NCBI GenBank assembly: GCA_000091205.1
Contig: AP006496.2
Length of the DNA: 64,000 nucleotides
Reading direction: 5' to 3' (one strand)
Origin: Cyanidioschyzon merolae
Taxonomy: Eukaryota
Numbering within the stretch: position 1 is the stretch's first letter; every line of letters starts with the position of its first letter. This document shows positions 1 to 64,000 of the stretch, piece after piece. Below the pieces are notes generated by a model. The model did not search any database and had not been told where the DNA came from. It saw only the letters and a list, made by a program, of their open reading frames with translations. Both the position numbers and the translations under genes were made by a program.

Positions 1-192
1 GTCACAGAACCGAGTCGCCCGCGCTCGCAGCGTCTCTCGTGGTTCACCATCGCTCGTCGACTCTTATCGCACGGAGGGAAGAAACTCGAACTCGCCAGTT
101 TCTTGAATGCGCTGCTTTTCCTCGGCCTCTTGACCAACTTGCACCTGACATATGTGAATCGAGCGGGCTGTGCCCCGACCCTATTGGAGCAA

Positions 193-1212
193 ATGGCTCA
201 GTTCCACCCGGAAGCACGACACGATCCGGCTCTGCTCCTGCGCCGCTACGACCTCGTCCAAGTACAAGTAGTGCCGACGCCACTCCCGCTGCAACACTTT
301 CACAACACCTGGTCTGGCCTGCAGCCACTGTGGGAGCGGTTGTTGCCTCGTCCGCAACGGTACCAGTTCGCTACAGAAAAGGGATTTTTGCTACTAAGTG
401 AACAGGCCAGACGAAGCCACAACATCTCCGAGTTGCATCTGGAGCTGACGACGAAAGATACGTGCTATGGTGCGTCACCATTCATGCGCGGTATTCTCAA
501 GTACATTGTCGGTAGTGAAACCGTCGTTCTGAACGCTTTTGCGTATCTGCTGCAGTATGGCCTCCGACACGGCCACAGTAGTGGTCAGCGGTCGCTCGGC
601 ACGGATGGGTACGTGCTCAACGTGCAGAGCGGTGATATCTATAACATCGGTCGGGTATTTATCGGGGAACTATACGCGCGCTCCGCTTACTTTACCGATG
701 TCTTTCTGTTGAAAACGGGCGTGTTACTAACGTCAGCATATGTGATGTTCACCATAGGTGCACTGATCGCGTTTGCGTTACGGGAAGTGCAGTCAAGGAT
801 CATGAAGTTAGCACTGGAGATCCAGAATGCTCGGAATCGCACGCCATATGCCGGAGCGCTGTTTAGCAGTTCGATTCATGCGCTGGTGCTGGTTCCGATT
901 ATTACAGGTATCCTTTTCTTTCTTTTTGAATTCTTCGATAATCAGCTGCTTGCGTTTTGCGTGCTCGTTGTCGCATGGATTGCGGAGGTGACGGTCATGT
1001 TGGGCTGGCGGAGCGGCCTCTCGATCTACATCCTTCCGCGGGCGTTTGCAGCGTACTTGTTAGCATTTCATATTTACTTTTTCTCGTTTCCCCTGGGTTT
1101 TAGCTGGTTAGCGCTCTTCACCTGTGCCGCGTTCATGCAGCACACTGTTTTTCTGGTTTTCTCTCGGTTCGAGTCACCGCGGCTTCGCGCTGAGGCAACA
1201 ACGCAGCGATGA
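193..1212 (+). CDS. Hypothetical multi-pass membrane protein. It may be a downstream exon of a gene starting before the window.
   Basis: ORF 103..1212 begins with TTG in the track. The first in-frame ATG is at 193. 339 codons stop-free. Several hydrophobic helix-length segments (e.g. FTDVFLLKTGVLLTSAYVMFTIGALIAFAL; LVLVPIITGILFFLFEFF; LAFCVLVVAWIAEVTVMLGW). No recognisable family motif. Confidence 0.35.
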   Translation: MAQFHPEARHDPALLLRRYDLVQVQVVPTPLPLQHFHNTWSGLQPLWERLLPRPQRYQFATEKGFLLLSEQARRSHNISELHLELTTKDTCYGASPFMRGILKYIVGSETVVLNAFAYLLQYGLRHGHSSGQRSLGTDGYVLNVQSGDIYNIGRVFIGELYARSAYFTDVFLLKTGVLLTSAYVMFTIGALIAFALREVQSRIMKLALEIQNARNRTPYAGALFSSSIHALVLVPIITGILFFLFEFFDNQLLAFCVLVVAWIAEVTVMLGWRSGLSIYILPRAFAAYLLAFHIYFFSFPLGFSWLALFTCAAFMQHTVFLVFSRFESPRLRAEATTQR

Positions 1213-2887
1213 AGAGCGCCCGGGACTAGGACGCAGCGCACTGCATGCTTGGCGATGCGCGGGTACCATGTATAACGTGCTGCGCTCCTTGAAAAGTGTT
1301 TCTTGATTCGATGGTTTTGTTTGCAGCTTCATCGGTGCGAATGGCTGCTTGGTTGGCTTGCGACGGGTAATGCACAGCGCTTGCGTGGTGTCTCAGGCAG
1401 CTTTACGCTTGGACAACTTGCAAGCATGCCAGAAACGCCAGCACTTGTACCACTTTGGTGCATGCGAGACCACCGTGTGACGGTGCGATTTTGCATTTCG
1501 CGTGAGTACGTGCTATAGAGGGCGCGGCGGATGTCTGGCGCTGGACCAGGAACGGGCATTGCTGACGACTCCATCACGCTTTCTGGCGAGCGTATGCAAC
1601 AATCCTCCTTTCCGTGGTCAGGGTCGATGCCTATATGAGCAATTCGTATTGGTTGCATGGGTAGCGCGAGCGTTTCGTGCTACATGCGCTCGTCGTCCGC
1701 TGTGCAGCAGCAGGCAGACGCGTATCCTGGACAACAAATGCGCCGGCCAACCAGACGACGGGCAACGATTCGGTACGGTAAACGAAGCAACTTCAGTCAT
1801 ACCGAGTCCGGGTTGCTTGTGCGTGGGCAAAAGATGACTCTCGTTCCATTCGAGTTCAAACGAGCGTCGTGAATCGCCACTGCCGCAACATCGCTGATGA
1901 GTGAAGTACCCGCCGCGCCAGCGTCAGTCTCCGGGGAGGCGCACCAGATCGCGCCTCTTGCTCGGAGTTGGCTTTGGTGGATCTCCCGTGGGCGACAAGT
2001 CTGGAGAAATCGCCATCGATCCCGGTGTTGTTGTTATTGCTGTTGTTCTTGTCCCCGTTGCTGTCGTCGGAGGGGGTGCTTGCCGCACAGGCGCCGTACT
2101 GGCACCAGTGTGTGGCGTACGCGCACCGGCACGACGCTGGGCGTTCTCGGCGCCGTCCCGAGACGAACTTGGAGTCTCCTTCTTTCCAGGAGCGACGCCC
2201 TTCAACCTGAGCTCATAAGCCCGGACTTTGGCCGACACGTCACCGTCGCTTTCGTTCAAGTTCTGTCCATTATGTTTCTCGTGGAGTGCTGTGTAGTGAG
2301 CGATTTTCTCCCGAACCGTCCCGGACGAAGTATCGAGAGAATCATTGACGCTTTGTTCGATTGAAGAATTCGCACTCTTACTAACCGTCTCAAAAAACTC
2401 CTTCGCGGATCGTACGCTTAAGCTTGAGTTTAAAGTCTGTTGGGACATGGATAGAAGTTTTCAGAGTCTATTGTCAGGTGTGCAGGTTGCGGGAAAAACG
2501 AATTTGCTGCGATGCGTGTCTGCGGCCGCAGGCGACGTCACGGCGGGAAAAACGGCTGTTGTCGCTCACGTGCAATGACGATCATGATGATCATGATAAT
2601 GATGATGGCTATGCCGTCCAGCAAATTCATTGGCATTGCAGCCTTCGGTTTTGAAAGCTTCTACATTCCTTTACTTGTCTGGGCGAATTCCAAGCAAGCA
2701 TCTGCCTCAAACGGTACCATAAAGAGAAAGCATTTGGATACCTCGCTCTCTCTACGTGAGCTTTGGAGATTCAGCGGGGGCTATTGCATGTTTCCAGCAC
2801 GCAGCAGCTACGTCATTCGTGTAGCGACTCGGACGCGTCGTGATCGGCGGTTCTATAATTGTACGTACTTACGCCGGTGTACAAAAA

Positions 2888-3045
2888 CACATCTAGATGC
2901 ATCGATCACTCAACGCAATCCGCATTGCACTGCCACGGTGATCGTAGATATCAACGTAAGTGCGCCTGCATACAAGCACATCTAGATGCATCGATCACTC
3001 AACGCAATCCGCATTGCACTGCCACGATGATCGTAGGTAGAAACG
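2888..3045. repeat. Direct tandem duplication, ~90-bp unit x ~1.7
   Basis: Unit 'acatctagatgcatcgatcactcaacgcaatccgcattgcactgccacgRtgatcgtag...' occurs at 2888-2977 and again from 2978, with 2 mismatches in the first 60 nt. Confidence 0.6.
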
Positions 3046-4220
3046 TTGGCTCCAAAGCGAAATCCCCTCGTGCTACGATGTTTGTTGGAATAGGATCGAA
3101 CAGTTCAACGAAACGTTCCAGAATGCGTGGGCGCTTCCAGAGAGAAGGCTGTGGATCTCAGCGCTTCAAGCGGTGCGATCCCGTCGTGCGGTTTTGAAAA
3201 TGATGCTATTTCCGGCAGCAGCGACTGGATCGATTCAGACGCTTGCTTGGCATCAAGCCGGTCTCGAACGGTCGCTGCACCTTCACCACCAGCACATCCA
3301 GCGTCACTGGGGTCATGCTGCGCAGACAGCACTGCCCTACAGAGCCTTGACGAGTATCCGCTGACAGAACGGCGCCCTATCGAGCCAACGCATACCGCAA
3401 CGGATGATTCGGGAGAGGCGCTGGCTGATGCAGTATGGCGAGAAAGTAGCGTTTTGTCCAAATGTTCTGTACCATGCGCAGATCAGACGCTTCGGATGGA
3501 CGAATGTATCTGGTTCGTCAACGGACGATCAAACTCGAACGGCGACAGCACGACGTGATTTGCCGACAATTGCTGCATTTTTGAAATGAAAGCCGCTCGT
3601 CGGAGCGACGCTGCACCGTTCCATATCGTTATGCGGGAGCGTCTCGTCGGCAGTTGGGAGCTTGTTGTCGTCGGCATATGCCGCTGAGCGCAGGCACGAC
3701 GACCAAACTGCAAGTTCACGAAGCAGGGTGCGTCATGCCCGCCAACAGCGCCGTCAGGAGCCAAAAGCGTCGAGAAGCAGACGCTGCTTTCAGCTGCTCG
3801 CCGGAGATAGCGCTCACCTAGGCTCCACGTTCATGCAGCAGAACTCTCTTACAGCATGGGATACTGTACCGTTGCGACGGTAGCAATGCCAGTGAGTACG
3901 TTCGCGTTGCGTTTTCTGTGCTGAAACCAGGTGATTTGCACTGTTCGAAGCGCCCCGTCATCCCAGCATAGGCCAACTGGATGCTGGCACTGCAGATTTC
4001 TCCTGAACCGGGTCGACGGAACTTGGATGCAGCGCGCGGTCCACAAGCTGCAGCACGTTTACAGAAGAACAAGGCTCGCGTAGACAATCAACGAACGAGT
4101 GCGACCTGCTCACCCTGGGGTATGCTCGATACCGAGCATCGCATCAGCGTTTGTCCAGGGGTACCCCATACCGCCAGACACATCCGTATCGTGAACGCGA
4201 TGACAAAGTCGCGTATGACC

Positions 4221-7200
4221 TCAAATGGACTCGGCGACTTTGGACTTGTGAACGAGGTCAGCCAAGTTGTCGAGGAAGAGACTCGGCGTCAGGAGATGCG
4301 TACCGCCTATGTAGACGTCGAGGTTCGGCATCTGCCGTGCGAACGTAGCCGCTATCCGACACTCTGTGCGCGTAAGGCCGCCAATAAAAAAGATCATCAG
4401 CACATCCTGGGATGGTGCACTCGACTGGGTGCTCACGGGGCGTGCTTCCACCAACGCACTCGTCGACGAAGCAGCGCAGTTGCGGCATGCATCATGTTCG
4501 CTCGAAGCCGAACGAATCTCCATAGCGGACTGAGAGACATGGGCGCCTGTCGGGAGCAGCGCATCCTGCTCAAGGACGCTACCTATCGACTGTAATGGGC
4601 TCGGCTGTCCGCTGCGTACTGGAGGCGTCCTCATTTGCAGTCCAGACGGGAGATATTCTTGGTACCGTTGCGTTCTGGTGTGTGTGGTTGAGGGCGCCGC
4701 TGTCGTCGACATGAAGGCACGGGCTGCCGTCGACGTGCTCGTCGAGGTAGCGTCTGCTCCTGGACTCGAGTCGATCGAAGGCGACACTGGGTTTTCAGAT
4801 GTGTTTCCTGCGGCTGCACAGCGACCGAGAATCTCGAGCAACAGCGGTGCACCATCACGAGCTCGTCGCTGTCTTTTGATTGGTTCTGCACTGTGACGCT
4901 CTGCCCGCAGGCACTCGATAAAGGCACGAAGGCTGGCTCGACCGCGGTCGTCGATCTGGGCTTTGGCCATCCAGCGTACCAGCAGGTTCGCGTCTGCACC
5001 GCGGCACGCTACCCAGAGGAGGATAAGACGCAACTTGGCGGAGGGTTCAACGTTGGGCTGTTGGAGCAGGGCCTCAACTTGTTGCTGCTGCTCTGCGCGT
5101 CGTACTTTTTTGCCGCTCCGGGGATCCTTGCCTGTCACCAGAATCGCCTCGAGTTGTACGATACTCGCCATGTAGCGTGACTGGTACAAGGCGGTGCATT
5201 TTTCAAGCTGATCCAGGTGGAAGCTGAGTCGTTCGACCACTCGCTGATATTCGACTACAGACTTGTCACCGAGAGTCGCGTTGGCTGACCCCTCGTTTCG
5301 AGGTCTGGAGCGAGCACTGCCCAGCGCGAACTCGCGCTGACTCGACTGACTGGCGTGTCCAGTCTCTATGAGAAACCTGTCCAGTTCAACATGTGCACTC
5401 GATGCTGCCTCGTGGATATCGAGATAGCGCAAACGCAGCCACGTTGGATCGTCAGGCGTATTCAAAGTCAGCGGTATGCTCCCGATCGACGTTGTCTTGA
5501 ACAAACTACGCTGCGGCTTGACCACAATACTCGTTGGATGACTATCGACCGGAACCGGGAACATGTCGTGCAAGAAGGCATCGTACGCGAGATCATGTCG
5601 CAGTGGTGTCAGCGGGTCCGTCGCTCGATCAATGAGCACGAGACGGACGCTGCGGCGACGATACCGGCTGCGAGAAGTACCAGTACCTGCTGCTCGCAGC
5701 TCGTCTGACGGTGCTTCTGTACAAGCGCTTGGTACAGAAGCCGTAACGTAGACGGCTTCAGCGGTAGACCGGGACGTTTCCGCGTTCATAGCCGCACGAA
5801 GCGCGTCCGCAATACCCATGGCGACGCTGCTGGCAATATGGGTGGTATGGATCTCAATCTTTGGCAGCTCAAGCCCGAGGATTTGCAATACCGAGGCGAG
5901 CTGATCACCCAGTTGCTTGCATGCCCGCTTCCATTGGGTACTCGAGTCGCCTTGCTCCGGCCTGTTACCGGATGGTCCGGTGTTCCGACCGTAGAACGTT
6001 CCAAAAAGCTCCGGCAGCTCGAAAGAGAACGCGTAGTCATCGATTGGGACTAGGTCGGCATGGAGCTCCCTAACTTGCAAACTGGCGTGCATCCCGCCTA
6101 GACTTGTTCGGACTACATCGAGCAACGGACTCGTTATCGACCGGATAGCCAAGAGCAATACGTCGAAACGGCGTTGGTGTCGAGTCGACGTTGGTGTTGG
6201 CGTCGATGATGAGGCTCGCGGTGAGAGCCCTGTGCACACCTGTGCGACCTGTGCGAGCGAGGTATCGTCCCCAGTAACCAGGAAGATGGTGTTCGTTCGC
6301 GACGGCAGGTTCTTCAGCTGTGCCGCTTCTTCGAGGGACTCAACGCCAGTGATCCCGTGGTCAGCAAGATCCGATAAACGGCAGACAGCGGCGAGGATAT
6401 GTGTGCAACGTGCATCCAAAACGAGCGTTTCCCAGCAGCCGTGTCGCGGGCGGATACTCCCGAACGTGGCCCCAACGAAGCGCATACGCAGAGCCTCTCT
6501 CAGACTGGGAGTCGATCGTAGGGTCTGTGAGACGCCGGGCGTCTCTGGTGGACGCTTCGGACCAGTGCTACGCTGCGGTGGTATGGAGTGCTTGTCGGGG
6601 GCCGTGCCACCACCGCCACCGCCAACGGTGCCACAGGCACTGGAAAGCGCAGCGATGGACAGGGTTGTTCGCTTTTCGAGCTCTGTTTCTTCATCGTCTG
6701 CTCTCTGAAGCCTCCGTTTGGCATTGTTTCGCTGCCGCTGACGACGTCGGTAGACGTAGTAGAGCGCCCCGAGTACGGCTGCCAAACCAAGGACGACGCT
6801 GGCAACCACACCGCCGATGACACCAGCGTTGCTGCTGCTGCTAGAGGATGAAGATCCCTGCTGCTGCTGCTGCGAGGACGACGACGACGACGGTGCTGGT
6901 TCCGCTGTAGGAGCAACTTCTGCTACGTCTATCGTCCCGCTGGGGCAAGTCGCCAGTATGCCGGTATCGAACGTGAGTCTACCACCACACACATACGACT
7001 GCAAACGAGCGGATGCGAGCGCTGTACCGTTCGCGCTTGCGTACGGACTCGAGTCCGTAACGAGACTGTAGTAGGACGCGTAGACGGAGCCCGCTCGCAC
7101 GCCCACAAGCCACGTCGTTTGGAAGCCGAGGCGAGTATCTAATGCCGACCGAATCACAACATCTATAGCACCAGCGTAATCGCTCAGGTTCATCGCTGGG

Positions 7201-8108
7201 AAATAGAGAGTATAGGCGAGACGAATGCCGTGCGTCTCGTTCACCGGGGTGATCCATGCGGGTGACGGTTCCACTGAGGGCACAGGATTGATGCTCTGCG
7301 GAGATGCAGCCGGTGTTGCCGCTGAAACCTGCACGGTACCGTCTACGGTCCAGTTCTGGAAAAGCAGTGGGCTATCGCCGGAGGCAAACAATCCTATGGT
7401 TCCGGAGAGCATTGCGTCTGTAGCTGTATCCACAAGGGTGCCCCATGGACTCCAACCGTTCAGACTCGCCTGGAATCCGCGTCCAATGGCGGTAAGTGTT
7501 AGGATGAAGGAGTCGCTGGCGTTCAGGCTCGGAACACTGGTGGCATTCGATGTCGCGAGCGTACGCCCCTGAAAGCCGGGTCGTAGTCTTTCCAGAGTCA
7601 GTGTCTGATTCGGACCCGTCCAAAGCAGCAGATAAAAATCGCTCACATCCCGTGCACGTGCAACGATACCCACAGTACTACTGTTGGCCGAAGCGTTAAC
7701 AGCGGCTGTCACGGTGTAGTCGGTCCAGTGCGCTATAGCGGTGCTGTTAACAAACAGCGCAAGGGCACCTTCGAAATCTGTTGACTCCAGGATCGTCGTG
7801 TTCGATGTTGCGTTTCCACTGCCCGCAGGCCCAGGCTCGTATAGTAACGTTCCATCGCTGAGAAGCGACCAGCTCGTTTCAGCAGACGCAGACGAACCCT
7901 CGCTCAGCACAAGGTACGAGCGGAGGCTCTCGAACGGCAGACTGCATGGACACGCACTGAAATTGAACGAATCGAGAGAGAAAAGCTCTGATACTTGAAC
8001 CGCCTGGCGCTCTAGATCAAGAATCAGCGCTCCAGCCAACTCAACGGATACAAGTGCAAGCAACAAACAAAAGAGAATAGCTACCCAGCCACGACACCAG
8101 CGTCGCAT
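4221..8108 (-). CDS. Single continuous ORF. It has an N-terminal signal peptide, an N-glycosylation-rich ectodomain, a polyS/polyQ tract and a TM helix, fused to a complete C-terminal Sec1/Munc18 (SM) family domain.
   Basis: Track ORF 4221..8138 starts on TTG. The first ATG is at 8108 (MRRWCRGWVAILFCLLLALVSV = signal-peptide-like). More than 20 NxS/T sequons occur in the first ~400 aa. TM helix AGVIGGVVASVVLGLAAVLGALYYVYRRRQRQR. From M552 (nt 6485) downstream the SM-family hallmarks are present: 'RLVLIDRATDPLTPLRHDLAYDAFLHDM' (cf. Munc18 [23 protein letters not shown]) and C-terminal 'LMIFFIGGLTRTECRIAATF...VYIGGTHLLTPSLFLDNL' (cf. [20 protein letters not shown]...VLIGSTHILTPQKLLDTL). No in-frame stop separates the two modules. 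Confidence 0.6.
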   Translation of the reverse strand: MRRWCRGWVAILFCLLLALVSVELAGALILDLERQAVQVSELFSLDSFNFSACPCSLPFESLRSYLVLSEGSSASAETSWSLLSDGTLLYEPGPAGSGNATSNTTILESTDFEGALALFVNSTAIAHWTDYTVTAAVNASANSSTVGIVARARDVSDFYLLLWTGPNQTLTLERLRPGFQGRTLATSNATSVPSLNASDSFILTLTAIGRGFQASLNGWSPWGTLVDTATDAMLSGTIGLFASGDSPLLFQNWTVDGTVQVSAATPAASPQSINPVPSVEPSPAWITPVNETHGIRLAYTLYFPAMNLSDYAGAIDVVIRSALDTRLGFQTTWLVGVRAGSVYASYYSLVTDSSPYASANGTALASARLQSYVCGGRLTFDTGILATCPSGTIDVAEVAPTAEPAPSSSSSSQQQQQGSSSSSSSSNAGVIGGVVASVVLGLAAVLGALYYVYRRRQRQRNNAKRRLQRADDEETELEKRTTLSIAALSSACGTVGGGGGGTAPDKHSIPPQRSTGPKRPPETPGVSQTLRSTPSLREALRMRFVGATFGSIRPRHGCWETLVLDARCTHILAAVCRLSDLADHGITGVESLEEAAQLKNLPSRTNTIFLVTGDDTSLAQVAQVCTGLSPRASSSTPTPTSTRHQRRFDVLLLAIRSITSPLLDVVRTSLGGMHASLQVRELHADLVPIDDYAFSFELPELFGTFYGRNTGPSGNRPEQGDSSTQWKRACKQLGDQLASVLQILGLELPKIEIHTTHIASSVAMGIADALRAAMNAETSRSTAEAVYVTASVPSACTEAPSDELRAAGTGTSRSRYRRRSVRLVLIDRATDPLTPLRHDLAYDAFLHDMFPVPVDSHPTSIVVKPQRSLFKTTSIGSIPLTLNTPDDPTWLRLRYLDIHEAASSAHVELDRFLIETGHASQSSQREFALGSARSRPRNEGSANATLGDKSVVEYQRVVERLSFHLDQLEKCTALYQSRYMASIVQLEAILVTGKDPRSGKKVRRAEQQQQVEALLQQPNVEPSAKLRLILLWVACRGADANLLVRWMAKAQIDDRGRASLRAFIECLRAERHSAEPIKRQRRARDGAPLLLEILGRCAAAGNTSENPVSPSIDSSPGADATSTSTSTAARAFMSTTAAPSTTHTRTQRYQEYLPSGLQMRTPPVRSGQPSPLQSIGSVLEQDALLPTGAHVSQSAMEIRSASSEHDACRNCAASSTSALVEARPVSTQSSAPSQDVLMIFFIGGLTRTECRIAATFARQMPNLDVYIGGTHLLTPSLFLDNLADLVHKSKVAESI
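6829..6895. repeat. Coding triplet repeats (CTG)n/(GAC)n encoding a polyS/polyQ tract
   Basis: gctgctgctgctg...ctgctgctgctgctgcgaggacgacgacgacgacgac. Inside CDS 4221..8108 this gives SSSSSSQQQQQGSSSSSSSS. Confidence 0.7.
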
Positions 8109-8429
8109 AGGAGGCCAATGTGCATGAGTTGCCAACAAGCCTCGTGTTGGTTGCCTCCTATGTGAGCGTTACCGCTGTCGCTCTCGTCACCAGGGTAACG
8201 AATGAGCCAGAAGGACGACACTTGGCATATGCGACTTGCGTCCACGCTAAACACCGTTACCTGAGCGACGACGCATCCAAAGCAACGGTGCTTTCCCCGA
8301 GGGATAGGTACGCTTTGCTCAGCAGCAGCGCGTAACGGACGCGTTCTAGGGGCGCGCGGCACAACGATCCGCATCGGGGCCATTTTCGCTCTGGAGGGCG
8401 CACCCCAGGCTCGACGTCGATTCTGTTCC

Positions 8430-9340
8430 ACCTCTCCTAGTACCTCAGTGGTGTGTAGCAAGCGAACAAAGTCACTATGGAATGTACCCTGTAGATCGTA
8501 GAAGAATTGCCTGGAGGATATATTCTTTACTGAAAAGTTCAAGGAAGACTGCATCTCTCCTTCAGGTTAGTCATACCACGGTACTTAGATGGTTGAGGAA
8601 CGCTGAAAGGAAGAAGTACAAGCGCTCTGCACCTAAAACCGATATTCTCAAAGCGCGCTTGCGGGAAATGGTAGAAAACGACCCCTCGTTTACGTTACGG
8701 AAAGCAAAAGCGACGATAGAGGCCGCCACGGGCATCTCTGTTTCTCAACAGCTTGTTCGTGTGGTCCTGAAATCACTGGGATACCGTCGCAGAAAAGTCC
8801 AGCTTCACGCACGACCAACATCCACTGAAATCGCAACGACAGCGTTCATGGAGAGTCGCTATCGATATGAAGCCGAGTGACGCTGGTGTGTTTTTTCTGT
8901 CGATGAGACTTGCTTCGGGTGAAACGGGCGGTGCGTATATGGGTATTCGCGGAGCAGGGCGCTCATTGTACGTCTGTTGAAGCTCGAAGAGAGCGATGAT
9001 ATCCTCATCGGATTTATCTGGAGTGGGCCCGGGTGGCAGAATCACGTTCGCTCCTAGAGAAGGCGCACACAACAGCACCGACCTGGTCGATTCACTGGTG
9101 ACCTCTCCCTGACGTCTGGCGACGTGCTTCCAATGGACAATGTTGCATGTTACCATTCCCTTTGCGTTAGGGCTTTTGCCGATGATATCGGGGTCGAGTT
9201 GCTTTTCATTACTCCGTACGGTGCGTGATTCAACCTCAGCAAGGGAGTGTTTTTTATCATGCAACGTAATGATTGCTGCACTGGAGGAATCGCAGAAGCG
9301 TTCTGCACACAGCGACAAACCGGGAGCACAGGTCAGCTTT
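8430..9340 (+). mobile_element. Decayed Tc1/mariner (IS630-superfamily, DDE_3) transposon relic
   Basis: ORF 8482..8880 encodes a transposase-type N-terminal HTH (RRRIAWRIYSLLKSSRKTASLLQVSHTTVLRWL...). Downstream, in shifted frames, lie remnants of the DDE core: 'VFFSVDETCFG' (first D), 'MDNVACYHS' (second D) and 'GVELLFITPYGA*FNLSK' (degenerate LPPYSPDLNPIE block, stop in place of the catalytic region). Total length ~0.9 kb is shorter than an autonomous element. A second ~80% identical copy starts at 63690. Confidence 0.6.
8482..9330 (+). pseudogene. Tc1/mariner-like transposase pseudogene (frameshifted, internally deleted)
   Basis: HTH N-terminus is intact. The DDE_3 core is broken by frameshifts and a stop. 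Confidence 0.55.
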
Positions 9341-10022
9341 CTTGCGCAAACCCCGGTCTTCTTCGGGAACATCTCAACCTAGCGGCATAAAAAATGCATT
9401 CATTTTGAAGAAATAAGGGAATCCACGTGAAAGTAATGGACATGAAAGTCGGGGATACACGAGGGCCGTCATCGCCAGCCGCCTGGAAGAGAAACGGAAA
9501 AATCCTCTTCTCACCGAACATCGAGCGAAGAAGCGCAAGCGACGAAGAAGAAGGAGAAGGAGAAGAGGGGAGATCGTCGAGAAAACGTATTTGCCCAGCG
9601 GGACGAAGACGAGACTGTCGAAGCACAGCAGGCGCGAGCTCTACACAACCCTTGCAACGGTGAGTTCCACCAGCGGCAACAAATCGCAAAGAGTTCGTAA
9701 ACCGATCCTTCAACATCTCCATGAATACCAGACGATGTGCAGTGCTGTCGACCAGACCCGCAGAGCTGACGCGTTCCATCTTTGTAGTGTAGCCTCTGAA
9801 GCTCGAAGTATTCAAGGAGAAACTGAAGCCGATGCCAAGAGGCCCGTCGAAAAAAGACTGAGAGGCTTCAGAGGATATATACACGCCCCATGATAGTGCA
9901 AAGAACTGCGTTTCATTGAACACGCGCTGACGCGAGTACAGTTTGGTTGCGCTTGTACTTGCGGTAACGCTACGTCTCGAAAAGCGCGCATTAACCTCAC
10001 AGATGCTTTTCTTGCACTTCCA

Positions 10023-11693
10023 ATGAGCGAACACTATCGAAACAGTCTGCGTTGGTGCATAGGACTACACCGAAGTTTGTTGTCGTGGCCGCAGAAACGG
10101 CCAGGTTGCCAACGCACTGGGTTGCGGTCTCCAGTGACCGGGACGCACAAAGCACCGGTTACTGCTCACTGGAAAACGCGGGATCATGAACGTGCCGTAA
10201 AGCATACTGCGTCTTTGTGGGCCGGCGGACAAAAACGGTTTCCCTGGCGCGGAGACTTTGACGTCTTGGCTCCATGCGTGCCGCTACTTCGTTTTCCCAG
10301 TTCGAAACGACAGCTTGTAGCGAGTAGACACGACGAGGCTGGAAGCGAGCACGCCCCTGCGGACCAGCACAAGTGCGAGCACATCGCCACCGTATCGTTG
10401 GAAGGAGCGCTTGCAAAAGACCCTGTCTCCACGGGCGTCTATGCCGCAGTGCAGGACCCGGAGCGCTCCACCAGCACAGAGCATACGCAGCGTGCTCCCG
10501 CGTCACCGAGCGGCACGTCGCGGAAACGACCACGGAATATGACACCATATCGACCGGTGCGCTCAGAAGTGGACTACCGAGCACTCGTCGACGACGAGCT
10601 ACCCCGTATCGTCAAGGGGCTCGGTCTTGGGCCGACGGCAGTGCTCGCGCTGGATCCGCAACATCCTGGACCGACTGAACAAGCCAAAAATGCATACCTT
10701 TCGTGGCTAACCGCTGGGTATCACGGCAGTATGGAGTACATGGCCCGGACGGATCGCATACGGCGGGCTTTGAACTACGAACAAATCCTGCCTGGTGTTC
10801 GAGCGATCGTTGTAACGACACTGTTCTACTGGCCGGGCAAGTCGGGGTTCACCGCACCCGCAGACGCCGCAACACCGAACCGAGGCACCGTCTCCTGCTA
10901 CGCGTGGGGTCAGGACTACCACCGCACGCTGGGGCAAAAGCTGAAGCAGCTCGCAGAGGAGATTCATGCATACGCAGGAGGTCAGGGGCGCTACTACGTG
11001 GACACCGGTGCTTTGCTGGAACGACATATCGGCGAAAGTGCTGGCCTGGGTTTTGTGGGAAAAAATAGTCTGCTCATTCATCCGCAGCTCGGAAGTGGCT
11101 TCTTTCTTGGGGAGGTCCTAACGACGCTGCCGCTTCCGAGCAAACGGCCGGATCTCTCTGGACGCGGTGGCTGCGGACGTTGTCGAAAATGTCGGACGGC
11201 TTGTCCAACTGGAGCGATTGTCGAAGACCGAGTTGTCGATGCTCGACGATGCATCTCTTACTTGACGATTGAACTGAAAGATGCGATTCCGGAAGAATAC
11301 CGCGAAGCGATCGGCTCCCTCATCTACGGCTGCGATATCTGCCAACAGGTATGTCCCTGGAATCAATTCGACTGGGAGGGATCACCTACGAGCCCGCTTT
11401 TCGGTGAGGTACCCCAGGATGTCCGCGAACCGGATCTCTTGGCGTTACTGGACCTGAACGAGGTTTCTTTTCAAGAACGATTCAGGGATTCACCGATACG
11501 GCGGATCGGCCTTGAGCGCCTCCAGCGGAACGTGCTTGTAGCGCTGGGTAATGTGGGGAATCCGCACCAGTCAAGAGCTCGTCTCGTTCGATTTCTTGAG
11601 GAGAATGAAAGCGAATTACTGCGAGAACATGCCCGTTGGGCGCTTGATCGCATTGAACGGCGAGAAAAAGCTGCTGCGCCTTTTGCAGGTTGA
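10023..11693 (+). CDS. queG: Epoxyqueuosine reductase QueG (bacterial type) with a ~172-aa N-terminal extension. The conserved domain starts at M173 (nt 10539).
   Basis: ATG at 10023 was verified, and an internal ATG at 10539. Near-collinear match to proteobacterial QueG: 'CGRCRKCRTACPTGAIVEDRVVDARRCISYLTIELKDAIPEEYREAIGSLIYGCDICQQVCPWN' (two 4Fe-4S CxxCxxCxxxCP motifs), 'FFLGEVLTTLPLP', 'CYAWGQDYHRTLGQKLKQL', 'GYHGSMEYMAR', and C-terminal 'SPIRRIGLERLQRNVLVALGN'. Confidence 0.85.
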   Translation: MSEHYRNSLRWCIGLHRSLLSWPQKRPGCQRTGLRSPVTGTHKAPVTAHWKTRDHERAVKHTASLWAGGQKRFPWRGDFDVLAPCVPLLRFPSSKRQLVASRHDEAGSEHAPADQHKCEHIATVSLEGALAKDPVSTGVYAAVQDPERSTSTEHTQRAPASPSGTSRKRPRNMTPYRPVRSEVDYRALVDDELPRIVKGLGLGPTAVLALDPQHPGPTEQAKNAYLSWLTAGYHGSMEYMARTDRIRRALNYEQILPGVRAIVVTTLFYWPGKSGFTAPADAATPNRGTVSCYAWGQDYHRTLGQKLKQLAEEIHAYAGGQGRYYVDTGALLERHIGESAGLGFVGKNSLLIHPQLGSGFFLGEVLTTLPLPSKRPDLSGRGGCGRCRKCRTACPTGAIVEDRVVDARRCISYLTIELKDAIPEEYREAIGSLIYGCDICQQVCPWNQFDWEGSPTSPLFGEVPQDVREPDLLALLDLNEVSFQERFRDSPIRRIGLERLQRNVLVALGNVGNPHQSRARLVRFLEENESELLREHARWALDRIERREKAAAPFAG

Positions 11694-13036
11694 GGTCTTG
11701 CGCAGCCTGCCCCCGAAATCCGCCTCTGATCACGTTGGACAGGAGCGGCGGCGACGCCAGCCACTAGCACCGAAGCAACTGAAGCAGACGCAGACCAGCG
11801 AATGTTGTTTGCCCTCGATGAGTGTGACGTGAAGAGACTGCTTTTTTTTTCTGTGTGTCGCCTAGCCGGTGATGCGCATGGCGTCCGCTGCCGCTTTCGA
11901 ACAAACATCGAGCGTCAGCGTGGTGGACTTGTGCGTGTTTGCTGCTCTCTGTATCAACCAGGCTGAATCGGCGTCCAGCTGCAGCACCACTTGGCACCGA
12001 AACCCAGGGCCACGACAGTCAGGGCATATGCCTCATCTTGAACTTGTTGTGCTTGGAAAGTTGAAGCAATTCTTGTGCTTTAGGAATTTACGCGGAGAAC
12101 CGTGTACGCACAGACTCATACATGTGTGCAGGGCGTCGTGGACTGTGTACATACTGCGCTCCATGTATAAACTCATAGAAATGTGCATGTCTATGTGCGG
12201 ATACACATCAACAAGCAATATCGTCGTGCGTACACGCGCACTATTCAAGGCAGCAACGGATGTGTGGATACGCTGTCGTATGTGCAACTGTTCAGCGAGG
12301 TTATTCGCGACCCTTTGGATATCCGTACATCCCATGCTTGTTGGAGATTCCGGTGCCTCTTCAAGTCATTCAGATCAAGTCGTGAAATCGGTGACTAACG
12401 ACAATGTCATTGGATGATCAGCGTTGAAAGAAGGATTCAGCAAGCAGCCATGGGCGGCTACTCGTCTAGTCGCTGTCGCTGTCGATACGTCCCCTTTTTG
12501 TCCACGCCGCTAATCGCTCTCCGTATGCCATGCGTTTCCTCGGACATTCTCATTGGACCTGCTGCTTGCGCCTTGCGAAACATTCCATACGCAACAGCAG
12601 GGGTCACTGTGTTCGCCACGGTGATCGAGCGCTCATCCTCAGTACCATCATCGATTCCCGACCAGCTGCTGATGCGTTACGGAAAGCGCCGCCTCACGTG
12701 ACGCTCGCGAGCGAGCCTACCTTCCAAGTGAAAGCGAACGTGCCACGCTGACTTCACCATCGCAGAGGGTGCACGTTTCCAAGACCTAGCTTGAATGCGC
12801 TGCCCTGGGCGCGCGATACACCGTTCTGTTGAACCTGCAGCACGAGCCTCGTCATTCGAGACACACATATGATGCTCGCGCATAGCGCTGAACCTGTATG
12901 CCCGCCAAGTACATGGCTCATGCTTTATGTTTGCGGAGCTTTGGCATGTATCGCAGACGAGTCGCTTCACGTCAGGTTGCAGTTGTGATCGCTCCTCGTA
13001 TCGAGAAACTCGCCACGAAACAACCCGCGCCTCTCA

Positions 13037-16000
13037 TCAAGCGTTTGCCTTGTGATCGTCCAAGCTCTGTGCACAGATCGCATGAAATTTTTTCAGAAAA
13101 CGCTCGAAATTTTCAGTTACAACATAGACACCATCATGCCTTGATACACGAACGTACGGCGGCGGATTTGTCAGAACGTACGGAAGACTATTCTGTGGAG
13201 TGCCCAGATTAAGGATTCGATTCGGAAACGGTAGACGACGCTGTCCGCAACTCCAGAACGTTAACCATGAAAAGCATGTCCGTTGTCGACGCTGTCCCGG
13301 GGTTGCACCGTCCACGCCCGTATCCAGCTCCGTCAACGGTTCCAGGATACGCTCCATGAATTCTTCGGAATCGATGTCCAGTCGCCGTGCAAGATCGCTG
13401 ACCAAGTCGAGTATGGACTCGTAGGGTTTCATGGAGCCTTCATCCTTATGATCGTTGGAACTAAAGCGACTGAGCAACATCTGATGGAGATCAGCGACGC
13501 TCACCCGCACATTATGGTGGAAACCGCGGTACAGTCCGTAAGGCAGCGCACCCGCTCTTATCACGATTTCGAGTAATTCGACGTAACGAATGTCGTGGAT
13601 TTCCGCTGGTACATTGGCCAGATGCAAATGCGCTCGACTAATCCGGATTCGTCGTCCGCGATGATCAAAGCGACTCACCGGCATGCCGAACAAGGACTTG
13701 GTGAGCAGTACCACACCCGGTAACGCGTGTTCCCGCGTCAAGAGCGCAGTCGCAAAGATGGAGGTTGCTGTAAGTTCCCCGCTAGCAAAGCGATTCCGAT
13801 ACCGAAAACCCTCGTCACCACCGACGTGTGCCTCGAAGACGCGAAGGGCAACGGTGCTGGGTACCGAAGACGGGGTTGCGTGGTTTCGGTACGCCCCGTG
13901 CTCGCGTGGAGTGTGCAGATCATCGTTTGGAGGCATCGTGGGTAGCACGTCAATGGGATGGTACACCTGCAAATGCCGAATCGGACGACGCTCGAACGGA
14001 TTCCCCAGACGCAAGTAGACTCGTCGGGGTGCGGCTGCTGGCACCATCTCTAGCGCCTGATGCCGAGACAATTCCGAGGTCACATATACATCGCACTGAT
14101 AGTGGCGCAGTAGCAGATCCAAGTTCACCATGGAAAACACTTCCAGGCCAGAGAGGGTTGTTTCTGGCTCCACGAAACCCTGAGCGGTGTCGTTGCTCAC
14201 GAGTACAATGGCATGCGCATGGGCAGCTTGCACCCGCGCAAGGTCCGATATGCGGAGCACTGAACCCGCCACATGTCTGAGCGGACCATACTTGGCTGCT
14301 ATCTCAGCAAAGTGGGACTCATTGGAAAGCGACGGGACCAGAACGAGCACTTCAAAGTTCGCTACTTTCCAGCCGTTCGGTGCCGAGAACCCCGGCTCCT
14401 GCGATGGCGCACTCGAGTCTGCGTTGACACGAACGTAACTCACGGACGACCGCAGTGCCTTGGTAAAAAGCTCCAAAAAGACCGTGCTTAGCGTTGAGCT
14501 GCAAGTCGCGAGAATAACCGTGGCCTCTTTCGGTGCCTCGTCTTCATCAACGTCATCATCAGAGTTTCGAAGTTGATCACCTGCGTCCTGCTCGCTGCCG
14601 GGCTCCGATGACTCGGACGCAGACCTTCTCGCGAAATCTGCCAAAGGGCGGCTTTCCGCAGTGGCATCCAGACTCGTCCGCTTGACGACACCAGCAGTGG
14701 CAGCTCGGGTGTCATGAGCGCGCTCGGTCGACAGCACAGACGGAAACGCAGACGCTGACACGGCCTCTTGGCGCTTTTGCGAGTCGTTGGATACCGCCGT
14801 GTTCCTGCGGCTGCGTGCTCTGCGTTGCTGGAGACGAAGCTTCTCCGCCGATGCAGCGGTATTGAGACGGCCTCGCCCGGTACCCAGCTCCACTTCGGGC
14901 AACGCAACCTCGACCAGGCCGAAACGAGTCCACCCGCTGGAGCGTGACTGCTTGCTCAACCGCGTGTTGTTGCTCGATGTGTCAGCGTCGTCCCGATCGA
15001 GGCTTTTGCGTAGCTCCCAGAGATCATCGACGGCTCTGGTGCTGTAGAGCCAGGAGATCACAGGACGAAACTGATGCCGAGCACACAGAATAAAAAGCAA
15101 CCCTCGGGTTCCTATTTTGTGCCGGGGATTGTACAGCACACGCCATGCTCCAGCCGAATCGAGTATCAGCAGCCCCGCCACCGCCACTTCAAAGCGCAGG
15201 TACAGCTCAAGTGCCAGTTCGCCGAGACGCACCCCAGCTAGCCGCTCTGGCAACGAGATTCGCCGTAACTTGTGCCGAACACCAGTCTTGTACTCAAGAA
15301 TAGACAACGAGTCGCCGAAACATAACGGTCGATCGATACGGGGATCAGCTAGCATATTCCGGACAAGCGTGGACGCCCCATTACAATGCACATTGGCTGC
15401 CAACAAGTACGCTGCAAACTCCAGCTGACAGAGCGTCCGAGTTTCGTACTCCAAGAGTCCCGCCTGTACTGCATCTTCCGTATCCCGCGGATGCTCATCA
15501 GCATCTATCAGACACTGAGTCTGGATGAAGAGATCTTCCAGCTGGCGAACTGCATAAGGCGTCTGGAAGAGGATATGCAGCGGGAGTCGCGGGTAGTGCA
15601 TGCGAACTGTGCGCGCACGAAGCACCAGCGCAGCATCGTCAGCGATACGGTGCGTTTCGGTATAGGAGTCACGCGGCTCAACGCCCGAAAATAACAGGCA
15701 CATTTCAGCGTGACCGAGGTCCACGCGACGGCGGTCATAAGCCTCATAGACATTGCCTACGAGCAAACGAACGCGATCCGTGGCTTCAGTGTGCTGGAGC
15801 ACGTGTGTTTGGGGCTCGCTCAGGTAGAGATCATCAAGGAAGATGATAAAGTACGCCAGAGCATTGCGTTGTTCCGCATAGAAGACAGAGAGTGCTGCCT
15901 CCAATTGCGGGAGAGAAGGACGACCAGTCACCACAATGTGTCGCCGGTAACCACCAGCCCGGAAGGAGCCCTTACCCTCCTGACTCATCTTGTAAATATT

Positions 16001-17416
16001 CACAATATTCGCAATGGCGTACGCAAAGTAGGCAACCATAATTACGATCACAATGGTGACGTAGATGCGAGCGACGACATTGGTGGCCACATAGTCACCG
16101 TAACCTACGGTCGTTACCGTCACGATCGTGAAGTATATGGAGGATGTTGGGGTGAAATGGTTCGATCCGCTCGCGTACTCGATGTCAAACATGAGCATAG
16201 CGATGCTGAAGACAATGGCAAAGAGGTGAATGCTCAGAGAGACGACATAACGCCCGACACGGCCGATGTACATGTGATCCTCGCGCAACATGTCCCGATT
16301 GTATATATAGAAAAAGGCTTGCACTGCCGTGATTGAACGAAGAAAATTGAAGTTCACAAAAGAAACGTTCCCAGCGGCGGATCGCAGAGCCGATGGTATC
16401 GATAAACTCTCTGCAATCGCACTCAGGGTGAAGACGTGATTTCGATAGTACGGACCCCGGTGCGGCAGCAGAAAGACTCGAAATGCGTAATCCACGGCGA
16501 ACCATAGACCTACAGGCCAATAGTAAACACGTCCAATGTAATCACGACGAAGCTCGCCCTCAACATAGAAGATCACACAAGTAGCCAGATCGATCAGGAG
16601 TCGAATCCAGCTTAACGCCAAAGTCACACGAGAGCGTTCCATGGTCATCTCGAGGCGCTCGACGAGCAGCGAATATCGCAACGAGTCCTCAGTGACTATC
16701 GGTAGACGATCGCTTACAGGAGGAATCATTCGAGACCACCAGGGTGTCATGACTTTCATACTGAGATGCAAAGCTCGGGCTCGATTCACCCAGTTTTGAG
16801 CGTCGTTGGCGTCAGCGACACGCTCTGCGACAACACCCGAAGCGCCAACATGGCGTACTACGGGACCGTCCGGGATTGCAGTGCTTTCAACGCTTTCTAG
16901 GTCTGGTTCATGCAGCGACGCGGTCGCAACTCGTCCAGCGTCCAGCTGGGCTAACGACGAGTCTACTGGAAAGTCCGGCTTTTGCGAAGCCGCCTCCAAA
17001 ACGCCACGACTCAGCTGCAGCGGGCTCGACGCGCGGTTCGTTTTGCCAGTCTCGCGCTGCAGCAGACGCTCAAGGACATCAGGTTGTTCGAACACGGCAT
17101 CGGTGTCCGCTGCAGACCCGCTGAATTGCCCCTCGTCCGCGTCTTCATATGGTTTGAGCCACGCGAACACGCTCCGATCCGTCAAGGCTGGCGGTAAAAG
17201 ATGCCTGTTGAGCCGCGAGCGTAACCATAGTGCCGCCAGACGCCCGCGGGCCCGACGTCTAGCCAACAGGCGGAGGCGGCGAAGCGCACGAAAAAGGAGC
17301 AGCAGAAGAAAAGGCTTGAGAGCGACTACACAGAAGATAATAGAGCCCCAAACAAGGGAAAAGAGCAAACCTTTTACGTCGCTCAACCGTACACTATCTT
17401 GATCAGAAGAAGACAT
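13037..17416 (-). CDS. Large (1459 aa) potassium channel: 6TM-like core with K+ selectivity filter and tandem RCK-type domains (Slo/BK-like)
   Basis: ATG at 17416 verified. Pore/selectivity filter 'FTIVTVTTVGYGDY' followed by an S6-like helix. 'RRHIVVTGRPS' Rossmann-like RCK start directly after S6. A second RCK-like segment near the C-terminus (AIVLVSNDTAQG...). Long low-complexity linkers. Confidence 0.75.
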   Translation of the reverse strand: MSSSDQDSVRLSDVKGLLFSLVWGSIIFCVVALKPFLLLLLFRALRRLRLLARRRARGRLAALWLRSRLNRHLLPPALTDRSVFAWLKPYEDADEGQFSGSAADTDAVFEQPDVLERLLQRETGKTNRASSPLQLSRGVLEAASQKPDFPVDSSLAQLDAGRVATASLHEPDLESVESTAIPDGPVVRHVGASGVVAERVADANDAQNWVNRARALHLSMKVMTPWWSRMIPPVSDRLPIVTEDSLRYSLLVERLEMTMERSRVTLALSWIRLLIDLATCVIFYVEGELRRDYIGRVYYWPVGLWFAVDYAFRVFLLPHRGPYYRNHVFTLSAIAESLSIPSALRSAAGNVSFVNFNFLRSITAVQAFFYIYNRDMLREDHMYIGRVGRYVVSLSIHLFAIVFSIAMLMFDIEYASGSNHFTPTSSIYFTIVTVTTVGYGDYVATNVVARIYVTIVIVIMVAYFAYAIANIVNIYKMSQEGKGSFRAGGYRRHIVVTGRPSLPQLEAALSVFYAEQRNALAYFIIFLDDLYLSEPQTHVLQHTEATDRVRLLVGNVYEAYDRRRVDLGHAEMCLLFSGVEPRDSYTETHRIADDAALVLRARTVRMHYPRLPLHILFQTPYAVRQLEDLFIQTQCLIDADEHPRDTEDAVQAGLLEYETRTLCQLEFAAYLLAANVHCNGASTLVRNMLADPRIDRPLCFGDSLSILEYKTGVRHKLRRISLPERLAGVRLGELALELYLRFEVAVAGLLILDSAGAWRVLYNPRHKIGTRGLLFILCARHQFRPVISWLYSTRAVDDLWELRKSLDRDDADTSSNNTRLSKQSRSSGWTRFGLVEVALPEVELGTGRGRLNTAASAEKLRLQQRRARSRRNTAVSNDSQKRQEAVSASAFPSVLSTERAHDTRAATAGVVKRTSLDATAESRPLADFARRSASESSEPGSEQDAGDQLRNSDDDVDEDEAPKEATVILATCSSTLSTVFLELFTKALRSSVSYVRVNADSSAPSQEPGFSAPNGWKVANFEVLVLVPSLSNESHFAEIAAKYGPLRHVAGSVLRISDLARVQAAHAHAIVLVSNDTAQGFVEPETTLSGLEVFSMVNLDLLLRHYQCDVYVTSELSRHQALEMVPAAAPRRVYLRLGNPFERRPIRHLQVYHPIDVLPTMPPNDDLHTPREHGAYRNHATPSSVPSTVALRVFEAHVGGDEGFRYRNRFASGELTATSIFATALLTREHALPGVVLLTKSLFGMPVSRFDHRGRRIRISRAHLHLANVPAEIHDIRYVELLEIVIRAGALPYGLYRGFHHNVRVSVADLHQMLLSRFSSNDHKDEGSMKPYESILDLVSDLARRLDIDSEEFMERILEPLTELDTGVDGATPGQRRQRTCFSWLTFWSCGQRRLPFPNRILNLGTPQNSLPYVLTNPPPYVRVSRHDGVYVVTENFERFLKKFHAICAQSLDDHKANA

Positions 17417-17649
17417 TGTCCATCAAATAGCGATGTGCAGGTGTCCATGCGGTGCTGGCTTGACAACTGAGGTGCTCAGCGGTTTCTGGTGCTCGTTCCA
17501 AGTCGGAACCCAAACGGGTCAAGTGCTGGCCTGCCGCCACAGCGGGGCGTCGGCCTCGGCGCTGATCGAAGATTATCGTTTATTGGACAGAATGCTTGTA
17601 TGGACTAGGGATGCTAGATTCCGCGATGGATAGTGACATCCAGGAACGC

Positions 17650-17905
17650 GCAGATCATTCTTGACGCTACATCCACGTTAGATTATTTATACTCGTTCTC
17701 GGAGATTCTGGTCATTTCCTGCGACAAAAAACTGCCGAGGCTGTCTTGAGCACCCGCAATAACGCCCATACAACCGGTGCGGATTCAGTACGGAGACGAA
17801 ACGGCTTCGAAATACTCCCGGGAGCGTCGGCTCGAGGCACGCTTCACTAGTCACAGAATCGGGATGCATCATCATTCTGGGAGCCTGAATCCTGCGCATA
17901 CGGAA
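17650..17905 (-). repeat. Dispersed diverged repeat, family A (copy 1)
   Basis: The reverse complement aligns with 31955-32185 (~70-75% identity by eye; shared blocks 'ttcaggctcccagaatgat..atcccgattctgtgactagtgaa', 'agccgtttYgtMtccgYactgMatccgcacc', 'aaatgaccag'). The same-orientation segment 17790-17900 aligns with 35030-35140. Confidence 0.5.
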
Positions 17906-19320
17906 GCACTGCCTGTGGAGGCGCGAAGCGATGTGCTAGGAGTCCACTGCGACCATAGCGACGCCCCTACGCAGCTTACCAGCTACGGGTCCCAGAATGA
18001 AATGCGTTTCGGACAAGCAGCCATGTATTGGCTCAGCACCCGTCAGTGCAGAAGCACACAAAGCGCTGGCCCAGAACACTCATCCGGCTCGCAGGACCTG
18101 CCTCTTAGACGTAAATGGTCGAATATACAGGGAATGTTTTCCCCTTTCATCGCTCACCATATCCATTCAAACACCAGGTTCTCGAGTTGCTAGTGCGCAT
18201 TTCGTTTCTTCGAGATTGCTCATGCACACGATTCTACCCGCCGCTGCGTCTTCTCTCCGTGCATTGCCGGGCACAGCAGCAGGCACACAGCACCCCGAGT
18301 GACATATGAACTGGGCATGCACTCCGAAGGGAAGCATGTTCAGTGACTAGCTTAACTTGGAGGTCGGATGCGGCATGATGGGCGTTTTCACTTATGTCGA
18401 TACCTTTCGCGTACAATAGCGCGTCGTCGGTTCCTCTGGGGGTTCCGTCGATCAAAAACACAGGCGCGATGCTGTGCGGGTAGCCGCGCGAAGCACTGCT
18501 TCCAAATAGCGTCAAGGCGAGATATCTTTTGATGATTGATCCACGAATCTGACCAGCAATCCCCGGGATATGCAACCGCTGCCTATACCCAGGGAAGCGA
18601 GCCCTCATGTGCTTCGGAGACCTCTGGGTCACGTGAATCACGCTCCAGTCTGACTGTCGAGAATGAGCGTTTCATTCACCAAACGAGCCTCCAAGCGTTG
18701 AATCCTAGTCCAGCACCGGACATAGCACCAGCAAACGCGGGCATCTCAGCACAGAACACGCGTATCGTGCCTGCAAAGAAGACTTCACTCGCAGGATTTG
18801 ATGTTTTTCTCACTGCATCCATCGATGGCAAGCGCCATGGTTAAATGCCTACCCGCTAGAATCTTTCCCGAGAATAGAGGATCGTTTACCATGACCAGGG
18901 ATTCCCCACTGCACGACGCTCACTGGTATCCGAGAGCGTGTCGCTTGTTCCGCACCTCACCGTCAGGGTCCATTGGCGAACCCGCTTCATCACTGTCCAG
19001 GATATGCTGGAGCATACCGAACGCAGTCAGCTGGGTACACGTGTGGGAAGCAGCCCGTCGAGAAGCGTGGCGCTGGGCGAGCTACATCTCCCGACGTGGC
19101 GGAACGGGTGCAAAGCATCCCAAAACAGCTTCCGTTCGTTGCTTGAAGCAAGTGCAGGCACCGGATACCGTTCAAAAGCGCTTTCATACGTATCACGTTC
19201 GGTTCGAAAGAGCGCTTCGTCCAAGTCGGGACTGGACGACGTTCGTGTGTTTCCGGAAGTGGAGACGCAAGTCGGCGACAATCCTTGTTTTACAGCTCCC
19301 GCAACAGTCGTAACAGCGCG

Positions 19321-20235
19321 ATGCTCCAAGCCAAAGAGGCATCGTTCGGCTCGAGCCAGCCGGTAGCTATCATAACGGGTGCATCCCGGGGGATAGGTCG
19401 GGCTATCGCCTTGACCCTTGCCGAGAGGGACCGCATGGTTCTCGTACTCGCGGCTAAGAGCCGGGTGTCTCGTGCAAACCTGCCTGGAACTGTGCAGAGC
19501 GTCGCTGACGAGTGCCTGGCTCGTGGTGCTGCTGCGGTTCTCCCGTTCCCGCTTGACGTCCGTGACGACCAAGGGATCGAGCGAATGGTGCACGAGACGC
19601 TACAGCGATTCGGTCGAATCGACGTGCTGGTGTGCAACGCTGGTGCTTTATGGTGGAAACCGGTGGCCGAGACGCCCCTCGAGCGCTTCGATCTCGTCCA
19701 TGGTGTCAACGCCCGAGGCTCGTTTGCCTGTGCCCGCGCAGTTCTGCCCGCTATGGTGCGTCAAAAGACCGGCCTCATTATAACGATGTCGCCGCCGGTA
19801 GAGCTTGACGCGCTTCCCGGAATGACCGGGTATTTGATAAGCAAGTTCGGAATGACCATGCTGGTTCACGGGCTTGGTGGCGAGCTTGCCGGCACTGGCG
19901 TCACCTCGGTGGCTCTTTGGCCAGCTACGATGGTAGAGTCTTTCGCGACGAAGAACTTCCAGCTCGGAGATCGCTCGCAATGGCGAAAAGCCAGCATTAT
20001 CGCTGATTGCGTCCACATGCTTCTCCATGACCCTGAGCGCAACGCATTGAGCGGTCGTGCGCTCATCGACGAAGACTACATGCGCTCTCGCGGTATCCGA
20101 GACTTTTCCCAGTACCGCTGCGATCCAGATGTGGAGCCAGAGCGAGCCTGGCCTCCACGCAAACCGTGGGCATCAACCGCGAAGGACCCCAGAGCGCTAC
20201 CACCTGGTGTCTCGCTAGCACCGTCCAAATTATGA
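19321..20235 (+). CDS. Short-chain dehydrogenase/reductase, HSDL2-like SDR domain (no SCP2 domain)
   Basis: Track start 19285 is TTG. ATG at 19321. 'AIITGASRGIGRAIALTLAE' (TGxxxGxG), 'LPGTVQSVADE' (cf. HSDL2 LPGTIYTAAEE), 'LDVRDDQGI', 'FGRIDVLVCNAGA', 'ITMSPPV', catalytic 'YLISKFGMTMLVHGLGGE' (YxxxK), 'ALWPATMVES'. These are collinear with the human HSDL2 N-terminal domain. Confidence 0.85.
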   Translation: MLQAKEASFGSSQPVAIITGASRGIGRAIALTLAERDRMVLVLAAKSRVSRANLPGTVQSVADECLARGAAAVLPFPLDVRDDQGIERMVHETLQRFGRIDVLVCNAGALWWKPVAETPLERFDLVHGVNARGSFACARAVLPAMVRQKTGLIITMSPPVELDALPGMTGYLISKFGMTMLVHGLGGELAGTGVTSVALWPATMVESFATKNFQLGDRSQWRKASIIADCVHMLLHDPERNALSGRALIDEDYMRSRGIRDFSQYRCDPDVEPERAWPPRKPWASTAKDPRALPPGVSLAPSKL

Positions 20236-21299
20236 GGTTTGCTGAAGCATGCACTGGAATGCGCAAGCTAGCATCTCGAACGTAGTGCACAGGTCGAGAT
20301 CGCTGGGTCAGGTATCAAAGCCTCGTGCGCCTTCACATCGAAACATGTGCAGTGATCGCGCTGGAGCATCGCGCCTGGCAACTGGTATAGCAGGTGTTTA
20401 TCTACAAAGCGCTGCGCTCTTTTCAATGCGCTCACCCGGATACCTCCAGATACGAACGACAAACGGGGATAATCGAACCTTGATTCGGTTGCAGAGCGCG
20501 GCAATCGTCACCAGCAGCCTTTGAAAGCGCCTGAGCTCTCCTCAGTACCGAGTTCCGCTGTGTATCCTTCGCTCAGGTGTCCATAGTCCAGATGACTGCG
20601 TTCTCCATTTTCGAGATACGGAGCTGATAAACGTGCTAATGGATATGCACTCGGCAAGCTAAACGCCAGCTCTGTAACGGAGATGTAGAAGAACAGGATT
20701 CAAGAGTCGCGAGGCATCCGTCAGCGAGGACTGGTTCACAGCCACCGACAATCTCTATAGGCAACGCAGCGTCGGACGGCCTGCTTGCTTCATGGTGCGA
20801 GCATGCTCATAAACACTCTATGACATGTTGTACTCGTTTGCATTCGTTGCCGATGCTTTCGATACATACAAAACCACAGGTGGCAGTGGAGAGGCAACCA
20901 TGACGCGCCTCCACTGGAAGCCTCTGAGCTGATGCCCACTCCATACAGCATGGAAACAGGCGACGAGGTACCCGCAACCTCCAGCGCATTATCGAACGCT
21001 GGACCCGAAACGCTTCCCGCTTCATCATCACCTTTGAAGGCTCAACGTCAGCGCCAACCACAGCAGTGCAGCAGAGGCGAGCGTCCGTCCTTCGCTAACT
21101 AGCTCATACAGCAGTCGCATGATCGGAGATGTTGCTGCTGTAGCGCTCCATGCTTCATTCCCTCCTGGGTGCAATCACTCTTGTGTGCACGTAAGATGCC
21201 TCCGCATCGAAACAAAAGCCGTTTTCGCTGGCTTAACTCATCGTTTCGATACTGAATGCGCTCGAAGCATACCCCAAGGCGCAGTGAACGGAACACGCG

Positions 21300-21803
21300 C
21301 TAGTCTCTTCGCACATACAGATCCACCTCGAAACGCACAGCACCAGAGCAAACCGGGAACCTACGTGTCCGTACGCGTGTCACAAAACTCCCCTTCTCAA
21401 GCCGCATACAAGCGACATCGGGAATCAGCCAGATCTCTTGACCCAGACGTCTGGGTTGCGGGGTAACCAGCACCTCAACGTCCGCACTTGCTGACAGCTC
21501 TGTGGCTATCCGAAACCCCGCGTTCCCCGGGAGACGCCAGCACTCGACTTTTGGTGTATGCGGGCTTGCTTCGGTTCCTTCCGAGCGTCTGCTTTCGAGT
21601 TTTGTGTTTACAACCGACCCAGAGACGACTCCTGTTTCGGGAAAGCGTCGTCTTAGGGTGTCGCGCTCTTCGCGACGCTTCACAGCCTGACGGTGACGAC
21701 GCCCCCGAGTGTGTACGAGGTAGTTCGCCTCGCTGGGGTGGACGGTGCGGCAGAGCTTGCACTCGACGGCACCCAGCCGGTTTTTGAGTGCGTAGGCGTC
21801 CAT
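21300..21803 (-). CDS. U1/matrin-type C2H2 zinc-finger protein resembling the SF3a subunit 2 (SAP62/Prp11) zinc-finger exon. Probably one exon of an intron-containing gene.
   Basis: ATG at 21803 verified. 'YALKNRLGAVECKLCRTVHPSEANYLVHTRGRRHRQ' closely parallels SF3A2 'YFMKNHLGSYECKLCLTLHNNEGSYLAHTQGKKHQ'. SF3A2 has ~45 aa before this motif that are absent here. The downstream part does not align. Confidence 0.45.
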   Translation of the reverse strand: MDAYALKNRLGAVECKLCRTVHPSEANYLVHTRGRRHRQAVKRREERDTLRRRFPETGVVSGSVVNTKLESRRSEGTEASPHTPKVECWRLPGNAGFRIATELSASADVEVLVTPQPRRLGQEIWLIPDVACMRLEKGSFVTRVRTRRFPVCSGAVRFEVDLYVRRD

Positions 21804-21835
21804 TCCGGGCCCAGCCTCAAGGCTGTCAGGTGCCT

Positions 21836-24556
21836 ATGGCAGGCCGCTCCGACGCTGAGGAGCAACACGTGCCCAGCGGTGGCACGCCAGCAGACTTCCA
21901 GTGGCCAAACTTGCGTATCCCGGGCTTCCGCCTGCTATCACCAAAAGAATCCAGCGTCACGCAAGACTTTAGTCGGAACACGCCCTGGGAGGACCTCGTG
22001 TACGCTTTAGAAGAAGCCGCAAAGGCCTTGGTTACGCAGGTGGCAACTCGTGGTACCGTACCCGGAGCCGTACGACAGTCGTTGACGGTCGCACTGCCAC
22101 CAGCACTGGACCGGACACCCTGGACACCTTGGACGACCTGCAGGGAAGACGCATCGACAAGCACTCGTGTGTCTGCAGAGCTCTACCTCGTATGCGATGA
22201 AACCTGGCAGGTGGCGCAACCTCTGGGGCTCGTGAGACTCTTTGGCGTTCCTGCGTACTGGCTACTCCGTTTGACGCCAGCACTATCGTCATATCGTGAC
22301 TGGGTTCAAGCTGCAGTTGGCGCACTTTTCTTCGTTGCCACGACCTGTCTACAGACCGATCAAGACCAGCCTGGTGAAAGCGCGTGCGTTCTATGGCAGT
22401 CTCGCGGAGCGGGGCGCCAGTGTATGACACCCGACTGTACCTCAGACGTCGAGACTGGTCCCAGGAGGAAGTGCACGACGCTCAACAAGCGAAACGGAAG
22501 CACACACTCTGTAGAGTCGACTGAGCCCCAGGACCGTAAGCACTGCACCAGCGTCTCGATGACAATGATGCCCACGACAGTTTTCGTTGAAACAAGCGCT
22601 ACGATGACGGAAGCTGCAACCGAGTACCGCGGACTAGGTATTGGTGATGGGTTTGCATTGCGGCATTACGAAATGCGCGTGCTATCTACACCTCCTGCGA
22701 ATATCGAGGATCTGGAATCCTTGTTGGCATTCTTTCGCCAGCATATCGTAACATCTTCGCTCTCGCCAGGCGCCACGGAGACGAACAGGAGCATCACACA
22801 AGAGCGGCTTGAGATTGCCCTGACCTATGAGGTGGTGCTGGAACCCGAAGCGGTCGAGTCCGAGGGCTTAGTCACATCGCCTCTTGTAGATGCGGATGCC
22901 CTGCGGCTTGCGTTGATGCTGCGATGGCCACTGAGGTCGCTCGCTGCCTACGAAAGCATGGATCTGCTGGATGCACCAGAGTGGATCCTCTGGTTACCGA
23001 GCGAAAGCCTGGACGCCGAACCCATGTCCAGCATGCCACGGAAAGTACTGTCGGTGCCGCACTGGACACAGATGCGACTGTTGAGACAACTCGTCAGACG
23101 ACTTGTGCAACTGATTCGCAACCTCCGCTCCGTATCGATCAGTGATACTGAGCAGTACCTGGATCTAGAGCAGCCCAGCAGGATGTTCACGTCAAGGCAC
23201 CTGATTTGTCCGCTCTTGGAAGCGTTGAGAGCGTGCGTCGACGACGCCTTGATTGCAAATTCATGGCCAAAAGGGCTGCACAGCGAGAACGACGGGACGG
23301 TTGCGGCAGAACTTCGTGTGACACTAGAGAGCTTGAATAGACTGGCGAGTGCGAATCTGCAGAAATCAACACCGGAGGCGACACCTCTTGACGCCGCAGC
23401 GGCTAGCGTAGAATCTCAACGGGTTCCAGTGGAAAGCACATGCCCAGCTGCCAGGAATCGAGGAGCCGTCGCATCTGAAAAGAGCGCTGGAGCACAGGCT
23501 CCCTCTGCTACGCCTGTTTATGCGCTGAACGCTGGAATTCGCGGAGAGGCCGGTGCGGTAGCTCTTGAGCAAACGGCAGTAGCGTTTGCGTCCGATGCAT
23601 TCGGATCGCAGGCATACACAGTACGGGTGCCGGGACGCGCTTTGGGCTCCGTCAGCCCTGGGCAAGGGGTTGCTTCAGCTTCGCTCCCGTCACCTGAGCC
23701 AGCGCCTGTACCCAGTAGACCGGGCCACCTGCAGACGGCCGGCACACGAAAGCAACTGCATGGTGCGGCAAGCGAGCATGCTGTAAAGTCGGATCCTGAG
23801 GCGCTAGGCCAGGCTGAAGTGGATTCTGATGCGCAAATGCCGGTTGCCGCGGATGACACCTCGACGGAAGGCATCTTTTCTGTTGAAAACGATCCACATC
23901 GGTGCGCATCCCTATACGACGCAAATCCAGGGGCCAACGGGACACCCACGGGCAACGCGACTGCCAAAGCTGAGGCATCTTTCTTTCCGGATGACTCGGA
24001 ACCAAGTCGACAGCAATGGCAGAGACTGCTCGAGTTCGGGGCAATGCAGTGTGTGAGAGCGCTCTGGCAAGCGATCTGCTGCCAGTCTAGCATCGAACGC
24101 CAGTATGTAACGGGCTTTCGTCGCTGTTTCGAGTCCACAGCGGCTGCGTGTGCTGCGCTTTTCCAGTCCTCTGTGCCAGAGACTGGTGTTCTGGGTGCGC
24201 ACCTGCAGCACAGCATGGACGAGATCGATCAACTGCTGACGCTTTGGGTGCACGTGCAACTTTTGCGACGAGTCTTCCAGGATCGTATGGAGCTTTTAGA
24301 TGAATTGCTTCAGCATGGGCAGCTGACGCTTCCGGGGCCGTATGCTTCGCCAACAGCAGCACCGGTGCAAACAGCACTTCTGGAGTACTTGACGCGCTCG
24401 ATCTTTGACCTCGATGAGGCGGCTGTTCTGGAAACCCCGCACATGCGGGAATATGTCTTGGAAGCGCGAACCGAAGACAATGAGGAGCGCGCTCGCCTCC
24501 TCTACCGACTGACTGGTGAACATTGTGTGCTCGCAACTGTCCACGACAGCAACTGA
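21836..24556 (+). CDS. Hypothetical protein (907 aa), low-complexity-rich, no recognised domain
   Basis: Track start 21788 is GTG. First ATG at 21836. More than 900 stop-free codons. It starts only ~30 bp from the divergent SF3a2-like ORF. Confidence 0.4.
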   Translation: MAGRSDAEEQHVPSGGTPADFQWPNLRIPGFRLLSPKESSVTQDFSRNTPWEDLVYALEEAAKALVTQVATRGTVPGAVRQSLTVALPPALDRTPWTPWTTCREDASTSTRVSAELYLVCDETWQVAQPLGLVRLFGVPAYWLLRLTPALSSYRDWVQAAVGALFFVATTCLQTDQDQPGESACVLWQSRGAGRQCMTPDCTSDVETGPRRKCTTLNKRNGSTHSVESTEPQDRKHCTSVSMTMMPTTVFVETSATMTEAATEYRGLGIGDGFALRHYEMRVLSTPPANIEDLESLLAFFRQHIVTSSLSPGATETNRSITQERLEIALTYEVVLEPEAVESEGLVTSPLVDADALRLALMLRWPLRSLAAYESMDLLDAPEWILWLPSESLDAEPMSSMPRKVLSVPHWTQMRLLRQLVRRLVQLIRNLRSVSISDTEQYLDLEQPSRMFTSRHLICPLLEALRACVDDALIANSWPKGLHSENDGTVAAELRVTLESLNRLASANLQKSTPEATPLDAAAASVESQRVPVESTCPAARNRGAVASEKSAGAQAPSATPVYALNAGIRGEAGAVALEQTAVAFASDAFGSQAYTVRVPGRALGSVSPGQGVASASLPSPEPAPVPSRPGHLQTAGTRKQLHGAASEHAVKSDPEALGQAEVDSDAQMPVAADDTSTEGIFSVENDPHRCASLYDANPGANGTPTGNATAKAEASFFPDDSEPSRQQWQRLLEFGAMQCVRALWQAICCQSSIERQYVTGFRRCFESTAAACAALFQSSVPETGVLGAHLQHSMDEIDQLLTLWVHVQLLRRVFQDRMELLDELLQHGQLTLPGPYASPTAAPVQTALLEYLTRSIFDLDEAAVLETPHMREYVLEARTEDNEERARLLYRLTGEHCVLATVHDSN

Positions 24557-25198
24557 TGCGAATCGTGAATACTCGGGCGAACTCGATGCGGGATCGACCT
24601 CGCTATGCCGAGTCTGTACGAGCGCAGCCACCGCTGCCTTCTTGCTGACGGCAGATTGATGAAACGACATACGACTCCGTTGTTGAACGCGTATCCGAGG
24701 CGGAATGCACGGTTCGAGTGCTTTCAACGGCCTACCACGGTCCAGCATCCGGGACAGAGCAAGTCTAGGCACGTTCACGCCGGACGCAGCGTCGACGCTT
24801 CGAGCCTGACCCGGTGATACGTTGTTCGGTGACTGATTTTGGGTACCTCGTTCAGAAAAAGCGAGCTAGCCAGCTGCGGATCATTGAGAAAGGGATACTG
24901 CCCTTCCCTTGAGACAATACATCTATTTATGCATGTATTCGGCTGATGGAAAACTTCTGCAGTCTTCAAGTGCCTCAAATCGATCAAATATGCGATACGC
25001 CAATCGTCTCGAATAAAATCAAGATTCTTGTCGCTCGTTGGAGGCTGTGTTTATCGCGGGCTCGCGAATGAACAGCGCGGGAAACTTGGAGCACATACAC
25101 ATAAATAAACATACATTCATAAACAAAAATCTATCGTCGAGCGCCAATCTACGCTGAGGTAAACGCAGAGGTCATGACAGCATCAGGACCCGCACGGT

Positions 25199-27253
25199 TT
25201 ATGTGGCTTCATCGGATACCCTCTGCCAGACTTGTGCGAGCAGGCTTCGATCAAGCTGCCATACACTGGACAAGAGCGCAAGGCTCACCCCAATTGTCCA
25301 TCCGAATCCAACCTGGGGAACGTATTCACCGCCGTTGCCACTCTCTCCGACCTTTTCCGCGTGATACTTCTCGAAAAGATCACCACTCCGAAGCCAGCCC
25401 TGGTATACAGAACGCAGAAATCGGATGGCTATCTGCAAAGAAAGTTCGCGAGCTCGGTTGGAGATTTGCTCATTCGCGGAAAACTGCGTCGCTAGCGACG
25501 CAAACGCTTCGTGCAGCAGGAGTTGCACGGGTGGCCACGCGTTCGGGTAATCCCACTGTTGACCCGAATCGGTCACCAATGTTGCAACAACGCCTCCGTT
25601 TTGCAGGAGACCACTCTCCTCGAACGACTGGAGCACGCCACGCGCGATGGAAGCCGCTTGTTCCGATTCGATATGCTCGAGGATGCCGCTCCAGAGCGGG
25701 AAAAAGTTGCTCGAACTCACCGTCTGCCGCCAATCTGCAACCGTTTGCAGGGTCGTTGTATCGGCCTCCAGGTCGTAGTCGATCCATTGATCCCGGCTTG
25801 GTACGTATAAATACTTTTGCATCGTAGAGACCCGCTGTTGGACTCGATCAAGCAAGTCTCTTGTCACTGGGTCATTGGGGACCTCCTCATTTCCGGGTAA
25901 CCGCTGTTCGAAAATGCTACCTTTTTCCGTTTCCGGTCGGCTACCGCTGATATACCATCGGTAGAGAAAAGCGAGATTGCGTTCCATGCGAAGCATGAAA
26001 CTGTTGAAACACACAGGAATAATCAACTGCGTTCGGATGGAGCACATGCTTCGCCGGTCGCGCAGCCAGCGCGACGAAAAGTCCCATCCGCTTTCCGCTG
26101 CTGCAGTCAAGGCGATGAAGAGCTCACTCCGCCGCGGATCACCGAGAAGTTCCATCGAACAGTCACTTGCAAGTTTCGAGTCCTCGTAGAAGGATTCCGG
26201 TCGCGGTCCTTCGGCTGCGGGCGCATGGTAACGATTTAGGGTTCCCCCTGCGCGCATCTTTACCGTCCGTTGCTCCATCATGAAGCTGTATTCACGCTCC
26301 AGAAGCGGCAACGCTCGCCCCAAAAATGTCATCACGTCCCATCCGGCATGTGCATGCTCTGCGATGCAGCGCACCATATCCGAAAGTAGTGGTGGTTGGG
26401 TACGATTCAGATAGTAGATGCGGGCACCGTTGGGCACAAAGCCGAACTGCTCTACCAGATCGAGAAGATTCTCAACGCAGCAGCGCGCAGTCTCCCACAT
26501 ACCGCAGACCAGAAGGCCGCGAACGATGAAGTAGGTATCCCAGTAGTAGCACTCGCGGAATCGACCACCAGCCACGATGAATGGATGTTTCAGGGGCAGC
26601 AGACTGAAGCGTTCAGGTTCTCTGAACACCATCGGCGAGGTCTCGCGACCGAGTTTTCGCCAGCGTGCGACCATATCCATGAGCCAGTTTCCCGCATCGA
26701 CATCCTGTGCTTTCATCCAGCGCCAGATCTGGTGCAGCAACGGTGGCGAACCGGTCGCTGTCGTTCCAGGTTCAGGGTCCAGCTCCAACTGCGGCAAGTC
26801 CCGCGGGATCCAGGCAAGCAAGTCGCCACCAGGCGCGTAGTCAAAGTGCTCTAACAGAAAGCGACGTACCTCCTCGAAGTCGGTGTCAGGTCCCTCGACA
26901 CGTGCTAGCCGAAAGGTGGGCACAGGGGGCTCGCGCTCGGCCTCGCGGAGCCCGCTGGTTGCTTCGCCTGGGCCCGCCAGCGGCTCCTCAACAACGCGGC
27001 GACCGAACTCAGCGTCCCAGTACTCTATGATCCGCTCCGGTATTCGCCCAGGTAGCAGAGGCAGATCCACAAAGTGTTTTGAGTCAGCGAAAATGCGCAG
27101 TCGCTGAACGACTGCGAGCAGCGACTTTTCACAGCCGGCACTAGTTTCAGCGCAGTTGGCGGCACAGTATACAACCGAACTCGGAAATGCAGGCGCCAAC
27201 GCGCCCAGACGAAAAGCCATATGCACGTACGCTTCGATGACTTTCAATGTCAT
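25199..27253 (-). CDS. Trehalase (glycoside hydrolase family 37)
   Basis: Track start 27295 is GTG. ATG at 27253. Both GH37 signatures are present: 'PGGRFRECYYWDTYF' and 'QWDYPNAWPP'. Confidence 0.85.
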   Translation of the reverse strand: MTLKVIEAYVHMAFRLGALAPAFPSSVVYCAANCAETSAGCEKSLLAVVQRLRIFADSKHFVDLPLLPGRIPERIIEYWDAEFGRRVVEEPLAGPGEATSGLREAEREPPVPTFRLARVEGPDTDFEEVRRFLLEHFDYAPGGDLLAWIPRDLPQLELDPEPGTTATGSPPLLHQIWRWMKAQDVDAGNWLMDMVARWRKLGRETSPMVFREPERFSLLPLKHPFIVAGGRFRECYYWDTYFIVRGLLVCGMWETARCCVENLLDLVEQFGFVPNGARIYYLNRTQPPLLSDMVRCIAEHAHAGWDVMTFLGRALPLLEREYSFMMEQRTVKMRAGGTLNRYHAPAAEGPRPESFYEDSKLASDCSMELLGDPRRSELFIALTAAAESGWDFSSRWLRDRRSMCSIRTQLIIPVCFNSFMLRMERNLAFLYRWYISGSRPETEKGSIFEQRLPGNEEVPNDPVTRDLLDRVQQRVSTMQKYLYVPSRDQWIDYDLEADTTTLQTVADWRQTVSSSNFFPLWSGILEHIESEQAASIARGVLQSFEESGLLQNGGVVATLVTDSGQQWDYPNAWPPVQLLLHEAFASLATQFSANEQISNRARELSLQIAIRFLRSVYQGWLRSGDLFEKYHAEKVGESGNGGEYVPQVGFGWTIGVSLALLSSVWQLDRSLLAQVWQRVSDEAT

Positions 27254-29785
27254 GGTGCTCAGGTTACGGTACTGAACAGTTGCATAGTACCACACGTTCT
27301 ATACGTCAACTGATGGCGAATGCGTCTCGCGGAGCTCGCGTTTCGTCGATCGAGAAGCGCATCGATGCGATTCTCGATCAATAGAGCTGGTGCTTTCCGC
27401 TGCTGACGCTGCCGCCTTTTTTTGGATAGGCGTGGTGTGCTTTGGCATTTGTGAGCTTGGCAACCTGGTGTGCCACTGGCGCTTGCGACAGGCCCCATAC
27501 GGCTTGGTTTTCGAGCTTGTGTCGTGTCCGAACGACACACATTTGAGGTACTGGTGTGGGCAGGATGTACATTGATGACGCAGATAATCGCAGGCATCCG
27601 GTTTATGCTCGTGGGCATTGCGCAGCTGATGGTCTGGGTTCGGGCGAAGCATCGGCAGTCTCTGAAGGAATTTGGAACCCTCTATCCCTGGATGAAGAAA
27701 CGCATGCTTCCTTTCGTTTGGTGAATGCGCAGCGGGTCACGAAATTTGTGTGCGTGCTGATGGGCAAGCCCTGACTTGGAGGTACGAGGCCGGTGCGCTT
27801 GTGACTTTTCGTCACTTTTGGATGATGGTGGATTCGGTGATCGTTGGAAACCGTGTAGTGAAGTGCACCCATACTCGTGATGGTGCTCGATAGTCGAGCA
27901 ACCAAAGTGCACTCGGATATTTTTCCCAGAATACCGTGGCGGCGACTAGACATCACCCTGAATATGAACGTTTAGGGTACGCGCTTGTTTTACGTACGTA
28001 TTAGGAAACCGTAGCATGCTGTGCGGCTTCGTTGCGCACTATTCACGGCCAGCATGCCGTCACCAGAGCACCTGGTGCCGGCTGCAGCCTCCAGCTTCTG
28101 GTACCGATCGTTTGATAGCGCCAGTCAAGATGGATCGTTTCTTGACCTCAGCTCTATCACTAGCGTTTTCGACAAAACGTCATCAATATCAGAAGACGAC
28201 TGGTGATGGAGGCGCGACCGGCGGAGCTGACGCGGTCCACCTTTCTGGGACATCCTCTCAGGGTCGAATTGTACAAAGAGAAGCTGCAACCGATAGCAGG
28301 GGGCCGGTCGAAAAAGGCTAGGAGACGTCTGTGATTGGATATTAATTTACCCTAAATGGTCGTGAAACGTTTTCTTTCCATTGAACGGTAAGGGATAGAG
28401 AAAAAATCCGTCTCTCGAGCAGTTTTACTACTGGAAGGGAAAAATCAGCAGGTGGCTAACGAACATCCGCGTGCTTAAGGAATGGCGGGTGGCGTAGGGG
28501 GTGCAGATAAGTTTACGGTTTGGTGCTTGCACAACTACATACAAGTTAGGCTCTTGAAACTAATCTTATAGAGTAGATAAGAATACAGTATGTGCTTTTG
28601 TCGGGTGCCTCGATCGTGCCAGGCGAGATGCGTCGGCCGAACGTCGTGGCAGATATGGACGCTACCTGTGTGCTATGCCTCTGTCAAGATCACCGGGTCC
28701 GAGACAGTAGCAGGCACCATAACTTGGGCAATGACGATAGCATGGAAATGACTTGAACGGTCATCAGTACCAGCCCATGACGCCGGAAAGAAGCAAAATT
28801 CATGTCAGTTCCTTATTCCAGCGTCCGTGCAGCATGCATAACAAGCATAGAGAATAAACTTACATCCGTGTTCGGGAACACTACCGTATTTAGTTTGGTT
28901 ACGATCAATACAACTAACGAAACTCTTCAAGGCTAGTGTGATGCATACCTCATCCACACAAGCGTAAGCCGCAGAGAACGCTACGCTTTTGATAGAAGCG
29001 TCGAGAGGTATCGTGCCAGGCCCCAACAGCTCCATGTATGTCAGGGCGGTACTGCGATGGGCAGTAGCGTCGGCACCAGCGACATAGCCTATAGCAAGAG
29101 ACTACTCTACGTGAGTTTTCGATTTAGGACACCTGATTTTTGCTGCTGCGCGATGCGAACACGCAAGTGCCAAGGCGGGGTGTCGGACACGTGTCCTTCA
29201 TCGATCGGTGAGGCGTCTCGCGCGGTGCACGCATCGCGCTCGGTGAGCGCATCTGGGAGATCAGGCAGACATGAGACACGACATGTATGTCGCCGTTGAA
29301 GGGAAATGCGATCGCGATCTTTAGCGTGTTGCTCTCAAGTTGTATTTGCGTTAAAGTCATAGCAGAGTATACTTTTCAGGTCAATTATGTTTCAACCCTC
29401 AGTTTAGTTTATTCAAGTGATTTTTCGCGGTTTATATCAGAGGCGTTGATGGAGCGTTCTTTTTCAAAAAAACAAAAAAGGAAAGCTATGAAAAAGCAAG
29501 TCGGCGATCCTGGAGGCCCAGGGTCGCCGGCTGTCAGAAAAAAAAAACAAAAACAGTGCCGATTCCAGAAGAAAAGCAAGAGAAAAAGAAGCAAAAGGGG
29601 AGGCCTTACGTCGAAGGCGGCAAAAAAGACAACTGTACGACGAGATGGTGGTTAAAGGCTGTCTTCTTAAACAAATCAAGGATCCCCACAGGGAAACGTT
29701 GCGATACGCTATCGAAAAACGTGTCGACTCGTACTCGAAGAGTATTGTCAAGGCGTCGTCAGGACTGATGCATTTGTCGAGGTAG

Positions 29786-31713
29786 ATGTATCGCGAAGTG
29801 GCGCACATGGAAACGGTCGAGATTCCGGACGAGTTTTTCGACAAGACCTCTATTCGTCAGCTGATGCTTGGTACAGGGGAAGCGCGGAGGGAAACTCAGA
29901 TAGTGCATGCCCTCCACGAAAGCTTCGCGGAATTCCGCTTCGAAGGTAATCGATACAAGGGTGACTCGACTATTTACATATACGGGGCGGTGAAGTACCT
30001 CACGAACCTGAGGAACCATATGACGATGGACCTCGAACATTTTATGATACGCGCCGTGTTCGCTCTCGACCCGCGCATCTCTCGCAAAGGTGCACAGGCG
30101 ATGATCAATGGCATCACGAAAGATCGCAAGCGTGAAGATGAGGTCGAATTTGTAGACAAGAAGGCGTCAAAAGAGCGCATGAATGAAGCTTCTGTAATCC
30201 GTGCGGCTATCCAAGAGCATCGTGCGGTACTGGGGTTTGTTAATCCAACAGAAAAGATATCAGAGTTGAAAAAAGACAAGGAAAGATACTATCGCCTCGT
30301 CCTGCGATATTTCGTGTTTCTGGACCGAGAGCTCGAACGCAAAGCGGAGATGAAGCTGAGTGAGGAGAGAATTAAAAAAGAGTGGGAGAGACGGGCGGCT
30401 TCGCTCATGGGAAGCGCTTCTACGCGGTTCCAATGTGCAACATCAAGTCACATTTTGTGACGATCGACTCCAGCATCCTCTATGGCATCATGAGACAGAT
30501 CAGTGGGGAGTTCGATGTTAGCAACGGGAAGTTCATCGGTGAAAACCGGGAGATGCACTAGAAGAATATCTTCGAGTTCAAACTTCTCAAAGCGGGCAAG
30601 CAAAAGTTGTTCACTGGGATGATCGAAACCGATGGAGTAGCCTTGTGTGTACACGATCCGCGGTTGACGAAAGATCGTTCAGTGCCGCCCTCGGCTTCGC
30701 CCGTGGCGAAGGATGCAGAAAACAAAGCGGCGGATCCTGCGACGCAGCAGGTAGAGGATAACGACCTTGTCGTTGGTACGGCGAAGCATGAAGATGAGAA
30801 GGAGGCGGGTCTTGAGACGCAGAAAGTGCAGGATAACGACTTTGTCGTTGGCGCGGCGAAGCATAAAGATGAGAAGGAGGCGGGTCTTGAAACGCAGAAA
30901 GTGCAGGATAACGACTTTGTCGTTGGCGCGGACCTCGGGAACACGAATATCGTAACCATCGCAGCATCCACGCCTGGGGAAGATGATACTGACGGTGACT
31001 TACGTCAGAGAGACACGCGACTTTTGAGATTCCCGACAACGAGATGCTATCGAGAATCCGGTATAACGAATGCAAGGAAGAGAATCGAGATATGGAATGC
31101 AGGAGTGAAAGAGCACCTCGAAGCTTTGAGCGAGGTAACGAGCCGCGGAGCGGACTTTCGAGCTTTTCGGGAATTCCCGCAAGTTCGTGTTGCTCATTGG
31201 GATGCGCTGTAGAGGAGTATACAAAGCCTCGGTGGGCTCGTTTGCGAATGAACTTGCACTGTGGGAAGCAGCGTGCATTCGCGAATTTTTTCAATGAGTT
31301 GCGTGCCCTGAAGGAGGATGAAAGTCAGAGGCCCGTAGTAGCGTCTTGGGCAGGGCGATGGAAGACCCAAACAGGGACTACTCCAGCTCCAACGACGAGG
31401 GTATGCAAGGAGTGTGCACGGCGTTTCGTTACAATACCGATAGATGAGTTTCGAGCATCGTATACACACCACGAGCTGGGTTGTACACTTCAGAGGGTCG
31501 AGATGGAAACGTGTCAGCGGCGCCCTGAGGATACAAAAAGTACGGACCGCTGACGGAAGAGCAAATGGAAAGGAGGGCGACAGTTCGTGGACTCCTTGCA
31601 CTAGCGCTTTCTGCAAACAACGGCAAGAAACGTATCGAATCGTGAACGGAGACTTTAACGCCGCTATCAATATAAGGAAATGTACGGTGATGGAAAGAAG
31701 ACCTCCAGAGTAG
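29786..31713 (+). CDS. Fanzor-like RNA-guided nuclease (eukaryotic TnpB homologue), interrupted gene. Four ORF segments lie in different frames and are most likely joined by introns.
   Basis: Segments 29786-30460, 30607-31212, 31044-31553 and 31444-31713. RuvC-I '[21 protein letters not shown]' (D codon at 30931). Zn-finger CxxC '[10 protein letters not shown]' (31404). '[11 protein letters not shown]' (31594). RuvC-III '[15 protein letters not shown]' (D codon at 31651). Order I, ZnF, III with ~240 aa between the RuvC-I and RuvC-III aspartates. Total span ~640 codons, typical for Fanzor1. Confidence 0.6.
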
Positions 31714-31889
31714 ACGAGTGAGAACTTTGGGGACAACCTCTCAGCGTGGGACTATATGAGAAAAAGCTGGAAGCAGTAGTGAGTGGCCGCCCCCAAAAAA
31801 CCGGGAGGCACCTGCACGACAGTTGGAGGCTTCTTGTCTAGGGCGGGCTTCGCGCCACTACTGTACAAGGTCGGCATCGTTTTTCTTTT
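31600..31889 (+). ncRNA. Candidate omega-RNA scaffold (3' end of Fanzor ORF plus conserved non-coding tail up to the element right end)
   Basis: ~175 nt after the stop codon (31714-31889) is conserved between both copies and ends at the exact point where the flanks diverge. This position is analogous to TnpB/Fanzor omega-RNA. No structure or expression evidence is available. Confidence 0.25.
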
Positions 31890-31954
31890 GAAAGACGTTT
31901 GTTTCCAGGGGTGGCTCCTAGTATATTGCTTCGCGCTGCCGCAGGCACTAGTCC

Positions 31955-32185
31955 TGTATGCGCAATTTCAGGCTCCCAGAATGATAAGGAATCCCGATTC
32001 TGTGACTAGTGAACCGACCGTCGATCCAGCATCCTCTGTAGTATTGCAAAGCCGTTTTGTATCCGCACTGCATCCGCACCTGCGGTGTCAGCGCTATTAC
32101 GCATGCTTGAAGCAATTACTCTGCGAATGATAGAACGTACAAAATGACCAGTACATCCGAAAGTAAGTTTAAGTTATGGAACTTG
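31955..32185 (+). repeat. Dispersed diverged repeat, family A (copy 2, inverted relative to copy 1)
   Basis: See 17650-17905. It lies ~65 bp beyond the right end of Fanzor element copy 1. Confidence 0.5.
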
Positions 32186-32723
32186 AACGTAAGTTTCACT
32201 TTGATGAACGCATTTGGGACTACCAATATCCATCCCCGCAATAACGGATCCAGGGTCGATGTACAGGTTTAGCCATCGGAAAAAATATATTGCGTAAGCA
32301 GCCTTCATATGTCAGCGCTCTTGTATGCTTCGGATTCCGAACCGGGCTTGCCCGACGTAAGCGCCCGAGGCACGCAGGTGTAAGAAGCCAGCGAGCGAGG
32401 AAGTCTGCTGGCTAAAACAGCAGTCGGGCAAACCAGCGAGCCAGTGTACTCCACGAGGGCGAGACACGAGCTCGCCTGCAGCCGCACGTGCTGGGTACTT
32501 CAGCGACTCCAAACGAGCCACCGCTCAAACTCTTTTACGTCAAGCAGTTGTGGACGTCCCGTGGTGATGCAGACGAGTTTCTGCCTGAGGCAAAAACGTT
32601 TTGGAAATAGGTCAACTTGGCGGTGAACGAGGACCTGGTAGTACTGGCAAGTGGCCCTGTCGACGACACTGTGGAGGCATGTTCACCGGTGGCGAAGCAT
32701 TTGCGCCAGCGCCTCATCGTCCC

Positions 32724-33731
32724 ATGTCAAGACTAGGTCGCCAGCGCTGGGCTAGCGCTGCTGGTGAGTCCGACACGCACCAGGCCCAAGCAGCACAGTG
32801 TCGCGGCAGGCAGCACTTGGTAGCTCTCGACGGAGCAACCGCCACTGCGGCTGCCGCTACAGAAGGGCACTTTCGTACAGCTGCAACAGTACTGCCCGTT
32901 AGGGTGTCGAGCACGATTCCATCGCAACTTTCACGAAAGTCAGCAGCACGAGCAGTCACAGCAGCGACAGTGATGTGTTCGTCACCGTACGAGCACCGGC
33001 ACTCTGCGGAAACGTCCCCCGGATTGCAACGTGTTGCTAGTTCCGCGACGACCGCTGCGACATCGCGAGACCAACCCATTGTATTCTTCTTTGATGTGAT
33101 GGATACTCTTGTTTGTGACCCTTTTTTCAAGGACATGCACCTTCACTTTGGATTTGACAAACGCGAGGACTTTCTCGCCGCAAAGCACCCGGAGACCTGG
33201 ATTCGCTTCGAGCGAGGTGAACTCTCGGTTACCGATCTGGAGCACCTCTTCTTCAGACCGCTGCACACGCTCCCATTGCACTTGGCAAAGCATGCAAGGT
33301 TCAATGCCCGTCGCTTTGAAGCGTATCTTCGCGAGTCTTACAGATTCATGGATGAAGGCATAGAACCGCTGCTCGAGTGGCTTGCATCGCGACAGCCTCC
33401 TGGCACGCTGCATATTCTCTCGAACTACCCCTGCTACTATCGATTCATTGAAGAGAAGTTGGGTCTATCGAGGTACTTATCGTGGACGGCGGTCAGCTGT
33501 GAAACCGGCCTCCGGAAACCTGATCCTCGGGCCTATGCCGAGGCGGCAACGCGGGCTGGCGCGTCAGCTTCACAATGCGTTCTGATCGATGACCAAAAGC
33601 GGAACATTGACGGTGCTCTGGCTGCTGGCTTTGGGGCGGCAATCCTCTATCCCGGCACGAGTTCGGCGTTGCGCTCTCTTCTGGAAGAGTTTCTAGATGG
33701 AAACAACGTCGGCAAGAAGGTGGGCTTTTGA
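32724..33731 (+). CDS. HAD-superfamily hydrolase (haloacid dehalogenase-like), with a possible transit-peptide-like N-terminal extension
   Basis: Track start 32601 is TTG. In-frame ATGs at 32679 and 32724. HAD motif I 'VFFFDVMDTLV' (DxDxT/V), motif II 'LHILSNYP', motif III 'RKPDPRAY', motif IV 'VLIDDQKRNIDGA'. Confidence 0.6.
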   Translation: MSRLGRQRWASAAGESDTHQAQAAQCRGRQHLVALDGATATAAAATEGHFRTAATVLPVRVSSTIPSQLSRKSAARAVTAATVMCSSPYEHRHSAETSPGLQRVASSATTAATSRDQPIVFFFDVMDTLVCDPFFKDMHLHFGFDKREDFLAAKHPETWIRFERGELSVTDLEHLFFRPLHTLPLHLAKHARFNARRFEAYLRESYRFMDEGIEPLLEWLASRQPPGTLHILSNYPCYYRFIEEKLGLSRYLSWTAVSCETGLRKPDPRAYAEAATRAGASASQCVLIDDQKRNIDGALAAGFGAAILYPGTSSALRSLLEEFLDGNNVGKKVGF

Positions 33732-34974
33732 ATGCACTGGATGCGTGTTTTGTAAGGAGATTTTGCATAGAACTCGAGGGTATCGGAGAATGCAGACGCT
33801 TACACCAGCATATGCTCCGAGGCTGCCTCGAACAACGTTCGTAACGACGCGATTCGATCCAATTTAGTACAGTCGAGAGAGCAAGCCTGTCCTGCTCGTG
33901 TCGAGCGAGATCGCCGCGTGGAATAGTACTCAGCGCTGCTCTGGATCCTGCCAGTGGATTGCCCACAACTGCCAGAATACGTATTCGCAAAGCGCAGGGA
34001 TCGAGCGACAGATGACTTTGCGGACACCACTTCTCTTGGTGAGTCGGCGCCAGCGATCGGTAAAACTGGTTCCGTTCATGGACAAGGCGGCACGGATACG
34101 CTCGATTTGCGGTCTGGCAAGGAAACGAAACACGCTGTAGTGTCTACGAAGCCAAGTACGTTCAAGGCAGCAGCTTTGTTCGGCCATAGGTTAGAATCGT
34201 TCCATGAGACATGCAGCATGTAACAGAGACTATGAAGCGTGCAAGTGTATTTCTGGACTGCGTGCACACGCCAGAATCGGCATTGGCCGTCAAAAAAGCA
34301 GGCTGAAAGGTATTCTCTGTGTTTCCAAGGACGCATTCGGACTCGTTCAGTAAATCAACGGGCTTCATCGAGAACGCGGACGCAGGACTGGAGGTCGACG
34401 TGCGTACGGATGCGGCAGCGCTATCCGCAGCATCACTTGAACCAGATCTGGAAGGGGCTTGTTGTGAAGTATACCTCTGTTGCTTCACTTGTTGGTATTC
34501 GAGCCATTCGGATGCTCCGTATTTGCTCCGCATCATCAACACCGTGCTGAACGGCTCCCGTGGCGTGTATGTGTCCATGAAAGCGACGCGAGCTCAGAGT
34601 CTCGAGTGCATGTCGAGATCGCACTGCAAATTCCCGTTAAAAGGATGCGACGCTCACCATCAAATGCAGCTTCCAACGATAAATCTCTGTACACGGGTTT
34701 GTGGTGGCAGGTTGTCCCATTGCCGTCCAGATGGGTGCACACCTTCTGAGCAATATGCAGCAGCGTTTGCATATTTTCAATCGGCAAAACGTTTGCATAG
34801 GCCAGCGTTCTCCGATTGTGCGCTCTTTCTTTTCTTACTTTTTTTCAATGTGCGGTGAAGTATCCATCAAACATCCTACCTCCAAGTTACATCACCTATA
34901 CTTCTTCTCGGATATTCTGGTGGTTTTATAAGTTCTATCACTCACCTAATGCGCGCCCTGCTAGTCCGCAAAGG

Positions 34975-35140
34975 CTCCTGAACCGCTGGAACGGGTTCAC
35001 CACAGTGACAGAACGGCGTTACCGTACCACAGCGGGCGTCGGCTCGAGGCGTGCTTCACCCGACGTAGAATCGGGTCTCATCGTCAGTTTGTGCTCAGTC
35101 AGTCTGCGGATGCAGGCTTGCCTTCGCTGCACGAAACGCT
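34975..35140 (+). repeat. Dispersed diverged repeat, family A (copy 3, partial)
   Basis: 'gcgtcggctcgaggcRYgcttcac...agaatcggg...catcRtca' aligns with 17815-17900 (~65-70% by eye). Confidence 0.4.
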
Positions 35141-36057
35141 GGAGGAACTTGGCTGTTAGGATGAATTCTGGGAGTCGTCTGTCTCCTTCGTGATCATGCA
35201 TGGAATGCGTTCTTGGTTGGCAATGCGGGTTTGTGCTTGACACCCACCACAGTGGGTAGGCGCAGAGAGCACTGGGCCCGTGTGCGCATCCGATTCGCTG
35301 GACCTTCCGCTTGGAAGGTAGCATGTGAGTTTGTTCGCCACTGATGAGCGCTGAGGCTCGGTTAATGGACCATCAGTTGCCAGTGCTACACTCAGAGTGA
35401 GTGTCCGGCCTTCGTCTATCACGGTGAAGCCCAGCTGCTGCTGTCCTTCAAGGAGCTCGGTTCGCTCCTGTTTCCAGCGCGGGCACTGTAAGCCTAAATA
35501 TGCCAGCGTCTCCGGAATCTCGTCTCGATAGCAGGGACAGTGTTATTCCCAGTGCGATTCCAGTGTTCCTATACGGCTTAGAGACGGTGCTGCTCGCCAG
35601 AAGCCACCGACGCGTATTGTGGCGAGCCACTAGGTACCTCGAGCTAGTCCCGGGAACTCCAGCGCCTCCCACCAGTACGTGCATGAACAGGCTAGGCTGT
35701 AGTTCCGGTACAGAGTCAAGCCGGCGTTGAGGGCGCGACTGGTTCCGTGGCTACGTTCCCATATTGTTGTTTGGACCGTTCGCTTAAGGCGGCGGGAGCC
35801 TTCTATATTTCTGGGGAACGATTGGGGAGCGTGTTTTCGCCTAGGGGGCGCTTCAGCCAAATCTGCGTTGATTTCAACCAAGTGATCTTGCGGTGCATTG
35901 GGGTTTGCATGGATATGCGACTGAACCAGGTGTGCATGGTGGGCCCTTTGGCCCATATACGTGCCCGGTATCCTGCTGCTATCGCTTCTGTCGAGGATTT
36001 CTGGAGTTCAAGTCCGAGTGCCAGGAGGTATCGCGGTCGATACGCGCACCTCCATAT

Positions 36058-38420
36058 CTGGCGGGCATGAAACACCACGCGCATGTCGCCGTTAAAGGGA
36101 AACGTGATCGCGATCTTTAGCGTGTTGCTCTCAAGTACGAGTTGTATTTGCGTTAAAGTCATAGCAGAGTATACTTTACAGTTCAATTATGTTTCAACCT
36201 TCTTAAACATATCAAGGAACCCCACAGGGAAACGTTGCGAGACGCTATCGAAAAACGTGTCGACTCGTACTCGAAGAGTATTGTCAAGGCGTCGTCAGGA
36301 CTGATGCATTTGGCGAGGTAGATGTATCGCGAAGTGGCGCACATGGAAACGGTCGAGATTCCGGACGAGTTTTTCGACAAGACCTTTATTCGTCAGCTGA
36401 TGCTTGGCACAGGGGAAGCGCGGAGGGAAACTCAGATAGTGCATGCCCTCCACGAAAACTTCGCGGAATTCCGCTTCGAAGGTAATCGATACAAGGGTGA
36501 CTCGACTATTTACATATACGGGGCGGTGAAGTACCTCACGAACCTGAGGAACCATTTGACGATGGACCTCGAACATTTTATGATACGCGCCGTGTTCGCT
36601 CTCGACCCGCGCATCTCTCGCAAAGGTGCATAGGCGATGATCAATGGCATCACGAAAGATCGCAAGCGTGAAGATGAGGTCGAATTTGTCGACAAGAAGG
36701 CGTCAAAAGAGTGCGTGAATGAAGCTTCTGTAATCCGTGCGGCTATCCAAGAGCATCGTGCGGTACTGGGGTTTGTTAATCCAACAGAAAAGATATCAGA
36801 GTTGAAAAAAGACAAGGAAAGATACTATCGCCTCGTCCTGCGGTATTTCGTGTTTCTGGACCGAGAGCTCGAACGCAAAGCGGAGACGAAGCTGAGTGAG
36901 GAGAGAAATAAAGAGTGGGAGAGACGGGCGGCTTCGCTCATGGGAAGCGCTTCTACGTGGTTCCAATGTGCAACATCAAGTCACATTTTGTGACGATCGA
37001 CTCCAGCATCCTCTATGGCATCATGAGACAGATCAGTGGGGAGTTCGATGTTAGCAACGGGAAGTTCATCGGTGAAAATCGGGAGATGCACTAGAAGAAT
37101 ACCTTCGAGTTCAAACTTCTCAAAGCGGGCAAGCAAAAGTTGTTCACTGGGATGATCGAAACCGATGGAGTAGCCTTGTGTGTACACGATCCGCGGTTGA
37201 AGAAAGATCGTTCAGTGCCGTCCTCGGCTACGCCCGTGACGAAGGATGCAGAAAACAAAGCGGCGGATCCTGCGACGCAGCAGGTAGAGGATAACGACCT
37301 TGTCGTTGGTACGGCGAAGCATGAAGATGAGAAGGAGGCGGGTCTTGAGACGCAGAAAGTGCAGGATAACGACTTTGTCGTTGGCGCGGCGAAGCATAAA
37401 GATGAGAAGGAGGCGGGTCTTGAAACGCAGAAAGTGCAGGATAACGACTTTGTCGTTGGCGCGGACCCCGGGAACACGAATATCGTAACCATCGCAGCAT
37501 CCACGCCTGGGGAAGATGATACTGACGGTGACTTACGTCAGAGAGACATGCGACTTTTGAGATTCCCGACAACGAGATGCTATCGAGAATCCGGTATAAC
37601 GAATGCAAGGAAGAGAATCGAGATATGGAATGCAGGAGTGAAAGAGCACTTCGAAGCTTTGAGCGAGGTAACGAGCCGCGGAACGGACTTTCGAGCTTTT
37701 CGGGAATTCCTGCAAGTTCGTGTTGCTCATTGGGATGCGCTGTGGAGGAGTATACAAAGCCTCGGTGGGCTCGTTTGCGAATGAACTTGCACTGTGGGAA
37801 GCAGCGTGCATTCGCGAATTTTTTCAATGAGTTGCGTGCCCTGAAGGAGGATGAAAGTCAGAGGCCCGTAGTAGCGTCTTGGGCAGGGCGATGGAAGACC
37901 CAAACAGGGACTACTCCAGCTCCAACGACGAGGGTATGCAAGGAGTGTGCACGGCGTTTCGTTACAATACCGATAGATGAGTTTCGAGCATCGTATACAC
38001 ACCACGAGCTGGGTTGTACACTTCAGAGGGTCGAGATGGAAACGTGTCAGCGGCGCCCTGAGGATACAAAAAGTACGGACCGCTGACGGAAGAGCAAATG
38101 GAAAGGAGGGCGACAGTTCGTGGACTCCTTGCACTAGCGCTTTCTGCAAACAACGGCAAGAAACGTATCGAATCGTGAACGGAGACTTTAACGCCGCTAT
38201 CAATATAAGGAAATGTGCGGTGATGGAAAGAAGACCTCCAGAGTAGACAAGTGAGAACTTTGGGGACAACCTCTCAGCGTGGGACTATATGAGAAAAAGC
38301 TGGAAGCAGTAGTGAGTGGCCGCCCCCAAAAAACCGGGAGGCACCTGCACGACAGTTGGAGGCTTCTTGTCTAGGGCGGGCTTCGCGCCACTATTGTACA
38401 AGGTCGGCATCGTTTTTGTT
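36058..38420 (+). mobile_element. Fanzor/TnpB-like element, copy 2 (degenerating)
   Basis: Collinear with copy 1 but lacking the 258-bp segment 29406-29663. Flanks are unrelated to those of copy 1. Confidence 0.6.
36322..38246 (+). pseudogene. Fanzor-like nuclease pseudogene: premature stop, RuvC-I substitution and 3-bp deletion relative to copy 1
   Basis: TAG at 36631-36633 where copy 1 has CAG (Q). RuvC-I reads 'VVGADPGNTNIV' (L>P, ctc>ccc). 'ERNKEWERR' versus '[10 protein letters not shown]' in copy 1. The frame structure is otherwise identical to copy 1. RuvC-III '[12 protein letters not shown]' is retained. Confidence 0.6.
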
Positions 38421-38502
38421 TTGAAAGGCGGTGGTGGTGTGGTGTGTGTACGTCCTTTCTGAACCGCCAATTTTTCGATAAAAGCCCGAACTGCGTGAGA
38501 TT

Positions 38503-38892
38503 GTGACCAGCGCCAATATGGACGTTGCGTCAGGTACGAAAACGGTGCCCGGGGAGAACGTTTCGCAAACCGAGTCTGACAATCTCGTTGTTCTGGAGCG
38601 GCTTGCAGCGAACCTCTTTCTGCGTGTCAACGAGCTTGAAAGAGCGCTGCCGTCGTGCGAGAATGCTGATGGAGAGACGGGCTCAGAAACGCAAGCACTA
38701 TTGCTAGCACGAGTCTCGGAGCTAGAGTCACAGGTTAGATCGCTGACCCACGAAAACGAACGCCTCAAGTATCGGATCCGGCACTTGGTACGCAGTCTAG
38801 AGGCGGTTTTGAGCCCCCGCACCCAGGTCACGAATACTACCATAGCGTCAGCAGCAACGCCGGTGAACGGCAACCCAGCGGCCACTGAGTAA
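38503..38892 (+). CDS. Hypothetical small coiled-coil protein (129 aa)
   Basis: ATG ORF immediately 3' of Fanzor copy 2. Heptad-like 'LERLAANLFLRVNELERAL...LLARVSELESQVRSLTHENERLKYRIRHLVRSLEAV'. No family assignment. Confidence 0.3.
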   Translation: MTSANMDVASGTKTVPGENVSQTESDNLVVLERLAANLFLRVNELERALPSCENADGETGSETQALLLARVSELESQVRSLTHENERLKYRIRHLVRSLEAVLSPRTQVTNTTIASAATPVNGNPAATE

Positions 38893-39435
38893 CACCGAGC
38901 TTGAGAAGCGCTACCCCTGGACGTATGCGTCTGGTACAGGGTGCACCGATCGAGTCCTCTGGTCAGGCGACACGGTCGGAGCCGCGTCTGTGCACGCTGC
39001 TCCGAACGAGCGCGCACTTTGGTACGCGCGACCCTTGTGAAGTTATTTGCTGAGCGACGTTGACCTGAACTCGTGTGCAGCGTACAAGCATGGGTACATT
39101 TGCAAGCGGACGCTGGCGCTTGCAGTCGCACAGGGCAGAGCCAGCGCAATGAAAGATGGTGCAGCGCGTTATGTCCGCACCGTTCTGCACTGCGAATGGA
39201 TCGTTCTCCGCCCGTGTCAGCATTAAATGAAACGGACTCACTAATTAGGGCGTACACGCTTAAGTTTGGGTGTCTGCCCGGAGCCATCAGCAACATTCGT
39301 TGCAGGCTTCTCCGGCTTTCAAGACGCTCGACTCTCTGATCTCTCTGGCCTCGTTGCAAGCAGTCGAAGGATGTTGATGGCATCTTTCAACTCCCGACTT
39401 GGTGCTTCCGGCAGTCGTCAACGCATTTGAAACAC

Positions 39436-39963
39436 ATGCCAAAAATTGCGATTTATGCCACTAATGTCACTTTCATCTCCATTGTATGCAGCCGCCGTGA
39501 GCTCTTCGCAGCGCTGCCATTGGACGATGGTCCGCTTTTTCCAAATGTCTACGAAGCTTGCCTTTCAGAGGGCCGCTCTGTGGCGCTTGAGCGCTGGCTT
39601 ATGCACGCAGCACGAGTCAGCGACGAGCAAAGAAGGCCCTCTTCGATGCCCTGCGGCCTCTCCGCGTCCGGTGCAGTACCCCAAGATCACGGGCTTCTTC
39701 CAAGCGATCCCCTTGACATGTACTTTGTTCGTCGCGGTCGCAAGCGCACGCTCTTCCATTCGATAGGGGATTCGTGGAATGCGATGATGTTCGTAATGAA
39801 ACACGTACCGGAAGGAGAACCCATGCTCGTGAACAAGTGGAGCGTTTTCGATCCGTCGACGCTCCTCTCATCCGGTTCAATGACACAACTATCGCCCGAA
39901 GCGATTGCTGTGATGACTCGAGTGCAAGCCGAAGATCCTGTTCCATGCAGACAGAAGAGATGA
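39436..39963 (+). CDS. Hypothetical protein
   Basis: 176-codon ORF from the first ATG. No recognised motif. Confidence 0.2.
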   Translation: MPKIAIYATNVTFISIVCSRRELFAALPLDDGPLFPNVYEACLSEGRSVALERWLMHAARVSDEQRRPSSMPCGLSASGAVPQDHGLLPSDPLDMYFVRRGRKRTLFHSIGDSWNAMMFVMKHVPEGEPMLVNKWSVFDPSTLLSSGSMTQLSPEAIAVMTRVQAEDPVPCRQKR

Positions 39964-42937
39964 GTGCCTTTGGAAGCATTTCCCAGAACAAATATCGTGC
40001 CTATGTCGAATACAGTTCCGTTAAAGGCCAAAAAAGATGAGGATTGATGTTTCGAACGGAATCGAATATTTGATGGGATACGTTCAGTGCACTTTCGGCA
40101 TGAGCACATGAAGAACGCATCAAGGGACGATGCCGAACGTTCTTCTTCGTACGTCTAGCGGCGGGAACGGTAGTGCGCCTACCAGTTGCAAAGGAGCCGC
40201 AAAATCGACCACTTGAAGCGCGCAAGATTTGAGCGTGCCACATGAAAGAAAAAGAGAAGCGTCGAAGTTTGCGCGTATGTATTGGTTGATGATGCCCAAT
40301 CGTGTAGGAAAGCTTGTCTCATGGCGTTGCGGATCATCCTGGTGAAGGTAACGTAACGAATACCAGGAACGATGCGTCGAAGGAGCCACTCCGGACAGAC
40401 GACCAAACATCCTAAACCTACGTATGCATCCATTATACCTCATTGCTGTACTTCGAATGTCAAGGCTGCACCTCTAATGAATCGTTCGAACACAAAATCA
40501 AAAGGCAGGAACACACCGATCTGTTCAGTGTTCCGGCTCGATTCGACACCGGCTTGGATGGACGAGCGCGTGATACGCTCGTAACGCCGGGGACTCTCAT
40601 GGTCTCGGAAGCACGCTTCAGTGTCCCGTCTTCACCGAAGGCGGTTCTTCTGGTGTCACTTGGTATGGTTGCTGTGGTATACGCCTTGCAAGTTTACGAC
40701 GTGCGTAACGAGGAGAAGGTGCGACGCCGGCGAGTAGAGCGACAGGCGGAGGCGTTGCGCAAGTCGCCACAACTTACAGACGAGCAGTTTCGACAACTGC
40801 AACAAGTCCGGCCCTTGTACCCGGGGGACCTTTACGCTTTGCGGGAGGAACGCTGGGAAACCCTGCAGAGACGCATCCGCGAGTGGCTACCGCGCTGGAG
40901 TCCTCGGGAACGGGCGGGCGTTCTCGGGAGCGACGACTCCGTGGCTATGCTTAACACCGAAAGAGAGCGTTTTTCTGTGAAATCCGCAACCGAACGTATT
41001 GATAGCTCCTGATATGCCGTTTCAGCGGTAGCGAGCGATCTAAGTCGAACAGGGCGACCTGCTGTCGCTGACCCAGAACGATTCGTATCGGCAAGGCACG
41101 AGAACGTGACTCCCTCCATCTTCTATATTTGGCTCTACAAACATCCACGAGACACGCCGCTGTGTGGCAGTGCTCACAATGAGAAGCGGTGTCCACAGCA
41201 AATTGTACCACGTAGCCGCGGCAAGAGGTCAATCCGGTTACAGAACCTACATCCGCTGGCAATGCACTGGAATGGATGCAATCTTAGTGTCGTAGCGCGA
41301 TAGGGGCGCACGTACGCGCCCCCAGCGATGCGAGCGCAGCATTGCTTAGGCGGAATCCCAGGGGCTCAAACACGCAGCCGGGGCTTGAGTGCAGCCAGTA
41401 CGGTGTCGAGCAATGCCATGATCATGAACCTCGCCTGCGTAGCAAGACTGTTCATGCGTGGCGAAAACCGACCAATCTCCTCGTATGTATCGCTTGATCC
41501 CTAATGGAGCGCGTGTTTTTGTGTGACCGCAGACTGGCGTCGAGTGCGATGCATACGCGCCAACATTTGTGAGATCTGGTATATTGTTGGCGTTGCCTGC
41601 TGCCGGCCTCAATACGAGCGCAACGCTCCCCGGATCCTGGATTTGCATCAGGAACCTGACCAATGACAAGATCCACCTTTTGGCACGCCCCACAACTGTA
41701 CATCGTCGTGTAAACGTGTCCGCATTGCGTTACCAAGCACGAGGCATTCCCCTACATCGCAGGCATCGATGGATGCGCTGCAGCGCAGCGGAAGACGATC
41801 CAACCTTTACGCATCTCGATTCTGAACAGGCCACATCCGAGTGCTCGTGCAGACATGAGGGGCACCGAGGCGTCCCGCCAGGCGTCCCAGCTGGCTGCGA
41901 GTCGACAACCTGCTGCTCGCAGCAGAGCTCGTCCACGAAGTATCGGGAGGTTCCCGAATCCGCAAAGTTTCCCTCATGGTGACGGACTGACCGCAGTCCA
42001 CTGCCCGACGAGTTCAGCTCATCGTCGGACATTGGCACCAGCAGGTGTATTGCAGCGATTCGGAGTCGGCTCCGATGTGCACGTCCACCAGTTCACTTGG
42101 TGTAGGTAGGATCGATGAAGCTATCCAGATTCCCGTGGAGCACGCATACCACTACCAACACGGCCACCACCAGTGACCCTTTCGAAACACTCAACCGTAA
42201 CAAAGCTCCTTTGTGGCAGAATTGCCACCAGCACTAGACCCAGCAGAACACAGACCTGTCGCTCGGCATATGCCATGGGCGACTCTGTTATGCCGCAGGA
42301 TCGCCGCACAGATCATGCAGGCGCACCGCCTGCGCATTAGCGGTGATGCCGCCCCTCCCGTGAACCTGATCCGCGCCCGCCTCTTGACGGCGACATGGCT
42401 CGCGGAGCATGGTTGAACCCCGCCTCGAGCTGGCGCCCGCAAGGGCATAGCGAAACCGTTCTATCTGCGTGCGGTAGCCGCAACGCGACAACAGACACGC
42501 ACCTGACAATGGGCATCCGGGAAACCGCTTCAACGGAACATTACCCCGCGAAGCACGGTCTGGTGTGCTGCAGACAGAACATTATGAGTCTGGAACAGAT
42601 TACGATTGACTTTTGCTTGATGCCGATGACAATGGCTCATCCTGAGGAATCCTGCTTAAATGCATCAATCCTACACCATGAAAAGTCGTGCACGCACGAC
42701 ACCGGATGCGATGCGTGCCGCAGATCGCCTCCAGAAGGCCGTCACCGCATACTCGCCGTGCGTGCATCTCGCACCGCCGCCGGCGCATGCGTGACGGCTA
42801 CACGTGTATTTTCTCCTCAACGATCTCACGCATAACGCGGGGTTGTCCATTAAGAGGCTCGCTGCGGAGGCGCCTACCCCAACGACACAGGAGCGTCCAA
42901 GGCCAACGCCTGCCGTTCCTTGTTAGAAAAGGCAACT

Positions 42938-44464
42938 ATGCTGTGCCAAGTTCGAGGCAGCGAAAGCGATCTCCTGCGGCTTGCTGCCGAGAACCCCGAG
43001 GGATTCGGACCCTGCATACGGCCCAGCGGTTGCTATTTTCGGGAAGAACTGGACGCGCTTCTGGCGCGCCCGCCTGTTGATGGACAGGTGCGGCAGCGAA
43101 GTTTTTCGGGAAGTTTGCTACCGAAACTGGGCGCGGCAGCGCAGGGTCTCAGTGCGTGCTGCACAGGGCTGGAATCAAGGCGTTGCGTTGCGCAGCTTGG
43201 GCACGTCAGTAAGCCACCAGCTGCGCTTTGCGAGCGTCTGGTTTTGTTTATCATTGACTATGACGACACCTTGTATCCAACGAGTCAACTGGGGTCTGCT
43301 GTGCTTCAGCTACAGAGGTTGGAGGAGCTGGCCCAGGCGCAGGCTACCCGCGAAGCTTCACAGCGTGCGGTGGAGGTTCCGCGCTCCCCGAGGTGCTCCT
43401 CACTGCCGCCGAGTCCTGACACGCGTTCCTCAGTGATGCTTGTTTTGGATGACTCTATACCCTATCCGAGTTCCATGCAGCTGGACCAGCACCCATCGGA
43501 GGCGGCTGACGAGATGCATGCGGATGCTCCGTCGGCCGTGCCGAGCATTCGCCCTGGCAGGAGCCCGGGGACCCCGTACGCCACCAGCGAGATCACGTCG
43601 ATATTCACGCAGTTGGCGTATGCTCCCGCTGAGCTGTACGCCTTATGCGTTGAGCTCGACGAAACGGTTTCAGCCTTTCTAACTCTCTGTCTTGACTCGG
43701 GTCGGAACCATCACGTCTCTATTGTAACGAATGCTGACTTGCGTTGGGTGTTTTCCTCGAGTAGGGGCGCGCTACCCCGTACCCATCGTCTGCTATTTGA
43801 CAAAACCGTTTTCGACGCGGAGGCTGGTGCCATTCACACCAGCACTAGCACGAGCCGTACATGTGCTTGCATTTCGGCTCGCGGGCGGTATGGTGACCTG
43901 CGTGATGACGGTACCGAGGCCGTCGGCAGAGACCCGACTGACTGGAAAGTGGCCTGTTTTCGCGACGAAATCGAGAGAGTTCTTGGCGAACGAGATGCGC
44001 TAAGGCGTGAATGGGCTTTTTGGCAGCAGCAGCAGGAGCTCCGCAAGCAAGTCCTGCACGGAAGCACACTCTGGGACGATGCGTTCGAGACCGTATGCGA
44101 GAAGGAGCCCTGCGAACGCTGTCTGGATGCACATCGGCAATTCGAAAGCGATCGACGGCAGCGAGGTATTCGTATGCCTTCCGTCGCCTCCCGAGCTTGT
44201 TTGACGAAAATCCCCTTTGACCTCTTCGTGATCGGTGATAGTGAATATGAAATGGAAGCTGCTCGAAAGATTCATGTCGAATTTCCCATGGCCCGTCTGA
44301 AAGCCATCAAGATGATCGAAGAACCTAGCATGGTGGATATTATGCATCAGCTCAGAGAACTTGCGAAAGAATTACCAGCGTTTATTCAGGCCCGTGGAGA
44401 TCTCCAGCTGGAGCTGGCAAAGTCAACTGGTACGTCTTTGGATGACGTGCACACCTTAACTTGA
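42938..44464 (+). CDS. Hypothetical protein (509 aa), possibly HAD-like
   Basis: Track start 42920 is TTG. ATG at 42938. 'LFIIDYDDTLYPTS' resembles HAD motif I and 'FDLFVIGDSEYEMEAARK' a motif-IV-like segment. Otherwise unassigned. Confidence 0.35.
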   Translation: MLCQVRGSESDLLRLAAENPEGFGPCIRPSGCYFREELDALLARPPVDGQVRQRSFSGSLLPKLGAAAQGLSACCTGLESRRCVAQLGHVSKPPAALCERLVLFIIDYDDTLYPTSQLGSAVLQLQRLEELAQAQATREASQRAVEVPRSPRCSSLPPSPDTRSSVMLVLDDSIPYPSSMQLDQHPSEAADEMHADAPSAVPSIRPGRSPGTPYATSEITSIFTQLAYAPAELYALCVELDETVSAFLTLCLDSGRNHHVSIVTNADLRWVFSSSRGALPRTHRLLFDKTVFDAEAGAIHTSTSTSRTCACISARGRYGDLRDDGTEAVGRDPTDWKVACFRDEIERVLGERDALRREWAFWQQQQELRKQVLHGSTLWDDAFETVCEKEPCERCLDAHRQFESDRRQRGIRMPSVASRACLTKIPFDLFVIGDSEYEMEAARKIHVEFPMARLKAIKMIEEPSMVDIMHQLRELAKELPAFIQARGDLQLELAKSTGTSLDDVHTLT

Positions 44465-46696
44465 TTGCAGAACCGCTTGTTTGCTCGCGTAAAACATGTA
44501 CACTGACCAAGATCAAAATGCAGGAACGCCAATATCTTCTACGAATTGCCTGGGAGAATCGGTCCCGGTTTCTGTATACAGCGATTCAGGCTTGCTGGAC
44601 GCCTGCTTCGTGGAACCCCAGTGTCTCGCGATCGGCGAGAGTCCAACGCGCTCTCACCCGACCACTGATGTATTTGCATCGCAAGTCTTCGGCAATTCAG
44701 TGCATTACCTAGACTGTGTTCTAAACAATGCCCTCCAAGTCCACGCACCCCAGAGCCGCTAAAAGCCCCGGAGGCATGACATCATCGTCGAAAAATGACC
44801 AAGGTGTTCAAGTCTGTGTCCAGAGAGTGCTTGCGCGCATGGTCGCTGGCGGAATCACACGGAAACGAGCGTCGCTCCATCGATCGCATGGCCATCCGAC
44901 GTTTCCTCATCTTAACGGACATCTTCTGATGCATATGAATTTGTTTGCAATCCCATCTTCCCGATCTATTCCAGGTGCACCTGTGCTCTTTATAAGCGTA
45001 CCTCGTCCGAAACGCATCGGTGTTCGTGGTCCAGAATCGATTCCTGCACCCGTCGCACGTTGTCGTCGAAGGATGCGGCGTGCCGCTTTCGTGCGTGGCA
45101 CTACGTCCAGCGTTATTGGATACCACGAAACGGCGCCTCGTATCGGCGATTTCCATCTTCAATTCATTGCAATGTATCATGGATGCACGCATGTTGCCTC
45201 CTTAGAACCGAGACCTGTGGAGATGTCGGCTCGGTTTCGTGGGCACCCGCCAAAGATCGCCCGCATGAGCCGCTTGGACGCTCATCTACGCTCTCTGAAT
45301 AAAGCCTCCAAAACGTCCCTTCTGCTTGGTAGGGTGCTCAGAGCATGGTGATGTGTTCGGATACCGTCATGCCAACTGTTCGTATTCCTTTTAGCGTTCC
45401 TATGTCCGACGCTCAATCATACAGATCCCTCGACAAACGGAGCAGCTCCAACTGCTTTCCGTTCCTGCGTTTCGCCCCGTGCGCTCGATTTTTCTGTACA
45501 GCAACGACCATGACGATCTTGGACCCGGAATCCGGGCTCACCACGAAGCGTTCCTCTTCAGCTGCCTTGCACGGGTGAAAACGAGTCTCGTTAGATAACT
45601 CAGGCCTTGATTTCAGGAGTTTTACACAGATCATGCAGATGGATATTCTGTCGGTCTCTCAAGTCTTTGCGTACTTCTTTCCATTTTCTGCCCGTCTACG
45701 GGGAACCTTGATCGAGCTCCACCAATGCCCATTGCGAACTTTGTCGAATGCTTCATCGTTGATCACAGGTACCGACTACATCGCTTGTTCTTGCGCGGTA
45801 TGCTGCTATAGATGTCGCCTCTAGACTTCATACCCGCTTACTTCCGGTTAGTTCAGACGCACTGGATGCGCAGCAACACAGAATCACGTCTTTTCTATGT
45901 ATTTACCCACCATTCCTCGACTACAATTCATTCACCCTCTACGTCGTGAGCACGCTCACGGGCAGAAGCGAACCTTTCTGCCCCGGCCCGAGCTCGAGTA
46001 GAGAAGCGGCGTACCTGTCCAATGGTGCTGAAGGTAGAGAACAACTCGAGTAGAAACATGCGAGTTTCAAAACGGTGTTCGATAACAGACAAGACACCTG
46101 CGACTGCACTTACCTGGATCGACAGAACTTCTACACTAGCCAGGCATCGCCGATTCCGCGATTATCGTCGGTATCGCGGAGCGTGTCTCTCGTTCTTCGT
46201 ACGACATTCAAGCTCCGTAACCCATACTTATCCATGGAGATTCTGGCCATTCCGTACGTTTCATCGTGCTTCAAACCTGCCGTGAACGTCCGTCATAGCA
46301 CTTGTGGCGCCGGTGCGCACGCTACATGGAACAGAGCAGTGTTGTTTTGGACTGTACTGATGTAGGGCGAATAGGCTGGCCCAGGGAGCAGCTCAACGCC
46401 AATCTCAGCTGCATAATCCCTCGGCCGCTTTTGAGTGATGCAACCCGAAGTCGTCCATGACCAGGACAGAATCGTGTCGGCAGGAGAATCAGCGAGCAGT
46501 ACTGCGATGAAGGATGCAGTGTTTTACCATACTGCCGCTCTGGCGACGAACAGACGACCGCATGATTGCATCGTCGCTCGGGAAGCTGTTGTGGACGCGC
46601 GCGCATGGCCGCCTCTGTACGAAGAGCGGTTTGCCCCTACTGGAGTTCCCCTGCAAACGCCTGTCATGTCAAGTCTCGTCGAGTGAGCCGAACACG

Positions 46697-46725
46697 TGCT
46701 GCTGCTGCTGCTGCTGCTACTGCTG
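46697..46725. repeat. (GCT)n microsatellite
   Basis: gctgctgctgctgctgctgctactgctg. Confidence 0.7.
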
Positions 46726-48511
46726 GAATAGGCGGTCGCATTCCAGTACGTCACCGATGATGTGTTGTTCATGGAATGACGGTCTAGAAGCGCGATATCG
46801 TTTCTTCTATCATCGTATCGTATCGAAAATGCAGAGAACTTTACATGCGCTGACTTCATTAACAGTACTTCGCAGACAACCTACGGGGTAGGATGCCTTG
46901 ACGAGGACAAAGGCATGTAAACAACGCTTGAAAAGTTCTTCTTTGGGTGCACAACATTCAGTTCAAGGACCAGAATACTTGCAATGAACCTACCTGCTGG
47001 CCGTATATATAATGACGCTCACAAGTGAGGACGTTTTCTCGCGCGAGCAGTGTCAGTATGATGTGTTTGAGGAACCCTCCTCCGATCAACAAGTTATATT
47101 CTTCTGTTGAATATCCGCGAGACGAAATCACAAAAACAAAAACGGGTGTGCTCACAAAGACGTTTCAACACTCAAGGCTCTGAGTGTAGCGCCACGGTAT
47201 ACCTAGTCGACAGTCCAGGCTTTGTATCCAGAGCGTTCCACATAGATCGTGTATCCGTAGTGTACTGCGGCCGGAAAAGCGCCTTGCGCACCGAAGCCGC
47301 TCCCACACTCGTAAAACATCACCCACAGTGCATCACAATCGGGCGGTGACTGGCATGCAGCCGGCACCCCGTACAGCCAACACGCGACGAGAGTATTCAC
47401 AGAGCACTTGGTTTTCGATACCAAAGTACCTGTTTACATTCGAAAACACCAATGGGATTGCAGTCCTGGAAGACGGCACCTCGCGCAAAGTCGGATGCTC
47501 TATGCCGGGGAACGGCGCACCGTGCGCTTCGCTCGCCCTGGGATCAGCAACGGACTCCACGCGTTTCAGGGAATGTGAAGAGAACAAACACGAGCCAGGT
47601 CCGGAATCTCTGATGGTTCGTTGCATCGAGTTTAGAGAAATGGTCGAAGCGTCGCTACCGAACACAAGCGGATCCGGTACTTCGCCATTTTCGTTAACGC
47701 CTGGCATTTGCCAGGAGTGTCCGGTTCCGTTGCAGATCAATGGTCGTTGCACAACGAACAGCATGCGATCCACAAGACTCGGAACGAGAAGCGCATACGT
47801 GCGCATTCAAACAAATACGCTCATTAGACGTGGGATTCCGAATGTGCTCGGCGGTGTCAGTCCAGAGTTTCCTCTTTCATCACTCCAGGTGATCATGTGC
47901 ACGCCCTTAACTCCTCTGAAATGCTGCACTACACTTCAAAAGATATTTGGAGACGTCGACAGCAATGAAGTCACTAAAGATAACCTTACCACCATTACCA
48001 AAGCAAATCTCTGTTTGAGCGCACTTTGTATGCATCAATCGCCATCATGACCCGGGAACGACATGACATCACTGGAAGCACCGCGTATCATGTACGCATG
48101 CGCTGTGTATGTTCTATGTATGCATCGTATACAAATCATAGATTGCCTATTCATGAATCATGCATCCGCGCTCTAGAAATACTCGATGCACGCACGTACG
48201 CAACGCGTCGACCTAGGCGGATATCAGGTAAGCGGCATGCGTGCATGCTGAAAATACCCAAACAAGTATCATAGAAGAGATCTTCTTTGTGGCGACAAGT
48301 AACCAGACTAAACCGATGATTACTTCCTCGGTATGTGAGCGCAGGAAGAAAACGACACATCCCGAGAACGCTGGCAACGTTCCCCGTAAAACAGCGCCGC
48401 CAACATAGCTGCTTTGCGCACCCTGCACATGCATGCATAGAATGCGCTTGATGGCCCAAAATATTGGTACTTGGGGAAGCGCCTTGGAAAACATTTTCCA
48501 GACCGCAAATC

Positions 48512-50761
48512 TTACGCATGCTGCCCATCCAATACGGCATCCACTTCTTCGGCATCGACGGCAAAAGCTGAGACAAACCCCGGTGTTGCTGGTGCAGGAT
48601 GCGCGAATACACTACCATTTGTCGGTGCATCCTGGTCATCGAGAGCGTGCTCCGTCTGTCGTCGCCACATATCTGCATAGTGCCCATTCAGCGCGAGAAG
48701 CGCTGTGTGCGTGCCTCGCTCCACAATACGGCCTTGGTGTAGCACCAGAATCTCATCGGCGTTGACGATTGTTGCGAGTCGATGAGCAACGACCAAAACC
48801 GTTCGATTTTGGCCCAGCTCATCCAACGCAGCTGTTATCTCGCGTTCGGTTTTCGAGTCAAGCGCCGAAGTTGCTTCATCCAAACAGAGAATCCGCGGGT
48901 TCCGGAGGATCGCTCGTGCAATTGCTACCCGTTGTTTCTCACCACCGCTGAGGCGAATGCCGCGCTCGCCGACTAGCGTATCGTACTGGTCGGGCATCGC
49001 ACGAATCGTCTCGTCAATTTTGGCAAGGCGGGCGGCCTCCTCTACCTCCGTCTTGCTCGCGGTTACGTTGCCGTAGGCGATGTTGTAAAATATCGTGTCG
49101 TTAAAAAGAGCTGCCTCCTGTGGAATGAACCCGATCGCTGCCCGCAACGACGACTGGCGAATATTGCGAATCGATTGACCATCAATCAGGATATTGCCCT
49201 CTGTTGCATCGTATAGGCGGTACAGGAGACGTAGGATGGTCGACTTGCCGCCGCCGCTTCCGCCGACGATAGCCGTCTTCTTCCCCGGTGGCACTCGGAA
49301 ACTAATATCGGATAAAACAGGACGCAGCTGACCAGTTACCGGTTCGGGATAGGCGAAGCTCACACGCTCGAAGCGGATCTCGCCGCCTTGACGCAGTTCC
49401 AGCTCGACTGCGTCAGCAGCATCGCAGACAGTAGGTCGCCTTCGTAACAAATCGAATAGATTCTCCAAGTCGACAAGAGCGGCTTTGAGCTCCCGCGTTT
49501 GCCATCCGAGGAACTGCAGCGGCACGCTGAGTTGCTGGAACAGCGATCCAGCCATGACGAGGTCACCGACGGTGAGCGCCTGCTGGACAACACCCCAGGC
49601 GCCGAAAGCATTGATCATAGCATAGGCGACGTTGAAGATCGTCGCCTGCCCTGCATTCAGGAGCGCATACATGCCCTCGTTGCGTACGGCACACTCCTCG
49701 TACGCAGCAAGAACCTTGTCGAAACGGACAGTCTCAAAATTAGCTCGGTCAAAGTATTTCACTGTATCAAAGTTCATCAGCGAGTCAGTGGCCTTGGCGT
49801 TGGCCTCATTATCCAAGTCATTCAAGCGCCGCCGAATAGGAATGAAAGATCGATTCACCCGCAGCGTGAAGAGCACGTAAAATACAAAGAAGGCCAGCGT
49901 GGCTGCGCTCATACTCCAGCTTAACCGCGTTGCCATGATCACGCACACCAGCAACAACTCGAACATCGACGGCAGAAAACTCAAGAAGAGCGCTCGAAAA
50001 AGCGTCATCACCGAGCGGGTGCCACGATTCACAATAGCCGTGACCTGGCCGACTTTGGCCGTCAACAGAAACGAATGATCCAGCTCCAGGAGGTGCTTGA
50101 ACGTCGCACGCGAGATCTGTCGACCTATGCGCTGCGCAGCACGAATGAAGACAATGCTCCGCAACTCATGCAGGACGTTGCCTAGCGTTCGCAGCATGCC
50201 ATGCATGCAGAAGAGGATAATCGCAATGAGTGCCCAGCGCTCTCCGGTTGCCGCCCCACTGCTCAGTGCATCGATACCACGCTTGAATAGAAACGGCACA
50301 CAGACTAGCAGCACTTTCGACAGCACCATAAGGACCAGGGCAATCATAAATCGGCGGGGCAGATCAGGTTCGTGGCGAAACAGTGCTTGTAAGTACCGCA
50401 GAAATACCCGGAACGTCGACTGGGCGCCTGGTAGCGAAAGCTCTTCCGCAGTCCGGTATTCGGCGTCAAAAGCAGACTGTTTCTGGAGACTGTAGGGTTC
50501 CAAGAGCCTTCTGTCAATGCAACACTCATCGATATCATGCACGGGTACGAAGAGCTTTTCGAAGACCTCTGGTGACCCGGTCGGCGGTTTCGAGGCGTTT
50601 GCTGCTGAACAGCGCCAGCTGCGGGCCAGCGGCTCCTTGGTCGGTTTTCGCAGCAACTGCTGGTACGGCGTGCACTTTGCTCGAGGCGCGCAACCCGGAA
50701 ACCGCCTTGGCAGACTGGTTCTGTGTAACGTCACGCGAGGTACAGCGAACACGAAAGCCAT
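48512..50761 (-). CDS. ABC half-transporter, ABCB7/ATM1-like (mitochondrial-type), TMD-NBD
   Basis: Track start 50782 is GTG. ATG at 50761. N-terminus R/S-rich (presequence-like). Walker A 'GGSGGGKSTILRLLYRLYD', signature 'LSGGEKQRVAIARAIL', Walker B 'ILCLDEATSALD', 'VVAHRLATIVNADEILVL'. NBD is collinear with human ABCB7. Confidence 0.85.
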   Translation of the reverse strand: MAFVFAVPRVTLHRTSLPRRFPGCAPRAKCTPYQQLLRKPTKEPLARSWRCSAANASKPPTGSPEVFEKLFVPVHDIDECCIDRRLLEPYSLQKQSAFDAEYRTAEELSLPGAQSTFRVFLRYLQALFRHEPDLPRRFMIALVLMVLSKVLLVCVPFLFKRGIDALSSGAATGERWALIAIILFCMHGMLRTLGNVLHELRSIVFIRAAQRIGRQISRATFKHLLELDHSFLLTAKVGQVTAIVNRGTRSVMTLFRALFLSFLPSMFELLLVCVIMATRLSWSMSAATLAFFVFYVLFTLRVNRSFIPIRRRLNDLDNEANAKATDSLMNFDTVKYFDRANFETVRFDKVLAAYEECAVRNEGMYALLNAGQATIFNVAYAMINAFGAWGVVQQALTVGDLVMAGSLFQQLSVPLQFLGWQTRELKAALVDLENLFDLLRRRPTVCDAADAVELELRQGGEIRFERVSFAYPEPVTGQLRPVLSDISFRVPPGKKTAIVGGSGGGKSTILRLLYRLYDATEGNILIDGQSIRNIRQSSLRAAIGFIPQEAALFNDTIFYNIAYGNVTASKTEVEEAARLAKIDETIRAMPDQYDTLVGERGIRLSGGEKQRVAIARAILRNPRILCLDEATSALDSKTEREITAALDELGQNRTVLVVAHRLATIVNADEILVLHQGRIVERGTHTALLALNGHYADMWRRQTEHALDDQDAPTNGSVFAHPAPATPGFVSAFAVDAEEVDAVLDGQHA

Positions 50762-52944
50762 GCTTGGCTCGAACGTGCGCACCAGTGCACCGCGTAGAGA
50801 AGACGGGCCCAGCTGAAGCCTATGTCCTCTGAATTGACCAATGAACCTCCAAAACAGTCAATTGACGCGAGAGAAATTCTCGCTAGCTTCACCACAAGCA
50901 AGAATGTTGAGCGTTCCGCCCACACCTGCCGAGACGGTGGAACCAATGGAACCACGCGGACGCTACAGTTTCTTCAAAATACGAGCGCTCTATCCAAAGG
51001 GAGCAGCTAACCACGCCGTATCCGTCTAAAAGCGCAAGTTTCGTGCCAAAGCCTCCGTAGCACGCGTTCGTAGCCTATATCGTTCCTGGTGCAACCTGAA
51101 GCTCCGGGGATTGTTTCGTGCGATCGGCACCGGATCGTTCACGCCCGAGGCGAGCGGCCGAGGACGCTTCATTCTGCGAACATGAAAATCGAAAAGTGCC
51201 GTGCCGCAACGCTCAGGATTCGCTGGAAGGCACACCTGGACGCTTCCATCGGTTAGCAAAGAAATAGACTCGACACAGGTGTCGGTGAAGAAGCTGACGG
51301 TGCTTTCGTATGCACAGGCTGCGCTCAGACGTACCGACACACGCGTCGTACTATCGTGGAACACTGAGATACAGGCTCTGTTCTATGCTTGAGATTTTTA
51401 CGAACATGTTTCTCGATGTACATCCTCAATTTTTGACGTACAACAAAAAGGATTAATGAATGCAAGTTTAGTTTGGGATTATTGATTGTCAGTTCGGAAT
51501 GGCTCATTCGACGCGTTCCCGCTGGAGTTCGTGACGATCCGAGACTACAGATGATTCGTGACGCTCTCCAACAAGAGCTCCTAAACTAATCGATATAGAC
51601 ATCCAATGCATACGTAAAGGCCTGCACGCTCGTCCTTTCCTGACGTATACCATGCTCAAATCATGCACTATTCAAATTTCTGGTCTCGCTGTTTCAACGC
51701 AACGCGCGGGAACAGCAAATCGCGCTGCAGTATTGACGAGGAAAAGAATCCGACGACGAGCCCTGACAGCTTCCTCATATACGCTTATGCCGTAAGTTCC
51801 ATGAATTTGTCGCATCAAGTGATCGACTCCGTTCGATAGACAAATTCTCATCGCTTTGCGGCCTTCGGCGAAACTGGACTCGACAGCAGCATGATACCTC
51901 GCATGGGATATGTTTCCAGAGACGGCAGGCTCTTCTGCTCACACGGGAATGGGTGTTAGGCTCGGACTTCAGTCACCGCAGTGATCGCTTCTGGTGGAAG
52001 GTGCGCCAACGCTCGGCATGATGGGTGCCTAGGCGGGTCGAAAGCTGTTGCCTTCTCCGCCAGCTTGGATTCTCCTTCCCGAACTTGTATCATTATGGTC
52101 ATCGTCGCTTTCCGTAAATCCTCTATCGAATGAGACTGTGTGCACTTGCGTGCGCAGCAGACGGAATACTCGCAGAGGGCATCACCCAGAAGAAGCCCGT
52201 CACCATAGGGTACGGCACCCAGCACGGAAACGAAGGAGCGCATCGTGACGAGCTTTTCGTACCCGTCATCGGCACGTACCGAGTGATGAAGGGAATGTTC
52301 ACGTGGAGCAGAGCAGACCTCGGAGAATCAGGTACGGTGGACATATCCGAACAACTGGCTACACGCAGGAGTCGCTGCTGTAAAGCGTGCACTGAGACGA
52401 AACGCAAAAAAGATGAAAATGAGAAGTGAGGCGTCGATCGCAACGACCGTCTGGGCATGAAATGCGTGCAAAACGTACACAAGTAGCGAAACTGGGACTT
52501 AAACGCTACCGTACATATCCGTTGACAGCGGACAATGGAACATGAGGGATTGGTGAGACCGTCGTCGCATTGAAAGCTGATCACGAGAGAGAGAGGAACA
52601 AGATGCGGTTGCAGAAAAAATCTCGTAGAGGCTGGTGTTGATGAAAATGAGAAGCGTCCCAAACTTGAGGGTTTCCATCCGAACGAGTATCCCGGTTCAG
52701 CGTTATTCTGACATGGGCGTGAAAACATCAGAGCATGGCTCTGGTCCCTGCAATGCATCATGCCGCCTCTGTTACGGTCCGCTTCGCTCTGGTATGCTCG
52801 AGTGCGATATCCACTAATGGCAGTGGTCTCGCGCGCCTGCTCAGCGCACGGAACTCGACTGCGCATGAGCCGCAGCGTTTCGCGCACCGGACTTGCACTG
52901 ACTCAAACGCATACCCGATCAGCATCAGCCGGGTATATCCCGAG

Positions 52945-55900
52945 CTAATGGTCGAGCGTGTTCAGTGCCGTGCCTGCCAGCGACGGCGGCAGCGGCTCGC
53001 AATGCTCCAGAACTCGTCGCCATATGGGATTCGAGGTCAATGTGAGTCGATGGCCAGTAATGATGAGGTGATGACTGGCCCGAGTGAGCGCGACGTTCAC
53101 ACGTTCCAGCGAATCCAGTAGTTGTCGACCCTGAGACCGGCAGCTGCAAACCGTCGAGAGCACAATCAGCTTGCGCTCGCCGCCTTGAAAAGCATCGATG
53201 GTGCTGATCTTGACGGATGCCATACTCCAGCGACTGGATTCGATTTTCGCTGCCGATATCCGAGGCCTGTGCCCCAATTCGGCGTTGTCCGAGGCGTTTG
53301 CAAGGTGTTGGATAATGGCGGCTTGGGCCCGATACAAACAGATAACCCCCACTTGTGTGGGTTCCATGGCAGAGCACCGCGCGATTCGCTGGAGAAAACG
53401 CACAATCCATTGCGCTTCCACGCGATTGAAACGACTCTTATCCAGGCTAGCTTCGTCATGACCATCGATTGGCACAAAAGTAACCGGGGCGAGCCTGGGC
53501 ACCGCCGCTGGAAATGCGGTAATCGGGTACGCGCTTCGTACGGCGCCTCCATAGGCGAGCTCGGATGCGATCTGAGCAATCTGGGGATGGCATCTGAACT
53601 GCACAGTGAGATATAGGTTCAGTACATCGGCTCGTTCACCGAGGCGCTTCAACAGCGACCTACTTATGCAGCACTGGTCGGGAACGTCTTCCGAGGACCT
53701 GCCGCTCATCAATGGGGGCAGTTGTCGCTCGTCGCCGGCGATCACGACAAAGACGTGATCGGCGCCGAGTTCTAGAATGGGTGCCAGAGCAAGCGGCTCC
53801 ATGATCTGCGAGGCCTCATCAACGAGAACGACATCGAAGCGGAGTCCGTGCAGAATGGCCTGCGTTGCAGAAGCGCAGGTAACACCGACTACTGATCGAC
53901 TCCGAAACGCTTCTCGACTTGCTTTCTCAACTGTTTCAGAATCCAGTTCTTCAGCTGGTGCTCGTAGATCGAGACATGAGTCGCGTCTTCGCTGCGGACA
54001 TAGCTTCGTCGAGGTTGCATTCCCTGTGAAACAGATCTGCGGGGCGCTGACGAGCTTCATCAGGCCGGTGCGGCATCCACTTCCCGACACGCGTTTCCGC
54101 AGCGCCGACATTGATTGCTCCACCTGCGTGCTGTCTCGAGGAGACGGAAATTCACCGTCCACGGGGGCGACGGTGGGCGCCTCATGCGACATAGCTTGAG
54201 CGATATTCGTTCCAGCAGACGCTGGATGGACCTGCATGGAGTCTCGTCCATTGTCTACTGTCGCTCGACGGAAGCGTTTCTTGAATCCCTTTAGTGTGAA
54301 TTCGCACACACTTGGATGCATTCGCCCTTCGTTACCCGCGCGAGCAAAGTCCTTGAAGCCGCGCTGCAACAGCCCAAGTAGAATATTGTCGACGGCGACA
54401 TTGGTACCAGCAGCAACGAGGATACGAAGCGATGGTTGTTGCTCTAACATTGCCAGGATGCTCTCCACCAAGGTTCGGGTCTTGCCAGTGCCAAACGCTC
54501 CGTGCACGGCAACCAAATGAGGTCGATCAACGCCTCTCGCTTGCGAGTCCTTGCTTCTAATGAGAGCGACGCCGTTCAAACACGCCTGGATGACTTGTTG
54601 TTGTTGTTGTTGTTGTTCCAAGTTCCAAGCGGATGAAACGGTTTCCAACCGCTGGTGCTGCGCAGCGCATGCTGACGCCAGCTCTGTTGGAACGCCACCA
54701 CTGCTAGGACATGGCGAGTCGAGCGAAAAGAGCGTGCGCTGCCGTCCCTCAAGCTGAACAGCGGGATCGGAAGAAGGCTTTGAATCGGAACGTGTACCCG
54801 GTTCGGCACTCGACGGCACAAGTGGAATGTCAGCATTTGCAAATGGTTGCCCGCCGCAACTTTCTAGCGACTTTTGATCCTCATTCCGAAGAGGGACTTG
54901 CTGGAGACAATCATTTTGCGCTTGTGGCTGCTTGGTATTGGTGGTTGCTACCGGAGAACCGACGAGCTGGCGCAAGACATGGAGCCGCCCGAACGGCTCC
55001 TCGTTCAAAAACGCGTCTAAACACAGCAGCTCTGTGGGCAAGCATGCGCAGCACATGACGAGAACGCTACAAGGCTGCTTTCGCCATATACGACGGTTGC
55101 AGCGTCCTAGCGGCTGGACCTCCAAGAGGCCGGATACCGTCGAAACGCCATGGTACAGGGAGCGCACCAACGTAACTCCATCAGCGACTGCGGATGAATG
55201 TTCGCTACGGAAATGCTCCCGCCAAGCTGTGCGCGTTCCGAGGGCCCAGAGCGCGTCACGGTCCAGGCAAGTGGCGAATTCATCGAGTCTGCTCTCGGGT
55301 CGAAAGCGCAGAAAGTACTTCGTACCGGGAACCAGTTGATCGTCCGGCGGTTGTTTGGTTTCGTCATGCAAGCCATGGCGAGTTCGCTGGGCGTTTTTGG
55401 CTGTTCGCGACATCACAGCGAAACTTTCAACGCCATGTCGCACGATGAGAGCAGAACCTTGCCGATGCGGAAGTGCAATATGTGCATATGCAGGCTGTTT
55501 TGAGGAATGGTCCAGAAGTTGCTCGCAGGCGCGTTCCAGAACTTCAGCCTGAGCATCAAGCTGCTTTTGTATCTGTGCAGCAAGCAAAAGGAGCATCTCT
55601 TGACGGTATGCGGGAATCGAGTTCCATGTATTGGTTGTTTGGAGCGATACTTGAGTACTCGAAGACGATCCAGCTGGCTTGCGGCCACCGGGACACAGCT
55701 CGCCAACATCCGCAGTTTCCTTGCGACTCGAAGCGCTCCTGCGCGGGAACGTGAGCGTCAGATCCTGCGCATTCGTGATCTGCCGGCTAGCGCTGCTGCG
55801 ATGTCTCACCGAAACACCGACGCTGTCGATTGCTCCCGAGGAAGGGAGACACGTTGCAAGTCGCGGATGCGACGCGCTGACCCGAAACCGAGGCGGCTCT

Positions 55901-57012
55901 GTAGACGCGTCAGCGTCTTTTGCAAACGCGCTAGGGCCGATACCGCAGCCGCTTACCTGGGGACGTGTAAAACACGAGCCCTGGGGTGCTCCCGCTGTCC
56001 CGGACGCATCGAGCGGGCTATCCTCTGCCAACATGGACAGGAGTTGCTCGTCGCTTAGCTGGACTCGGGGGCAACGCTTCCCATTCTCAATCATGTTTTG
56101 CGGTCCCTGCATTGGTGCCGAGTCCTCATGCGCACTGCCCCCTTTGACCGCACCAACCGACGCACCAGCTTTGTGGTTTGTTGATGACTTTGGCCTTGAA
56201 AACTGCGCCGCGGTTTTCGAAGCCTGCACGCTACGTTCTCGCTGGTCCAGGTCTAGCCCTGTGCTCGACAACGATTGTGCATTGTCGAAGCATGACTGTC
56301 GCCACGCGGGACCTGGAGGCACACGTTCGTATGGTTCCGCGTGCGACTCGCCGGCGCTCCGAGCGCTATTTATTGAATTTGGCAACCGGCCAAGCCTCCG
56401 TAAACCGGTCACCCCGAGAGGTCGACGGGTGCTGTTCGCCGGTCTGACTGTACCTTGAAGCCCCGTCTGTAAGCTTTCACCGTCACTTGACGCTGCACGC
56501 GGTGACAGGCTATCCCGAAGAGCTGGCGGCGCTTGTTTGCAGTCCTCCTCGACTGACTCCACGGGCTCCAGAACCTGCACCAAGATCTGGTTACCGAGCG
56601 AGAAAACCTCGCCGCTAACGTCAATTTTCGTCCTTGGCACCGTCTCGCTGAACACTGTACGTCTCCTTTGATGTGCACGACTCGCACACGCGCTGGAGCT
56701 CGACTCGGGAGACTCGTCCGTAGGCACTGTTTCATCTAACAGCTGCAACCGAACGCGAGCCTCGTTGCCCGGCACCGCACTGCTTTGAAGAATACCGTCC
56801 TTCCAGCGTTTGGACTTGCGATGAACATCGAACGAATAAAGCACAGACCAGCGTTGTGGTCCCGCAGAAGTCAGCCGCGTGGGCATGCACGCGCGGAGCA
56901 GACAAGACAGCAACGCTGCATGCACGCATGCATTCCCGCCATTGCCAGGCGACTGGTGACGTCGTTTCGCTTCGATGCGTGGCGTTGTCCATAAAATGAT
57001 GCAATGTTTCAA
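52945..57012 (-). CDS. Superfamily-1 helicase of the Upf1-like family (AAA_11/AAA_12) with a long low-complexity N-terminal region. The start codon is unresolved.
   Basis: Track start 57012 is TTG. First in-frame ATG at codon 43. Motif I 'GAFGTGKTRTLV', II 'VLVDEASQIMEP', III 'VIAGDERQLPPL', 'VQFRCHPQIAQI', V 'TIDAFQGGERKLIVLSTV', VI 'RVNVALTRASHHLIITG'. Confidence 0.7.
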   Translation of the reverse strand: MKHCIILWTTPRIEAKRRHQSPGNGGNACVHAALLSCLLRACMPTRLTSAGPQRWSVLYSFDVHRKSKRWKDGILQSSAVPGNEARVRLQLLDETVPTDESPESSSSACASRAHQRRRTVFSETVPRTKIDVSGEVFSLGNQILVQVLEPVESVEEDCKQAPPALRDSLSPRAASSDGESLQTGLQGTVRPANSTRRPLGVTGLRRLGRLPNSINSARSAGESHAEPYERVPPGPAWRQSCFDNAQSLSSTGLDLDQRERSVQASKTAAQFSRPKSSTNHKAGASVGAVKGGSAHEDSAPMQGPQNMIENGKRCPRVQLSDEQLLSMLAEDSPLDASGTAGAPQGSCFTRPQVSGCGIGPSAFAKDADASTEPPRFRVSASHPRLATCLPSSGAIDSVGVSVRHRSSASRQITNAQDLTLTFPRRSASSRKETADVGELCPGGRKPAGSSSSTQVSLQTTNTWNSIPAYRQEMLLLLAAQIQKQLDAQAEVLERACEQLLDHSSKQPAYAHIALPHRQGSALIVRHGVESFAVMSRTAKNAQRTRHGLHDETKQPPDDQLVPGTKYFLRFRPESRLDEFATCLDRDALWALGTRTAWREHFRSEHSSAVADGVTLVRSLYHGVSTVSGLLEVQPLGRCNRRIWRKQPCSVLVMCCACLPTELLCLDAFLNEEPFGRLHVLRQLVGSPVATTNTKQPQAQNDCLQQVPLRNEDQKSLESCGGQPFANADIPLVPSSAEPGTRSDSKPSSDPAVQLEGRQRTLFSLDSPCPSSGGVPTELASACAAQHQRLETVSSAWNLEQQQQQQQVIQACLNGVALIRSKDSQARGVDRPHLVAVHGAFGTGKTRTLVESILAMLEQQPSLRILVAAGTNVAVDNILLGLLQRGFKDFARAGNEGRMHPSVCEFTLKGFKKRFRRATVDNGRDSMQVHPASAGTNIAQAMSHEAPTVAPVDGEFPSPRDSTQVEQSMSALRKRVSGSGCRTGLMKLVSAPQICFTGNATSTKLCPQRRRDSCLDLRAPAEELDSETVEKASREAFRSRSVVGVTCASATQAILHGLRFDVVLVDEASQIMEPLALAPILELGADHVFVVIAGDERQLPPLMSGRSSEDVPDQCCISRSLLKRLGERADVLNLYLTVQFRCHPQIAQIASELAYGGAVRSAYPITAFPAAVPRLAPVTFVPIDGHDEASLDKSRFNRVEAQWIVRFLQRIARCSAMEPTQVGVICLYRAQAAIIQHLANASDNAELGHRPRISAAKIESSRWSMASVKISTIDAFQGGERKLIVLSTVCSCRSQGRQLLDSLERVNVALTRASHHLIITGHRLTLTSNPIWRRVLEHCEPLPPSLAGTALNTLDH
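54595..54616. repeat. (TTG)n microsatellite inside helicase CDS (polyQ on the minus strand)
   Basis: ttgttgttgttgttgttgttcc. Confidence 0.7.
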
Positions 57013-58700
57013 AAGTTACATCTTCTATGCGTACGCATGCCCGAGGGGCATACGTGTTCCGTGGAGCAGTGCCCGAGCATGGCGGCGGGTGCTCCATATA
57101 CATGTCCGTAAAACTTGAAATGTTCTACGACCACGACGGGTATGCGTACATTTTTACGCGCTTACGCCTCTTAGCTTTTCTGACCGGCATTCTGCTATCG
57201 GTTTCAGCTTCTCCTTGCACAGTTCGAGCCTGACAGGCTGCCAAGTGAAGCAGGAATTGTGTCAGCTCCTCGGGTCTCGTCTTCAGCACCGCACATCGTA
57301 TGATATTGATGACGGCGTTGAAGTCTCGCTTCACCAACTCCTTGCGTTTATTGCCTCTGGTTGAACTCACCAATGCAAGGATTGCTAGAACTCGTGCTCT
57401 CTGTGCCGTTTGCTGCAGTGTCAGCGCTGCGCTGCCTTCTCTCCATCACGATCTTCTGCAGTGTACATCCCAGCACATCCCTTACATATTTTGATTCTTC
57501 AAATGTACGCACTTCTTTATGCCCGTAGGTAAGGAATTCCCCTGAAAGAGAAGGACTGGTGGCAGAAACAGGTCATGCGCCCTGGTGTGTCACCGTGTGC
57601 TGAACGCATCAGCGATTCGCCCAGTGCAGCGATGTTTACGTTTCACGATGGAAAACATACACTGAATGGGCATGAACCACGGAGTGTACGGCGGAATGAA
57701 AATCAGCACTATCCCCGCCAGAATTTGCAAAAACCCCGAACTTAACGGTAATCTAGAAATGCCACGTGGTCCTTTAGAAGAGCGTCGTCATACGGCATCG
57801 AAAATTCTCCAATGATTCGACAAAGAACGTGCTGTTGTATCAGCCTTGCCTGTGAGCGAAACTGAGGCCGCCAAGTGGATCCGCTCCACCTGGACCAGAC
57901 GATGATTTCCGAGTTCTCCTCACGTTCGATTGTACATACAACGGAACACCCTGCTCCGCGAATACCCGTATACGCTCCAACCGTCTCATCCGATGAAAGT
58001 CTCATCAACTGAAAAAACAAACCGACTTGCCTGTGCTTCATACCGATGGTTGAGTTCTGTGAATTCTGTTGTTGCGGATTCGGCGGAAGCTGTGCTTTCG
58101 TGAACCTGGACTTTATTGCGCCCGGATCCCAGTGTTTTGAGGGTCAAACGAACAATCTGTTGAGAAACAGAGACGCTTGTGGGAACTATTATCGTCGCTC
58201 TTTGCCTTCCGCAAAGAGATCGATCGGTTGTTTTTCTACCGTAGACCGCAAAAAGTCTTTAAAAATATCGGTTTTTGGCACTAAACTCCTTTCTTCTTTC
58301 ACTGTTCCTAAACTATCCGCGTACCGTGGTACGACTGACCTGAAGGAGGAGCGCAGTCCTTCTTCCACTGTCCAGAAAAGAATATATATACTACAAGCGA
58401 TTCGTCTACGATGTATACGATACTTTGCATCGTGATTTCGATAGCCTCCTACGTGCCACACTCTGGGTGAAACAGACTTGCGTTGAAAGATTATGAAAAC
58501 CCATGCAGCCTAGCAGGCAGGTCGGAGTACGTAAATGAATCATATTGTTCCGTTCACAATGCAACGAGTCGCGCAGTCGGCTGCGGGCGGACGAATCGCG
58601 TACCGCGAGCCACGTTGTATGAAGCGGTGTCTGTCTTCGCACTGAAGTCGACGTCGATACTGCTTCTCCGGACGCTCGCTTCAACGCGATCCGGGAGAAG

Positions 58701-59255
58701 ATGCGGCCTCTTACAGAGGACCAGACTCGCCTCGTTTTCGAAAAACTTGCCCGATATATGGGGAAGAATATAAAGCTGCTGTTAGATCGACCCGATGAGG
58801 AGCACTGCTTCCGTTTACACAAGAACCGGGTGTACTACGCGCCGGTACGTCTGATCCGCCAGGCAACTCGCGTGCCGAAGGACGATTTGATTTGTTTCGG
58901 CGTTTGTGTAGGCAAGTTCACGCATTCTGGCAAGTTCCGCGTCGAAGTGACGTTTTTGGACTATCTTGGCAACTATGCACTAGGAAAAGTCTGGCTGAAA
59001 AAGAGTTCCGAAATGAGTTTTCTCTATGGGAACCACGTTGTCAAAGGCGGCGTGGCCCGTTTCACCGAGGGTGCAGTCAAGAACCAAGCTGTGGTCGTGT
59101 ACAACGAGGACGATATTCCTCTTGGTTTCGGGGTCATGGCCCGGTCTGTTGTTGAGTGCGGCATGGCAGGTCCCGAAGACCTTGTTGTTCTGAACCAGGC
59201 GGACCTGGGGATGTATTTGCGCGAAGAGGGGACGCTCTCCGCTGCAGCCTCCTAG
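58701..59255 (+). CDS. NIP7: 60S ribosome subunit biogenesis protein NIP7 (PUA domain), single exon
   Basis: ATG at 58701 verified. 'MRPLTEDQTRLVFEKLARYMGKNIKLLLDRPDEEHCFRLHKNRVYY...FLYGNHVVKGGVARFTE...VVVYNEDDIPLGFGVMARS' is collinear with eukaryotic NIP7 along its full 184-aa length. Confidence 0.9.
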   Translation: MRPLTEDQTRLVFEKLARYMGKNIKLLLDRPDEEHCFRLHKNRVYYAPVRLIRQATRVPKDDLICFGVCVGKFTHSGKFRVEVTFLDYLGNYALGKVWLKKSSEMSFLYGNHVVKGGVARFTEGAVKNQAVVVYNEDDIPLGFGVMARSVVECGMAGPEDLVVLNQADLGMYLREEGTLSAAAS

Positions 59256-60864
59256 AACTGTGACTTCGGCGACTGCACCGCGACTTGCCCGGTGCAGAGT
59301 ACCAATCGGATTGCATTCGGTCTTGGTGAACAGGGGATTGCTGGAGTTACGGCCCGAGGAATTTATGATATACGCTTTGAAGTTGCTAAATAACAGATGG
59401 CGGCGGGAGCATTCGGAGCGGAAACGCATGCACCACATCTGGGGCAAATGATATTTAGGCGATAGAACATGGTATCTTTACAGTCTGCCGCAGCACAGCG
59501 ACCTTGTGTGTCGTACCCTGAGTTCTTTTACACACGCATCACCGTCCCTGAGTAGATTGTGTACGTTCGTTTCCGCAAGCTTGCGAACCAAATGCGGATT
59601 CAAGGCCATGCGAGTAGTTTGTCCCGAATACGTATGGGCGAGGTTTCGGAAACATGATCTTGGTTCCGATGTGGACGCCTATCCCGAAAGGAACGGGATG
59701 TAACCAGCCTTATAAACAGAGCAGTTAATTCTAGAACAGCTGTACCAGCACGCTCTTTCTGTTGGTACATGTCATTCTCGCGGGTATTAAAGAAACAGAT
59801 AGTATCCTCTAGACTAGAGAATCGTCACGGAAATTCGAAAAAAATGTCACTATTTGGGAATGAAATGGCCTCACTTCAATAAATCAGTAATTCTACGCCC
59901 ATCAGCCGGATGAGTCATGTCCCTCGTTGGCAATATGCTGAGCGCCGTGCACCAGAAATAGAACATATCAGACGCTGTCTGCACAACTGTCTCCTGATCG
60001 TTTCATTCTAATCCATGCGATCTCAAAGCAACGCTACCCAAGCATTCATAAGATGCAGAGATTCCGTGCCGCACATGTGAACGGAGATGAAGAGACACCG
60101 ATGGACAAAGAAAAAACAAGCTTCCATGGCAGACCGTGGCGCGTTGAACCGGACACAATCGAATTCGCACTGAAACGCGACCGCATACGATACGAGCTAC
60201 AGCTATTCGTCCCAGTCGATGAGCGTGTACGCGGAAGAAACCCTAGACATGTATAGGAGCATTCAAAGAGTGGTAAAACGCTGCTCGCAGGGAAGGGGTG
60301 ACAGAACATGACGACTTGAGAGTTACGATACCTCGCAGGTCTCACGAAAGTGCAGCAGTAGAAGCTCGCTCTCCCCTGGTCGAGACCTATGTAAACTGTA
60401 GCGGGGAGCAAGTACTGAGAAACTGAAACCGATCGGAATCGGCTGGTCAAAAAAGTCTCGGAGGCGCCTGCGCGTGCGTAGATGTATCCGCCATCGATGG
60501 TTGTGAAACGTTCTCGTTCTGCTGACCATTGAGAATATCGACTGGTACCGGTGAATCACGCCTTGGTCCCTCGCCTTGATCGACTTGACAAAACTGTTCT
60601 GTCTCCGTGCTGCATGCGCGCCGGCACGATCAGCGCACTATCGCGGAGGCTCGCGGCCCACGATGCAACGTAAGAAACAACCAGTCTCGCTGGGGGATCG
60701 TACGGGTACTGGAACTTGGAAGCAGGTGAAACCACGAATGCTTCCTCTGATCGCTGGCATCAAGCGCACAATGGCAGAGATCCCTGGTCTATATGTGTAG
60801 ACGAGCTGTCGAGCACGAGGCATCTGGAGAATGTGTCGAAAAAACACCCGTGATCATCATCATC

Positions 60865-60887
60865 GCCGCCGCCGCCGCCGCCGCCGC
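60865..60887. repeat. (GCC)n microsatellite
   Basis: gccgccgccgccgccgccgccgc, ~45 bp upstream of the peroxiredoxin ORF start. Confidence 0.7.
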
Positions 60888-60931
60888 AGATCTCCAGGCG
60901 CCAGCGGCGAGGTCATGAACGATCAGCAACG

Positions 60932-61717
60932 ATGCACACCGGGTGCCGCCTTAAGCTACAAGAGGACGTGGGAAGCGAAATGAACGCGTTCGTTATTGTA
61001 TCTTTGCGCCTACATAGTGCACTTGCCGTTCGGGTGTCGACGCATACCTGCCAACCACCAGCGTCTACGTTCACTGGAGGTTCGAGTGCGCGCTGGGTTC
61101 AGAGTCTGCGGCGGCCGTTTGCAGCGAATCGTCCGTGCCTTCACGATCCCTCTGCACGTCCAGCGATAGGAGCTACTCGTCGACACCCCACGAGTAGGCG
61201 TGAGTACACGAATACACACATGATGATCAAGGTAGGGGATAAGTTTCCCTCGGGTACGTTTGGGATAATGAAGAATGGCGCTCCTTCAGAGATCACCACA
61301 GATGAGGTCTTCAAGGGTCAGACGGTGGTGATCTGTGGCGTCCCTGGCGCCTTTACGGGCACGTGCAACGCTCGTCACCTACCAGGGTACGTGAACCTGG
61401 CGGACAAGTTCCACGAGCTCGGTGCAAAGGTGGCGTGCCTGGCCACGAACGACGCTTTTGTCATGGATGCGTGGATGAAGATGCGGAACGCCGAGGGCAA
61501 AGTGATTCCACTCAGCGATGGCGACGCTTCGCTTCTGCGTCAAATGGGCCTCACTTTTGACACGGCCAAGTTCGGTGGCGTCCGCGCGGTGCGATTCTCT
61601 ATGATTGTGCAGGACGGTATCGTCAAGGCGTTGAATGTAGAGCAGGGAGGAGCGTTCACCGAGAAAAGCGCTGCGGAAACTGCCTTGGAGCAGTTAAAAG
61701 CTTTAAAGTCGGCATGA
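60932..61717 (+). CDS. Type II peroxiredoxin (PRDX5/AhpE-like) with a ~96-aa N-terminal extension. The mature-like domain starts at nt 61220.
   Basis: ATG at 60932 and ATG-ATG at 61220. 'MMIKVGDKFPSGTF...VVICGVPGAFTGTCNARHLPGYV' (peroxidatic Cys in the PGAFTxxC context typical of Prx5-type). '...DGDASLLRQMGL...VRFSMIVQDGIV' follows downstream. Confidence 0.85.
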   Translation: MHTGCRLKLQEDVGSEMNAFVIVSLRLHSALAVRVSTHTCQPPASTFTGGSSARWVQSLRRPFAANRPCLHDPSARPAIGATRRHPTSRREYTNTHMMIKVGDKFPSGTFGIMKNGAPSEITTDEVFKGQTVVICGVPGAFTGTCNARHLPGYVNLADKFHELGAKVACLATNDAFVMDAWMKMRNAEGKVIPLSDGDASLLRQMGLTFDTAKFGGVRAVRFSMIVQDGIVKALNVEQGGAFTEKSAAETALEQLKALKSA

Positions 61718-62091
61718 GCGGCATGGATACGCCAGGAAGCGACAGCGCGGGCTAGCGTTCCAGCAGAGAGAAATAGGATACGCTAGCGTAGCGCCAGCAC
61801 GAGCGGATGAACCCATGGCAACGGGGGCGGTGCTGGTTGACAATCGGGTGCTGTCGTTCGCAACCCGCTCACATGTTCACCCTTGCGCACGTCCGCGCCC
61901 GCCTCACGAGGCTCCCGCACTTACCGTCTACGCAAGCCACAAAAACATAGAGCGCGCACGTGCAGGCTGGTAATCGGTCGTCGCCCCGGGCGGTGCAACG
62001 CGTCACCGGCCTCCGCGACCGGCGCAGCACTTTCTGCGGAACGCGGCCAGCGTATGTTAGAAGCTACCAGGACTCGCGGCAGGAAAGCTGG

Positions 62092-63399
62092 TTATAAATC
62101 CGCATTCACTTGCAGCTCTCGCCGGCGCACGATCTCGGCTTCCTCTCGTTCCTGCTGAATAGAGCGCACCTTGCGAGACTCTTGGTCGTAATACAGCACG
62201 GTGGGGCGCCTGCCAAATGGACGGATCCAGAGGTCTTCAAGTCCATTCTCGATCTCCCAGGCCTCCTGCATGGTCTTCACCAGCTCACTACGAACATCAA
62301 ATGTGTTCCCAACAGGCTCACGAAATGCCACACGGTACTCGCGATACTCGTTGCAGTCTGGATCCGCGCTCGATTCGGACCCGGATACACGCTTGTCGCG
62401 CAGCTCGGAAGCTCGCCCGTTGCTCGAACTGGAGACGTTTCGCTGCTGGGCTCCGTTCGCAGCACGATCTGGGCGCGACGGCTCCGCGTCTTCTTCACAA
62501 GGACAGAGCCGAACTCGCAGATCGAAACCAAGCCGATCCAGGCTCACGATCGAACAGTCCAGCGGCTCAATATCCAGGAACACCCGGCAGAAACGCAAAA
62601 GTTCCTCTTTGTGTTCGCGATTCAAACGCACGAGAAGCGTTGGGGCGTCTAAAGCAAGCGGGTCAGGTTTTGCGTTGCGGTACTCCTCGACATCGACCCA
62701 GGTGGCGGTCACTCCGAAACCGCCCACATAGTACACATCCTGTACCTCCATCCGGTAGAACCTGAACTCTGGGTAGCTCAGTGCCTGCTCCGCGTGCGGG
62801 AACCGTTCTATATAGCGGTACGCGTACTCCTCGAGTTCGCTGCCCTCGAGCTCATAGAGCTCGCCCACAAGCGTAGCGCGCTGCCCGCCCTGGCCGCTAC
62901 TGTCACGTGGCTGCGCAAAGAGCGAACAGCGCGGGTCATGACGCAGGTTGATCGAGTGTGCTGCGTTCTTCGCGAGGAGAAAGATGGGACGCCCCCACTC
63001 ATCAAGGATGAAGTCAACGTGGGTCCCAAACGGATGTCCACCGTGTTTGAACGACGCCGTACACAGGGTACCCGTCGCGCAGACGTGCAGCACAGTTCGC
63101 GCTCGCTCACCAGTAGAAAGCTGGTGCCGGTTCTCGTGCCACGCTCGCTCGACATTTCGTGTATGAAGCTCCTCAGAGCTGGTACTGCAGCCGACCAAAG
63201 CAGCCGGTCGTCGCAACCCGTTTTCGCGCCGAACTCGAAAGCAATGGCGCACGTTCGCTTCTACCCCGGTACCGCGGCGTCGACCGGGAGCGCATGCAGC
63301 ACGGTCTCGCAAACGCGACTGCAGCCAACAACCACTGAAGCTCTGGCGCAGAAAGCGAGCACCAGGTTGAGCAAGTGCTCCTGTCCATTGAAATGCCAT
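62092..63399 (-). CDS. FMN-binding split-barrel (pyridoxamine-5'-phosphate-oxidase-like) protein with C-terminal DUF2470-like domain (CREG/GluTRBP/HugZ-like fold), with N-terminal extension
   Basis: Track start 63420 is GTG. ATG at 63399. 'ARTVLHVCATGTLCTASFKHGGHPFGTHVDFILDEWGRPIFLLAKNAAHSINLRHDPRCSLFAQP' (split-barrel core). '...CSIVSLDRLGFDLRV' (DUF2470-like). Confidence 0.6.
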   Translation of the reverse strand: MAFQWTGALAQPGARFLRQSFSGCWLQSRLRDRAACAPGRRRGTGVEANVRHCFRVRRENGLRRPAALVGCSTSSEELHTRNVERAWHENRHQLSTGERARTVLHVCATGTLCTASFKHGGHPFGTHVDFILDEWGRPIFLLAKNAAHSINLRHDPRCSLFAQPRDSSGQGGQRATLVGELYELEGSELEEYAYRYIERFPHAEQALSYPEFRFYRMEVQDVYYVGGFGVTATWVDVEEYRNAKPDPLALDAPTLLVRLNREHKEELLRFCRVFLDIEPLDCSIVSLDRLGFDLRVRLCPCEEDAEPSRPDRAANGAQQRNVSSSSNGRASELRDKRVSGSESSADPDCNEYREYRVAFREPVGNTFDVRSELVKTMQEAWEIENGLEDLWIRPFGRRPTVLYYDQESRKVRSIQQEREEAEIVRRRELQVNADL

Positions 63400-63502
63400 G
63401 GTCGTGCACACTCTCGACACTCTTGCGAGACGCCGTACAGGTAAATCGCTCTATGGGAATTAGTGTTGATGCCGGGTGCGCTCTCGCCCGGTATCTCCGG
63501 AC

Positions 63503-63625
63503 GTCGAGCAGGCGATGCAGCGGCGAGCAGGCGATGCAGCGGCGAGCAGGCAATGCAGCGAAGAGCAGGCGATGCAGCGGGCGTGAAGGCAATGCAGCGG
63601 CGTGAAGGCGATGCAGCGATCACCG
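63503..63625. repeat. Minisatellite, ~18-bp unit x ~7 (agcaggcgatgcagcggcg / gaaggcRatgcagcgg variants)
   Basis: 'ggcgatgcagcggcgagcaggcgatgcagcggcgagcaggcaatgcagcgaagagcaggcgatgcagcgggcgtgaaggcaatgcagcggcgtgaaggcgatgcagcg'. Units are contiguous with no unique spacers. Confidence 0.7.
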
Positions 63626-63689
63626 CAGCCGTCTACAAGATGCGCGCGCGCGAGCGACGCTCGACACATCTTTCAACTCAATTTTGTTT

Positions 63690-64000
63690 CACCCTAGCTG
63701 CGGTGGTGAGCAGGAGCTCGAAATCACGATGCAATGTACCCTGTAGATTGTAGAAGAGTTGCCAGTAGGATATACTCTTTACTGCATAGTTCAAGGAGGA
63801 CTGCGTCTCTTCTTCAGGTTAGTCATACCACAGTACTACGCTGGTTGAGGAACACGGAAAGGAAGAAGTATAAGCGCTCTGCGCCTAAAACCGATATTCT
63901 CAAAGAGTGCCTGCGGGAAATGGTAGAAAACGACCCATCTTTTACCTTGCGGAAAGCAAAAACGACGATAGAGGCCACCATAGGCGTATCTGTTTCTCAC
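63690..64000 (+). mobile_element. Second copy of the Tc1/mariner-like relic (5' part, truncated by the window end)
   Basis: 63731-64000 aligns with 8476-8745 at ~80% identity, including the HTH-coding region (…SLLQVSHTTVLRWLRN…ILKARLREMVENDPSFTLRKAK…). Confidence 0.55.

Follow-up and report, generated by a model that had tools for sequence, protein, structure and literature searches.

A Cyanidioschyzon merolae gene predicted to encode a membrane-anchored Sec1/Munc18 protein with lectin-type and SEA-like ectodomain modules

The window analysed here is the whole of a 64,000-nucleotide stretch of Cyanidioschyzon merolae DNA (contig AP006496.2). The gene of interest in strain 10D occupies positions 8108..4221 on its minus strand and encodes 1295 amino acids counted from the first ATG (8108). 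The same frame can also be read from an upstream TTG (window 4221..8138, minus strand, 1305 codons); an earlier interpretation of this DNA from its letters (hereafter the sequence-only reading) counted from that TTG and gave codons 552-1305 for the Sec1/Munc18 (SM) domain, while the ATG numbering used throughout this paper puts the domain at residues 535-1295. The translation is identical to BAM81213.1 / XP_005537249.1 of Cyanidioschyzon merolae 10D, for which GenBank annotates one gene. The parts of the protein follow each other as signal peptide, ConA-like lectin-type module, SEA-like module, Ser/Gln stalk, transmembrane (TM) helix, polybasic stretch, tether and Sec1 domain:

4221..8108, minus strand: complete coding sequence, 1295 codons plus a stop at 4221-4223 (identity to BAM81213.1 / XP_005537249.1)
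8028..8108, minus strand: N-terminal hydrophobic signal sequence, residues 1 to ~27, MRRWCRGWVAILFCLLLALVSVELAGA (hydropathy)
7329..7931, minus strand: module 1, all-beta, ConA-like, lectin/glucanase-type, PF06439-related, residues ~60-260 (profile search, AF2 and Foldseek)
6903..7259, minus strand: module 2, SEA-like alpha/beta sandwich adjoining the membrane, residues 284-402
7071..7097, minus strand: R-x-G-S-V-x-A-x-Y strand (RAGSVYASY, residues 338-346) with a candidate autoproteolysis site between G340 and S341 (invariance, model, hhalign)
6822..6902, minus strand: Ser/Gln-rich low-complexity stalk, residues 403-429 (sequence)
6750..6821, minus strand: single TM helix, residues 430-453, VIGGVVASVVLGLAAVLGALYYVY (hydropathy, flanking charge)
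6633..6749, minus strand: polybasic stop-transfer stretch and juxtamembrane motif, residues 454-492 (charge, alignment)
6507..6632, minus strand: variable Gly/Pro-rich linker, residues 493-534 (alignment)
4224..6506, minus strand: complete SM domain with low-complexity inserts, residues 535-1295 (Pfam, PDB, alignment)

The SM domain is recognized by Pfam Sec1 (PF00995) over residues 561-1280 with E=1.9e-52 and 179.7 bits (cut-off 30.7). Since the match runs nearly end to end, from profile position 2 to 574 of 575, the domain is complete, as the sequence-only reading had proposed; low-complexity inserts are found in it at residues ~634-645, 790-815 and 1100-1232. The closest solved structures in the PDB are Munc18-1/2/3, squid Sec1 and Monosiga Unc18 (E 3e-18 to 2e-13), Munc18-1 being the best; Vps45 scores only E 0.0035, and Sly1 and Vps33 are not among the PDB matches of the domain. 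Koumandou et al. (2007; PMC1810245) assigned one C. merolae sequence to Sec1p. At the sequence level, the alignment to Munc18-1 spans domains 1, 3a and 2, and the block VVERLSFHLxQLEKCTAL, invariant in three lineages, pairs with YSTHLHLAEDCMKHY in domain 3a of Munc18-1. The nearest SM protein of ordinary length that we found, P0077, is ~24% identical. To our knowledge every characterised SM protein is soluble or peripheral; an SM protein with a predicted signal sequence and TM helix departs from that state, and no description of a signal-TM-SM architecture was found in the searchable literature.

The signal peptide and the orientation of the protein were called from hydropathy, charge and sequon rules. 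Hydropathy peaks at 2.63 over residues 4-33, and an N-terminal signal is found in every complete member of the family described below. The stop-transfer stretch reads RRRQRQR, with a net charge of +8 over the first 15 residues past the TM helix; among the family members (6/6) the 15 residues after the helix carry +4 to +9, against -1 to +1 before it. A conserved juxtamembrane motif, DEExE..K..LSI(A/T)ALSSAC, belongs to the same region, followed by a linker whose identity between lineages is 28-38% and whose length differs through in-frame indels alone. The whole tether from TM helix to SM domain measures 63-87 residues among six members (~80 in the C. merolae protein). In environmental variants the polyGln of the stalk is longer by 3 or 4 Q.

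The ectodomain contains 13 N-X-S/T sequons and the 842-residue cytosolic part only 2. This count falls short of the more than 20 ectodomain sequons given by the sequence-only reading, although it is non-random: shuffled sequences contain 3.3±1.6 sequons and reached 13 in 0/500 cases, which corresponds to an enrichment of ~4-fold, and six sequon positions are conserved across three lineages. A signal sequence, one TM helix, a positive-inside flank and lumenal sequons are thus all present, as predicted for a type I single-pass protein. From these topology rules we infer that the lectin-type and SEA-like modules face the lumen or the cell exterior and the SM domain the cytosol, an arrangement that fits the asymmetry of both charge and sequons across the TM helix. 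The signal peptide, single TM helix, basic stop-transfer stretch and polySer/polyGln tract of the sequence-only reading are all found, and its placement of the ectodomain and SM domain on opposite sides of the membrane agrees with the sequon and charge statistics.

The sequence-only reading did not mention the two ectodomain modules or the membership of a gene family. Over module 1 the C. merolae protein itself has no Pfam match, and a paralogue, P0038, matches PF06439 (3-keto-disaccharide hydrolase / DUF1080) with E=8.6e-5 and 23.1 bits, below the cut-off of 26.8. The relationship emerges from a three-orthologue profile, which through its positions ~96-226 matches over 40 proteins of the PF06439 type, with E down to 2e-20; among 56 profile matches, only four clusters, all of the family, carry Sec1. 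The AF2 model of the module is all-beta with low confidence (pLDDT ~45-65), and the top Foldseek matches of this low-confidence model are the GALC lectin domain, CBM66, galectins and the TSP C-terminal domain, with E ~1e-6 for ConA-like lectins and CBM66.

No part of the protein is better conserved than module 2, at 70-83% identity between lineages. Its modelled fold, b1-a1-b2-b3-a2-b4, is that of a SEA sandwich of ~110-120 residues, and it ends 27 residues before the TM helix with the Ser/Gln stalk alone in between. Neither Pfam SEA (PF01390) nor any other Pfam family matches the module at E<=10 in six members, no PDB chain matches its profile at E<=10, and Foldseek on its model returns generic ferredoxin-like matches only. 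The sole local hhalign match between module 2 and the SEA domain of MUC1 places FRPGSVVVQL and VRAGSVYASY in register with E=0.078, a value that by itself is not significant. The R-x-G-S-V-x-A-x-Y strand is invariant in 6/6 family members, and in the model G-S-V lies between strands 48-55 and 59-67, that is, in the b2-b3 hairpin where SEA domains self-cleave. The new feature of this module is an invariant R-x-G-S-V-x-A motif at the predicted position of the SEA self-cleavage hairpin. That module 2 undergoes cleavage of the SEA type is a real possibility, toward which we lean somewhat less than halfway.

Orthologues of the fusion, which the sequence-only reading had suggested looking for, exist in two other lineages. 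Uninterrupted ORFs were found in Cyanidiococcus yangmingshanensis (L001, 3762 nt) and in a third lineage (L002-L005, 3687 nt), with the Membralin gene as a conserved neighbour of both, and the proteins of the three lineages are colinear over their whole length, signal peptide and C-terminus included, with 50-54% identity. When the ectodomain profile was used in an exhaustive HMMER search, three more distant clusters with identity <50% also came up: P0004, P0038 and P0040/P0061, the last being Cyanidium caldarium KAK4534560.1. In each of them a homologous ectodomain and a single TM helix precede a full Sec1 domain at the C-terminus, the PF00995 match being full length and above threshold in P0004, P0038 and P0040; P0038 is a single uninterrupted ORF and co-occurs with P0003 in the same samples. 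The transmembrane SM paralogues are a family of at least two subfamilies, so far seen only in Cyanidioschyzon/Cyanidiococcus/Cyanidium. Because the one annotated C. merolae protein is identical, the orthologous ORFs are uninterrupted and the distant clusters follow the same plan, a single polypeptide is supported. We conclude that 8108..4221 (minus strand) is one intronless gene and that its product, judging from sequence features, is a type I membrane glycoprotein with an SM domain; in this single-gene architecture and topology we have high confidence.

Taken as a whole, the data are probably best explained by a single gene for a tethered exocytic SNARE chaperone with a putative glycan-binding ectodomain that may be cleaved in its SEA-like module. 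In such a mechanism the SM domain would work like Sec1/Munc18/KEULE, chaperoning or templating the assembly of a plasma-membrane (SYP1-type) SNARE complex, and its leash would be long enough to reach syntaxin in the same membrane. Covalent anchoring would restrict the protein to one membrane (plasma membrane or secretory carrier), and only membranes with the protein would then be competent for fusion. On the other side, the ectodomain may bind wall, matrix or cargo glycans, and the SEA-like module would probably cut itself into two halves that stay associated non-covalently, as happens in mucins and matriptase, providing for shedding or a mechanical break point. For the SNARE-chaperone role at an exocytic step we consider the balance even. 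A fuller version, in which these would be the first integral-membrane SM proteins, present as several cyanidiophycean paralogues, with a lectin and a self-cleaving SEA module coupled to a SNARE chaperone so that glycan binding or mechanical load at the cell surface or wall would directly license local exocytosis, is offered as a tentative proposal.

The most durable alternative is that the protein is a precursor, in which SEA shedding followed by a cut within or near the membrane or in the linker would free a soluble SM domain, in the manner of Notch or SREBP, and tethering would be transient. In its favour, the modules that come before regulated proteolysis in Notch (HD) and dystroglycan share the SEA-like fold; the linker, being long, variable and rich in Pro and Gly, should be accessible to proteases; and, as far as is generally known, all other SM proteins act in soluble or peripheral form. 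Against it, the alignment reveals no conserved cleavage motif in the linker, an SM paralogue without a TM segment (CMD164C) is already present in the genomes, and selection on the tethered form itself is suggested by the conservation of the tether length (63-87 residues) and of the juxtamembrane motif. We regard this reading as unlikely.

Still less probable is that the protein acts as a receptor-like glycoprotein of the surface whose SM fold no longer chaperones SNAREs and serves instead as a scaffold or signalling module in the cytosol. The SM domain is divergent, as its distance from P0077 indicates, and its low-complexity inserts are long, so that loss of canonical SNARE chaperoning is possible. 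According to PMC13353863, the SM family has grown to 10 copies against only 16 SNAREs in the genome; C. merolae SM sequences are also long-branch in Koumandou et al. (2007; PMC1810245). These points are opposed by the coverage of the PF00995 profile over its whole span and by the lineage-invariant blocks, which fall on the core of Munc18 and on its helix in domain 3a.

The sequence-only reading had also allowed for two genes merged only as an ORF, and this we consider very improbable. In such a case the gene for the membrane glycoprotein would stop upstream, at a splice or poly(A) site, and a soluble SM protein would have its own start at ~6500-6600. The linker (residues 493-534) is indeed poorly conserved and GC-rich, so that a chance open frame over ~40 codons is not improbable, and one database gene call, P0074 (754 aa), begins exactly at Met542. 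However, P0074 has no SM-only counterpart among database gene calls, and its 2513-nt contig breaks off 40 nt upstream of Met542 with the frame open to the contig edge; the frame relation is kept in three lineages (~50% identity) and in the three more distant clusters. No Met is conserved between TM helix and SM core in the three lineages: in C. merolae Met542 is the only candidate internal start, its position is Ala in the orthologues, and the lineage of L002 has no Met from residue 450 to 13 residues inside the SM domain. A start at Met542, 7 residues into SM helix 1, would cut short this first helix, which in our alignment corresponds to Munc18-1 residues ~5-30. C. merolae is also reportedly intron-poor, with only ~27 introns (Matsuzaki et al. 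2004), and GenBank annotates a single gene; both points count against two genes. The one-polypeptide interpretation, which the sequence-only reading had put first, is therefore retained.

The tethered SM protein can be compared with several known systems. With Sec1/Munc18-1 (STXBP1)/KEULE (SEC11) it has in common the full-length PF00995 domain and, presumably, a role in chaperoning plasma-membrane Qa-SNAREs; those proteins, however, reach membranes via syntaxin or tethering complexes, whereas the C. merolae protein is predicted to be integral, of type I, and carries large low-complexity inserts as well as 534 additional residues at its N-terminus. The ectodomain invites comparison with SEA glycoproteins (MUC1, MUC16, matriptase/TMPRSS6, enteropeptidase, Gpr126) and with the SEA-like membrane-adjacent domains of dystroglycan, Notch HD, PCDH15 MAD12 and IA-2. 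Here the cytosolic part is an SM domain instead of a short tail, protease or GPCR, module 2 lacks a Pfam SEA sequence match, and the host is a red alga; classical SEA domains, as far as we know, are mostly from animals. PF06439, CBM66 and other ConA-like modules are related to module 1 by profile homology and ConA-like fold matches, although the C. merolae protein itself stays below Pfam thresholds, and we know of no other family in which PF06439 and an SM domain are joined. Vps33 in HOPS/CORVET offers a functional analogy, as its SM activity is likewise held at a defined membrane; it is recruited by protein complexes, Rab or lipid binding instead of a covalent TM anchor, and belongs to a different SM subfamily with no PDB match to the C. 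merolae protein.

SNARE-mediated fusion cannot do without SM proteins, and their recruitment to the right membrane and its coupling to SNARE assembly are debated. A natural SM protein covalently anchored by a leash of conserved length (63-87 residues) would be an evolutionary experiment on this question: it points to a possible action in cis, from the membrane, of a Sec1/Munc18-type domain, and it makes tethering geometry testable. The lectin-SEA ectodomain suggests a link between the state of the wall or matrix and secretion, and SEA-type autoproteolysis, if confirmed, would extend outside animals to a red alga. C. merolae has efficient homologous recombination, and haploid (wall-less) and diploid (walled) stages are now available. 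Together with a complement of only 16 SNAREs, as given in PMC13353863, these properties make genetic tests feasible.

The same source (2026) counts 10 SM genes each in Cz. merolae, Cc. yangmingshanensis and Cd. caldarium. Its main text treats them as ordinary SM genes and does not discuss ectodomain or topology; the relevant flags, which came from SignalP and Phobius, stand in supplementary columns. There, CMI070C, CdcalHa5_g153 and CdcalHa5_g912 are marked as SP(Sec/SPI) with 1 TM, and their expression is strongly biased to the diploid, cell-walled stage. These paralogous 'SEC' genes thus resemble the C. merolae protein in having SP and TM and occur in the same organisms; two Galdieria 'SEC' genes, GpartN1_g718 and g1423, are also flagged SP and TM in these columns.

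The open reading frame on the minus strand of the window ends at 4221 and starts either at 8138 (TTG, 1305 codons) or at 8108 (first ATG, 1295 codons); residues are numbered here from the ATG. The Pfam Sec1 profile (PF00995) matches residues 561-1280 with E=1.9e-52, over profile positions 2-574 of 575. In a search of solved structures the closest to the window protein is Munc18-1 (E=3e-18), followed by Munc18-2, Munc18-3, squid Sec1 and Monosiga Unc18; the match to Vps45 is weak (0.0035), and Sly1 and Vps33 are absent from the matches of this search. This homology suggests an SM domain of the exocytic Sec1/Munc18 type. The block VVERLSFHLxQLEKCTAL, invariant across three lineages, is aligned to YSTHLHLAEDCMKHY of Munc18-1, a segment of the domain 3a helix; SNARE templating in Munc18 and Vps33 takes place on the surface that this helix forms. 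A hydropathy scan identifies only two hydrophobic segments in the protein: a signal-like one at residues 4-33 and the TM helix at 427-453. ORF scan, Pfam and hydropathy thus bear out the description given by the sequence-only reading, of a single ORF with a complete SM domain, a signal-like segment and a TM helix.

Searching with the whole protein recovered two full-length relatives, both only 50-51% identical to it: P0002, a "syntaxin binding protein" of Cyanidiococcus yangmingshanensis (1253 aa), and P0003 (1228 aa), whose source is hot-spring metagenomes. In genomic DNA each is encoded by one uninterrupted ORF (3762 and 3687 nt, respectively). A Membralin gene lies downstream of both, on the opposite strand, as it does in the window (103..1212). 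The window protein aligns with P0002 and P0003 colinearly over its whole length, signal peptide and C-terminus included, with the following levels of conservation.

Segments of the window protein and their sequence identity between lineages
Ectodomain module 1, residues about 60-260: about 50%
Ectodomain module 2, residues 284-402: 70-83%, the highest of the protein
TM helix, residues 427-453: 56-70%
Juxtamembrane segment: 52-80%
Linker, residues 493-534: 28-38%, with in-frame indels
SM domain, residues 535-1295: 52-68%

Two short motifs stand out in these three lineages, which form subfamily A. Just after the signal peptide (near residues 49-58; window 8028..8000 region) the Cys-containing sequence NFSACPCSLP conforms to an invariant N-x-S-x-C-P-C-S-L-P, which contains a conserved sequon. 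On the cytosolic side, the juxtamembrane motif DEExE..K..LSI(A/T)ALSSAC (window 6633..6690, residues about 472-492) is conserved in subfamily A and not found in the more distant relatives P0004, P0038 and P0040. Near-identical environmental variants of the window protein carry 3 or 4 additional Gln in the polyGln of the stalk (window about 6870-6885, residue about 412) and the changes R6P and L19F (signal peptide), P521S (linker) and P1171L (SM insert), and a few also have the module 1 substitutions F48L, E70Q and E108D; most of the changes are located where the protein is least constrained.

To delineate the wider family, a profile built from the three ectodomains only was run with HMMER, exhaustively, against 1.84 billion representative proteins. 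Outside the cluster of the query, both ectodomain modules are matched by three proteins: P0004 (1084 aa, E=7e-47), P0038 (1306 aa) and P0040 (1192 aa), whose 90% cluster includes KAK4534560.1 of Cyanidium caldarium. Each ends in a full-length Sec1 domain and has a single TM helix in its central part, with an Arg/Lys cluster directly behind it; an SM domain is present in none of the other ~50 matches to the ectodomain profile. P0038 is one uninterrupted ORF in genomic DNA. Since P0038 (contig L007, 6001..9921) and P0003 (contig L004, 6001..9687) occur together in both JGI sample 3300051397 and SRA run SRR18192416, they are most likely paralogues, and one organism most likely has at least two transmembrane SM proteins (subfamilies A and B); the SM domains of the two are strongly divergent (phmmer E about 2e-6). 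A synteny check for orthology of P0038 with the paralogue CMI070C did not find the alternative-oxidase neighbour. The ectodomain of P0004 is 33% identical; its contig (L009, 1..5357) has 50% GC, and for this reason P0004 is probably not a Galdieria protein. Its gene call is without the signal peptide and the first ~90 ectodomain residues (the start of module 1), with upstream stops in all frames; the cause may be an intron or a fault of the assembly, or the protein may really be shorter.

The order of elements in the protein is signal peptide, lectin-type module, SEA-like module, Ser/Gln stalk, TM helix, polybasic stretch, tether and SM domain. Directly after the TM helix comes RRRQRQRNNAKRR, and in 6/6 members of the family the net charge of the 15 residues flanking the helix is -1 to +1 before it versus +4 to +9 after it. 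N-X-S/T sequons, of which more than 20 had been claimed for the ectodomain, number 13 there versus 2 in the 842 cytosolic residues; the ectodomain count is ~4x the shuffled expectation (3.3±1.6), and 13 was reached in 0/500 shuffles. Together, the positive-inside rule and the asymmetry of the sequons point to an ectodomain that would be lumenal or extracellular and N-glycosylated, with the SM domain in the cytosol.

Pfam finds nothing significant in the ectodomain, only weak noise in the TM region (DUF4381, Amnionless, Insulin_TMD). The remaining matches to the ectodomain profile cover positions about 96-226 and come from proteins that have at least one module of PF06439 (3-keto-disaccharide hydrolase/DUF1080), a family that belongs to the ConA-like lectin/glucanase superfamily; in the paralogue P0038 the PF06439 match has E=8.6e-5. 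The AlphaFold model that covers the whole ectodomain has low confidence (mean pLDDT 55); its module 1 part is all-beta, and the best Foldseek matches of this part are ConA-like carbohydrate-binding folds (the galactocerebrosidase lectin domain, CBM66, galectins and the TSP C-terminal domain). On the strength of these profile and model matches, module 1 is probably a beta-sandwich of lectin or CBM type. The profile of module 2 has no match among PDB sequences, and the structural comparison of its model gave the following results.

Structural comparison of module 2
TMPRSS6 (matriptase-2): 9.5
1ivz, murine MUC16-like SEA: 9.2
MUC16 SEA5: 8.9 and 8.7
Gpr126: 7.7
2e7v, SEA of a transmembrane protease: 7.3

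Lower in the same list are the membrane-adjacent domains PCDH15 MAD12, sarcoglycan, dystroglycan, Notch2 HD and IA-2. A single strand, R-x-G-S-V-x-A-x-Y (RAGSVYASY, residues 338-346), holds 6/14 invariant columns of module 2 and is placed by the model in the b2-b3 hairpin. This hairpin is the site of autoproteolysis in SEA domains, at G|SVVV in MUC1 and G|SVIA in matriptase. In P0004 and P0038 the motif is exactly GSVIA, and the sole local alignment produced by hhalign between module 2 and the MUC1 SEA domain is VRAGSVYASY/FRPGSVVVQL, at the same domain positions, with an E of 0.078 that is not significant alone. Module 2 thus has a predicted SEA-like fold and, within it, a candidate site of self-cleavage.

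In the explanation that we favour, a SNARE chaperone of the Sec1/Munc18 type would be permanently fixed to a single membrane, the plasma membrane or that of secretory carriers. In the six members 63-87 residues separate the TM helix from the first SM helix, and such a tether is long enough for the SM domain to reach syntaxin in the same membrane. An anchored SM protein could in this way confine fusion competence to its own membrane, while the ectodomain might engage glycans of wall, matrix or cargo, and the SEA module might provide a shedding or mechanical break point. The protein could instead be a precursor from which regulated proteolysis frees the SM domain, an alternative that we consider unlikely. 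That the SM fold was recruited as a non-SNARE scaffold seems quite improbable.

The genome of C. merolae is almost without introns (about 27), and the window, with its long uninterrupted ORFs on alternating strands, fits such a genome; in GenBank the gene is already annotated as one protein of 1295 aa, BAM81213.1. Between the TM region and the SM domain there is a GC-rich linker of 28-42 codons, too short and of too high a GC content for its stop codons and GC3 to be informative. From the TM helix to the SM core, C. merolae has a single in-frame Met, Met542, which is already 7 residues into the first SM helix; the two orthologues have Ala at this position, and the P0003 lineage has its nearest Met 13 residues into the SM domain. 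A 754-aa gene call (P0074) begins exactly at Met542, as a separate SM gene might. The one contig read that carries it (L006, 2513 nt) starts 40 nt upstream of Met542 with the frame open to its edge, so this call is a truncation artefact. Given the single GenBank protein, the colinear single ORFs of the orthologues, the lack of a conserved Met and the artefactual nature of P0074, the suggestion that two genes are merged only at the ORF level is not upheld, and we regard two separate genes as very unlikely.

By sequence the window protein belongs to the SM family; it differs from the characterised SM proteins, which to our knowledge are all soluble or peripheral. A recent study (PMC13353863; 2026, Plant Cell) reports that Cz. 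merolae, Cc. yangmingshanensis and Cd. caldarium each have 16 SNAREs and 10 SM genes, where the canonical number is four; several of the SM genes are mostly expressed in the cell-walled diploid stage, and its authors propose that these work with SYP1 in wall construction. The data sets of the same study flag SP(Sec/SPI) and TM on the paralogues CMI070C, CdcalHa5_g153, g912, Galdieria g718 and g1423, and include an SM paralogue without a TM segment, CMD164C, whose existence suggests that the anchored forms are additional specialised copies. The SP/TM flags appear only in supplementary columns, and in the passages covered architecture, ectodomain and topology are not discussed. Earlier, the divergent SM sequences of C. 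merolae had only been sorted into four clades (Koumandou et al. 2007, PMC1810245). In a search of the searchable literature for the exact phrase "transmembrane SM", no paper contains it. While the gene and its single-ORF annotation are already public, a conserved family with the plan of lectin, SEA-like module, TM helix and tethered SM domain appears to be undescribed so far.

With regard to the surroundings of the gene, no trafficking genes are found near it in the window, and Rfam and tRNA scans of the window are empty. While Membralin downstream is conserved in the three lineages, the upstream side is rearranged (window 8108..11693 versus 1..6000 of L001, the contig of P0002, and 1..6000 of L002, from the P0003 lineage). 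Other features of the window are as follows.

8482..8880 (+), 132-aa ORF with a Tc1/mariner-type transposase HTH (PF01498 HTH_Tnp_Tc3_2, E=2e-7, just above threshold)
10023..11693, QueG-like gene
13037..17416 (-), 1459-aa ORF with BK/Slo-type potassium channel domains (Ion_trans_2, Slo-like RCK, BK_channel_a)
21788..24556 (+), 922-aa ORF, no Pfam match at the thresholds used
38391..39383 (-), 330-aa ORF, no Pfam match at the thresholds used
42920..44464 (+), 514-aa ORF, no Pfam match at the thresholds used

The transposase-like ORF sits in the 1.9-kb gap directly upstream of the start of the SM gene, has no obvious DDE-domain ORF adjoining it, and may be a degraded transposon remnant. In C. 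merolae this remnant and the QueG-like gene occupy the upstream side, which in Cyanidiococcus and the P0003 lineage carries 6PF2K and a GOST_TM gene; in Cyanidiococcus the QueG-like gene is on the other side (L001, 15151 onward). The product of 13037..17416 is a large K+ channel of the calcium-activated type, in a very small algal genome.

What the first reader, a model, noticed from the sequence alone, without database searches (positions are those of the whole stretch)
10023..11693. Bacterial-type QueG (epoxyqueuosine reductase) in a eukaryotic nuclear context, with a 172-aa in-frame N-terminal extension, next to a transposon relic
The C-terminal 385 aa are very close to proteobacterial QueG: both ferredoxin-type 4Fe-4S motifs, 'ISYLTIEL', the HEAT-like tail and 'IRRIGLERLQRNVLVALGN'. 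Eukaryotes normally salvage queuine and lack oQ reduction. The gene has acquired a long R/S-rich, stop-free N-terminal extension starting at a true ATG, typical of organellar presequences in eukaryotes. It lies ~0.7 kb from a Tc1/mariner relic. It is a candidate horizontally acquired gene that has been domesticated.
Basis: partly seen in the sequence, partly recalled or inferred. Interest (0 to 1): 0.55.

Follow-up and report, generated by a model that had tools for sequence, protein, structure and literature searches.

The report
Red-algal nuclear QueG with organellar leader

Summary
The ORF is real and sits exactly where stated: 10023-11693 (+), 556 aa. It is identical to C. merolae 10D XP_005537250.1, which is annotated "similar to iron-sulfur cluster-binding protein". 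The C-terminal 384 aa are a full QueG: TIGR00276 scores 332 bits against a cutoff of 200, all eight cluster cysteines and the His/Asp/Arg catalytic triad are present, and the predicted fold matches solved QueG structures.

It is neither contamination nor a recent transfer. Codon usage is native. Independent metagenome contigs span both junctions. The QueG-BK channel adjacency is kept in Cyanidiococcus. Orthologues occur across red algae and in prasinophyte green algae, in a clade that contains no named bacterium. The domain's dN/dS is 0.06-0.12. A 2025 paper (PMC12301720) already describes this algal QueG, with bacterial-like TGT and QueA, as a predicted mitochondrial pathway.

The 172-aa extension is probably translated. 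The R-P-R-N codons just upstream of the conserved Met173 differ only synonymously across three genera. It looks like a basic, amphipathic presequence followed by a disordered linker. Which organelle it targets is unresolved.

One side point: C. merolae is listed as lacking B12-dependent metabolism, and QueG was not considered in that survey.

The parts
10023..11693 (+). Complete CDS of the nuclear QueG gene (556 aa, stop codon included). Identical to C. merolae 10D XP_005537250.1 / BAM81214.1.
10023..10538 (+). N-terminal extension, aa 1-172. A basic N-terminus (aa 1-40: 7 K+R, 1 D+E) is followed by a long segment predicted to be disordered. Its sequence is not conserved between genera, but an extension is present in all three cyanidialean genera.
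10026..10076 (+). Predicted amphipathic helix, aa 2-18 (muH 0.50). Candidate targeting element.
   Evidence: low pLDDT, about 50
10521..10541 (+). Conserved junction R-K-R-P-R-N-M (aa 167-173). The R-P-R-N codons differ only at synonymous positions among C. merolae, Cyanidiococcus and Cyanidium. Met173 is conserved and has A at -3.
10671..11651 (+). Match to TIGR00276, the QueG equivalog (aa 217-543).
10776..11006 (+). QueG_DUF1730, part of the cobalamin-binding domain (aa 252-328). Contains His300 and Asp327, which correspond to B. subtilis His106 and Asp134. Arg334 (= Arg141) lies just downstream at 11022-11024.
11172..11363 (+). Fer4_16 double [4Fe-4S] ferredoxin domain (aa 384-447). All eight ligand cysteines are present: C384, C387, C390, C394, C410, C437, C440, C444.
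11511..11687 (+). C-terminal HEAT-like helical (tRNA-binding) domain, aa 497-555.
8482..8880 (+). A neighbour, not part of the gene: ORF with a Tc3/IS630-type transposase HTH at the Pfam threshold. A stop-interrupted continuation runs to about 9330.

Best explanation
[quoted passage not shown] Shown: the protein has the full QueG architecture, namely a cobalamin-binding domain, two [4Fe-4S] clusters and a HEAT-like tRNA-binding tail, with all catalytic and cluster residues. It is under strong purifying selection. It belongs to an algal (red plus prasinophyte) clade whose nearest named bacterial relatives are Myxococcota- and Chloroflexota-type QueGs. Inferred: translation starts at ATG 10023. 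The basic, amphipathic N-terminus directs the precursor into an organelle. The mitochondrion is favoured because published predictions place Chloropicon and Galdieria QueG, QueA and bacterial-like TGT there, but the plastid is not excluded. The disordered region of roughly 150 aa acts as a linker, possibly removed near the conserved RPRN|M junction. Inside the organelle the enzyme uses electrons passed through the two clusters to cob(I)alamin to reduce epoxyqueuosine-34 to queuosine-34 on organelle-encoded tRNAs for Asp, Asn, His and Tyr. This is the last step after a bacterial-like TGT inserts preQ1 and QueA makes oQ. Activity should depend on a supply of cobalamin.
For: Identity and function: TIGR00276 scores 332 bits against a cutoff of 200; Pfam finds DUF1730 and Fer4_16. 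Sequence search against solved structures gives QueG 5D6S at E 1e-49 and 5D08 at E 2e-46. In that alignment, B. subtilis His106, Asp134 and Arg141 and the 8-Cys motif described in PMC5175355 map to H300, D327, R334 and C384...C444. H300, D327 and all eight cysteines are invariant, and R334 nearly so (at least 90%), in 62 homologues. The AF2 model has pLDDT above 90 across the domain, and Foldseek's top hits are QueG structures (E 1e-25, TM 0.75-0.81). Selection: dN/dS is 0.063 against Cyanidiococcus and 0.12 against Cyanidium. Native and vertical: GC3 is 0.57 against 0.56-0.63 for neighbours, and the codon score is 0.146 against 0.167 +/- 0.047. It is identical to the annotated 10D protein. 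Six independent metagenome contigs at 99.4-99.6% identity carry the gene; four span its junction with the BK channel and one spans both junctions, from Sec1 to the BK channel. The QueG-BK adjacency is kept in Cyanidiococcus. Red and green algal orthologues are the best hits. The tree gives a 70-member clade with no named bacterium inside; it groups with a Myxococcota-containing clade at 81% bootstrap, and the cyanidialean trio has 98%. Sampled unnamed members are eukaryotic. Extension translated: the R-P-R-N codons upstream of Met173 change only synonymously in three genera. ATG-initiated open extensions of 172, 148 and 55 aa occur in all three. No frameshift appears in any strain. Confident structure begins at about aa 165-171, before Met173. 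The second half of the extension has a gene-like codon score of 0.085. Presequence-like character: K+R 7 and D+E 1 in the first 40 aa, with the same pattern in Cyanidiococcus, Cyanidium and Galdieria. Pathway context: PMC12301720 and PMC2376095.
Against: The eukaryotic clade as a whole has only 19% NJ bootstrap support. No cyanobacterial QueG was available for the tree. The first half of the extension has a non-coding-like codon score of -0.065, and the whole extension scores 0.010, below every in-frame window of neighbouring genes (minimum 0.061). The extension is unalignable between genera (pN 0.58). All three strain-level substitutions within it are non-synonymous. About 4% of 'non-genic' codon positions in this window lie in equally long stop-free runs, so openness alone is weak evidence. 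The 419-aa Cyanidiococcus model in NCBI and the 391-aa gene call on an ENA metagenome contig identified as Cyanidium by clustering both start at the conserved internal Met. No targeting predictor could be run. The presence of QueA and bacterial-type TGT in C. merolae itself was not tested. C. merolae is reported to lack other B12-dependent metabolism (PMC11439496), which leaves the source of the cofactor unexplained.
Confidence: 0.75

Rival explanations
1. Recent, lineage-specific horizontal transfer from a (proteo)bacterium into C. merolae, then domesticated by gaining a presequence, perhaps with help from the neighbouring transposon.
For: The family is ultimately bacterial, and most eukaryotes lack it (literature summarised). 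A transposase-HTH relic lies about 0.7-1.1 kb upstream.
Against: Orthologues occur across Rhodophyta and in prasinophytes. They form a eukaryote-only clade. The QueG-BK adjacency is shared with Cyanidiococcus, whose locus showed no transposase call among its predicted genes. Codon usage is native. Identity to proteobacteria is only 37-44%.
Confidence: 0.03
2. Bacterial contamination or a chimeric assembly.
For: None found beyond the bacterial affinity of the family.
Against: A 19.9-kb JGI contig (L008) spans Sec1-QueG-BK channel at 99.4% identity, and four further contigs from other samples span the QueG-BK junction. GC and codon usage match the flanks. The same neighbours occur in another genus.
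Confidence: 0.01
3. The extension is not translated, or not always. The real start, or an alternative start, is the conserved Met173, which would give a 384-aa QueG without a presequence. In the dual-start version, the M1 isoform goes to an organelle and the M173 isoform stays elsewhere, as with several yeast tRNA-modification enzymes.
For: Met173 is conserved in three genera and has A at -3, whereas ATG1 has C at -3. Alternative gene models start at that Met. The extension has weak codon bias, with a first-half score of -0.065, and no sequence conservation. It is predicted to be disordered.
Against: Purifying selection is visible on the RPRN codons upstream of Met173. Confident fold starts before Met173. 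Three out-of-frame ATGs lie between the two starts, which makes leaky scanning unlikely. An open, ATG-initiated extension is present in all three genera and in every strain without frameshifts. Other algal homologues also carry N-terminal leaders. A cytosolic QueG would have no known substrate.
Confidence: 0.15
4. The gene descends from an organelle ancestor by endosymbiotic gene transfer, either cyanobacterial (plastid) or alpha-proteobacterial (mitochondrion), rather than from an ancient transfer from another bacterial group.
For: The product is probably organellar. The distribution, red plus early-branching green algae, fits an origin at or before the root of Archaeplastida.
Against: Alpha-proteobacterial QueGs are only 37-39% identical and fall far away in the tree. 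The nearest named bacteria are Myxococcota, Chloroflexota and Gemmatimonadota. No cyanobacterium appears among the named top hits. However, no cyanobacterial sequence was included, so the plastid version is untested rather than refuted.
Confidence: 0.1

Closest known systems
Algal organellar QueG described in Chloropicon primus and C. roscoffensis, with red-algal (Galdieria) orthologues (Genome Biol Evol 2025, PMC12301720)
   Same: A nuclear gene with bacterial-type QueG domains and an N-terminal leader. It falls in the same phylogenetic cluster (Chloropicon P0016 and Galdieria P0006/P0007). The proposed role is the last step of a bacterial-type Q pathway inside an organelle.
   Different: The C. 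merolae leader is much longer (172 aa) and mostly disordered. Its targeting has not been predicted or tested. Co-occurrence with QueA, BL-TGT and YhhQ was not checked here. The organism lives in acidic hot springs and is reported to lack other B12 enzymes.
Bacterial QueG (E. coli QueG/YjeS; B. subtilis PDB 5D08/5T8Y; S. thermophilus PDB 5D6S)
   Same: Domain order, eight cluster cysteines, the His/Asp/Arg active-site residues, the HEAT-like tRNA-binding tail and the fold.
   Different: Sequence identity is 26-30% over the structural alignment to the solved Firmicute enzymes and 41% to E. coli. The gene is nuclear, and it carries a 172-aa N-terminal extension that bacteria lack.
QueH (DUF208), the non-orthologous epoxyqueuosine reductase
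   Same: Same reaction, oQ to Q (per PMC6063277).
   Different: An unrelated fold and cofactor set that is not cobalamin-dependent (my own knowledge of Zallot et al. 2017). The window protein shows no resemblance to it.
Reductive dehalogenases (PceA, NpRdhA), class III cobalamin enzymes
   Same: They share the cobalamin-binding core and the two [4Fe-4S] clusters. TIGR02486 scores 44 bits, and Foldseek gives E about 1e-5 to 1e-6.
   Different: The score is far below that family's cutoff (160 bits). Dehalogenases have no HEAT tRNA-binding domain. The QueG-specific motifs and the equivalog score assign this protein to QueG.

Membership tests
QueG (tRNA epoxyqueuosine(34) reductase, TIGR00276) | Equivalog HMM score above the curated cutoff | tested here: met
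   332 bits against a cutoff of 200, E 3.6e-99, covering profile positions 20-336 of 337.
QueG (tRNA epoxyqueuosine(34) reductase, TIGR00276) | Eight cysteines that ligate two [4Fe-4S] clusters (CX2CX2CX3C...C...CX2CX3C) | tested here: met
   C384, C387, C390, C394, C410, C437, C440 and C444, with the same spacing as B. subtilis Cys188-Cys247.
QueG (tRNA epoxyqueuosine(34) reductase, TIGR00276) | Catalytic and cobalamin-face residues (B. subtilis His106, Asp134, Arg141) | tested here: met
   These map to H300, D327 and R334 in the phmmer alignment to 5D08. H300 and D327 are invariant and R334 nearly invariant among homologues.
QueG (tRNA epoxyqueuosine(34) reductase, TIGR00276) | Three-domain fold: cobalamin domain, ferredoxin domain and HEAT-like tRNA-binding domain | tested here: met
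   The AF2 model has pLDDT above 90 across aa 171-556. Foldseek against 5T8Y and 5D6S gives TM 0.80-0.81 normalised to the target.
QueG (tRNA epoxyqueuosine(34) reductase, TIGR00276) | Binds cobalamin and reduces oQ-tRNA to Q-tRNA | not testable with these tools
   This needs biochemistry or tRNA nucleoside mass spectrometry.
Algal organellar bacterial-type Q pathway (BL-TGT + QueA + QueG, PMC12301720) | Groups with red and green algal QueGs rather than inside a bacterial group | tested here: met
   The NJ tree gives a 70-sequence clade with no named bacterium, but clade support is only 19%. The clade plus its Myxococcota-like sister has 81%. Sampled members lie in eukaryotic contexts.
Algal organellar bacterial-type Q pathway (BL-TGT + QueA + QueG, PMC12301720) | N-terminal organellar targeting sequence | tested here: inconclusive
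   The N-terminus is basic, amphipathic and poor in acidic residues, and the extension is probably translated. No targeting predictor or localisation data were available, so mitochondrion versus plastid is unresolved.
Algal organellar bacterial-type Q pathway (BL-TGT + QueA + QueG, PMC12301720) | Co-occurrence with QueA and a bacterial-like TGT in the same genome | not tested
   The tools do not allow a search of the C. merolae genome or proteome. The literature reports a chlamydia-type TGT in red algae and all three enzymes in Galdieria.
Recent horizontally transferred gene | Restricted to one lineage, nested in a donor clade, with atypical composition | tested here: not met
   The distribution across algae is broad, codon usage is native, and the QueG-BK adjacency is kept in a sister genus.
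Tc1/mariner (IS630-Tc1) transposon relic (the neighbour) | Transposase HTH plus DDE catalytic domain plus terminal inverted repeats | tested here: inconclusive
   The HTH_Tnp_Tc3_2 match is at threshold (31.6 and 28.5 bits against a cutoff of 31.5). The DDE part gives no Pfam hit at E <= 1. No TIRs were found.

The most novel reading that the evidence does not exclude
QueG may be the only cobalamin-dependent enzyme in C. merolae, and an overlooked one in Galdieria and Porphyridium. A 2024 survey lists these algae as lacking METH-type B12 metabolism; for C. merolae no known B12-dependent enzyme was found at all, and that survey did not consider QueG (PMC11439496). If so, these supposedly B12-independent algae must import cobalamin into an organelle to finish queuosine. 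Their organellar tRNAs would then carry oQ instead of Q in B12-free axenic culture, which would make organellar decoding sensitive to environmental B12. A bolder extension is also open: because axenic cultures in mineral medium have no source of preQ1 or queuine, the strong purifying selection on QueG could mean that the alga makes preQ1 itself. That would be de novo queuosine synthesis in a eukaryote.
Probability: 0.3. Interest if true: 0.55.

Novelty: new member of a known kind. Interest (0 to 1): 0.3.

Why it matters
The textbook statement that eukaryotes only salvage queuine has a documented exception in some algae, and C. merolae is a genetically tractable member of that group. Its QueG could be used to test three things: where the bacterial-type Q pathway operates (mitochondrion or plastid), whether organellar tRNAs carry Q or oQ, and whether an alga classed as B12-independent in fact uses cobalamin. 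For genome annotation, the product name "similar to iron-sulfur cluster-binding protein" can be replaced by [quoted passage not shown]. As evidence of horizontal gene transfer it is not remarkable: the transfer is ancient and has already been noted.

Tried and rejected
1. Strain-level dN/dS. Six metagenome contigs at 99.4-99.6% identity gave only 3 substitutions in the extension and 4 in the domain, too few to decide whether the extension is coding.

2. Aligning the extension between genera. It is essentially unalignable (pN 0.58), so only the junction codons were informative.

3. Stop-free length as evidence. A mononucleotide model gives P of about 3.5e-4, but 4.2% of 'non-genic' codon positions in this window lie in runs at least as long. 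I did not rely on this.

4. Searching for QueA, TGT or preQ1 genes in C. merolae. The protein tools return only the best 120-150 hits to a query, so a bacterial query cannot reach algal sequences. Literature searches for Cyanidioschyzon or Galdieria with queuosine or QueA terms found only PMC12301720, and its supplementary trees are images. PMC2394758 does not mention TGT.

5. A cyanobacterial QueG for the tree. None could be obtained. The GTDB scan and the plasmid tblastn listing showed no cyanobacterium, though 11 plasmid records were not shown. PMC6063277 gave no usable distribution.

6. The DDE part of the putative transposon. No Pfam hit at E <= 1 and no TIRs.

7. Contamination, chimera and recent HGT were considered and rejected (see rival explanations).

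8. Neofunctionalisation as a dehalogenase was rejected: TIGR02486 scores 44 bits against a cutoff of 160.
Full report
WHAT IS THERE

The ORF at 10023-11693 (+) is exactly as described: it starts at ATG and encodes 556 aa. Pfam finds QueG_DUF1730 (aa 252-328) and Fer4_16 (aa 384-447), with a weak HEAT_2 tail. NCBIfam's QueG equivalog TIGR00276 scores 332 bits against a cutoff of 200 and covers aa 217-543. The reductive dehalogenase model scores only 44 bits against a cutoff of 160. The flanking genes are eukaryotic: a Sec1-family protein at 4221-8138 (-) and a BK/Slo-type potassium channel at 13037-17416 (-). Further along the window are Membralin, trehalase, an ABC transporter, a UPF1-like helicase and a CREG-like protein.

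WHERE IT COMES FROM

An exact-sequence look-up shows that the ORF is identical to XP_005537250.1 / BAM81214.1, "similar to iron-sulfur cluster-binding protein", of Cyanidioschyzon merolae strain 10D, on an 852,727-bp record. The window is therefore C. merolae nuclear DNA. That explains the intron-free long ORFs and the GC content of about 55%.

IS IT FOREIGN, CHIMERIC OR CONTAMINANT?

No, on four counts.
- Composition. GC at the three codon positions (0.66/0.50/0.57) falls within the range of nine neighbouring genes. A codon-usage log-likelihood trained on those neighbours gives 0.146 for the QueG domain, against 0.167 +/- 0.047 for in-frame windows of the neighbours.
- Junctions. Six independently assembled contigs from hot-spring metagenomes and SRA runs carry the same locus at 99.4-99.6% nucleotide identity. 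A 19.9-kb contig spans Sec1-QueG-BK channel, four others span QueG-BK, and one (L007) covers the upstream region and QueG.
- Synteny. In Cyanidiococcus yangmingshanensis, QueG lies next to the same BK channel gene, with Sec1 and Membralin upstream in a rearranged order.
- Selection. Nei-Gojobori dN/dS for the 384-codon domain is 0.063 against Cyanidiococcus and 0.12 against Cyanidium. dS is saturated, so these are rough values, but pN 0.15-0.28 against pS 0.73 is unambiguous.

PHYLOGENETIC POSITION

Against 5.8 billion proteins, the best hits after C. merolae strains are as follows:
- Cyanidiococcus (76%), a Cyanidium-like sequence (60%; identified through its cluster) and Galdieria (50-52%).
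- Rhodosorus, Porphyridium, Timspurckia, Pyropia, Chondrus and Hildenbrandia.
- The green algae Pyramimonas and Chloropicon (52-53%).
- Only then Myxococcota and Chloroflexota, at about 50%.

A scan of GTDB species genomes returned Chloroflexota (Anaerolineae, Promineifilaceae), Gemmatimonadota, Myxococcota and Acidobacteriota at 37-50% identity, with no cyanobacterium or alpha-proteobacterium. E. coli is 41% identical, Aeromonas 44%, and Sinorhizobium, Sphingomonas and Methylobacterium 37-39%.

I built a neighbour-joining tree with 149 sequences, 301 columns, Kimura distances and 200 bootstraps.
- All 14 named eukaryotic sequences and 56 unnamed ones fall in one clade that contains no named bacterium. 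Support for this clade is weak (19%).
- That clade plus a Myxococcota-containing clade has 81% support. Chloroflexota come next.
- Proteobacteria, Bacteroidota and Bacillota are distant.
- The cyanidialean trio has 98% support, and C. merolae plus Cyanidiococcus has 100%.

Three unnamed clade members sit on contigs of 82-844 kb. Their neighbours include Mediator Med13, PRONE, MBD, adaptin, LSM, TMEM128 and protein kinase genes, so they are eukaryotic.

The caveats are that the method is NJ only, that support for eukaryote monophyly is low, and that no cyanobacterial sequences were available.

WHAT IS ALREADY KNOWN

PMC12301720 (Genome Biol Evol 2025) reports bacterial-like TGT, QueA and QueG in Chloropicon, plus YhhQ in three of the five isolates. 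It predicts all of them to be mitochondrial. [quoted passage not shown] PMC2376095 had earlier described a chlamydia-derived, putatively mitochondrial queuine tRNA-ribosyltransferase in red algae, prasinophytes and chromalveolates. I found no paper that discusses the C. merolae gene. JGI's pipeline already labels the metagenomic copies "epoxyqueuosine reductase".

THE ENZYME ITSELF

Sequence search against solved structures gives QueG from S. thermophilus (5D6S, E 1e-49) and B. subtilis (5D08, E 2e-46).

PMC5175355 names the functional residues of the B. subtilis enzyme: Asp134 as the proton donor, His106 as a proton relay, Arg141 shielding the lower face of cobalamin, and Cys188/191/194/198/214/240/243/247 as the cluster ligands. 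The PDB chain index is offset by 28 from that numbering. In the phmmer alignment these residues correspond to H300, D327, R334 and C384/387/390/394/410/437/440/444. H300, D327 and all eight cysteines are invariant, and R334 nearly so (at least 90%), in 62 homologues.

An AlphaFold2 model built from the 62-sequence alignment has pLDDT above 90 across aa 171-556. Its best Foldseek matches in the PDB are the QueG structures (E about 1e-25, TM 0.75-0.81 normalised to the target), and the dehalogenases score far lower. By sequence and fold, this is a catalytically competent, cobalamin-dependent QueG.

THE 172-AA EXTENSION

Evidence that it is translated:
- Just upstream of the conserved Met173, the residues R-P-R-N are identical in all three genera but are encoded by different synonymous codons: CGA CCA CGG AAT in C. 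merolae, CGC CCT CGA AAC in Cyanidiococcus, and CGG CCG CGG AAC in Cyanidium. This is the signature of selection on the protein.
- All three genera have an ATG-initiated open frame upstream, of 172, 148 and 55 codons. In C. merolae there is no other in-frame ATG.
- No strain or isolate shows a frameshift.
- Confident structure starts at about aa 165-171.
- The second half of the extension has a gene-like codon score of 0.085.

Evidence against:
- The first half scores -0.065, and the whole extension scores 0.010, below every in-frame window of neighbouring genes (minimum 0.061).
- The sequence is unconserved between genera (pN 0.58).
- All three strain-level substitutions are non-synonymous.
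- Equally long open runs are not rare in this GC-rich genome: 4.2% of non-genic codon positions lie in one.
- Other gene models or gene calls start at the internal Met.
- ATG1 has C at -3, whereas Met173 has A at -3. However, three out-of-frame ATGs lie between them, which argues against leaky scanning.

Taken together, I put translation from ATG 10023 at about 0.7.

Its character fits a targeting sequence. The first 40 residues hold 7 K+R and 1 D+E. AF2 predicts a helix at aa 2-18, and the hydrophobic moment is 0.50. The rest is predicted to be disordered, with pLDDT of about 31. Leaders in Cyanidiococcus (MAFSRCRTTSSTLFRSLWRRL...), Cyanidium, Galdieria, Porphyridium and Chloropicon are likewise basic and poor in acidic residues. 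This fits an organellar presequence followed by a fast-evolving linker.

Which organelle is not settled. The published predictions for orthologues favour mitochondria. The aromatic residue at positions 3-5 (Y5, F3, Y5 in the three genera) is also reminiscent of red-algal plastid transit peptides; that comparison rests on my own knowledge and was not tested. The conserved R at -2 before Met173 would fit a processing site. That is inference only.

MECHANISM (INFERRED FROM THE FAMILY)

The precursor is imported into the organelle. The holo-enzyme carries two [4Fe-4S] clusters and base-off cobalamin. It reduces the epoxide of oQ34 to the cyclopentene of Q34 on organelle-encoded GUN-anticodon tRNAs, after TGT and QueA have acted.

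I could not test whether C. merolae has QueA, a bacterial-type TGT, YhhQ or the preQ1 biosynthesis genes. The strong purifying selection on QueG implies that its substrate exists.

A POINT WORTH FOLLOW-UP

PMC11439496 lists C. merolae 10D, together with Galdieria and Porphyridium, among algae that lack identifiable B12-associated metabolism. That judgement rests on METH/MTRR; the table notes that Galdieria encodes MCM and CblA and that Porphyridium encodes CblB. The survey did not consider QueG. All three algae have QueG. In C. merolae, QueG would be the only known cobalamin enzyme.

In bacteria grown without B12, oQ accumulates (my own knowledge: Frey et al. 1988). The same would be expected here in vitamin-free mineral medium.

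THE TRANSPOSON RELIC

ORF 8482-8880 (+) matches the Tc3-type transposase HTH right at Pfam's threshold (31.6 bits against a cutoff of 31.5). The same frame continues, with three in-frame stops, through motifs that look like a DDE transposase (..VDET....MDN..H....PY...N..) to about 9330. No Pfam DDE model matches at E <= 1, and no terminal inverted repeats were found. The HTH ORF is also present in a metagenomic strain.

Nothing links the relic to the origin of QueG. The gene is present in Cyanidiococcus, whose locus showed no transposase call among its predicted genes. The relic may relate to the local Sec1/Membralin rearrangement.

VERDICT

The gene is a new, unremarked member of a kind described in 2025. 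Interest is modest, and rests mainly on the overlooked B12 dependence and on C. merolae being a tractable system for testing an organellar bacterial-type queuosine pathway.

Noticed in passing
window 29663-31894 and 36199-38427: A 2.2-kb direct duplication at 98.4% identity. It is strongly G-rich on the + strand (GC skew +0.13 to +0.20). Each copy holds a 75-nt x 2.7 tandem repeat (30729-30931 and 37262-37464). The ORFs inside have no Pfam match.
   Followed up: partly
window 4221-8138 (-): The Sec1-family ORF is 1305 aa, but the Sec1 domain covers only aa 571-1290. The N-terminal 560 aa or so contain many NxS/T sites, poly-Ser/Gln runs and a transmembrane-like segment (GVIGGVVASVVLGLAAVLGALYYVY). 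That is unusual for a Sec1/Munc18 protein. The Cyanidiococcus orthologue is similarly long, at 1253 aa.
   Followed up: no
window 103-8138 versus L001 407-7498: Gene order and orientation differ between the two genera. C. merolae has Membralin(+) - Sec1(-) - HTH relic - QueG(+) - BK(-). Cyanidiococcus has Sec1(+) - Membralin(-) - a 306-aa gene - QueG(+) - BK(-). This is a local rearrangement next to the putative transposon relic.
   Followed up: partly
window 13037-17416 (-); L001 11951-16276: A 1459-aa BK/Slo-like K+ channel (Ion_trans, Slo-like RCK and BK_channel_a domains) in a red alga. The Cyanidiococcus annotation splits it into two gene models of 871 and 484 aa, which probably needs correcting.
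   Followed up: no
window 10023-11693; literature: A 2024 survey of algal B12 metabolism (PMC11439496, Table 1) lists C. merolae, Galdieria and Porphyridium as lacking B12-dependent methionine synthesis (METH/MTRR), and C. merolae as lacking any known B12-dependent enzyme. All three encode the cobalamin-dependent QueG, which the survey did not consider.
   Followed up: partly
window 10285 (codon 88) and 10762 (codon 247): The 10D reference differs from all six environmental contigs at codon 88 (Leu versus Pro). At codon 247 it has Arg where five of the six have Gln. These are either 10D-private substitutions or reference errors.
   Followed up: no
window 63505-63618: A 19-nt x 5.9 tandem repeat (CGAGCAGGCGATGCAGCGG) just beyond the 5' end of the CREG-like gene (62092-63399, - strand).
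   Followed up: no

Follow-up and report, generated by a model that had tools for sequence, protein, structure and literature searches.

The repeat element and its relatives

The window (the whole 64-kb stretch of DNA analysed) contains two copies and at least four remnants of the element described here. It also carries a trehalase identical at 684 of 684 residues to C. merolae 10D BAM81219.1, which identifies the host as strain 10D. The main parts of the element are as follows.

28545 to 29232, plus strand: upstream module, contiguous with copy 1 and absent from copy 2 (blastn against metagenome loci)
29233 to ~31912, plus strand: core Fanzor1 unit of copy 1, made up of a 5' leader, a disrupted ORF and a 3' tail (self-blast; blastn to 80 loci)
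29645 to 31713, plus strand: Fanzor1 pseudogene, with a conceptual product of ~690 aa that is 66% identical to the intact protein P0001 after repairs
30729 to 30931, plus strand: tandem repeat of a 75-bp unit present 2.7 times, giving a 25-aa repeat in the protein directly N-terminal of RuvC-I
31714 to 31912, plus strand: non-coding 3' tail conserved in 41 non-redundant copies, which may be the scaffold of an omega-RNA, the right end of the element, or both
31878 to 31897, plus strand: subterminal 8-bp hairpin; the copies begin to diverge ~10-15 nt downstream of it
36030 to 38445, plus strand: copy 2, which has the four 1-nt deletions and the TAGs of copy 1 (self-blast and alignment)

By blastn across the 80 loci, the core unit of copy 1 is ~80-83% identical to dozens of other copies. 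The module on its 5' side recurs at ~12 related metagenome loci with staggered 5' starts, and the junction between module and core is sharp, falling at 29231-29233 in at least eight loci. The earlier note had started the gene at 29267; the first in-frame ATG supported by the relatives lies ~380 nt further downstream, at 29645, and the repeat unit itself begins at 29233. We looked for terminal inverted repeats (TIRs) in the element and found none, in keeping with its initial description as a non-TIR element.

The family to which copy 1 belongs is in all likelihood one already published for the C. merolae genome. CMe-1A is a Fanzor1 family of C. merolae 10D with ~150 copies, ~80% identical to their consensus; it is ~3 kb long, lacks TIRs and shares a 5' module of ~635 bp with TE-N2_CMe (Bao & Jurka 2013, Mobile DNA 4:12, section 12; PMC3627910). 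It is the single Fanzor1 family listed for this genome (PMC3627910). From the matching properties and this sole listing we infer that the window element is CMe-1A, an identification made by description. By the same kind of matching, the 28545-29232 module probably corresponds to the first ~635 bp of the published consensus, the part that resembles TE-N2_CMe.

Metagenomes containing Cyanidioschyzon yielded 329 related stretches, ~80-83% identical. Most of these relatives are broken too, a fully open ORF being present at only one of 80 loci (L001/L003, from hot-spring Cyanidioschyzon metagenomes). Its product, P0001, has the full 752 aa and keeps all catalytic and invariant residues. L024 was considered as a second intact copy and rejected, as it is open only from P0001 residue 114. 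L060/L032 share the 27494-28311 flank and were considered as an orthologous locus, but their further flanks differ from the window, and they were likewise rejected.

Fanzor1 homology and the RuvC site

The earlier note had read copy 1 as a Fanzor1/TnpB-like gene, and had proposed a profile search and a structure prediction as the check. We obtained a conceptual product of copy 1 by repairing four frameshifts and two nonsense codons. Taken alone, this protein has no PDB match by phmmer, no significant Pfam family was found for it or for the single ORF segments, and the Pfam families OrfB_IS605 and OrfB_Zn_ribbon gave no match reaching threshold. The relatives, in contrast, do carry the assignment. 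A profile built from them (A1) and searched against the PDB matches PpFz1 (9cf0) at E=1.1e-9 and SpuFz1 (8gkh) at E=1e-6, with the D/E/D motifs aligned in both cases. Foldseek with the model of P0001 returned Fanzor1 proteins as all of its best seven matches (E=1.4e-8 to 6e-5), SpuFz, PpFz and GtFz leading, and then Cas12 proteins; confidence in this AF2 model is low (pLDDT 56, TM ~0.3), and we used the ranking of the matches and disregarded the TM-scores. Related cluster representatives number 4859 at E <= 1e-3. The bridge from the window sequence to Fanzor1 is made of relatives that are 66% identical, the homology being visible only through their profile. Profile-to-PDB matches and fold search thus support the classification of the copy 1 gene family as Fanzor1: a TnpB-like RuvC nuclease of eukaryotes, carried by an element that lacks TIRs.

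The catalytic codons of copy 1 were located by alignment.

30931 to 30933, plus strand: RuvC-I Asp codon GAC, aligned to the invariant Asp of 117 relatives and to the solved Fanzor1 motifs
31446 to 31448, plus strand: RuvC-II Glu codon in 'IDEFRAS', the probable alternative (rearranged) glutamate, from alignment to relatives and solved Fanzor1
31651 to 31653, plus strand: RuvC-III Asp codon GAC, aligned to the invariant Asp of 117 relatives and to the solved Fanzor1 motifs

Both aspartates had been proposed from the sequence at 30931 and 31651, and each was confirmed at that coordinate as the invariant Asp of RuvC-I and RuvC-III, respectively. Across the 117 relatives the three D...E...D columns, beginning at 30931, 31446 and 31651 in copy 1, are 97-100% conserved. 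Fanzors can have a rearranged RuvC-II, in which Gly or Pro stands in place of the canonical Glu and an alternative Glu lies downstream (PMC10530073). The family is consistent with such a site: an invariant 'AYG', mapped by motif context, is followed 33 residues on by the invariant Glu of 'DEFRTS'. The surroundings of the three codons have fared worse in copy 1. The family-conserved Pro adjoining the RuvC-I Asp (P485) is Leu, the invariant 'YG' upstream of the RuvC-II Glu has become 'SW' (Y622 to S, G623 to W), the Arg before the RuvC-III Asp, 97% conserved in the family, is Gly (R724 to G). Elsewhere Y522 is Cys, and further family-invariant residues are likewise replaced. Altogether, copy 1 has lost 11 of the positions conserved at 85% or more that P0001 retains.

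A zinc-ribbon TNB domain is a typical, not an obligatory, feature of Fanzor1. In copy 1 two cysteine pairs had been taken for such a finger. 'PCTSAFCKQ' turned out to be an out-of-frame translation, the homologous frame giving a different 16-aa sequence, and the counterpart of 'VCKECARR' in relatives is the conserved stretch 'YKECARRF', which precedes the RuvC-II Glu and is not a zinc finger. Close relatives lack a CxxC...CxxC ribbon between RuvC-II and RuvC-III and read 'THHELGC...RGLLALVSTT' there; the cysteines are kept in distant relatives only, one of which, P0052, matches Cas12f1-like_TNB at E=1e-4. The C. merolae Fanzor1 family is without zinc-ribbon cysteines. The 25-aa tandem repeat differs in copy number among relatives, and this region is disordered in the model.

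Disruption of the coding sequence

Compared with intact relatives, copy 1 carries the following lesions.

29783 to 29785, plus strand: in-frame nonsense TAG, GAG (Glu) in the intact relative; common to copy 2 and metagenome contig L066
30408 to 30409, plus strand: frameshift 1, one base lost from a G run (GGGG to GGG), frame 2 to 1 (tblastn and DNA alignment)
30559 to 30561, plus strand: in-frame nonsense TAG, TGG (Trp) in the intact relative, 88% conserved in the family
31210 to 31211, plus strand: frameshift 2, a 1-nt deletion inside a conserved 11-aa motif, frame 1 to 0 (tblastn and DNA alignment; also in L066)
31536 to 31537, plus strand: frameshift 3, a 1-nt deletion, frame 0 to 2 (tblastn and DNA alignment)
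31639 to 31640, plus strand: frameshift 4, a 1-nt deletion (GAATTC to GAATC), frame 2 to 1 (tblastn and DNA alignment)
31711 to 31713, plus strand: TAG stop, premature by at least eight codons relative to intact relatives, which have TCG (DNA alignment)

The earlier note had described copy 1 as apparently intact, its frame-shifted segments being exons separated by spliceosomal introns, and had proposed it as a candidate functional OMEGA system. That the ORF is frame-broken in both copies held up, but there are four changes of frame and not three. Introns do occur in the Fanzor genes of other eukaryotes (PMC10530073), and an intron-containing gene would account for the same segment structure in copies 1 and 2 and for the presence of the D/E/D codons. 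The junctions themselves speak otherwise: tblastn matches in frames 2/1/0/2/1 adjoin within 0-6 nt, and the DNA alignment with intact L001 opens four 1-nt gaps. With homologous residues contiguous at every junction and exactly one base missing, there is no room for an intron. Further, the same alignment puts TAG in place of GAG and of TGG within well-aligned coding sequence, in P0001/L001 a single ORF without breaks encodes the same protein, and invariant residues are lost in copy 1. The C. merolae genome has only ~27 introns in all, which also counts against splicing. We therefore give hardly any credence to an intact, spliced gene and a live OMEGA system at this locus.

Equally little credence goes to a functional gene whose lesions are sequencing or assembly errors, or are overcome in translation by programmed frameshifting and read-through of the stops. 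Two of the deletions do fall at error- and slippage-prone positions, one in a G run (30409-30411) and one beside an A run (31537-31540). However, both copies have the same lesions, and TAG1, TAG2 and frameshift 2 recur in the independently assembled metagenome contig L066; neighbouring host genes are long, clean ORFs of 1305-1459 aa. Four frameshifts with two or three stops far exceed known recoding, and the substitutions accumulated since the copies diverged show no bias by codon position (12, 9 and 8 differences between copies 1 and 2 at positions 1, 2 and 3), the neutral pattern. Copy 1 is a pseudogene from which a full-length nuclease cannot be made, and with these lesions it is not a candidate functional OMEGA system. 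This removes a false lead, the locus not being a "live" eukaryotic RNA-guided nuclease, and illustrates that a pseudogene with RuvC motifs left in it can pass for an active gene, and frame-shifted segments for exons.

The two copies, the 3' tail and known counterparts

A second copy with the same broken structure had been noted, and copy 2 indeed shares every lesion of copy 1. It has an extra TAG at 36631-36633, making three in frame, and lacks 262 bp corresponding to 29401-29662. The two copies are 98.4% identical inside and only 83% identical over the 5' 170 bp; identity to the L001 type at this 5' end is 90% for copy 2 and 82% for copy 1, and the two copies belong to different subtypes both in the 5' 170 bp and at the 3' terminus. 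In view of the contrast between interior and 5' end, gene conversion between two insertions that were already old and dead is the most likely history, and nearby dead copies appear to be homogenised in this way. The alternative is that a dead copy was mobilised in trans and its ends diverged afterwards.

The 3' tail bears on this alternative. Its conservation matches that of the coding sequence, and its single-sequence fold has z = -1.8. For the aligned 3' ends of the 41 copies, RNAalifold predicted only a weak structure (-2.9 kcal/mol). Base-pair-probability voting and alifold on sub-blocks of the tail gave almost no structure, because the terminal hairpin occurs in different registers and sequences. 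In two internal stems drawn by hand, P1 and P2, 82% of cells are paired, yet their covariation is not above that of shuffles. A search of Rfam with the tail gave no relevant match. The subterminal hairpin stands out more: most copies have one at the corresponding position, its stem differing between copies (at least three sequences), and its median z is -2.3, with z < -2 in 23 of 41 copies versus 3 of 123 coding controls. The tail is a candidate omega-RNA, and its RNA structure is putative.

With its protein gene dead, the copy could still be a working non-autonomous element whose tail is transcribed as omega-RNA or serves as transposon end, for use in trans by the nuclease or transposase of an intact copy at another site, the identity of the copies reflecting recent trans-mobilisation. 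The conservation of the tail, the hairpin maintained across copies with alternative stems, and the 1.6% difference between copies 1 and 2 against a family average of ~20% fit such an element. Against it, the ends needed for mobilisation are the most divergent parts of the two copies, the covariation of the internal stems does not exceed that of shuffles, and no annotated C. merolae 10D Fanzor protein is among the database matches, which makes a trans-acting source in this strain hypothetical. We consider it unlikely. Only slightly less doubtful is the broader proposal that the lineage is still active, as a Fanzor1 without zinc ribbon in a thermo-acidophilic alga, its pseudogene copies being putative non-autonomous carriers of omega-RNA and right end that are served in trans; it is suggested by the full ORF of P0001 and by the 3' tail and hairpin preserved in dead copies. 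For copy 1 itself a residual role at the RNA level is possible, as the D, E and D codons survive and the tail and hairpin look well kept.

We thus favour, with a probability of about 0.9, the reading of the locus as two degenerate copies of the TIR-less Fanzor1 repeat family CMe-1A, dead in their coding sequence and most likely gene-converted in their interior. An active relative would produce a TnpB-type RuvC nuclease of ~720-750 aa, guided by RNA transcribed from the 3' end of the element. In the window the coding sequence is dead, with four single-base deletions, two TAGs, a premature stop and the replacement of invariant residues, to which copy 2 adds a third TAG. The copies would descend from two old insertions that arose independently, and gene conversion would later have homogenised 2.2 kb of their interior, which would explain both the identical lesions and the divergent ends. 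The intact relative from the hot-spring metagenomes could be modestly interesting as a thermotolerant Fanzor candidate.

From CMe-1A the window element differs in nothing substantive. It lies in the same genome (10D), encodes a Fanzor1-type protein, has no TIRs and no recognisable target-site duplication (TSD), and its copies are ~80% identical to one another; with the upstream module it spans 3.37 kb (28545-31912) against ~3 kb for CMe-1A, and its separable 5' module of 629-688 bp fits the description of TE-N2_CMe. The window simply holds one decayed member and a second, 5'-deleted one.

With the solved Fanzor1 proteins SpuFz1 (8GKH), PpFz1 (9CF0) and GtFz1 (9CER) the family shares the order and context of the RuvC D-E-D motifs, an N-terminal half that is WED/REC-like, the probable replacement of the canonical RuvC-II Glu by Gly ('AYG', by motif context) with the catalytic Glu downstream ('DEFRTS'), and, at the 3' end of the element where Fanzor1 encodes its omega-RNA, a non-coding tail that is conserved. 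It differs in being only 11-16% identical to them, in the missing CxxC...CxxC ribbon of its close relatives and in the variable 25-aa tandem repeat before RuvC-I; moreover, the window copy is a pseudogene, and the omega-RNA, TAM and cleavage of its lineage are putative.

Prokaryotic TnpB of IS200/IS605 elements (e.g. ISDra2) has the ancestral RuvC fold, and its elements likewise have subterminal hairpins at their ends and a guide RNA from the transposon right end, the latter putative in the window family. In contrast to TnpB, the window family resides in a eukaryotic nucleus, is about twice the size, has a probably rearranged RuvC-II and no TnpA, and gives no match at threshold to OrfB_IS605 or OrfB_Zn_ribbon.

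Family assignment of copy 1

Copy 1 (core unit 29233 to ~31912, + strand; second copy 6.5 kb downstream, 36030-38445, + strand) is covered by the following coding features.

29786-30460, + strand, ORF fragment
30607-31212, + strand, ORF fragment
31044-31553, + strand, ORF fragment
31444-31713, + strand, ORF fragment
30729-30931, 75-bp tandem repeat (2.7 copies) within the coding sequence, directly before the RuvC-I Asp

Neither the ORF fragments nor a conceptual protein of 689 aa, repaired by hand, gave any match of their own in Pfam or PDB. A search of a large protein collection found 52 relatives of the repaired protein, the best of which, P0001, is uninterrupted, 752 aa long and 66% identical over its full length; its sole precomputed Pfam label is PF26935 (DUF8286). 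Profile A1, built from 12 relatives, matches the solved Fanzor1 proteins of Parasitella parasitica (9cf0, E=1.1e-9) and Spizellomyces punctatus (8gkh, E=1e-6), pairing the RuvC motifs vgaDPG with viDPN, vDEFrt with lDEYkT and nRDlnaA with nRDmls. AlphaFold models P0001 with modest quality (pLDDT 56); a Foldseek comparison of this model with the PDB nonetheless ranks seven Fanzor1 entries first (SpuFz, PpFz and GtFz; E=1.4e-8 to 6e-5) and Cas12 proteins after them. Together with the 4859 cluster representatives matched by the profile in 1.8 billion proteins, these results make the Fanzor1 assignment sound, in agreement with the earlier note, which had proposed a Fanzor gene. The RuvC motifs it quoted are likewise in place, with GAC codons at 30931 (RuvC-I) and 31651 (RuvC-III).

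The zinc finger proposed from two Cys pairs does not hold up. 'PCTSAFCKQ' is a frame 1 reading of 31587-31613, where the relatives place the coding frame in frame 2, corresponding to RGLLALVSTTSDSKKRMEF in P0001; 'VCKECARR' aligns to the conserved YKECARRF upstream of the RuvC-II Glu and is no metal site. None of the close relatives has CxxC...CxxC (they read THHELGC...LLALVST), which is kept only by distant relatives, such as P0052.

The 25-aa unit of the tandem repeat, whose copy 2 equivalent is 37262-37464, duplicates the beginning of the RuvC-I strand. It occurs ~2 to 5 times among relatives (P0001, P0006, P0008), is missing from distant ones, and lies in a stretch for which disorder is predicted (residues 342-472 in P0001). 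The first ATG of the main frame is at 29645 ('MVVK'), with none earlier; a K/R-rich short ORF with an ATG start in another frame (29470-29650) overlaps the main frame's 5' end and recurs in the intact relative (L001:9936-10100).

Lesions in the two copies

The frame breaks had been attributed to introns in an otherwise intact gene. A tblastn search of the window with P0001 gave five abutting HSPs, neighbours being separated by only 0-6 nt.

HSP 1, P0001 residues 7-285, frame 2
HSP 2, P0001 residues 282-576, frame 1
HSP 3, P0001 residues 578-684, frame 0
HSP 4, P0001 residues 687-720, frame 2
HSP 5, P0001 residues 711-750, frame 1

There is no candidate intron sequence at the junctions, and the intact relatives are single-exon. 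Lesions were mapped in a three-way DNA alignment of copy 1, copy 2 and the intact metagenome locus L001, in which every frame change is one base missing relative to L001.

Lesions of copy 1 (+ strand; frameshifts and TAG changes all from the three-way alignment)
30408/9, frameshift 1, 1-nt loss (GGGG to GGG)
31210/1, frameshift 2, 1-nt loss
31536/7, frameshift 3, 1-nt loss
31639/40, frameshift 4, 1-nt loss
29783, TAG for GAG
30559, TAG for TGG
31711, terminal TAG for a sense codon

All four frameshifts and three TAG changes are common to copy 2, which carries an extra TAG at 36631. Comparison with 117 relatives showed that copy 1 has lost several at least 85%-conserved residues still kept by P0001: the invariant (100%) G623 is W, R724, adjoining the RuvC-III Asp, is G, and Y622, Y522, Y593, R519 and P485 are S, C, H, T and L. 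The 29 coding substitutions between the copies are spread 12/9/8 over codon positions 1/2/3, showing no purifying selection. A metagenome contig from an independent assembly, L066, matches the copy 2 locus at 98.6% identity and has TAG1, TAG2, the copy-2-specific TAG and frameshift 2, so that the lesions are real mutations. This wild copy 2 allele has a further 2-nt deletion beside frameshift 1 (L066 866-900, window 30380-30415), which puts the frame right locally; frameshift 2 and the other stops stay.

With four 1-nt losses, in-frame TAGs and missing conserved residues, copy 1 is not intact. Judged from its sequence, it is a pseudogene belonging to a family that had been published before for the C. 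merolae genome, and the proposal of a functional OMEGA system is wrong for this reason.

History of the copies and other remnants

Copy 1 29663-31897 and copy 2 36199-38430 are 98.4% identical with a single 3-nt indel, whereas 29233-29400 and 36030-36202 are only 83% identical. The 98.4% tract begins exactly at a 262-bp heterology (29401-29662), present in copy 1 and missing from copy 2. At the 5' end, copy 2 shares 90% identity with the L001 type and copy 1 shares 82%; the last ~15 nt of copy 1 (...GACGTTTGTTTCCAGGGGT) are of the L014/L036 subtype, those of copy 2 (...GGCGGTGGTGGTGTG) of the L001/L041 subtype. The simplest reading, we infer, would be that two old insertions, which arose independently and lie 6.5 kb apart in the same orientation, underwent gene conversion.

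A metagenome scan found 329 related stretches, and 80 of them were retained. Among these loci the ORF is fully open only at L001/L003; L024 is open from residue 114 onward, and the rest are all broken. No annotated C. merolae 10D protein is among the database matches to the family.

The window holds three short CMe-1A-like remnants, each of the C-terminal part and 3' end.

9676-9798, + strand
28178-28342, + strand, just upstream of copy 1
57257-57474, - strand

The 9.7-kb and 57.3-kb remnants each follow, in the same order, a copy of another ~1-kb repeat (8455-9412 and 57495-58452, 70% identical; third copy 63721-63999). A second, far more divergent Fanzor1-like remnant at 44785-45760 (- strand) is spread over three frames; it is 30-34% identical to relative P0045 (residues ~328-645) and 28% identical to CMe-1A, which places it nearer to the distant relatives. 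Its sequence suggests a Fanzor1 lineage that is older or separate, whereas the 2013 paper describes only one Fanzor1 family for C. merolae (PMC3627910).

The 3' tail and the CMe-1A family

For ~200 nt past the stop, conservation equals that of the coding sequence, and most copies have a stable hairpin right before the point of divergence. Its stems occur in at least three sequences (UUUUUC/GAAAGA, GUUCGA/UCGAAC and GCACGCGC/GCGCGUGC), with a G-C to U-A swap in L024; its median z is -2.3, with z < -2 in 23/41 copies against 3/123 coding controls. Two internal tail stems pair in register in 82% of cells (30-62% when slid), with covariation not above shuffles. The whole tail folds with z = -1.8, and an Rfam search of it gave no match. 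Such conservation and folding are compatible with, and do not prove, a candidate omega-RNA scaffold and/or right end of the transposon, of the kind known from Fanzor and TnpB (PMC10432273). The 10-15 nt past the hairpin (31900-31920; 38430-38445; 3' ends of L002-L081) are rich in G and T and semi-conserved (TGTTGTTG, GGTGGTGTG, GTTGGTG), and beyond them the flanks diverge; this stretch may represent the actual end of the element, a favoured target or a segment resembling a guide.

Neighbouring ORFs are eukaryotic (BK channel, Sec1, ZGRF1-type helicase, ABC transporter, trehalase); the trehalase ORF (25199-27295, - strand) is identical at 684/684 residues to BAM81219.1 of C. merolae strain 10D.

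Upstream, module 28545-29232 is contiguous with the element in ~12 related loci with staggered 5' starts (28545, 28604, 28668, 28793, 28995, 29030...), while at least eight other loci and copy 2 start sharply at the 29231-29233 equivalent, a junction straddled by an inverted repeat (29148-29162/29225-29239). The pattern is one of fuzzy 5' ends and a constant 3' end. Segment 27494-28311 is 84-85% identical to sequence immediately upstream of the element in L060/L032, where it abuts the 28668 equivalent, so that the window has 356 bp extra (28312-28667); the repeat may reach farther 5' than 28545.

The single Fanzor1 family described in the C. merolae genome, CMe-1A, has ~150 copies, each ~80% identical to a ~3-kb consensus without TIRs and with TSDs undetermined, whose 5' 635 bp share 95% identity with TE-N2_CMe, a repeat in its own right (Bao & Jurka 2013, PMC3627910). 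Matched by its properties, the window element fits this description: it too has no TIRs (none were found on searching), is ~80-83% identical to dozens of other copies, and has a separable upstream module (28545-29232).

Follow-up and report, generated by a model that had tools for sequence, protein, structure and literature searches.

The DNA analyzed here is a stretch of 64,000 nucleotides (the window), which carries long, intron-free eukaryotic genes for Sec1, a BK channel, a trehalase, an ABC transporter and an Upf1-like helicase. Identity of the trehalase was 99% with a metagenome protein, 68% with the nearest NCBI protein, 52% with that of Cyanidium caldarium and 42 to 44% with those of Galdieria, and the nearest group is the Cyanidiophyceae. 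From these identities, the host was placed among Cyanidioschyzon-like red algae and judged to be near, but distinct from, species already sequenced. When the window was compared with itself by BLAST, two Fanzor-like copies were found in direct orientation, at 29260-31894 (copy 1) and 36056-38427 (copy 2). We compared them with 80 related loci from one metagenome scan and with 78 relative proteins. These relatives stem from metagenome contigs of other, though related, algae, and only L049 was as close as 98.6% identical to the bodies of both window copies, representing a third young copy. The features of the two elements, with the boundaries reached below, are collected in Table 1.

Table 1. 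Coordinates of the Fanzor1 elements and adjoining features in the window.
Feature	Coordinates	Strand	Remarks
Fanzor1 core unit, copy 1	29233..31903	+	5' block, disrupted Fanzor ORF, 3' non-coding (omega-RNA-like) region, right end ...TTTTGAAAG+ACGTTTGTT
Fanzor1 core unit, copy 2	36030..38441	+	Without 266 bp (equivalent to 29397-29662)
Family-wide conserved 5' non-coding block, copy 1	29233..29319	+	nhmmer profile (E 3.7e-24), alignments, conservation step, BLAST HSP starts
Conserved 5' block, copy 2	36030..36115	+	Other lineage: 74% identical to copy 1 block, 88% to L001-3 block
15-nt motif, copy 1 (gcagaCATGAgACAC)	29265..29279	+	Internal segment of conserved 5' block
15-nt motif, copy 2 (gcgggCATGAaACAC)	36061..36075	+	
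Tract 98.4% identical to 36106-38427	29310..31894	+	Left edge inside 5' block; putative recent conversion/recombination tract
3' non-coding region and right end, copy 1	31714..31903	+	Presumed omega-RNA scaffold; conserved in 27 relatives
3' non-coding region, copy 2 equivalent	38247-38441		
Upstream module "class B," 687 bp (~690)	28545..29232	+	Joined to core in 18 loci; fits TE-N2_CMe description
Upstream module "class A/D," 1.25-kb repeat	34774..36029	-	Poly(A)-like end at 34774; other end joins copy 2 core

The open reading frames of the two elements, at 29450-31713 in copy 1 and 36199-38246 in copy 2, are distributed over three frames and contain in-frame stops, at identical places in both, so neither window copy retains an intact ORF; the 266-bp gap in copy 2 removes the K-rich N-terminal region. 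A search of 5.8 billion proteins returned only metagenome relatives, with at most ~60% identity. Introns were considered as the reason for the broken ORF and were rejected, because P0001, an intact 752-amino-acid relative, is colinear with the window sequence across the frame changes. Since this colinearity holds only when the three frames and the stops are bridged, the window copies are pseudogenes and not intron-containing genes. Pfam, NCBIfam and PDB sequence searches with the protein yielded no significant match, and its identification as a Fanzor came solely from comparing structures. An AlphaFold2 model of P0001, made with 49 relatives (pLDDT of 76, pTM of 0.71), showed the two lobes and the RuvC domain of a Fanzor fold, and its top seven PDB matches by Foldseek were all Fanzor1 proteins, namely SpuFz, PpFz and GtFz (Spizellomyces, Parasitella and Guillardia), with E values of 5e-16 to 1e-13 and target-normalized TM scores of up to 0.70. 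The predicted structure thus supports, at the level of the fold, identification of the protein as a Fanzor1. It shares with SpuFz1, GtFz1 and PpFz (PDB 8gkh, 9cez, 9cer and 9cf1) this fold and the DPG at RuvC-I but differs from them in sequence (~14% identity) and in a disordered repeat insertion of ~95 residues before RuvC-I, and the window copies, unlike those proteins, are pseudogenes. The RuvC catalytic pattern (DPG in RuvC-I, E in RuvC-II and RD.NAA.N in RuvC-III) was found: P0001 reads GADPGNTN and VDEFRTS, with a RuvC-III of that pattern, and the window sequences read GADLGNTN (copy 1) or GADPGNTN (copy 2) and IDEFRAS, again with RuvC-III. Three tandem 75-nt units in the ORF (30705-30931 and 37238-37464), which encode similar repeats of 25 residues, fall in the insertion before RuvC-I, where the model is disordered (pLDDT of 20 to 30). 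On the minus strand, 44626-45760 holds a decayed piece of another Fanzor-like gene, which is distantly related to this family (25 to 35% amino acid identity).

Downstream of the ORF, the conserved 3' non-coding region covers ~190 nt and contains a predicted long-range stem (AGTAGTGGGTGGCCGG with CGCCACTACTGT) that shows almost no covariation; an Rfam scan of 27.5 to 39.5 kb returned nothing relevant and no match to this region. The right end is conserved in most copies (~40 loci) through ...TTTTGAAAG GCGTT(T/C)G. What follows is GT-rich, resembles (GTT)n/(GTG)n and varies between copies. In the window, the bases past GAAAG, GCGTT included, lie at 31895-31915 and 38428-38452, and they may represent the end of the scaffold, a tail or a target preference. 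Neither terminal inverted repeats (TIRs) nor target site duplications (TSDs) were found at the boundary pairs 29233/31903, 28545/31903 and 34774/38441. Older, partial Fanzor 3' remnants are scattered in the window at 28202-28331 (+), 9735-9869 (+), 57157-57296 (-) and 60417-60484 (+). The first three of these break off near one position of the profile (~135 to 140 of 230), and the remnant at 28202-28331 lies ~210 nt upstream of the class B module of copy 1.

The initial annotation of this DNA had drawn attention to a 15-nt sequence, gcRgRCATGARACAC, which it placed just outside the left ends of both Fanzor elements and proposed as a candidate target-adjacent motif (TAM). That the sequence is common to both copies was confirmed: it is present in each, in equal register with respect to the conserved left end. 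Its core, CATGARACAC, has exactly two matches in the 64-kb window (29270-29279 and 36066-36075), where ~0.39 would be expected by chance; two or more matches were obtained in 4 of 100 shuffles. Both occurrences, together with the conserved left end, lie within one gapless alignment of 29260-29340 with 36056-36136 (86% identical), and the similarity therefore reflects homology and not chance. A second shared string reported downstream, catgtcgccg, is exact in copy 2 (36082-36091), but copy 1 reads catgtatgtcgccg. The statement that similarity ceases further upstream did not hold either, since the gapless match runs for 5 nt more, to ATCNGGC at 29260/36056. Beyond ATCNGGC, a weaker match between copies 1 and 2 (18 of 28 positions, with one indel) reaches 29233/36030, and the family profile described below places this weakly matching stretch in a block conserved throughout the family.

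The extent of this block was apparent from the relatives. Alignment of 42 distinct left ends showed that homology across differing upstream sequences begins with (C/T)ATCGCGCTCG... (also (C/T)ATCGCGCTCGGTGAGCGCACCT...), ~28 nt before the pairwise boundary between copies 1 and 2 and ~33 nt before the motif. Among 32 non-redundant loci, conservation rose from 0.51-0.59 to 0.78 at 29233, was 0.75 to 0.78 across the region singled out by the initial annotation, reached 0.92 at 29293-29312, over GTTGAAGGGAAACGCGATC, and then ran at 0.76 to 0.92 into the coding region. The near-invariant GTTGAAGGGAAACGCGATC (29295-29313) forms the end of the copy 1 block. BLAST HSP starts clustered at 29231-29237, and the start of the block is resolved to ~3 nt. 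An nhmmer profile of the block, the match to which spans ~87 nt (with conservation carrying on into the coding region), was matched over its full length in ~55 loci, and the two blocks listed in Table 1 were its sole hits in the window. The similarity noticed between the two copies is thus part of a longer conserved terminus. Because they lie within a 5' block that so many related copies carry, the shared 15 nt are very probably an ordinary internal piece of the element. Their placement outside the left ends has to be given up in favor of the fallback offered with it, namely, that they belong to a true but more divergent left terminus. The block may represent the 5' cis region of a mobile or transcribed unit and could serve as a promoter or leader and/or as a recognition site of the transposition machinery.

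The motif itself varies within the family. By per-column counts, its core is dimorphic, reading GCATGAG in 13 to 15 of 31 copies and TCAACTG in 13 of 31; the columns concerned are 29269 (G/T) and 29272 to 29274 (T/A, G/C and A/T). CATGAG is thereby changed to CAACTG in ~40% of the relatives. G29265, A29276 and C29279 are nearly invariant, and C29279 is listed as invariant in the per-column counts. The ATG in the 5' block (cATGtcgccg) opens a frame of ~120 codons (29287-29655 in the window, L001:5726-6100 and L024:1642-2781), which in L024 continues into the Fanzor ORF. As this ATG is not kept across the family, the frame is probably a chance product of a lysine-rich leader.

These observations bear on the proposal that the 15-mer, or part of it, is target DNA beside the insertion that the Fanzor nuclease reads as its TAM. 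The proposal follows an established model for IS200/IS605 elements, in which the insertion specificity of TnpA equals the TAM of TnpB (bioRxiv 10.1101/2023.08.09.552727), and it accords with the shared register of the motif in the window copies and with the end of BLAST-level similarity 5 nt upstream of it. A TAM, however, should lie in the target DNA, directly abutting the element's first base, and should recur as a short motif of 3 to 6 nt across independent insertions with unrelated flanks. The motif instead lies ~33 nt inside family homology that starts at 29233/36030, its core occurs as two haplotypes, and its 15 nt far exceed the measured Fanzor TAMs of 3 to 5 nt (CATA, TTAAN, CCG and TAG; PMC10432273). 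Nor do the sequences that truly precede the block have anything in common. The block is preceded by ..GCACG in 18 loci, including copy 1; by ..TCTAAA in ~21 loci; by ..AAAAAAG in 7 loci; and by ..CCAGGRGG in 4 loci, including copy 2; the remaining junction types read ..GCGCC and ..GTTTG. A conserved short motif 5' of the block was sought across these ~six unrelated junction types, and none was found. Because several of the junction classes are themselves amplified composites, this comparison covers ~6 to 8 truly independent insertion events. With homology reaching upstream of the motif, a dimorphic core and no shared upstream sequence, the family data provide no evidence for a TAM here; together with the measured lengths of Fanzor TAMs, they lead us to reject this interpretation as extremely unlikely.

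IS200/IS605 ends bear subterminal hairpins, and the motif might alternatively supply the 5' arm together with the loop of a hairpin conserved in the DNA or RNA, GGC(A)GRCATG ... CATGYCGCC, as a possible recognition structure. The arms are indeed complementary over 9 bp in several copies, and 72% of cells pair in register compared to 26 to 60% with a slid partner. RNAalifold, however, returned no structure over the motif, with a consensus energy of -1.99 kcal/mol and zero compensatory pairs. In a shuffle test that took in the motif hairpin and a second named hairpin, the percentage paired was reached by 292 of 500 column shuffles and the covariation score by 336 of 500. Moreover, the TCAACTG haplotype breaks the stem, and the 3' arm is unchanged. 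Since neither RNAalifold nor explicit pair counts gave a signal above shuffles, the hairpin was rejected, and we regard it as improbable. The elements resemble IS200/IS605 TnpB elements in the superfamily of the nuclease and in having a 3' non-coding RNA-like region whose end coincides with the right end. They differ in that we found here no Y1 transposase, no conserved short 5' motif and no supported subterminal hairpins, and in that the motif lies inside the element.

The internal position of the motif was obscured by a step in identity between the two copies. Copies 1 and 2 differ by 11 substitutions in the 50 nt at 29260-29309 versus 34 in 2,316 nt elsewhere (Fisher P = 7e-10), and the "strongly conserved left end" is therefore the edge of a highly identical tract and not the edge of the element. 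The bodies, including common disabling mutations, are 98.4% identical, compared to 74% for the 5' blocks. The blocks nearest to that of copy 1 are those of L014 and L061 (0.83 to 0.85), those nearest to that of copy 2 are those of L001-3 (0.88), and the two window blocks follow different upstream repeat modules. The motif thus looked like flanking sequence because 5' blocks of different old lineages stand in front of nearly identical bodies. Judging from the identity step alone, the two copies, which belong to different 5' lineages, most likely exchanged sequence by gene conversion or recombination. The bodies of the neighboring copies, which are 6.8 kb apart, would have been homogenized by such an event; copying of a young body into an older copy would be an equivalent route. 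The ends of the tract would lie within the 5' block, at ~29290-29310, and at the right end.

Formally, the outer 50 to 80 nt could differ simply through faster mutation or absence of constraint, with no recombination or conversion between lineages. The divergence step is the sole direct observation, and a local difference in rate could in principle produce one. However, the block is conserved about as well as the other 5' region (0.75 to 0.92 across the family), each block is closer to blocks of other genomes (0.83 to 0.88) than to that of its neighbor (0.74), and the upstream modules on the two copies are unrelated. We therefore consider this explanation very improbable and favor conversion or recombination between lineages. 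The practical value of the result is modest: two neighboring copies are not enough to locate the left boundary in this Fanzor1 family, because conversion tracts mimic element ends, and TAM inference must accordingly rest on many independent insertions. For the locus, the consequence is that two degenerate Fanzor1 copies receive corrected boundaries and one candidate TAM is removed, which carries little weight overall.

A Fanzor1 family with a similar architecture has been described. CMe-1A of Cyanidioschyzon merolae comprises ~150 copies, each ~80% identical to a consensus of ~3 kb; some copies are intact, TIRs are absent, TSDs are not recognizable, and the 5' 635 bp also exist, identical in sequence, as an element of their own, TE-N2_CMe (Bao and Jurka 2013, PMC3627910). 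Copy 1, with its 687-bp module (28545-29232) followed by a 2.67-kb core, shows the corresponding properties: a length of ~3 kb, a 5' portion of about the 635 bp reported that is a repeat in its own right, no TIRs and a cyanidiophycean red algal host. Copy 1 thus fits CMe-1A/TE-N2_CMe feature by feature, in a comparison made with the published description. A difference is that at least three further upstream modules are here found in front of the core. In the MCi-2 Fanzor1 subfamilies of Mucor circinelloides, 3' ends are likewise conserved and 5' regions differ (Bao and Jurka 2013, legend to Fig. 8A, PMC3627910). Those elements, however, belong to another host and another family, and the junctions described here share a single fixed position, at which the ends of other repeats meet the core.

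That fixed point is the core start at 29233, which abuts three repeat families precisely at their termini: class B, class C and the 1.25-kb poly(A)-ended repeat, the last by either end. The 5' modules are variably truncated, and the 5' extents of the class B module vary among its 18 loci. The 1.25-kb class A/D repeat has two defined ends. Its poly(A) end abuts the block in seven loci, and in L075/77/80 the repeat cuts into the block. The composite formed with copy 2 has an identical junction in L001-3, where only the equivalent of 34774-38441 is shared; neither outer flank shows any relationship, and for this reason copy 2 and L001 were rejected as an orthologous locus. An identical junction between unrelated outer flanks indicates that the class A/D module and the core moved as a unit. 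Given this pattern of junctions, together with a constant 3' end, the variable GT-rich tail behind it and the absence of TIRs and TSDs, we considered whether copies of the Fanzor1 family might be mobilized as units anchored at the 3' end, either by retroposition with template-switch or read-through chimeras or by end-to-end joining of excised elements; we regard this as speculative and on balance unlikely. If true, such spread would be unlike the classical cut-and-paste or IS605-like routes. The recurrent joining of the core start to the termini of other repeats may bear on how a transposase-less, "solo" Fanzor1 moves.

Several further observations concern the modules themselves. The 1.25-kb repeat, with its poly(A)-like end GTCCATGAAAAAAAA, stands alone in L051 and L081; elsewhere it meets the Fanzor 5' block with one or the other of its ends and, in one lineage, lies inside the block (the loci listed for this repeat are L024, L035, L029-31, L041, L003:1570-1656, L075/77/80, L051 and L081). 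A 255-amino-acid ORF in class A was considered as the C terminus of a LINE reverse transcriptase and rejected: its CxC...CP pattern is a mere resemblance, and there was no Pfam match. We therefore refer to class A as a poly(A)-ended repeat and not as a LINE. The class C module, which precedes the Fanzor core in ~21 loci, occurs alone in the window at ~17741-18245 (+), and an inverted class C copy (31911-32194, minus strand) starts 8 to 17 nt past the right end of copy 1. Four loci (L071:1-1400, L046:3134-4518, L081 and L006) have at least 1.4 kb in common to the left of the element and unrelated right flanks; the common segment contains a protochlorophyllide-reductase-like SDR gene, a solo right-end-like sequence of ~110 nt and the class B module. 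Another repeat family, with 71 to 88% identity between copies, is present in the window at 8450-9328, 57576-58438 (inverted) and 63702-63999 and in 6 to 8 of the fetched loci.

Follow-up and report, generated by a model that had tools for sequence, protein, structure and literature searches.

The window analysed here, a stretch of 64,000 nucleotides of Cyanidioschyzon merolae DNA (contig AP006496.2), carries two copies (c1 and c2) of a Fanzor1-type unit on the same strand. They are, in our moderately confident reading, dead paralogues with an omega-RNA-type scaffold, and the GAAAG at which their identity ends would be the end of a gene-conversion tract, the tail beyond it being the end of the unit and not a new guide. 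A first-pass annotation had regarded 31890-31910 and 38421-38441 as candidates for reprogrammed, locus-specific guides. Features lie on the plus strand unless marked otherwise.

The two copies and their gene

Copy c1 (29233..31912) comprises the left-end core, a pseudogene, the 3' scaffold and the tail. It was delimited by the coverage profile of 81 related loci, which rises at about 29230-29250 and drops at about 31895-31912, by alignment of left junctions and by a tail held in common with loci L030/L012 as far as 31912. Copy c2 (36030..38449) lacks the 265 nt with the ATG and the K-rich N-terminus (29398-29662 of c1) and is similar to L001-L003 in its left end, its upstream flank and its tail; L074 and L082 are alleles of the c2 locus from other strains. 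BLAST aligned the copies at 98.4% identity over 2232 nt (29663-31894 against 36199-38427), with 32 mismatches and one 3-nt indel. Downstream of the premature stop they differ only at 31716, 31861 and 31885, until ...TTTTGAAAG (31894 / 38427), past which 10 of 20 positions differ (ACGTTTGTTTCCAGGGGTGG in c1, GCGGTGGTGGTGTGGTGTGT in c2). Likeness and break both exceed chance by far, and the description of near-identical copies that separate after this sequence was borne out, the quoted sequences being present. High identity is nevertheless not a property of the whole element, since the tract begins inside the ORF (29663), identity is down to 87% over the left 140 nt (29260-29397 / 36056-36198) and the 265 nt mentioned above are missing from c2.

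Both copies are pseudogenes. Compared with the intact homologue P0001 by tblastn and three-frame translation, c1 (29449..31734) passes through frames 2>1>3>2>1 and has stops at 29783-85, 30559-61 and 31711-13. The c2 pseudogene (36199..38267) carries the frameshifts of c1 and stops at 36319-21, 37092-94 and 38244-46, and is without a start codon. At least four frameshifts and three in-frame stops are thus common to c1 and c2 and an intact ORF is absent from the window copies; any RNA made there would therefore be without a cis-encoded nuclease. At 31711-31713 / 38244-38246, described earlier as the Fanzor stop codon, a stop is indeed present, but it is premature and does not mark the gene end, as the family ORF ends about seven codons on, at ~31735.

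Judged from its homologues, the window gene is a Fanzor1 relative. The stitched ORF matches intact proteins of about 750 aa with 65% identity, and the distant relatives P0038-41 match the window protein with E of about 1e-9. Pfam reported nothing for the window protein, as ORF fragments or stitched, or for P0001, P0006, P0031 and P0037, and PF07282 was found in the distant relative P0038 only (26.5 bits, cut-off 26.3). Because Pfam was unhelpful on the fragments and the stitched protein, the assignment was made via homologues and by searching PDB with a family profile. This profile, built from 16 proteins, matched SpuFz1 alone (8GKH and related entries; E = 1.2e-6, profile positions 279-664), while searches of PDB with single sequences gave zero matches. 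D383, E541 and D606 of SpuFz1, named as its catalytic residues (PMC10432273), are matched in the alignment by the family motifs GADPG, DEFRTS and NRDFNAA, and this profile match with its aligned D/E/D triad upholds the earlier call of a Fanzor-like gene. In c1 the RuvC-I motif VVGADLG is located at 30919..30939 (VVGADPG in c2, 37452-37472), RuvC-II, IDEFRAS, at 31440..31460 (c2: 37973-37993) and the 10 residues of RuvC-III at 31645..31674 (c2: 38178-38207), their Asp, Glu and Asp aligning with the three SpuFz1 residues in that order. Three 75-nt tandem coding repeats are situated directly upstream of RuvC-I (30705..30931; c2: 37238-37464). Few cysteines are kept in the family consensus around the expected Zn-ribbon site (THHELGC...C). 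Identity within the family is 0.85, 0.89 and 0.75 at codon positions 1, 2 and 3, which points to purifying selection. P0001 was modelled with AlphaFold2 on an alignment of 16 sequences; mean pLDDT was 48.3 and pTM 0.34, a confidence too low for fold comparison.

The common core of the unit starts, by left-junction alignment, with the palindrome GCGCTC-GGT-GAGCGC (29236..29250). No TAM-like motif was found 5' of the left ends of 29 distinct copies in this alignment, and at least five upstream sequence classes recur; the extent of the upstream flank varies, and 5'-truncated solo right ends occur. The unit consists of a single ORF with no transposase gene, and no inverted repeat joins its ends, which are dissimilar on inspection. 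About 0.8 kb upstream of c1 a degenerate Fanzor 3'-end remnant is present (28206..28408; nhmmer; CM 60 bits), with convincing homology for the first ~115 model positions only and an RE-end-like GAAACGTTTTCTTTCCATTG at 28364-28383. Two scaffold-like partial remnants (9745..9869, and 57157..57286 on the minus strand), both detected by nhmmer and CM, comprise the 5' half only.

The 3' non-coding region

The putative omega-RNA-type scaffold of c1 (31736..31899; c2: 38269-38432) was delimited by conservation, CM and fold, and extends to a conserved GCGTT past the terminal hairpin. More than 60 diverged copies on metagenome contigs of Cyanidiophyceae type keep about 165 nt of 3' non-coding sequence, up to this hairpin; across about 245 nt from the ORF end to the right end, identity is 73-82% in over 60 distinct copies. 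Within the UTR the first 90 nt are, at 0.77-0.82, above codon position 3 (0.75), and the last 60 nt are below synonymous-site conservation. The CM scores of the c1 and c2 scaffolds are 224 and 215 bits.

Folds of 10-14 diverged copies and pair counts suggest a closing stem P1 (31773..31864), in which GCAGUAGUG (31773-81) pairs with CACUACUGU (31856-64), and inside it P3 (31805-13 with 31827-35) and P5 (GGCG 31842-45 with CGCC 31853-56). The terminal hairpin P6, CGUUUUUC-UUUU-GAAAGACG, would occupy 31878..31897 (c2: 38411-38430). With +1 as the first nucleotide after GAAAG, its 3' arm includes +1..+3, so that P6 straddles the boundary drawn earlier at GAAAG. Across the family this hairpin occurs in two alternative registers (v1/v2) with five linked changes. 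For the c1 scaffold the MFE is -49.9 kcal/mol (z = -2.2), and in 10/10 diverged copies the sense MFE is lower than the antisense one (mean z -1.65 vs -0.68), the sense folds being strand-specific and dependent on G-U pairs. Covariation on a structure-unbiased MAFFT alignment was 0.109 vs 0.099 for controls, with slid controls similar; on CM alignments, which are fitted to the structure, covariation and double-change pairs exceeded shuffles and slid controls. RNAalifold gave -1.4 kcal/mol for the whole 246-column alignment, G/U-rich columns overwhelmed a naive helix scan of all column pairs, and an Rfam scan returned no relevant family.

The omega-RNAs or fRNAs of Fanzors are encoded directly after the gene (PMC10530073, PMC10432273). 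"Omega-RNA-type scaffold" is a reasonable label for the region at the level of sequence, the RNA itself being one that we infer. The scaffold proposed at first is thus retained as about 165 nt of conserved, sense-foldable non-coding sequence at the Fanzor omega-RNA position; its proposed end at GAAAG is not, as the hairpin continues to +1..+3.

The tail beyond GAAAG

In 38 independent copies conservation past GAAAG is strong to +5/+7 (GCGTTTG) and weak to +16. Positions +2, +3 and +5 are conserved at 90-100%, identity is 0.32-0.56 over +6..+16, and from +17 onward it is at the background of 0.25. The c1 tail ACGTTTGTTTCCAGGGGT (31895..31912), which makes up most of the first claimed guide, also lies beside L030/L012; the loci are non-orthologous and the scaffolds there are only 77% identical to c1, yet the tail is identical. 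L019, the solo right end at L017 and the upstream remnant (28364-28383) have tails that resemble it. The c2 tail GCGGTGGTGGTGTGGTGTGTGT (38428..38449), most of the second claimed guide, is found again after L069/L016/L067, L058b and L001-3 and is unaltered in allele L082. All these recurrences are exclusively scaffold-adjacent. Orthology was considered for the shared tails of c1 and rejected, the distal flanks of L012/L030 and L069/L016 being non-homologous to the window flanks as DNA and as protein; the upstream flank of c2 is L001/L003-like and its downstream flank is not. In L024 and L023a the scaffolds are 97% identical and alignable through +18, and the tail differences represent CpG>TpG decay, seed-proximal positions included. 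Tail type is linked to hairpin type (11/20 vs 0/16). Similarity among tails is not mirrored in the phylogeny of the scaffold bodies (Mantel rho 0.07, p 0.22), so that simple vertical descent of the unit in one piece explains only part of the picture. Comparison of all tails with the window and 81 loci (about 700 kb) gave the scaffold-adjacent recurrences and a few 2-mismatch chance matches, with no free-standing target. Hypervariability of the tail in L007/L017 is not claimed, since the hairpin+tail window is low (0.55-0.6) and other windows are equally low. An empty site was sought in the inverted repeat 17776-17947; its homology starts only from about +14/+15 of the c1 tail and the sequence upstream is unrelated, so none could be reconstructed.

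Sequence comparison indicates that c1 and c2 are mosaic. Between them the interiors share 98-99% identity, and at most 88% with anything else, the left end of c2 is 90.2% identical to L001-3 vs 86.7% to c1, and in c2 a v1 hairpin is joined to a tail that elsewhere accompanies v2 hairpins only. Allele L082, from a second strain, has the tail and flank of c2 and a v2-like hairpin, and its c1-like identity ends ~30 nt earlier. A scatter of such tract ends among strains is already visible with L074 and L082. The ORF 38391-39383 (minus strand), through which this allele was encountered, is probably spurious and has no homologues outside the species. The conserved and recurring tails, the mosaic copies and the L082 break together argue that the sharp boundary at GAAAG is a conversion-tract end, which would account for the pattern of identical, then abruptly different sequence. 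Flank divergence does not fall at one fixed position in other copies, an outcome that the first-pass annotation itself had listed as refuting it, and the intervals claimed as guides span GAAAG itself, a part of the hairpin. A copy-specific guide directly at +1 is not supported by the alignments; a start at +6 or about +18 would be compatible with the data.

The favoured sequence of events would be the following. In a Cyanidiophyceae-type red alga, c1 and c2 would be old paralogues, both dead, of a Fanzor1-type element with a single gene. In intact relatives such as P0001, whose ORF lies at 6001-8259 of L001 and its 3' region at 8260-8460, the ~165 nt past the stop most likely encode an omega-RNA scaffold, in which a long stem would enclose internal helices and conserved GCGUU would come after the terminal hairpin; by analogy with known Fanzor systems, processing out of the 3' UTR and binding by the nuclease are presumed for this RNA. 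Gene conversion from c1 to c2 would have homogenised the interiors, and in the sequenced strain the tract would happen to stop at ...GAAAG. The ~17-22 nt beyond would be a fast-evolving, G/T-rich unit end that forms a single terminal module with the hairpin next to it and is inherited together with it. If the relics yield RNA at all, a canonical flank-derived guide would start only around 31913 (c1) and 38450 (c2). Some observations sit uneasily with this: in a unit ending at about +17, conservation would be poor over the ~12 nt before the presumed guide, an unusual feature in scaffold sequence next to a guide; the unbiased alignment shows weak covariation, the stronger signal coming from structure-fitted alignments; the tail does not follow the phylogeny of the scaffold body; and TAM-like motif, inverted repeats and transposase were all looked for and none was found.

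The reading proposed at first, in which ...UUUUGAAAG closes the scaffold and each copy gained a locus-specific guide of ~20 nt directly beyond it (31895-31915; 38428-38448) when the element moved, receives hardly any credence here. The layout is that of known Fanzor/TnpB loci (PMC10530073, PMC10432273), c1 and c2 part company exactly there, and tail similarity is raised over +1..+16, about one guide length; but GAAAG is within a hairpin whose 3' arm is +1..+3/+5, +2, +3 and +5 are strongly conserved, identical or nearly identical "guides" stand at non-orthologous loci beside diverged scaffolds, background is reached only from +17, the high-identity tract begins in the ORF and not at the left end, and in L082 the break shifts while the tail is unchanged. 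A heritable guide is unlikely, though it has a real share of the probability. It would start at about +6 after the hairpin-GCGUU and be exchanged with the hairpin as a module, sub-lineages would share a small repertoire, spread or upkeep would come about through nuclease-induced breaks at matching sites with recombinational copying, and the window scaffolds could act in trans for paralogues that are still intact, as in the SpuFz1 "ghost" loci. The last strongly conserved nucleotides (-4..+5) agree with the expected guide start, the variable stretch measures 11-17 nt before background, the same tails with unrelated flanks beyond occur at different loci, and the tail is uncoupled from the scaffold body and linked to the hairpin; the variable upstream-flank extents and solo right ends also fit, and for SpuFz1 and C. 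reinhardtii there are documented loci that keep the omega-RNA and have no ORF (PMC10432273, PMC10530073). It is weakened by the missing free-standing target in about 700 kb and TAM motif 5' of the left ends, by neutral-looking L024/L023a differences, by window remnants that lack the scaffold 3' half and by there being no sign that the genome to which the window belongs encodes an intact Fanzor. That the ~12-17 nt past the hairpin-GCGUU form a guide cassette inside the unit, swapped with the terminal hairpin, and that the family spread by guide-directed breaks and one-ended recombinational copying, is very unlikely; if true, it would account for the solo right ends, for 3' ends that are precise and 5' extents that vary, and for tails shared between loci with unrelated distal flanks.

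It is rather unlikely that the region is a DNA-level transposon right end, i.e. a subterminal hairpin and terminal segment for a transposase acting in trans, and/or a plain 3' UTR kept similar by kinship among the copies, with no RNA gene. Palindromes or hairpins are present at both ends, the left one at 29236-50 and the right one some 12-17 nt before the shared sequence ends. Such end geometry recalls HUH-type elements (IS200/IS605, Helitrons). The weak covariation on the unbiased alignment, the lack of an Rfam match and the low conservation of the last 60 nt would also be explained. Less easily explained are the strand-specific, G-U-reliant folds with greater sense than antisense stability in every copy compared, the conservation of the first 90 nt above synonymous sites, the excess of double-change pairs on CM alignments and the omega-RNA at the equivalent 3' position in all characterised Fanzors (PMC10432273, PMC10530073). 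A role at the DNA end and a role as RNA are not mutually exclusive and both could hold together.

Significance and relation to known systems

The two copies are ordinary further members of an already known Fanzor family. At least 344 relatives were found in one scan, some of them with intact ORFs of about 750 aa. If the family reading is true, thermo-acidophilic red algae (Cyanidiophyceae-type, hot-spring metagenomes) host a large Fanzor1 family with a recognisable omega-RNA-type scaffold common to all members; a literature search found no description of Fanzors from the Cyanidiophyceae lineage. Intact members, from hosts at 40-56 C, could be of interest for heat-tolerant compact editors. More generally, a sharp change from identical to different sequence between nearby paralogues can be the end of a conversion tract and not a scaffold/guide junction, and to tell the two apart requires a strain-level allele or a family-wide alignment.

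SpuFz1 (Spu-1 elements of Spizellomyces punctatus; 8GKH; PMC10432273) is the only solved structure matched by the family profile, with the RuvC D/E/D aligned. Both systems consist of single-ORF units of about 2-2.7 kb with numerous full and partial copies per genome, and both have a conserved 3' non-coding region, parts of which are kept at ORF-less or partial loci. Sequence identity between them is very low, and the window family differs in having no flanking inverted repeats, no Pfam-detectable Zn-ribbon/TNB domain, a variable 75-nt tandem repeat within the ORF and conservation for about 5-16 nt beyond the last hairpin; the window copies are moreover pseudogenes. With the fRNAs of ApmFNuc, KnFNuc and CrFNuc-1 from giant viruses and algae (PMC10530073), the family shares about 200 nt of structured, conserved 3' non-coding sequence adjoining the right end and conservation that reaches into the ORF end, and C. 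reinhardtii likewise has additional fRNA-like copies without an ORF. Those systems have defined IRR/RE boundaries with a ~21-nt guide beyond them by RNA-seq, whereas the boundary here, drawn by sequence comparison, is graded (+5, +7, +16) and not sharp. From the bacterial TnpB-omega-RNA systems of IS200/IS605 (e.g. ISDra2) the family differs in its eukaryotic host, in a K/R-rich extension at the N-terminus, in a much larger protein of about 750 aa, in having no TnpA and in the lack of a detectable TAM-like motif at the left flank; the two resemble each other in the RNA-guided RuvC nuclease, in the asymmetric element ends with hairpins and in a guide RNA encoded at the 3' end of the gene, at the right end of the element.

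The Fanzor unit and its decayed gene

The non-coding region 3' of the Fanzor ORF is best read as an omega-RNA-type scaffold that belongs to a new Fanzor1 family of Cyanidiophyceae and survives in the window on two dead, gene-converted Fanzor copies (c1 and c2). Window coverage by related loci delimits the common unit at ~29233-31912 (c1) and ~36030-38449 (c2), opened at the left end by a palindrome, GCGCTC-GGT-GAGCGC (29236-50). At least five recurring sequence classes were found upstream of the left end, with no common TAM-like motif among them, and neither terminal inverted repeats nor a second ORF were found in the unit. ORFs in the flanks code for a BK channel, Sec1, a trehalase, a helicase, ABC transporters and a HAD hydrolase. 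The trehalase is nearest to those of Cyanidium caldarium (52%) and of Galdieria (42-44%), and a JGI metagenome contains a 99% match; the host is accordingly a red alga of Cyanidiophyceae type, poor in introns. One metagenome scan contained at least 344 Fanzor relatives, from which 80 loci (L numbers) were retrieved.

The frame-stitched window protein matches intact proteins of ~750 aa (P0001 on L001, and others) with 65% identity, as well as distant relatives with the TnpB Zn-ribbon domain PF07282. Among solved structures, only that of Spizellomyces punctatus Fanzor 1 (8GKH, E = 1.2e-6) was matched by a profile built from 16 family members, and the family motifs GADPG, DEFRTS and NRDFNAA line up with its D383, E541 and D606, residues named as catalytic in that protein (PMC10432273). 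The AlphaFold model of the family protein was of too poor quality for use. Among 41 diverged copies, pairwise identity by codon position 1/2/3 was 0.85/0.89/0.75, indicating that the protein was functional during the evolution of the family. Both window copies are pseudogenes with fragmented ORFs, in which the reading frame runs 2>1>3>2>1 against P0001 and in-frame stops occur at 29783, 30559 and 31711 in c1 and at equivalent positions in c2. The stop at 31711, previously taken for the Fanzor stop codon, is premature, as the family ORF ends ~7 codons further on.

Just upstream of the RuvC-I aspartate sits a 75-nt tandem coding repeat (DNDxVVGxAKHxDEKEAGxxTQKVQ; 30705-30931 and 37238-37464, P0001 residues ~390-470), a partial duplicate of the '..DNDFVVGAD' motif itself, whose number varies across the family (three in the window, more in P0001). 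A segment of 265 nt present in c1 (29398-29662) and absent from c2 encodes a K/R-rich N-terminus, MERSFSKKQKRKAMKKQ...KKSKRKRSKR (29449-29640), which is also missing from L074, a c2 allele of another strain, and resembles the nuclear-localisation extensions of Fanzors (PMC10530073).

In several loci there are either two right ends, separated by ~3.8 kb, or solo right ends that are truncated at 5' and lie upstream of a full copy; the window itself has three more partial remnants. Two same-orientation Fanzor 3' ends ~2.4-3.9 kb apart were seen in L063, L062, L053, L052, L058 and L023; paired 3' ends, the 6.5 kb between c1 and c2 and a remnant upstream of c1 suggest local clustering or a tandem arrangement. 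All window remnants end, and all 5'-truncated solo right ends elsewhere start, at a recurrent breakpoint within the scaffold, GG(A/C)GTCTG|CACG (window 28331, 9869, 57157 and 60482; L007 ~920, L017 ~370, L070 ~2848), which could be an insertion/recombination hotspot or a processing site. In each copy of a repeat 'Y' of ~1.3-1.4 kb (8468-9869 and 27494-28331, plus strand; 57157-58438, minus strand), the terminal part corresponds to the initial ~150 nt of the Fanzor 3' region, comprising the last codons and the scaffold 5' half; no recognisable Fanzor ORF and no scaffold 3' half are present. A repeat 'X' (31915-32280, plus strand) begins directly after the c1 tail, i.e. the sequence following GAAAG, with a diverged partner in opposite orientation (34774-35086) across the HAD-hydrolase gene (32601-33731); a third copy lies on the minus strand at 17776-17947. 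X-like sequence lies at most 4 kb from Fanzor in ~24-28 of 81 related loci, directly upstream of the ORF in L055, L056 and L061, and may represent either a preferred neighbourhood or another element's inverted repeats. Two unrelated short tandem repeats occur at 2878-3046 (2 x ~89 nt, 90-93% identity) and, at the right edge of the window, 63502-63619 (~38-nt units).

Probable gene conversion between the two copies

The sequences quoted in the first-pass annotation are present where it placed them, and the near-identity of c1 and c2 followed by abrupt divergence after ...TTTTGAAAG was confirmed by BLAST (29663-31894 versus 36199-38427, 98.4% identity over 2232 nt) and base by base: from the quoted stop to ...TTTTGAAAG only 31716, 31861 and 31885 differ, and beyond it 10 of 20 positions are unlike. 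Two details alter the meaning of this observation: the near-identical tract opens inside the gene (29663/36199) and not at the left end of the element, and the left 140 nt reach only 87% identity, with the 265 nt missing from c2.

By their sequence relationships, the two copies are a mosaic. The c2 left end is 90.2% identical to L001-3 versus 86.7% to c1, and the interiors of c1 and c2 are 98-99% identical throughout, with at most 88% to anything else. L074 has a left end 99.3% identical to c2 and one segment nearer to c1 than window c2 is. The terminal hairpin of the scaffold occurs in two forms (v1, v2), and in c2 a v1 hairpin is joined to a tail seen elsewhere with v2 hairpins only. The most direct evidence for gene conversion comes from L082, the c2 locus of another strain, found via a probably spurious minus-strand ORF spanning the c2 flank into its right end. 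Its tail and distal flank are the same as in window c2, identity to c1 stops at ...CACTACTGTACA, ~30 nt earlier than in window c2, and the linker and hairpin beyond are of v2 type, like L003. The end point of c1-like sequence is therefore polymorphic between strains at a locus with a fixed tail; GAAAG was rejected as a scaffold/guide junction on this ground. Such a combination is the signature of gene conversion of c1 onto c2, with a tract that happens to finish at GAAAG in the window strain.

An Arg/Ser/Cys-rich antisense ORF of 330 aa (38391-39383, minus strand; public protein call P0162, 41 member sequences) runs from the flank through the c2 tail and terminal hairpin. No homologue was found beyond the species, and the call is probably spurious.

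The tails beyond GAAAG

Position-wise conservation in 38 independent copies, anchored at GAA[AC]G and counted after it, was 0.64 at +1 (G), 0.90 at +2 (C) and +3 (G), 0.64 at +4 (T), 1.00 at +5 (T) and 0.56 at +7 (G), then 0.32-0.43 over the G/T-rich positions +8 to +16, and 0.25, the background, from +17 onward. The GAAAG boundary falls within the terminal hairpin, whose 3' arm takes +1 to +3/+5.

The two tails had been proposed as reprogrammed, locus-specific guides. Locus specificity is contradicted by the recurrence of the same tails beside other copies: an identical copy of the c1 tail ACGTTTGTTTCCAGGGGT lies beside L030/L012, with scaffolds only 77% identical and unrelated flanks, and similar ones beside L019 and at a solo right end in L017; the c2 tail GCGGTGGTGGTGTG is found again beside L069/L016/L067, L058b and L001-3; and a third tail, GCGTTTGTTGTCGCTGCCGTCG, is common to five further lineages. 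Reprogramming is opposed by flanks that diverge at differing positions in other copies. The fast-evolving tail could instead be a heritable guide carried within the unit, but we prefer to read it as simply the end of the repeated unit. All recurrences of tail 16-mers adjoin scaffold ends, and no free-standing target matching the tails was found in ~700 kb. Tail similarity does not correlate with that of the scaffold bodies (Mantel rho 0.07, p 0.22) and tracks hairpin type, with TTTGT at +4 to +8 in 11/20 v1 and 0/16 v2 copies (Fisher p ~3e-4, hand-computed); hairpin and tail therefore act together, as a single module at the end of the repeated unit. Only one pair besides c1/c2, L024/L023a, combines near-identity (97% between the scaffolds) with different flanks, and it is alignable as far as +18. 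In the tails of this pair (L024 2836-2860, L023 4472-4496), all five CpGs of one are TpG in the other (GCGTTCGGTGCGGGCGCG versus ATGTTTGGTGTTGGTGTG), which suggests methylation-driven decay; the same process may lie behind the G/T-rich composition of tails generally.

Conservation and fold of the 3' region

Across more than 60 distinct copies, ~245 nt comprising the ORF end and non-coding sequence show 73-82% identity up to ...CTTT[TC]GAA[AC]G. Conservation over the first ~90 nt past the stop (0.77-0.82) exceeds that of synonymous sites (0.75), and it falls to 0.68 in the last ~60 nt and to ~0.4 in the flank. Individual folds of diverged copies have in common a closing stem of 9-10 bp (GCAGUAGUG/CACUACUGU), an internal helix and a GGCG/CGCC hairpin, and a strong terminal hairpin. 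The two forms of the latter, CGUUUUUC-UUUU-GAAAGRCG and (GU)CGUUCGA-CUU-UCGAACG(GC), are five linked substitutions apart with a strong stem in each. The c1 scaffold folds at -49.9 kcal/mol (z = -2.2), and the sense strand was more stable than the antisense in 10/10 diverged copies (mean z -1.65 versus -0.68).

Scaffold covariation was not above controls in a sequence-based alignment. Covariance-model alignments placed it above shuffles and slid controls, with 20 versus 8.9 double-change pairs for all hits and a covariation score of 0.119 versus 0.102 for strong hits only (slid controls 0.04-0.09); because these alignments were fitted to structure, covariation support for the fold is modest. 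No Rfam family matched the 3' region. In position, conservation and foldability it is like the published Fanzor omega-RNAs/fRNAs (PMC10530073, PMC10432273), and by this analogy the earlier proposal of an omega-RNA-type scaffold would hold.
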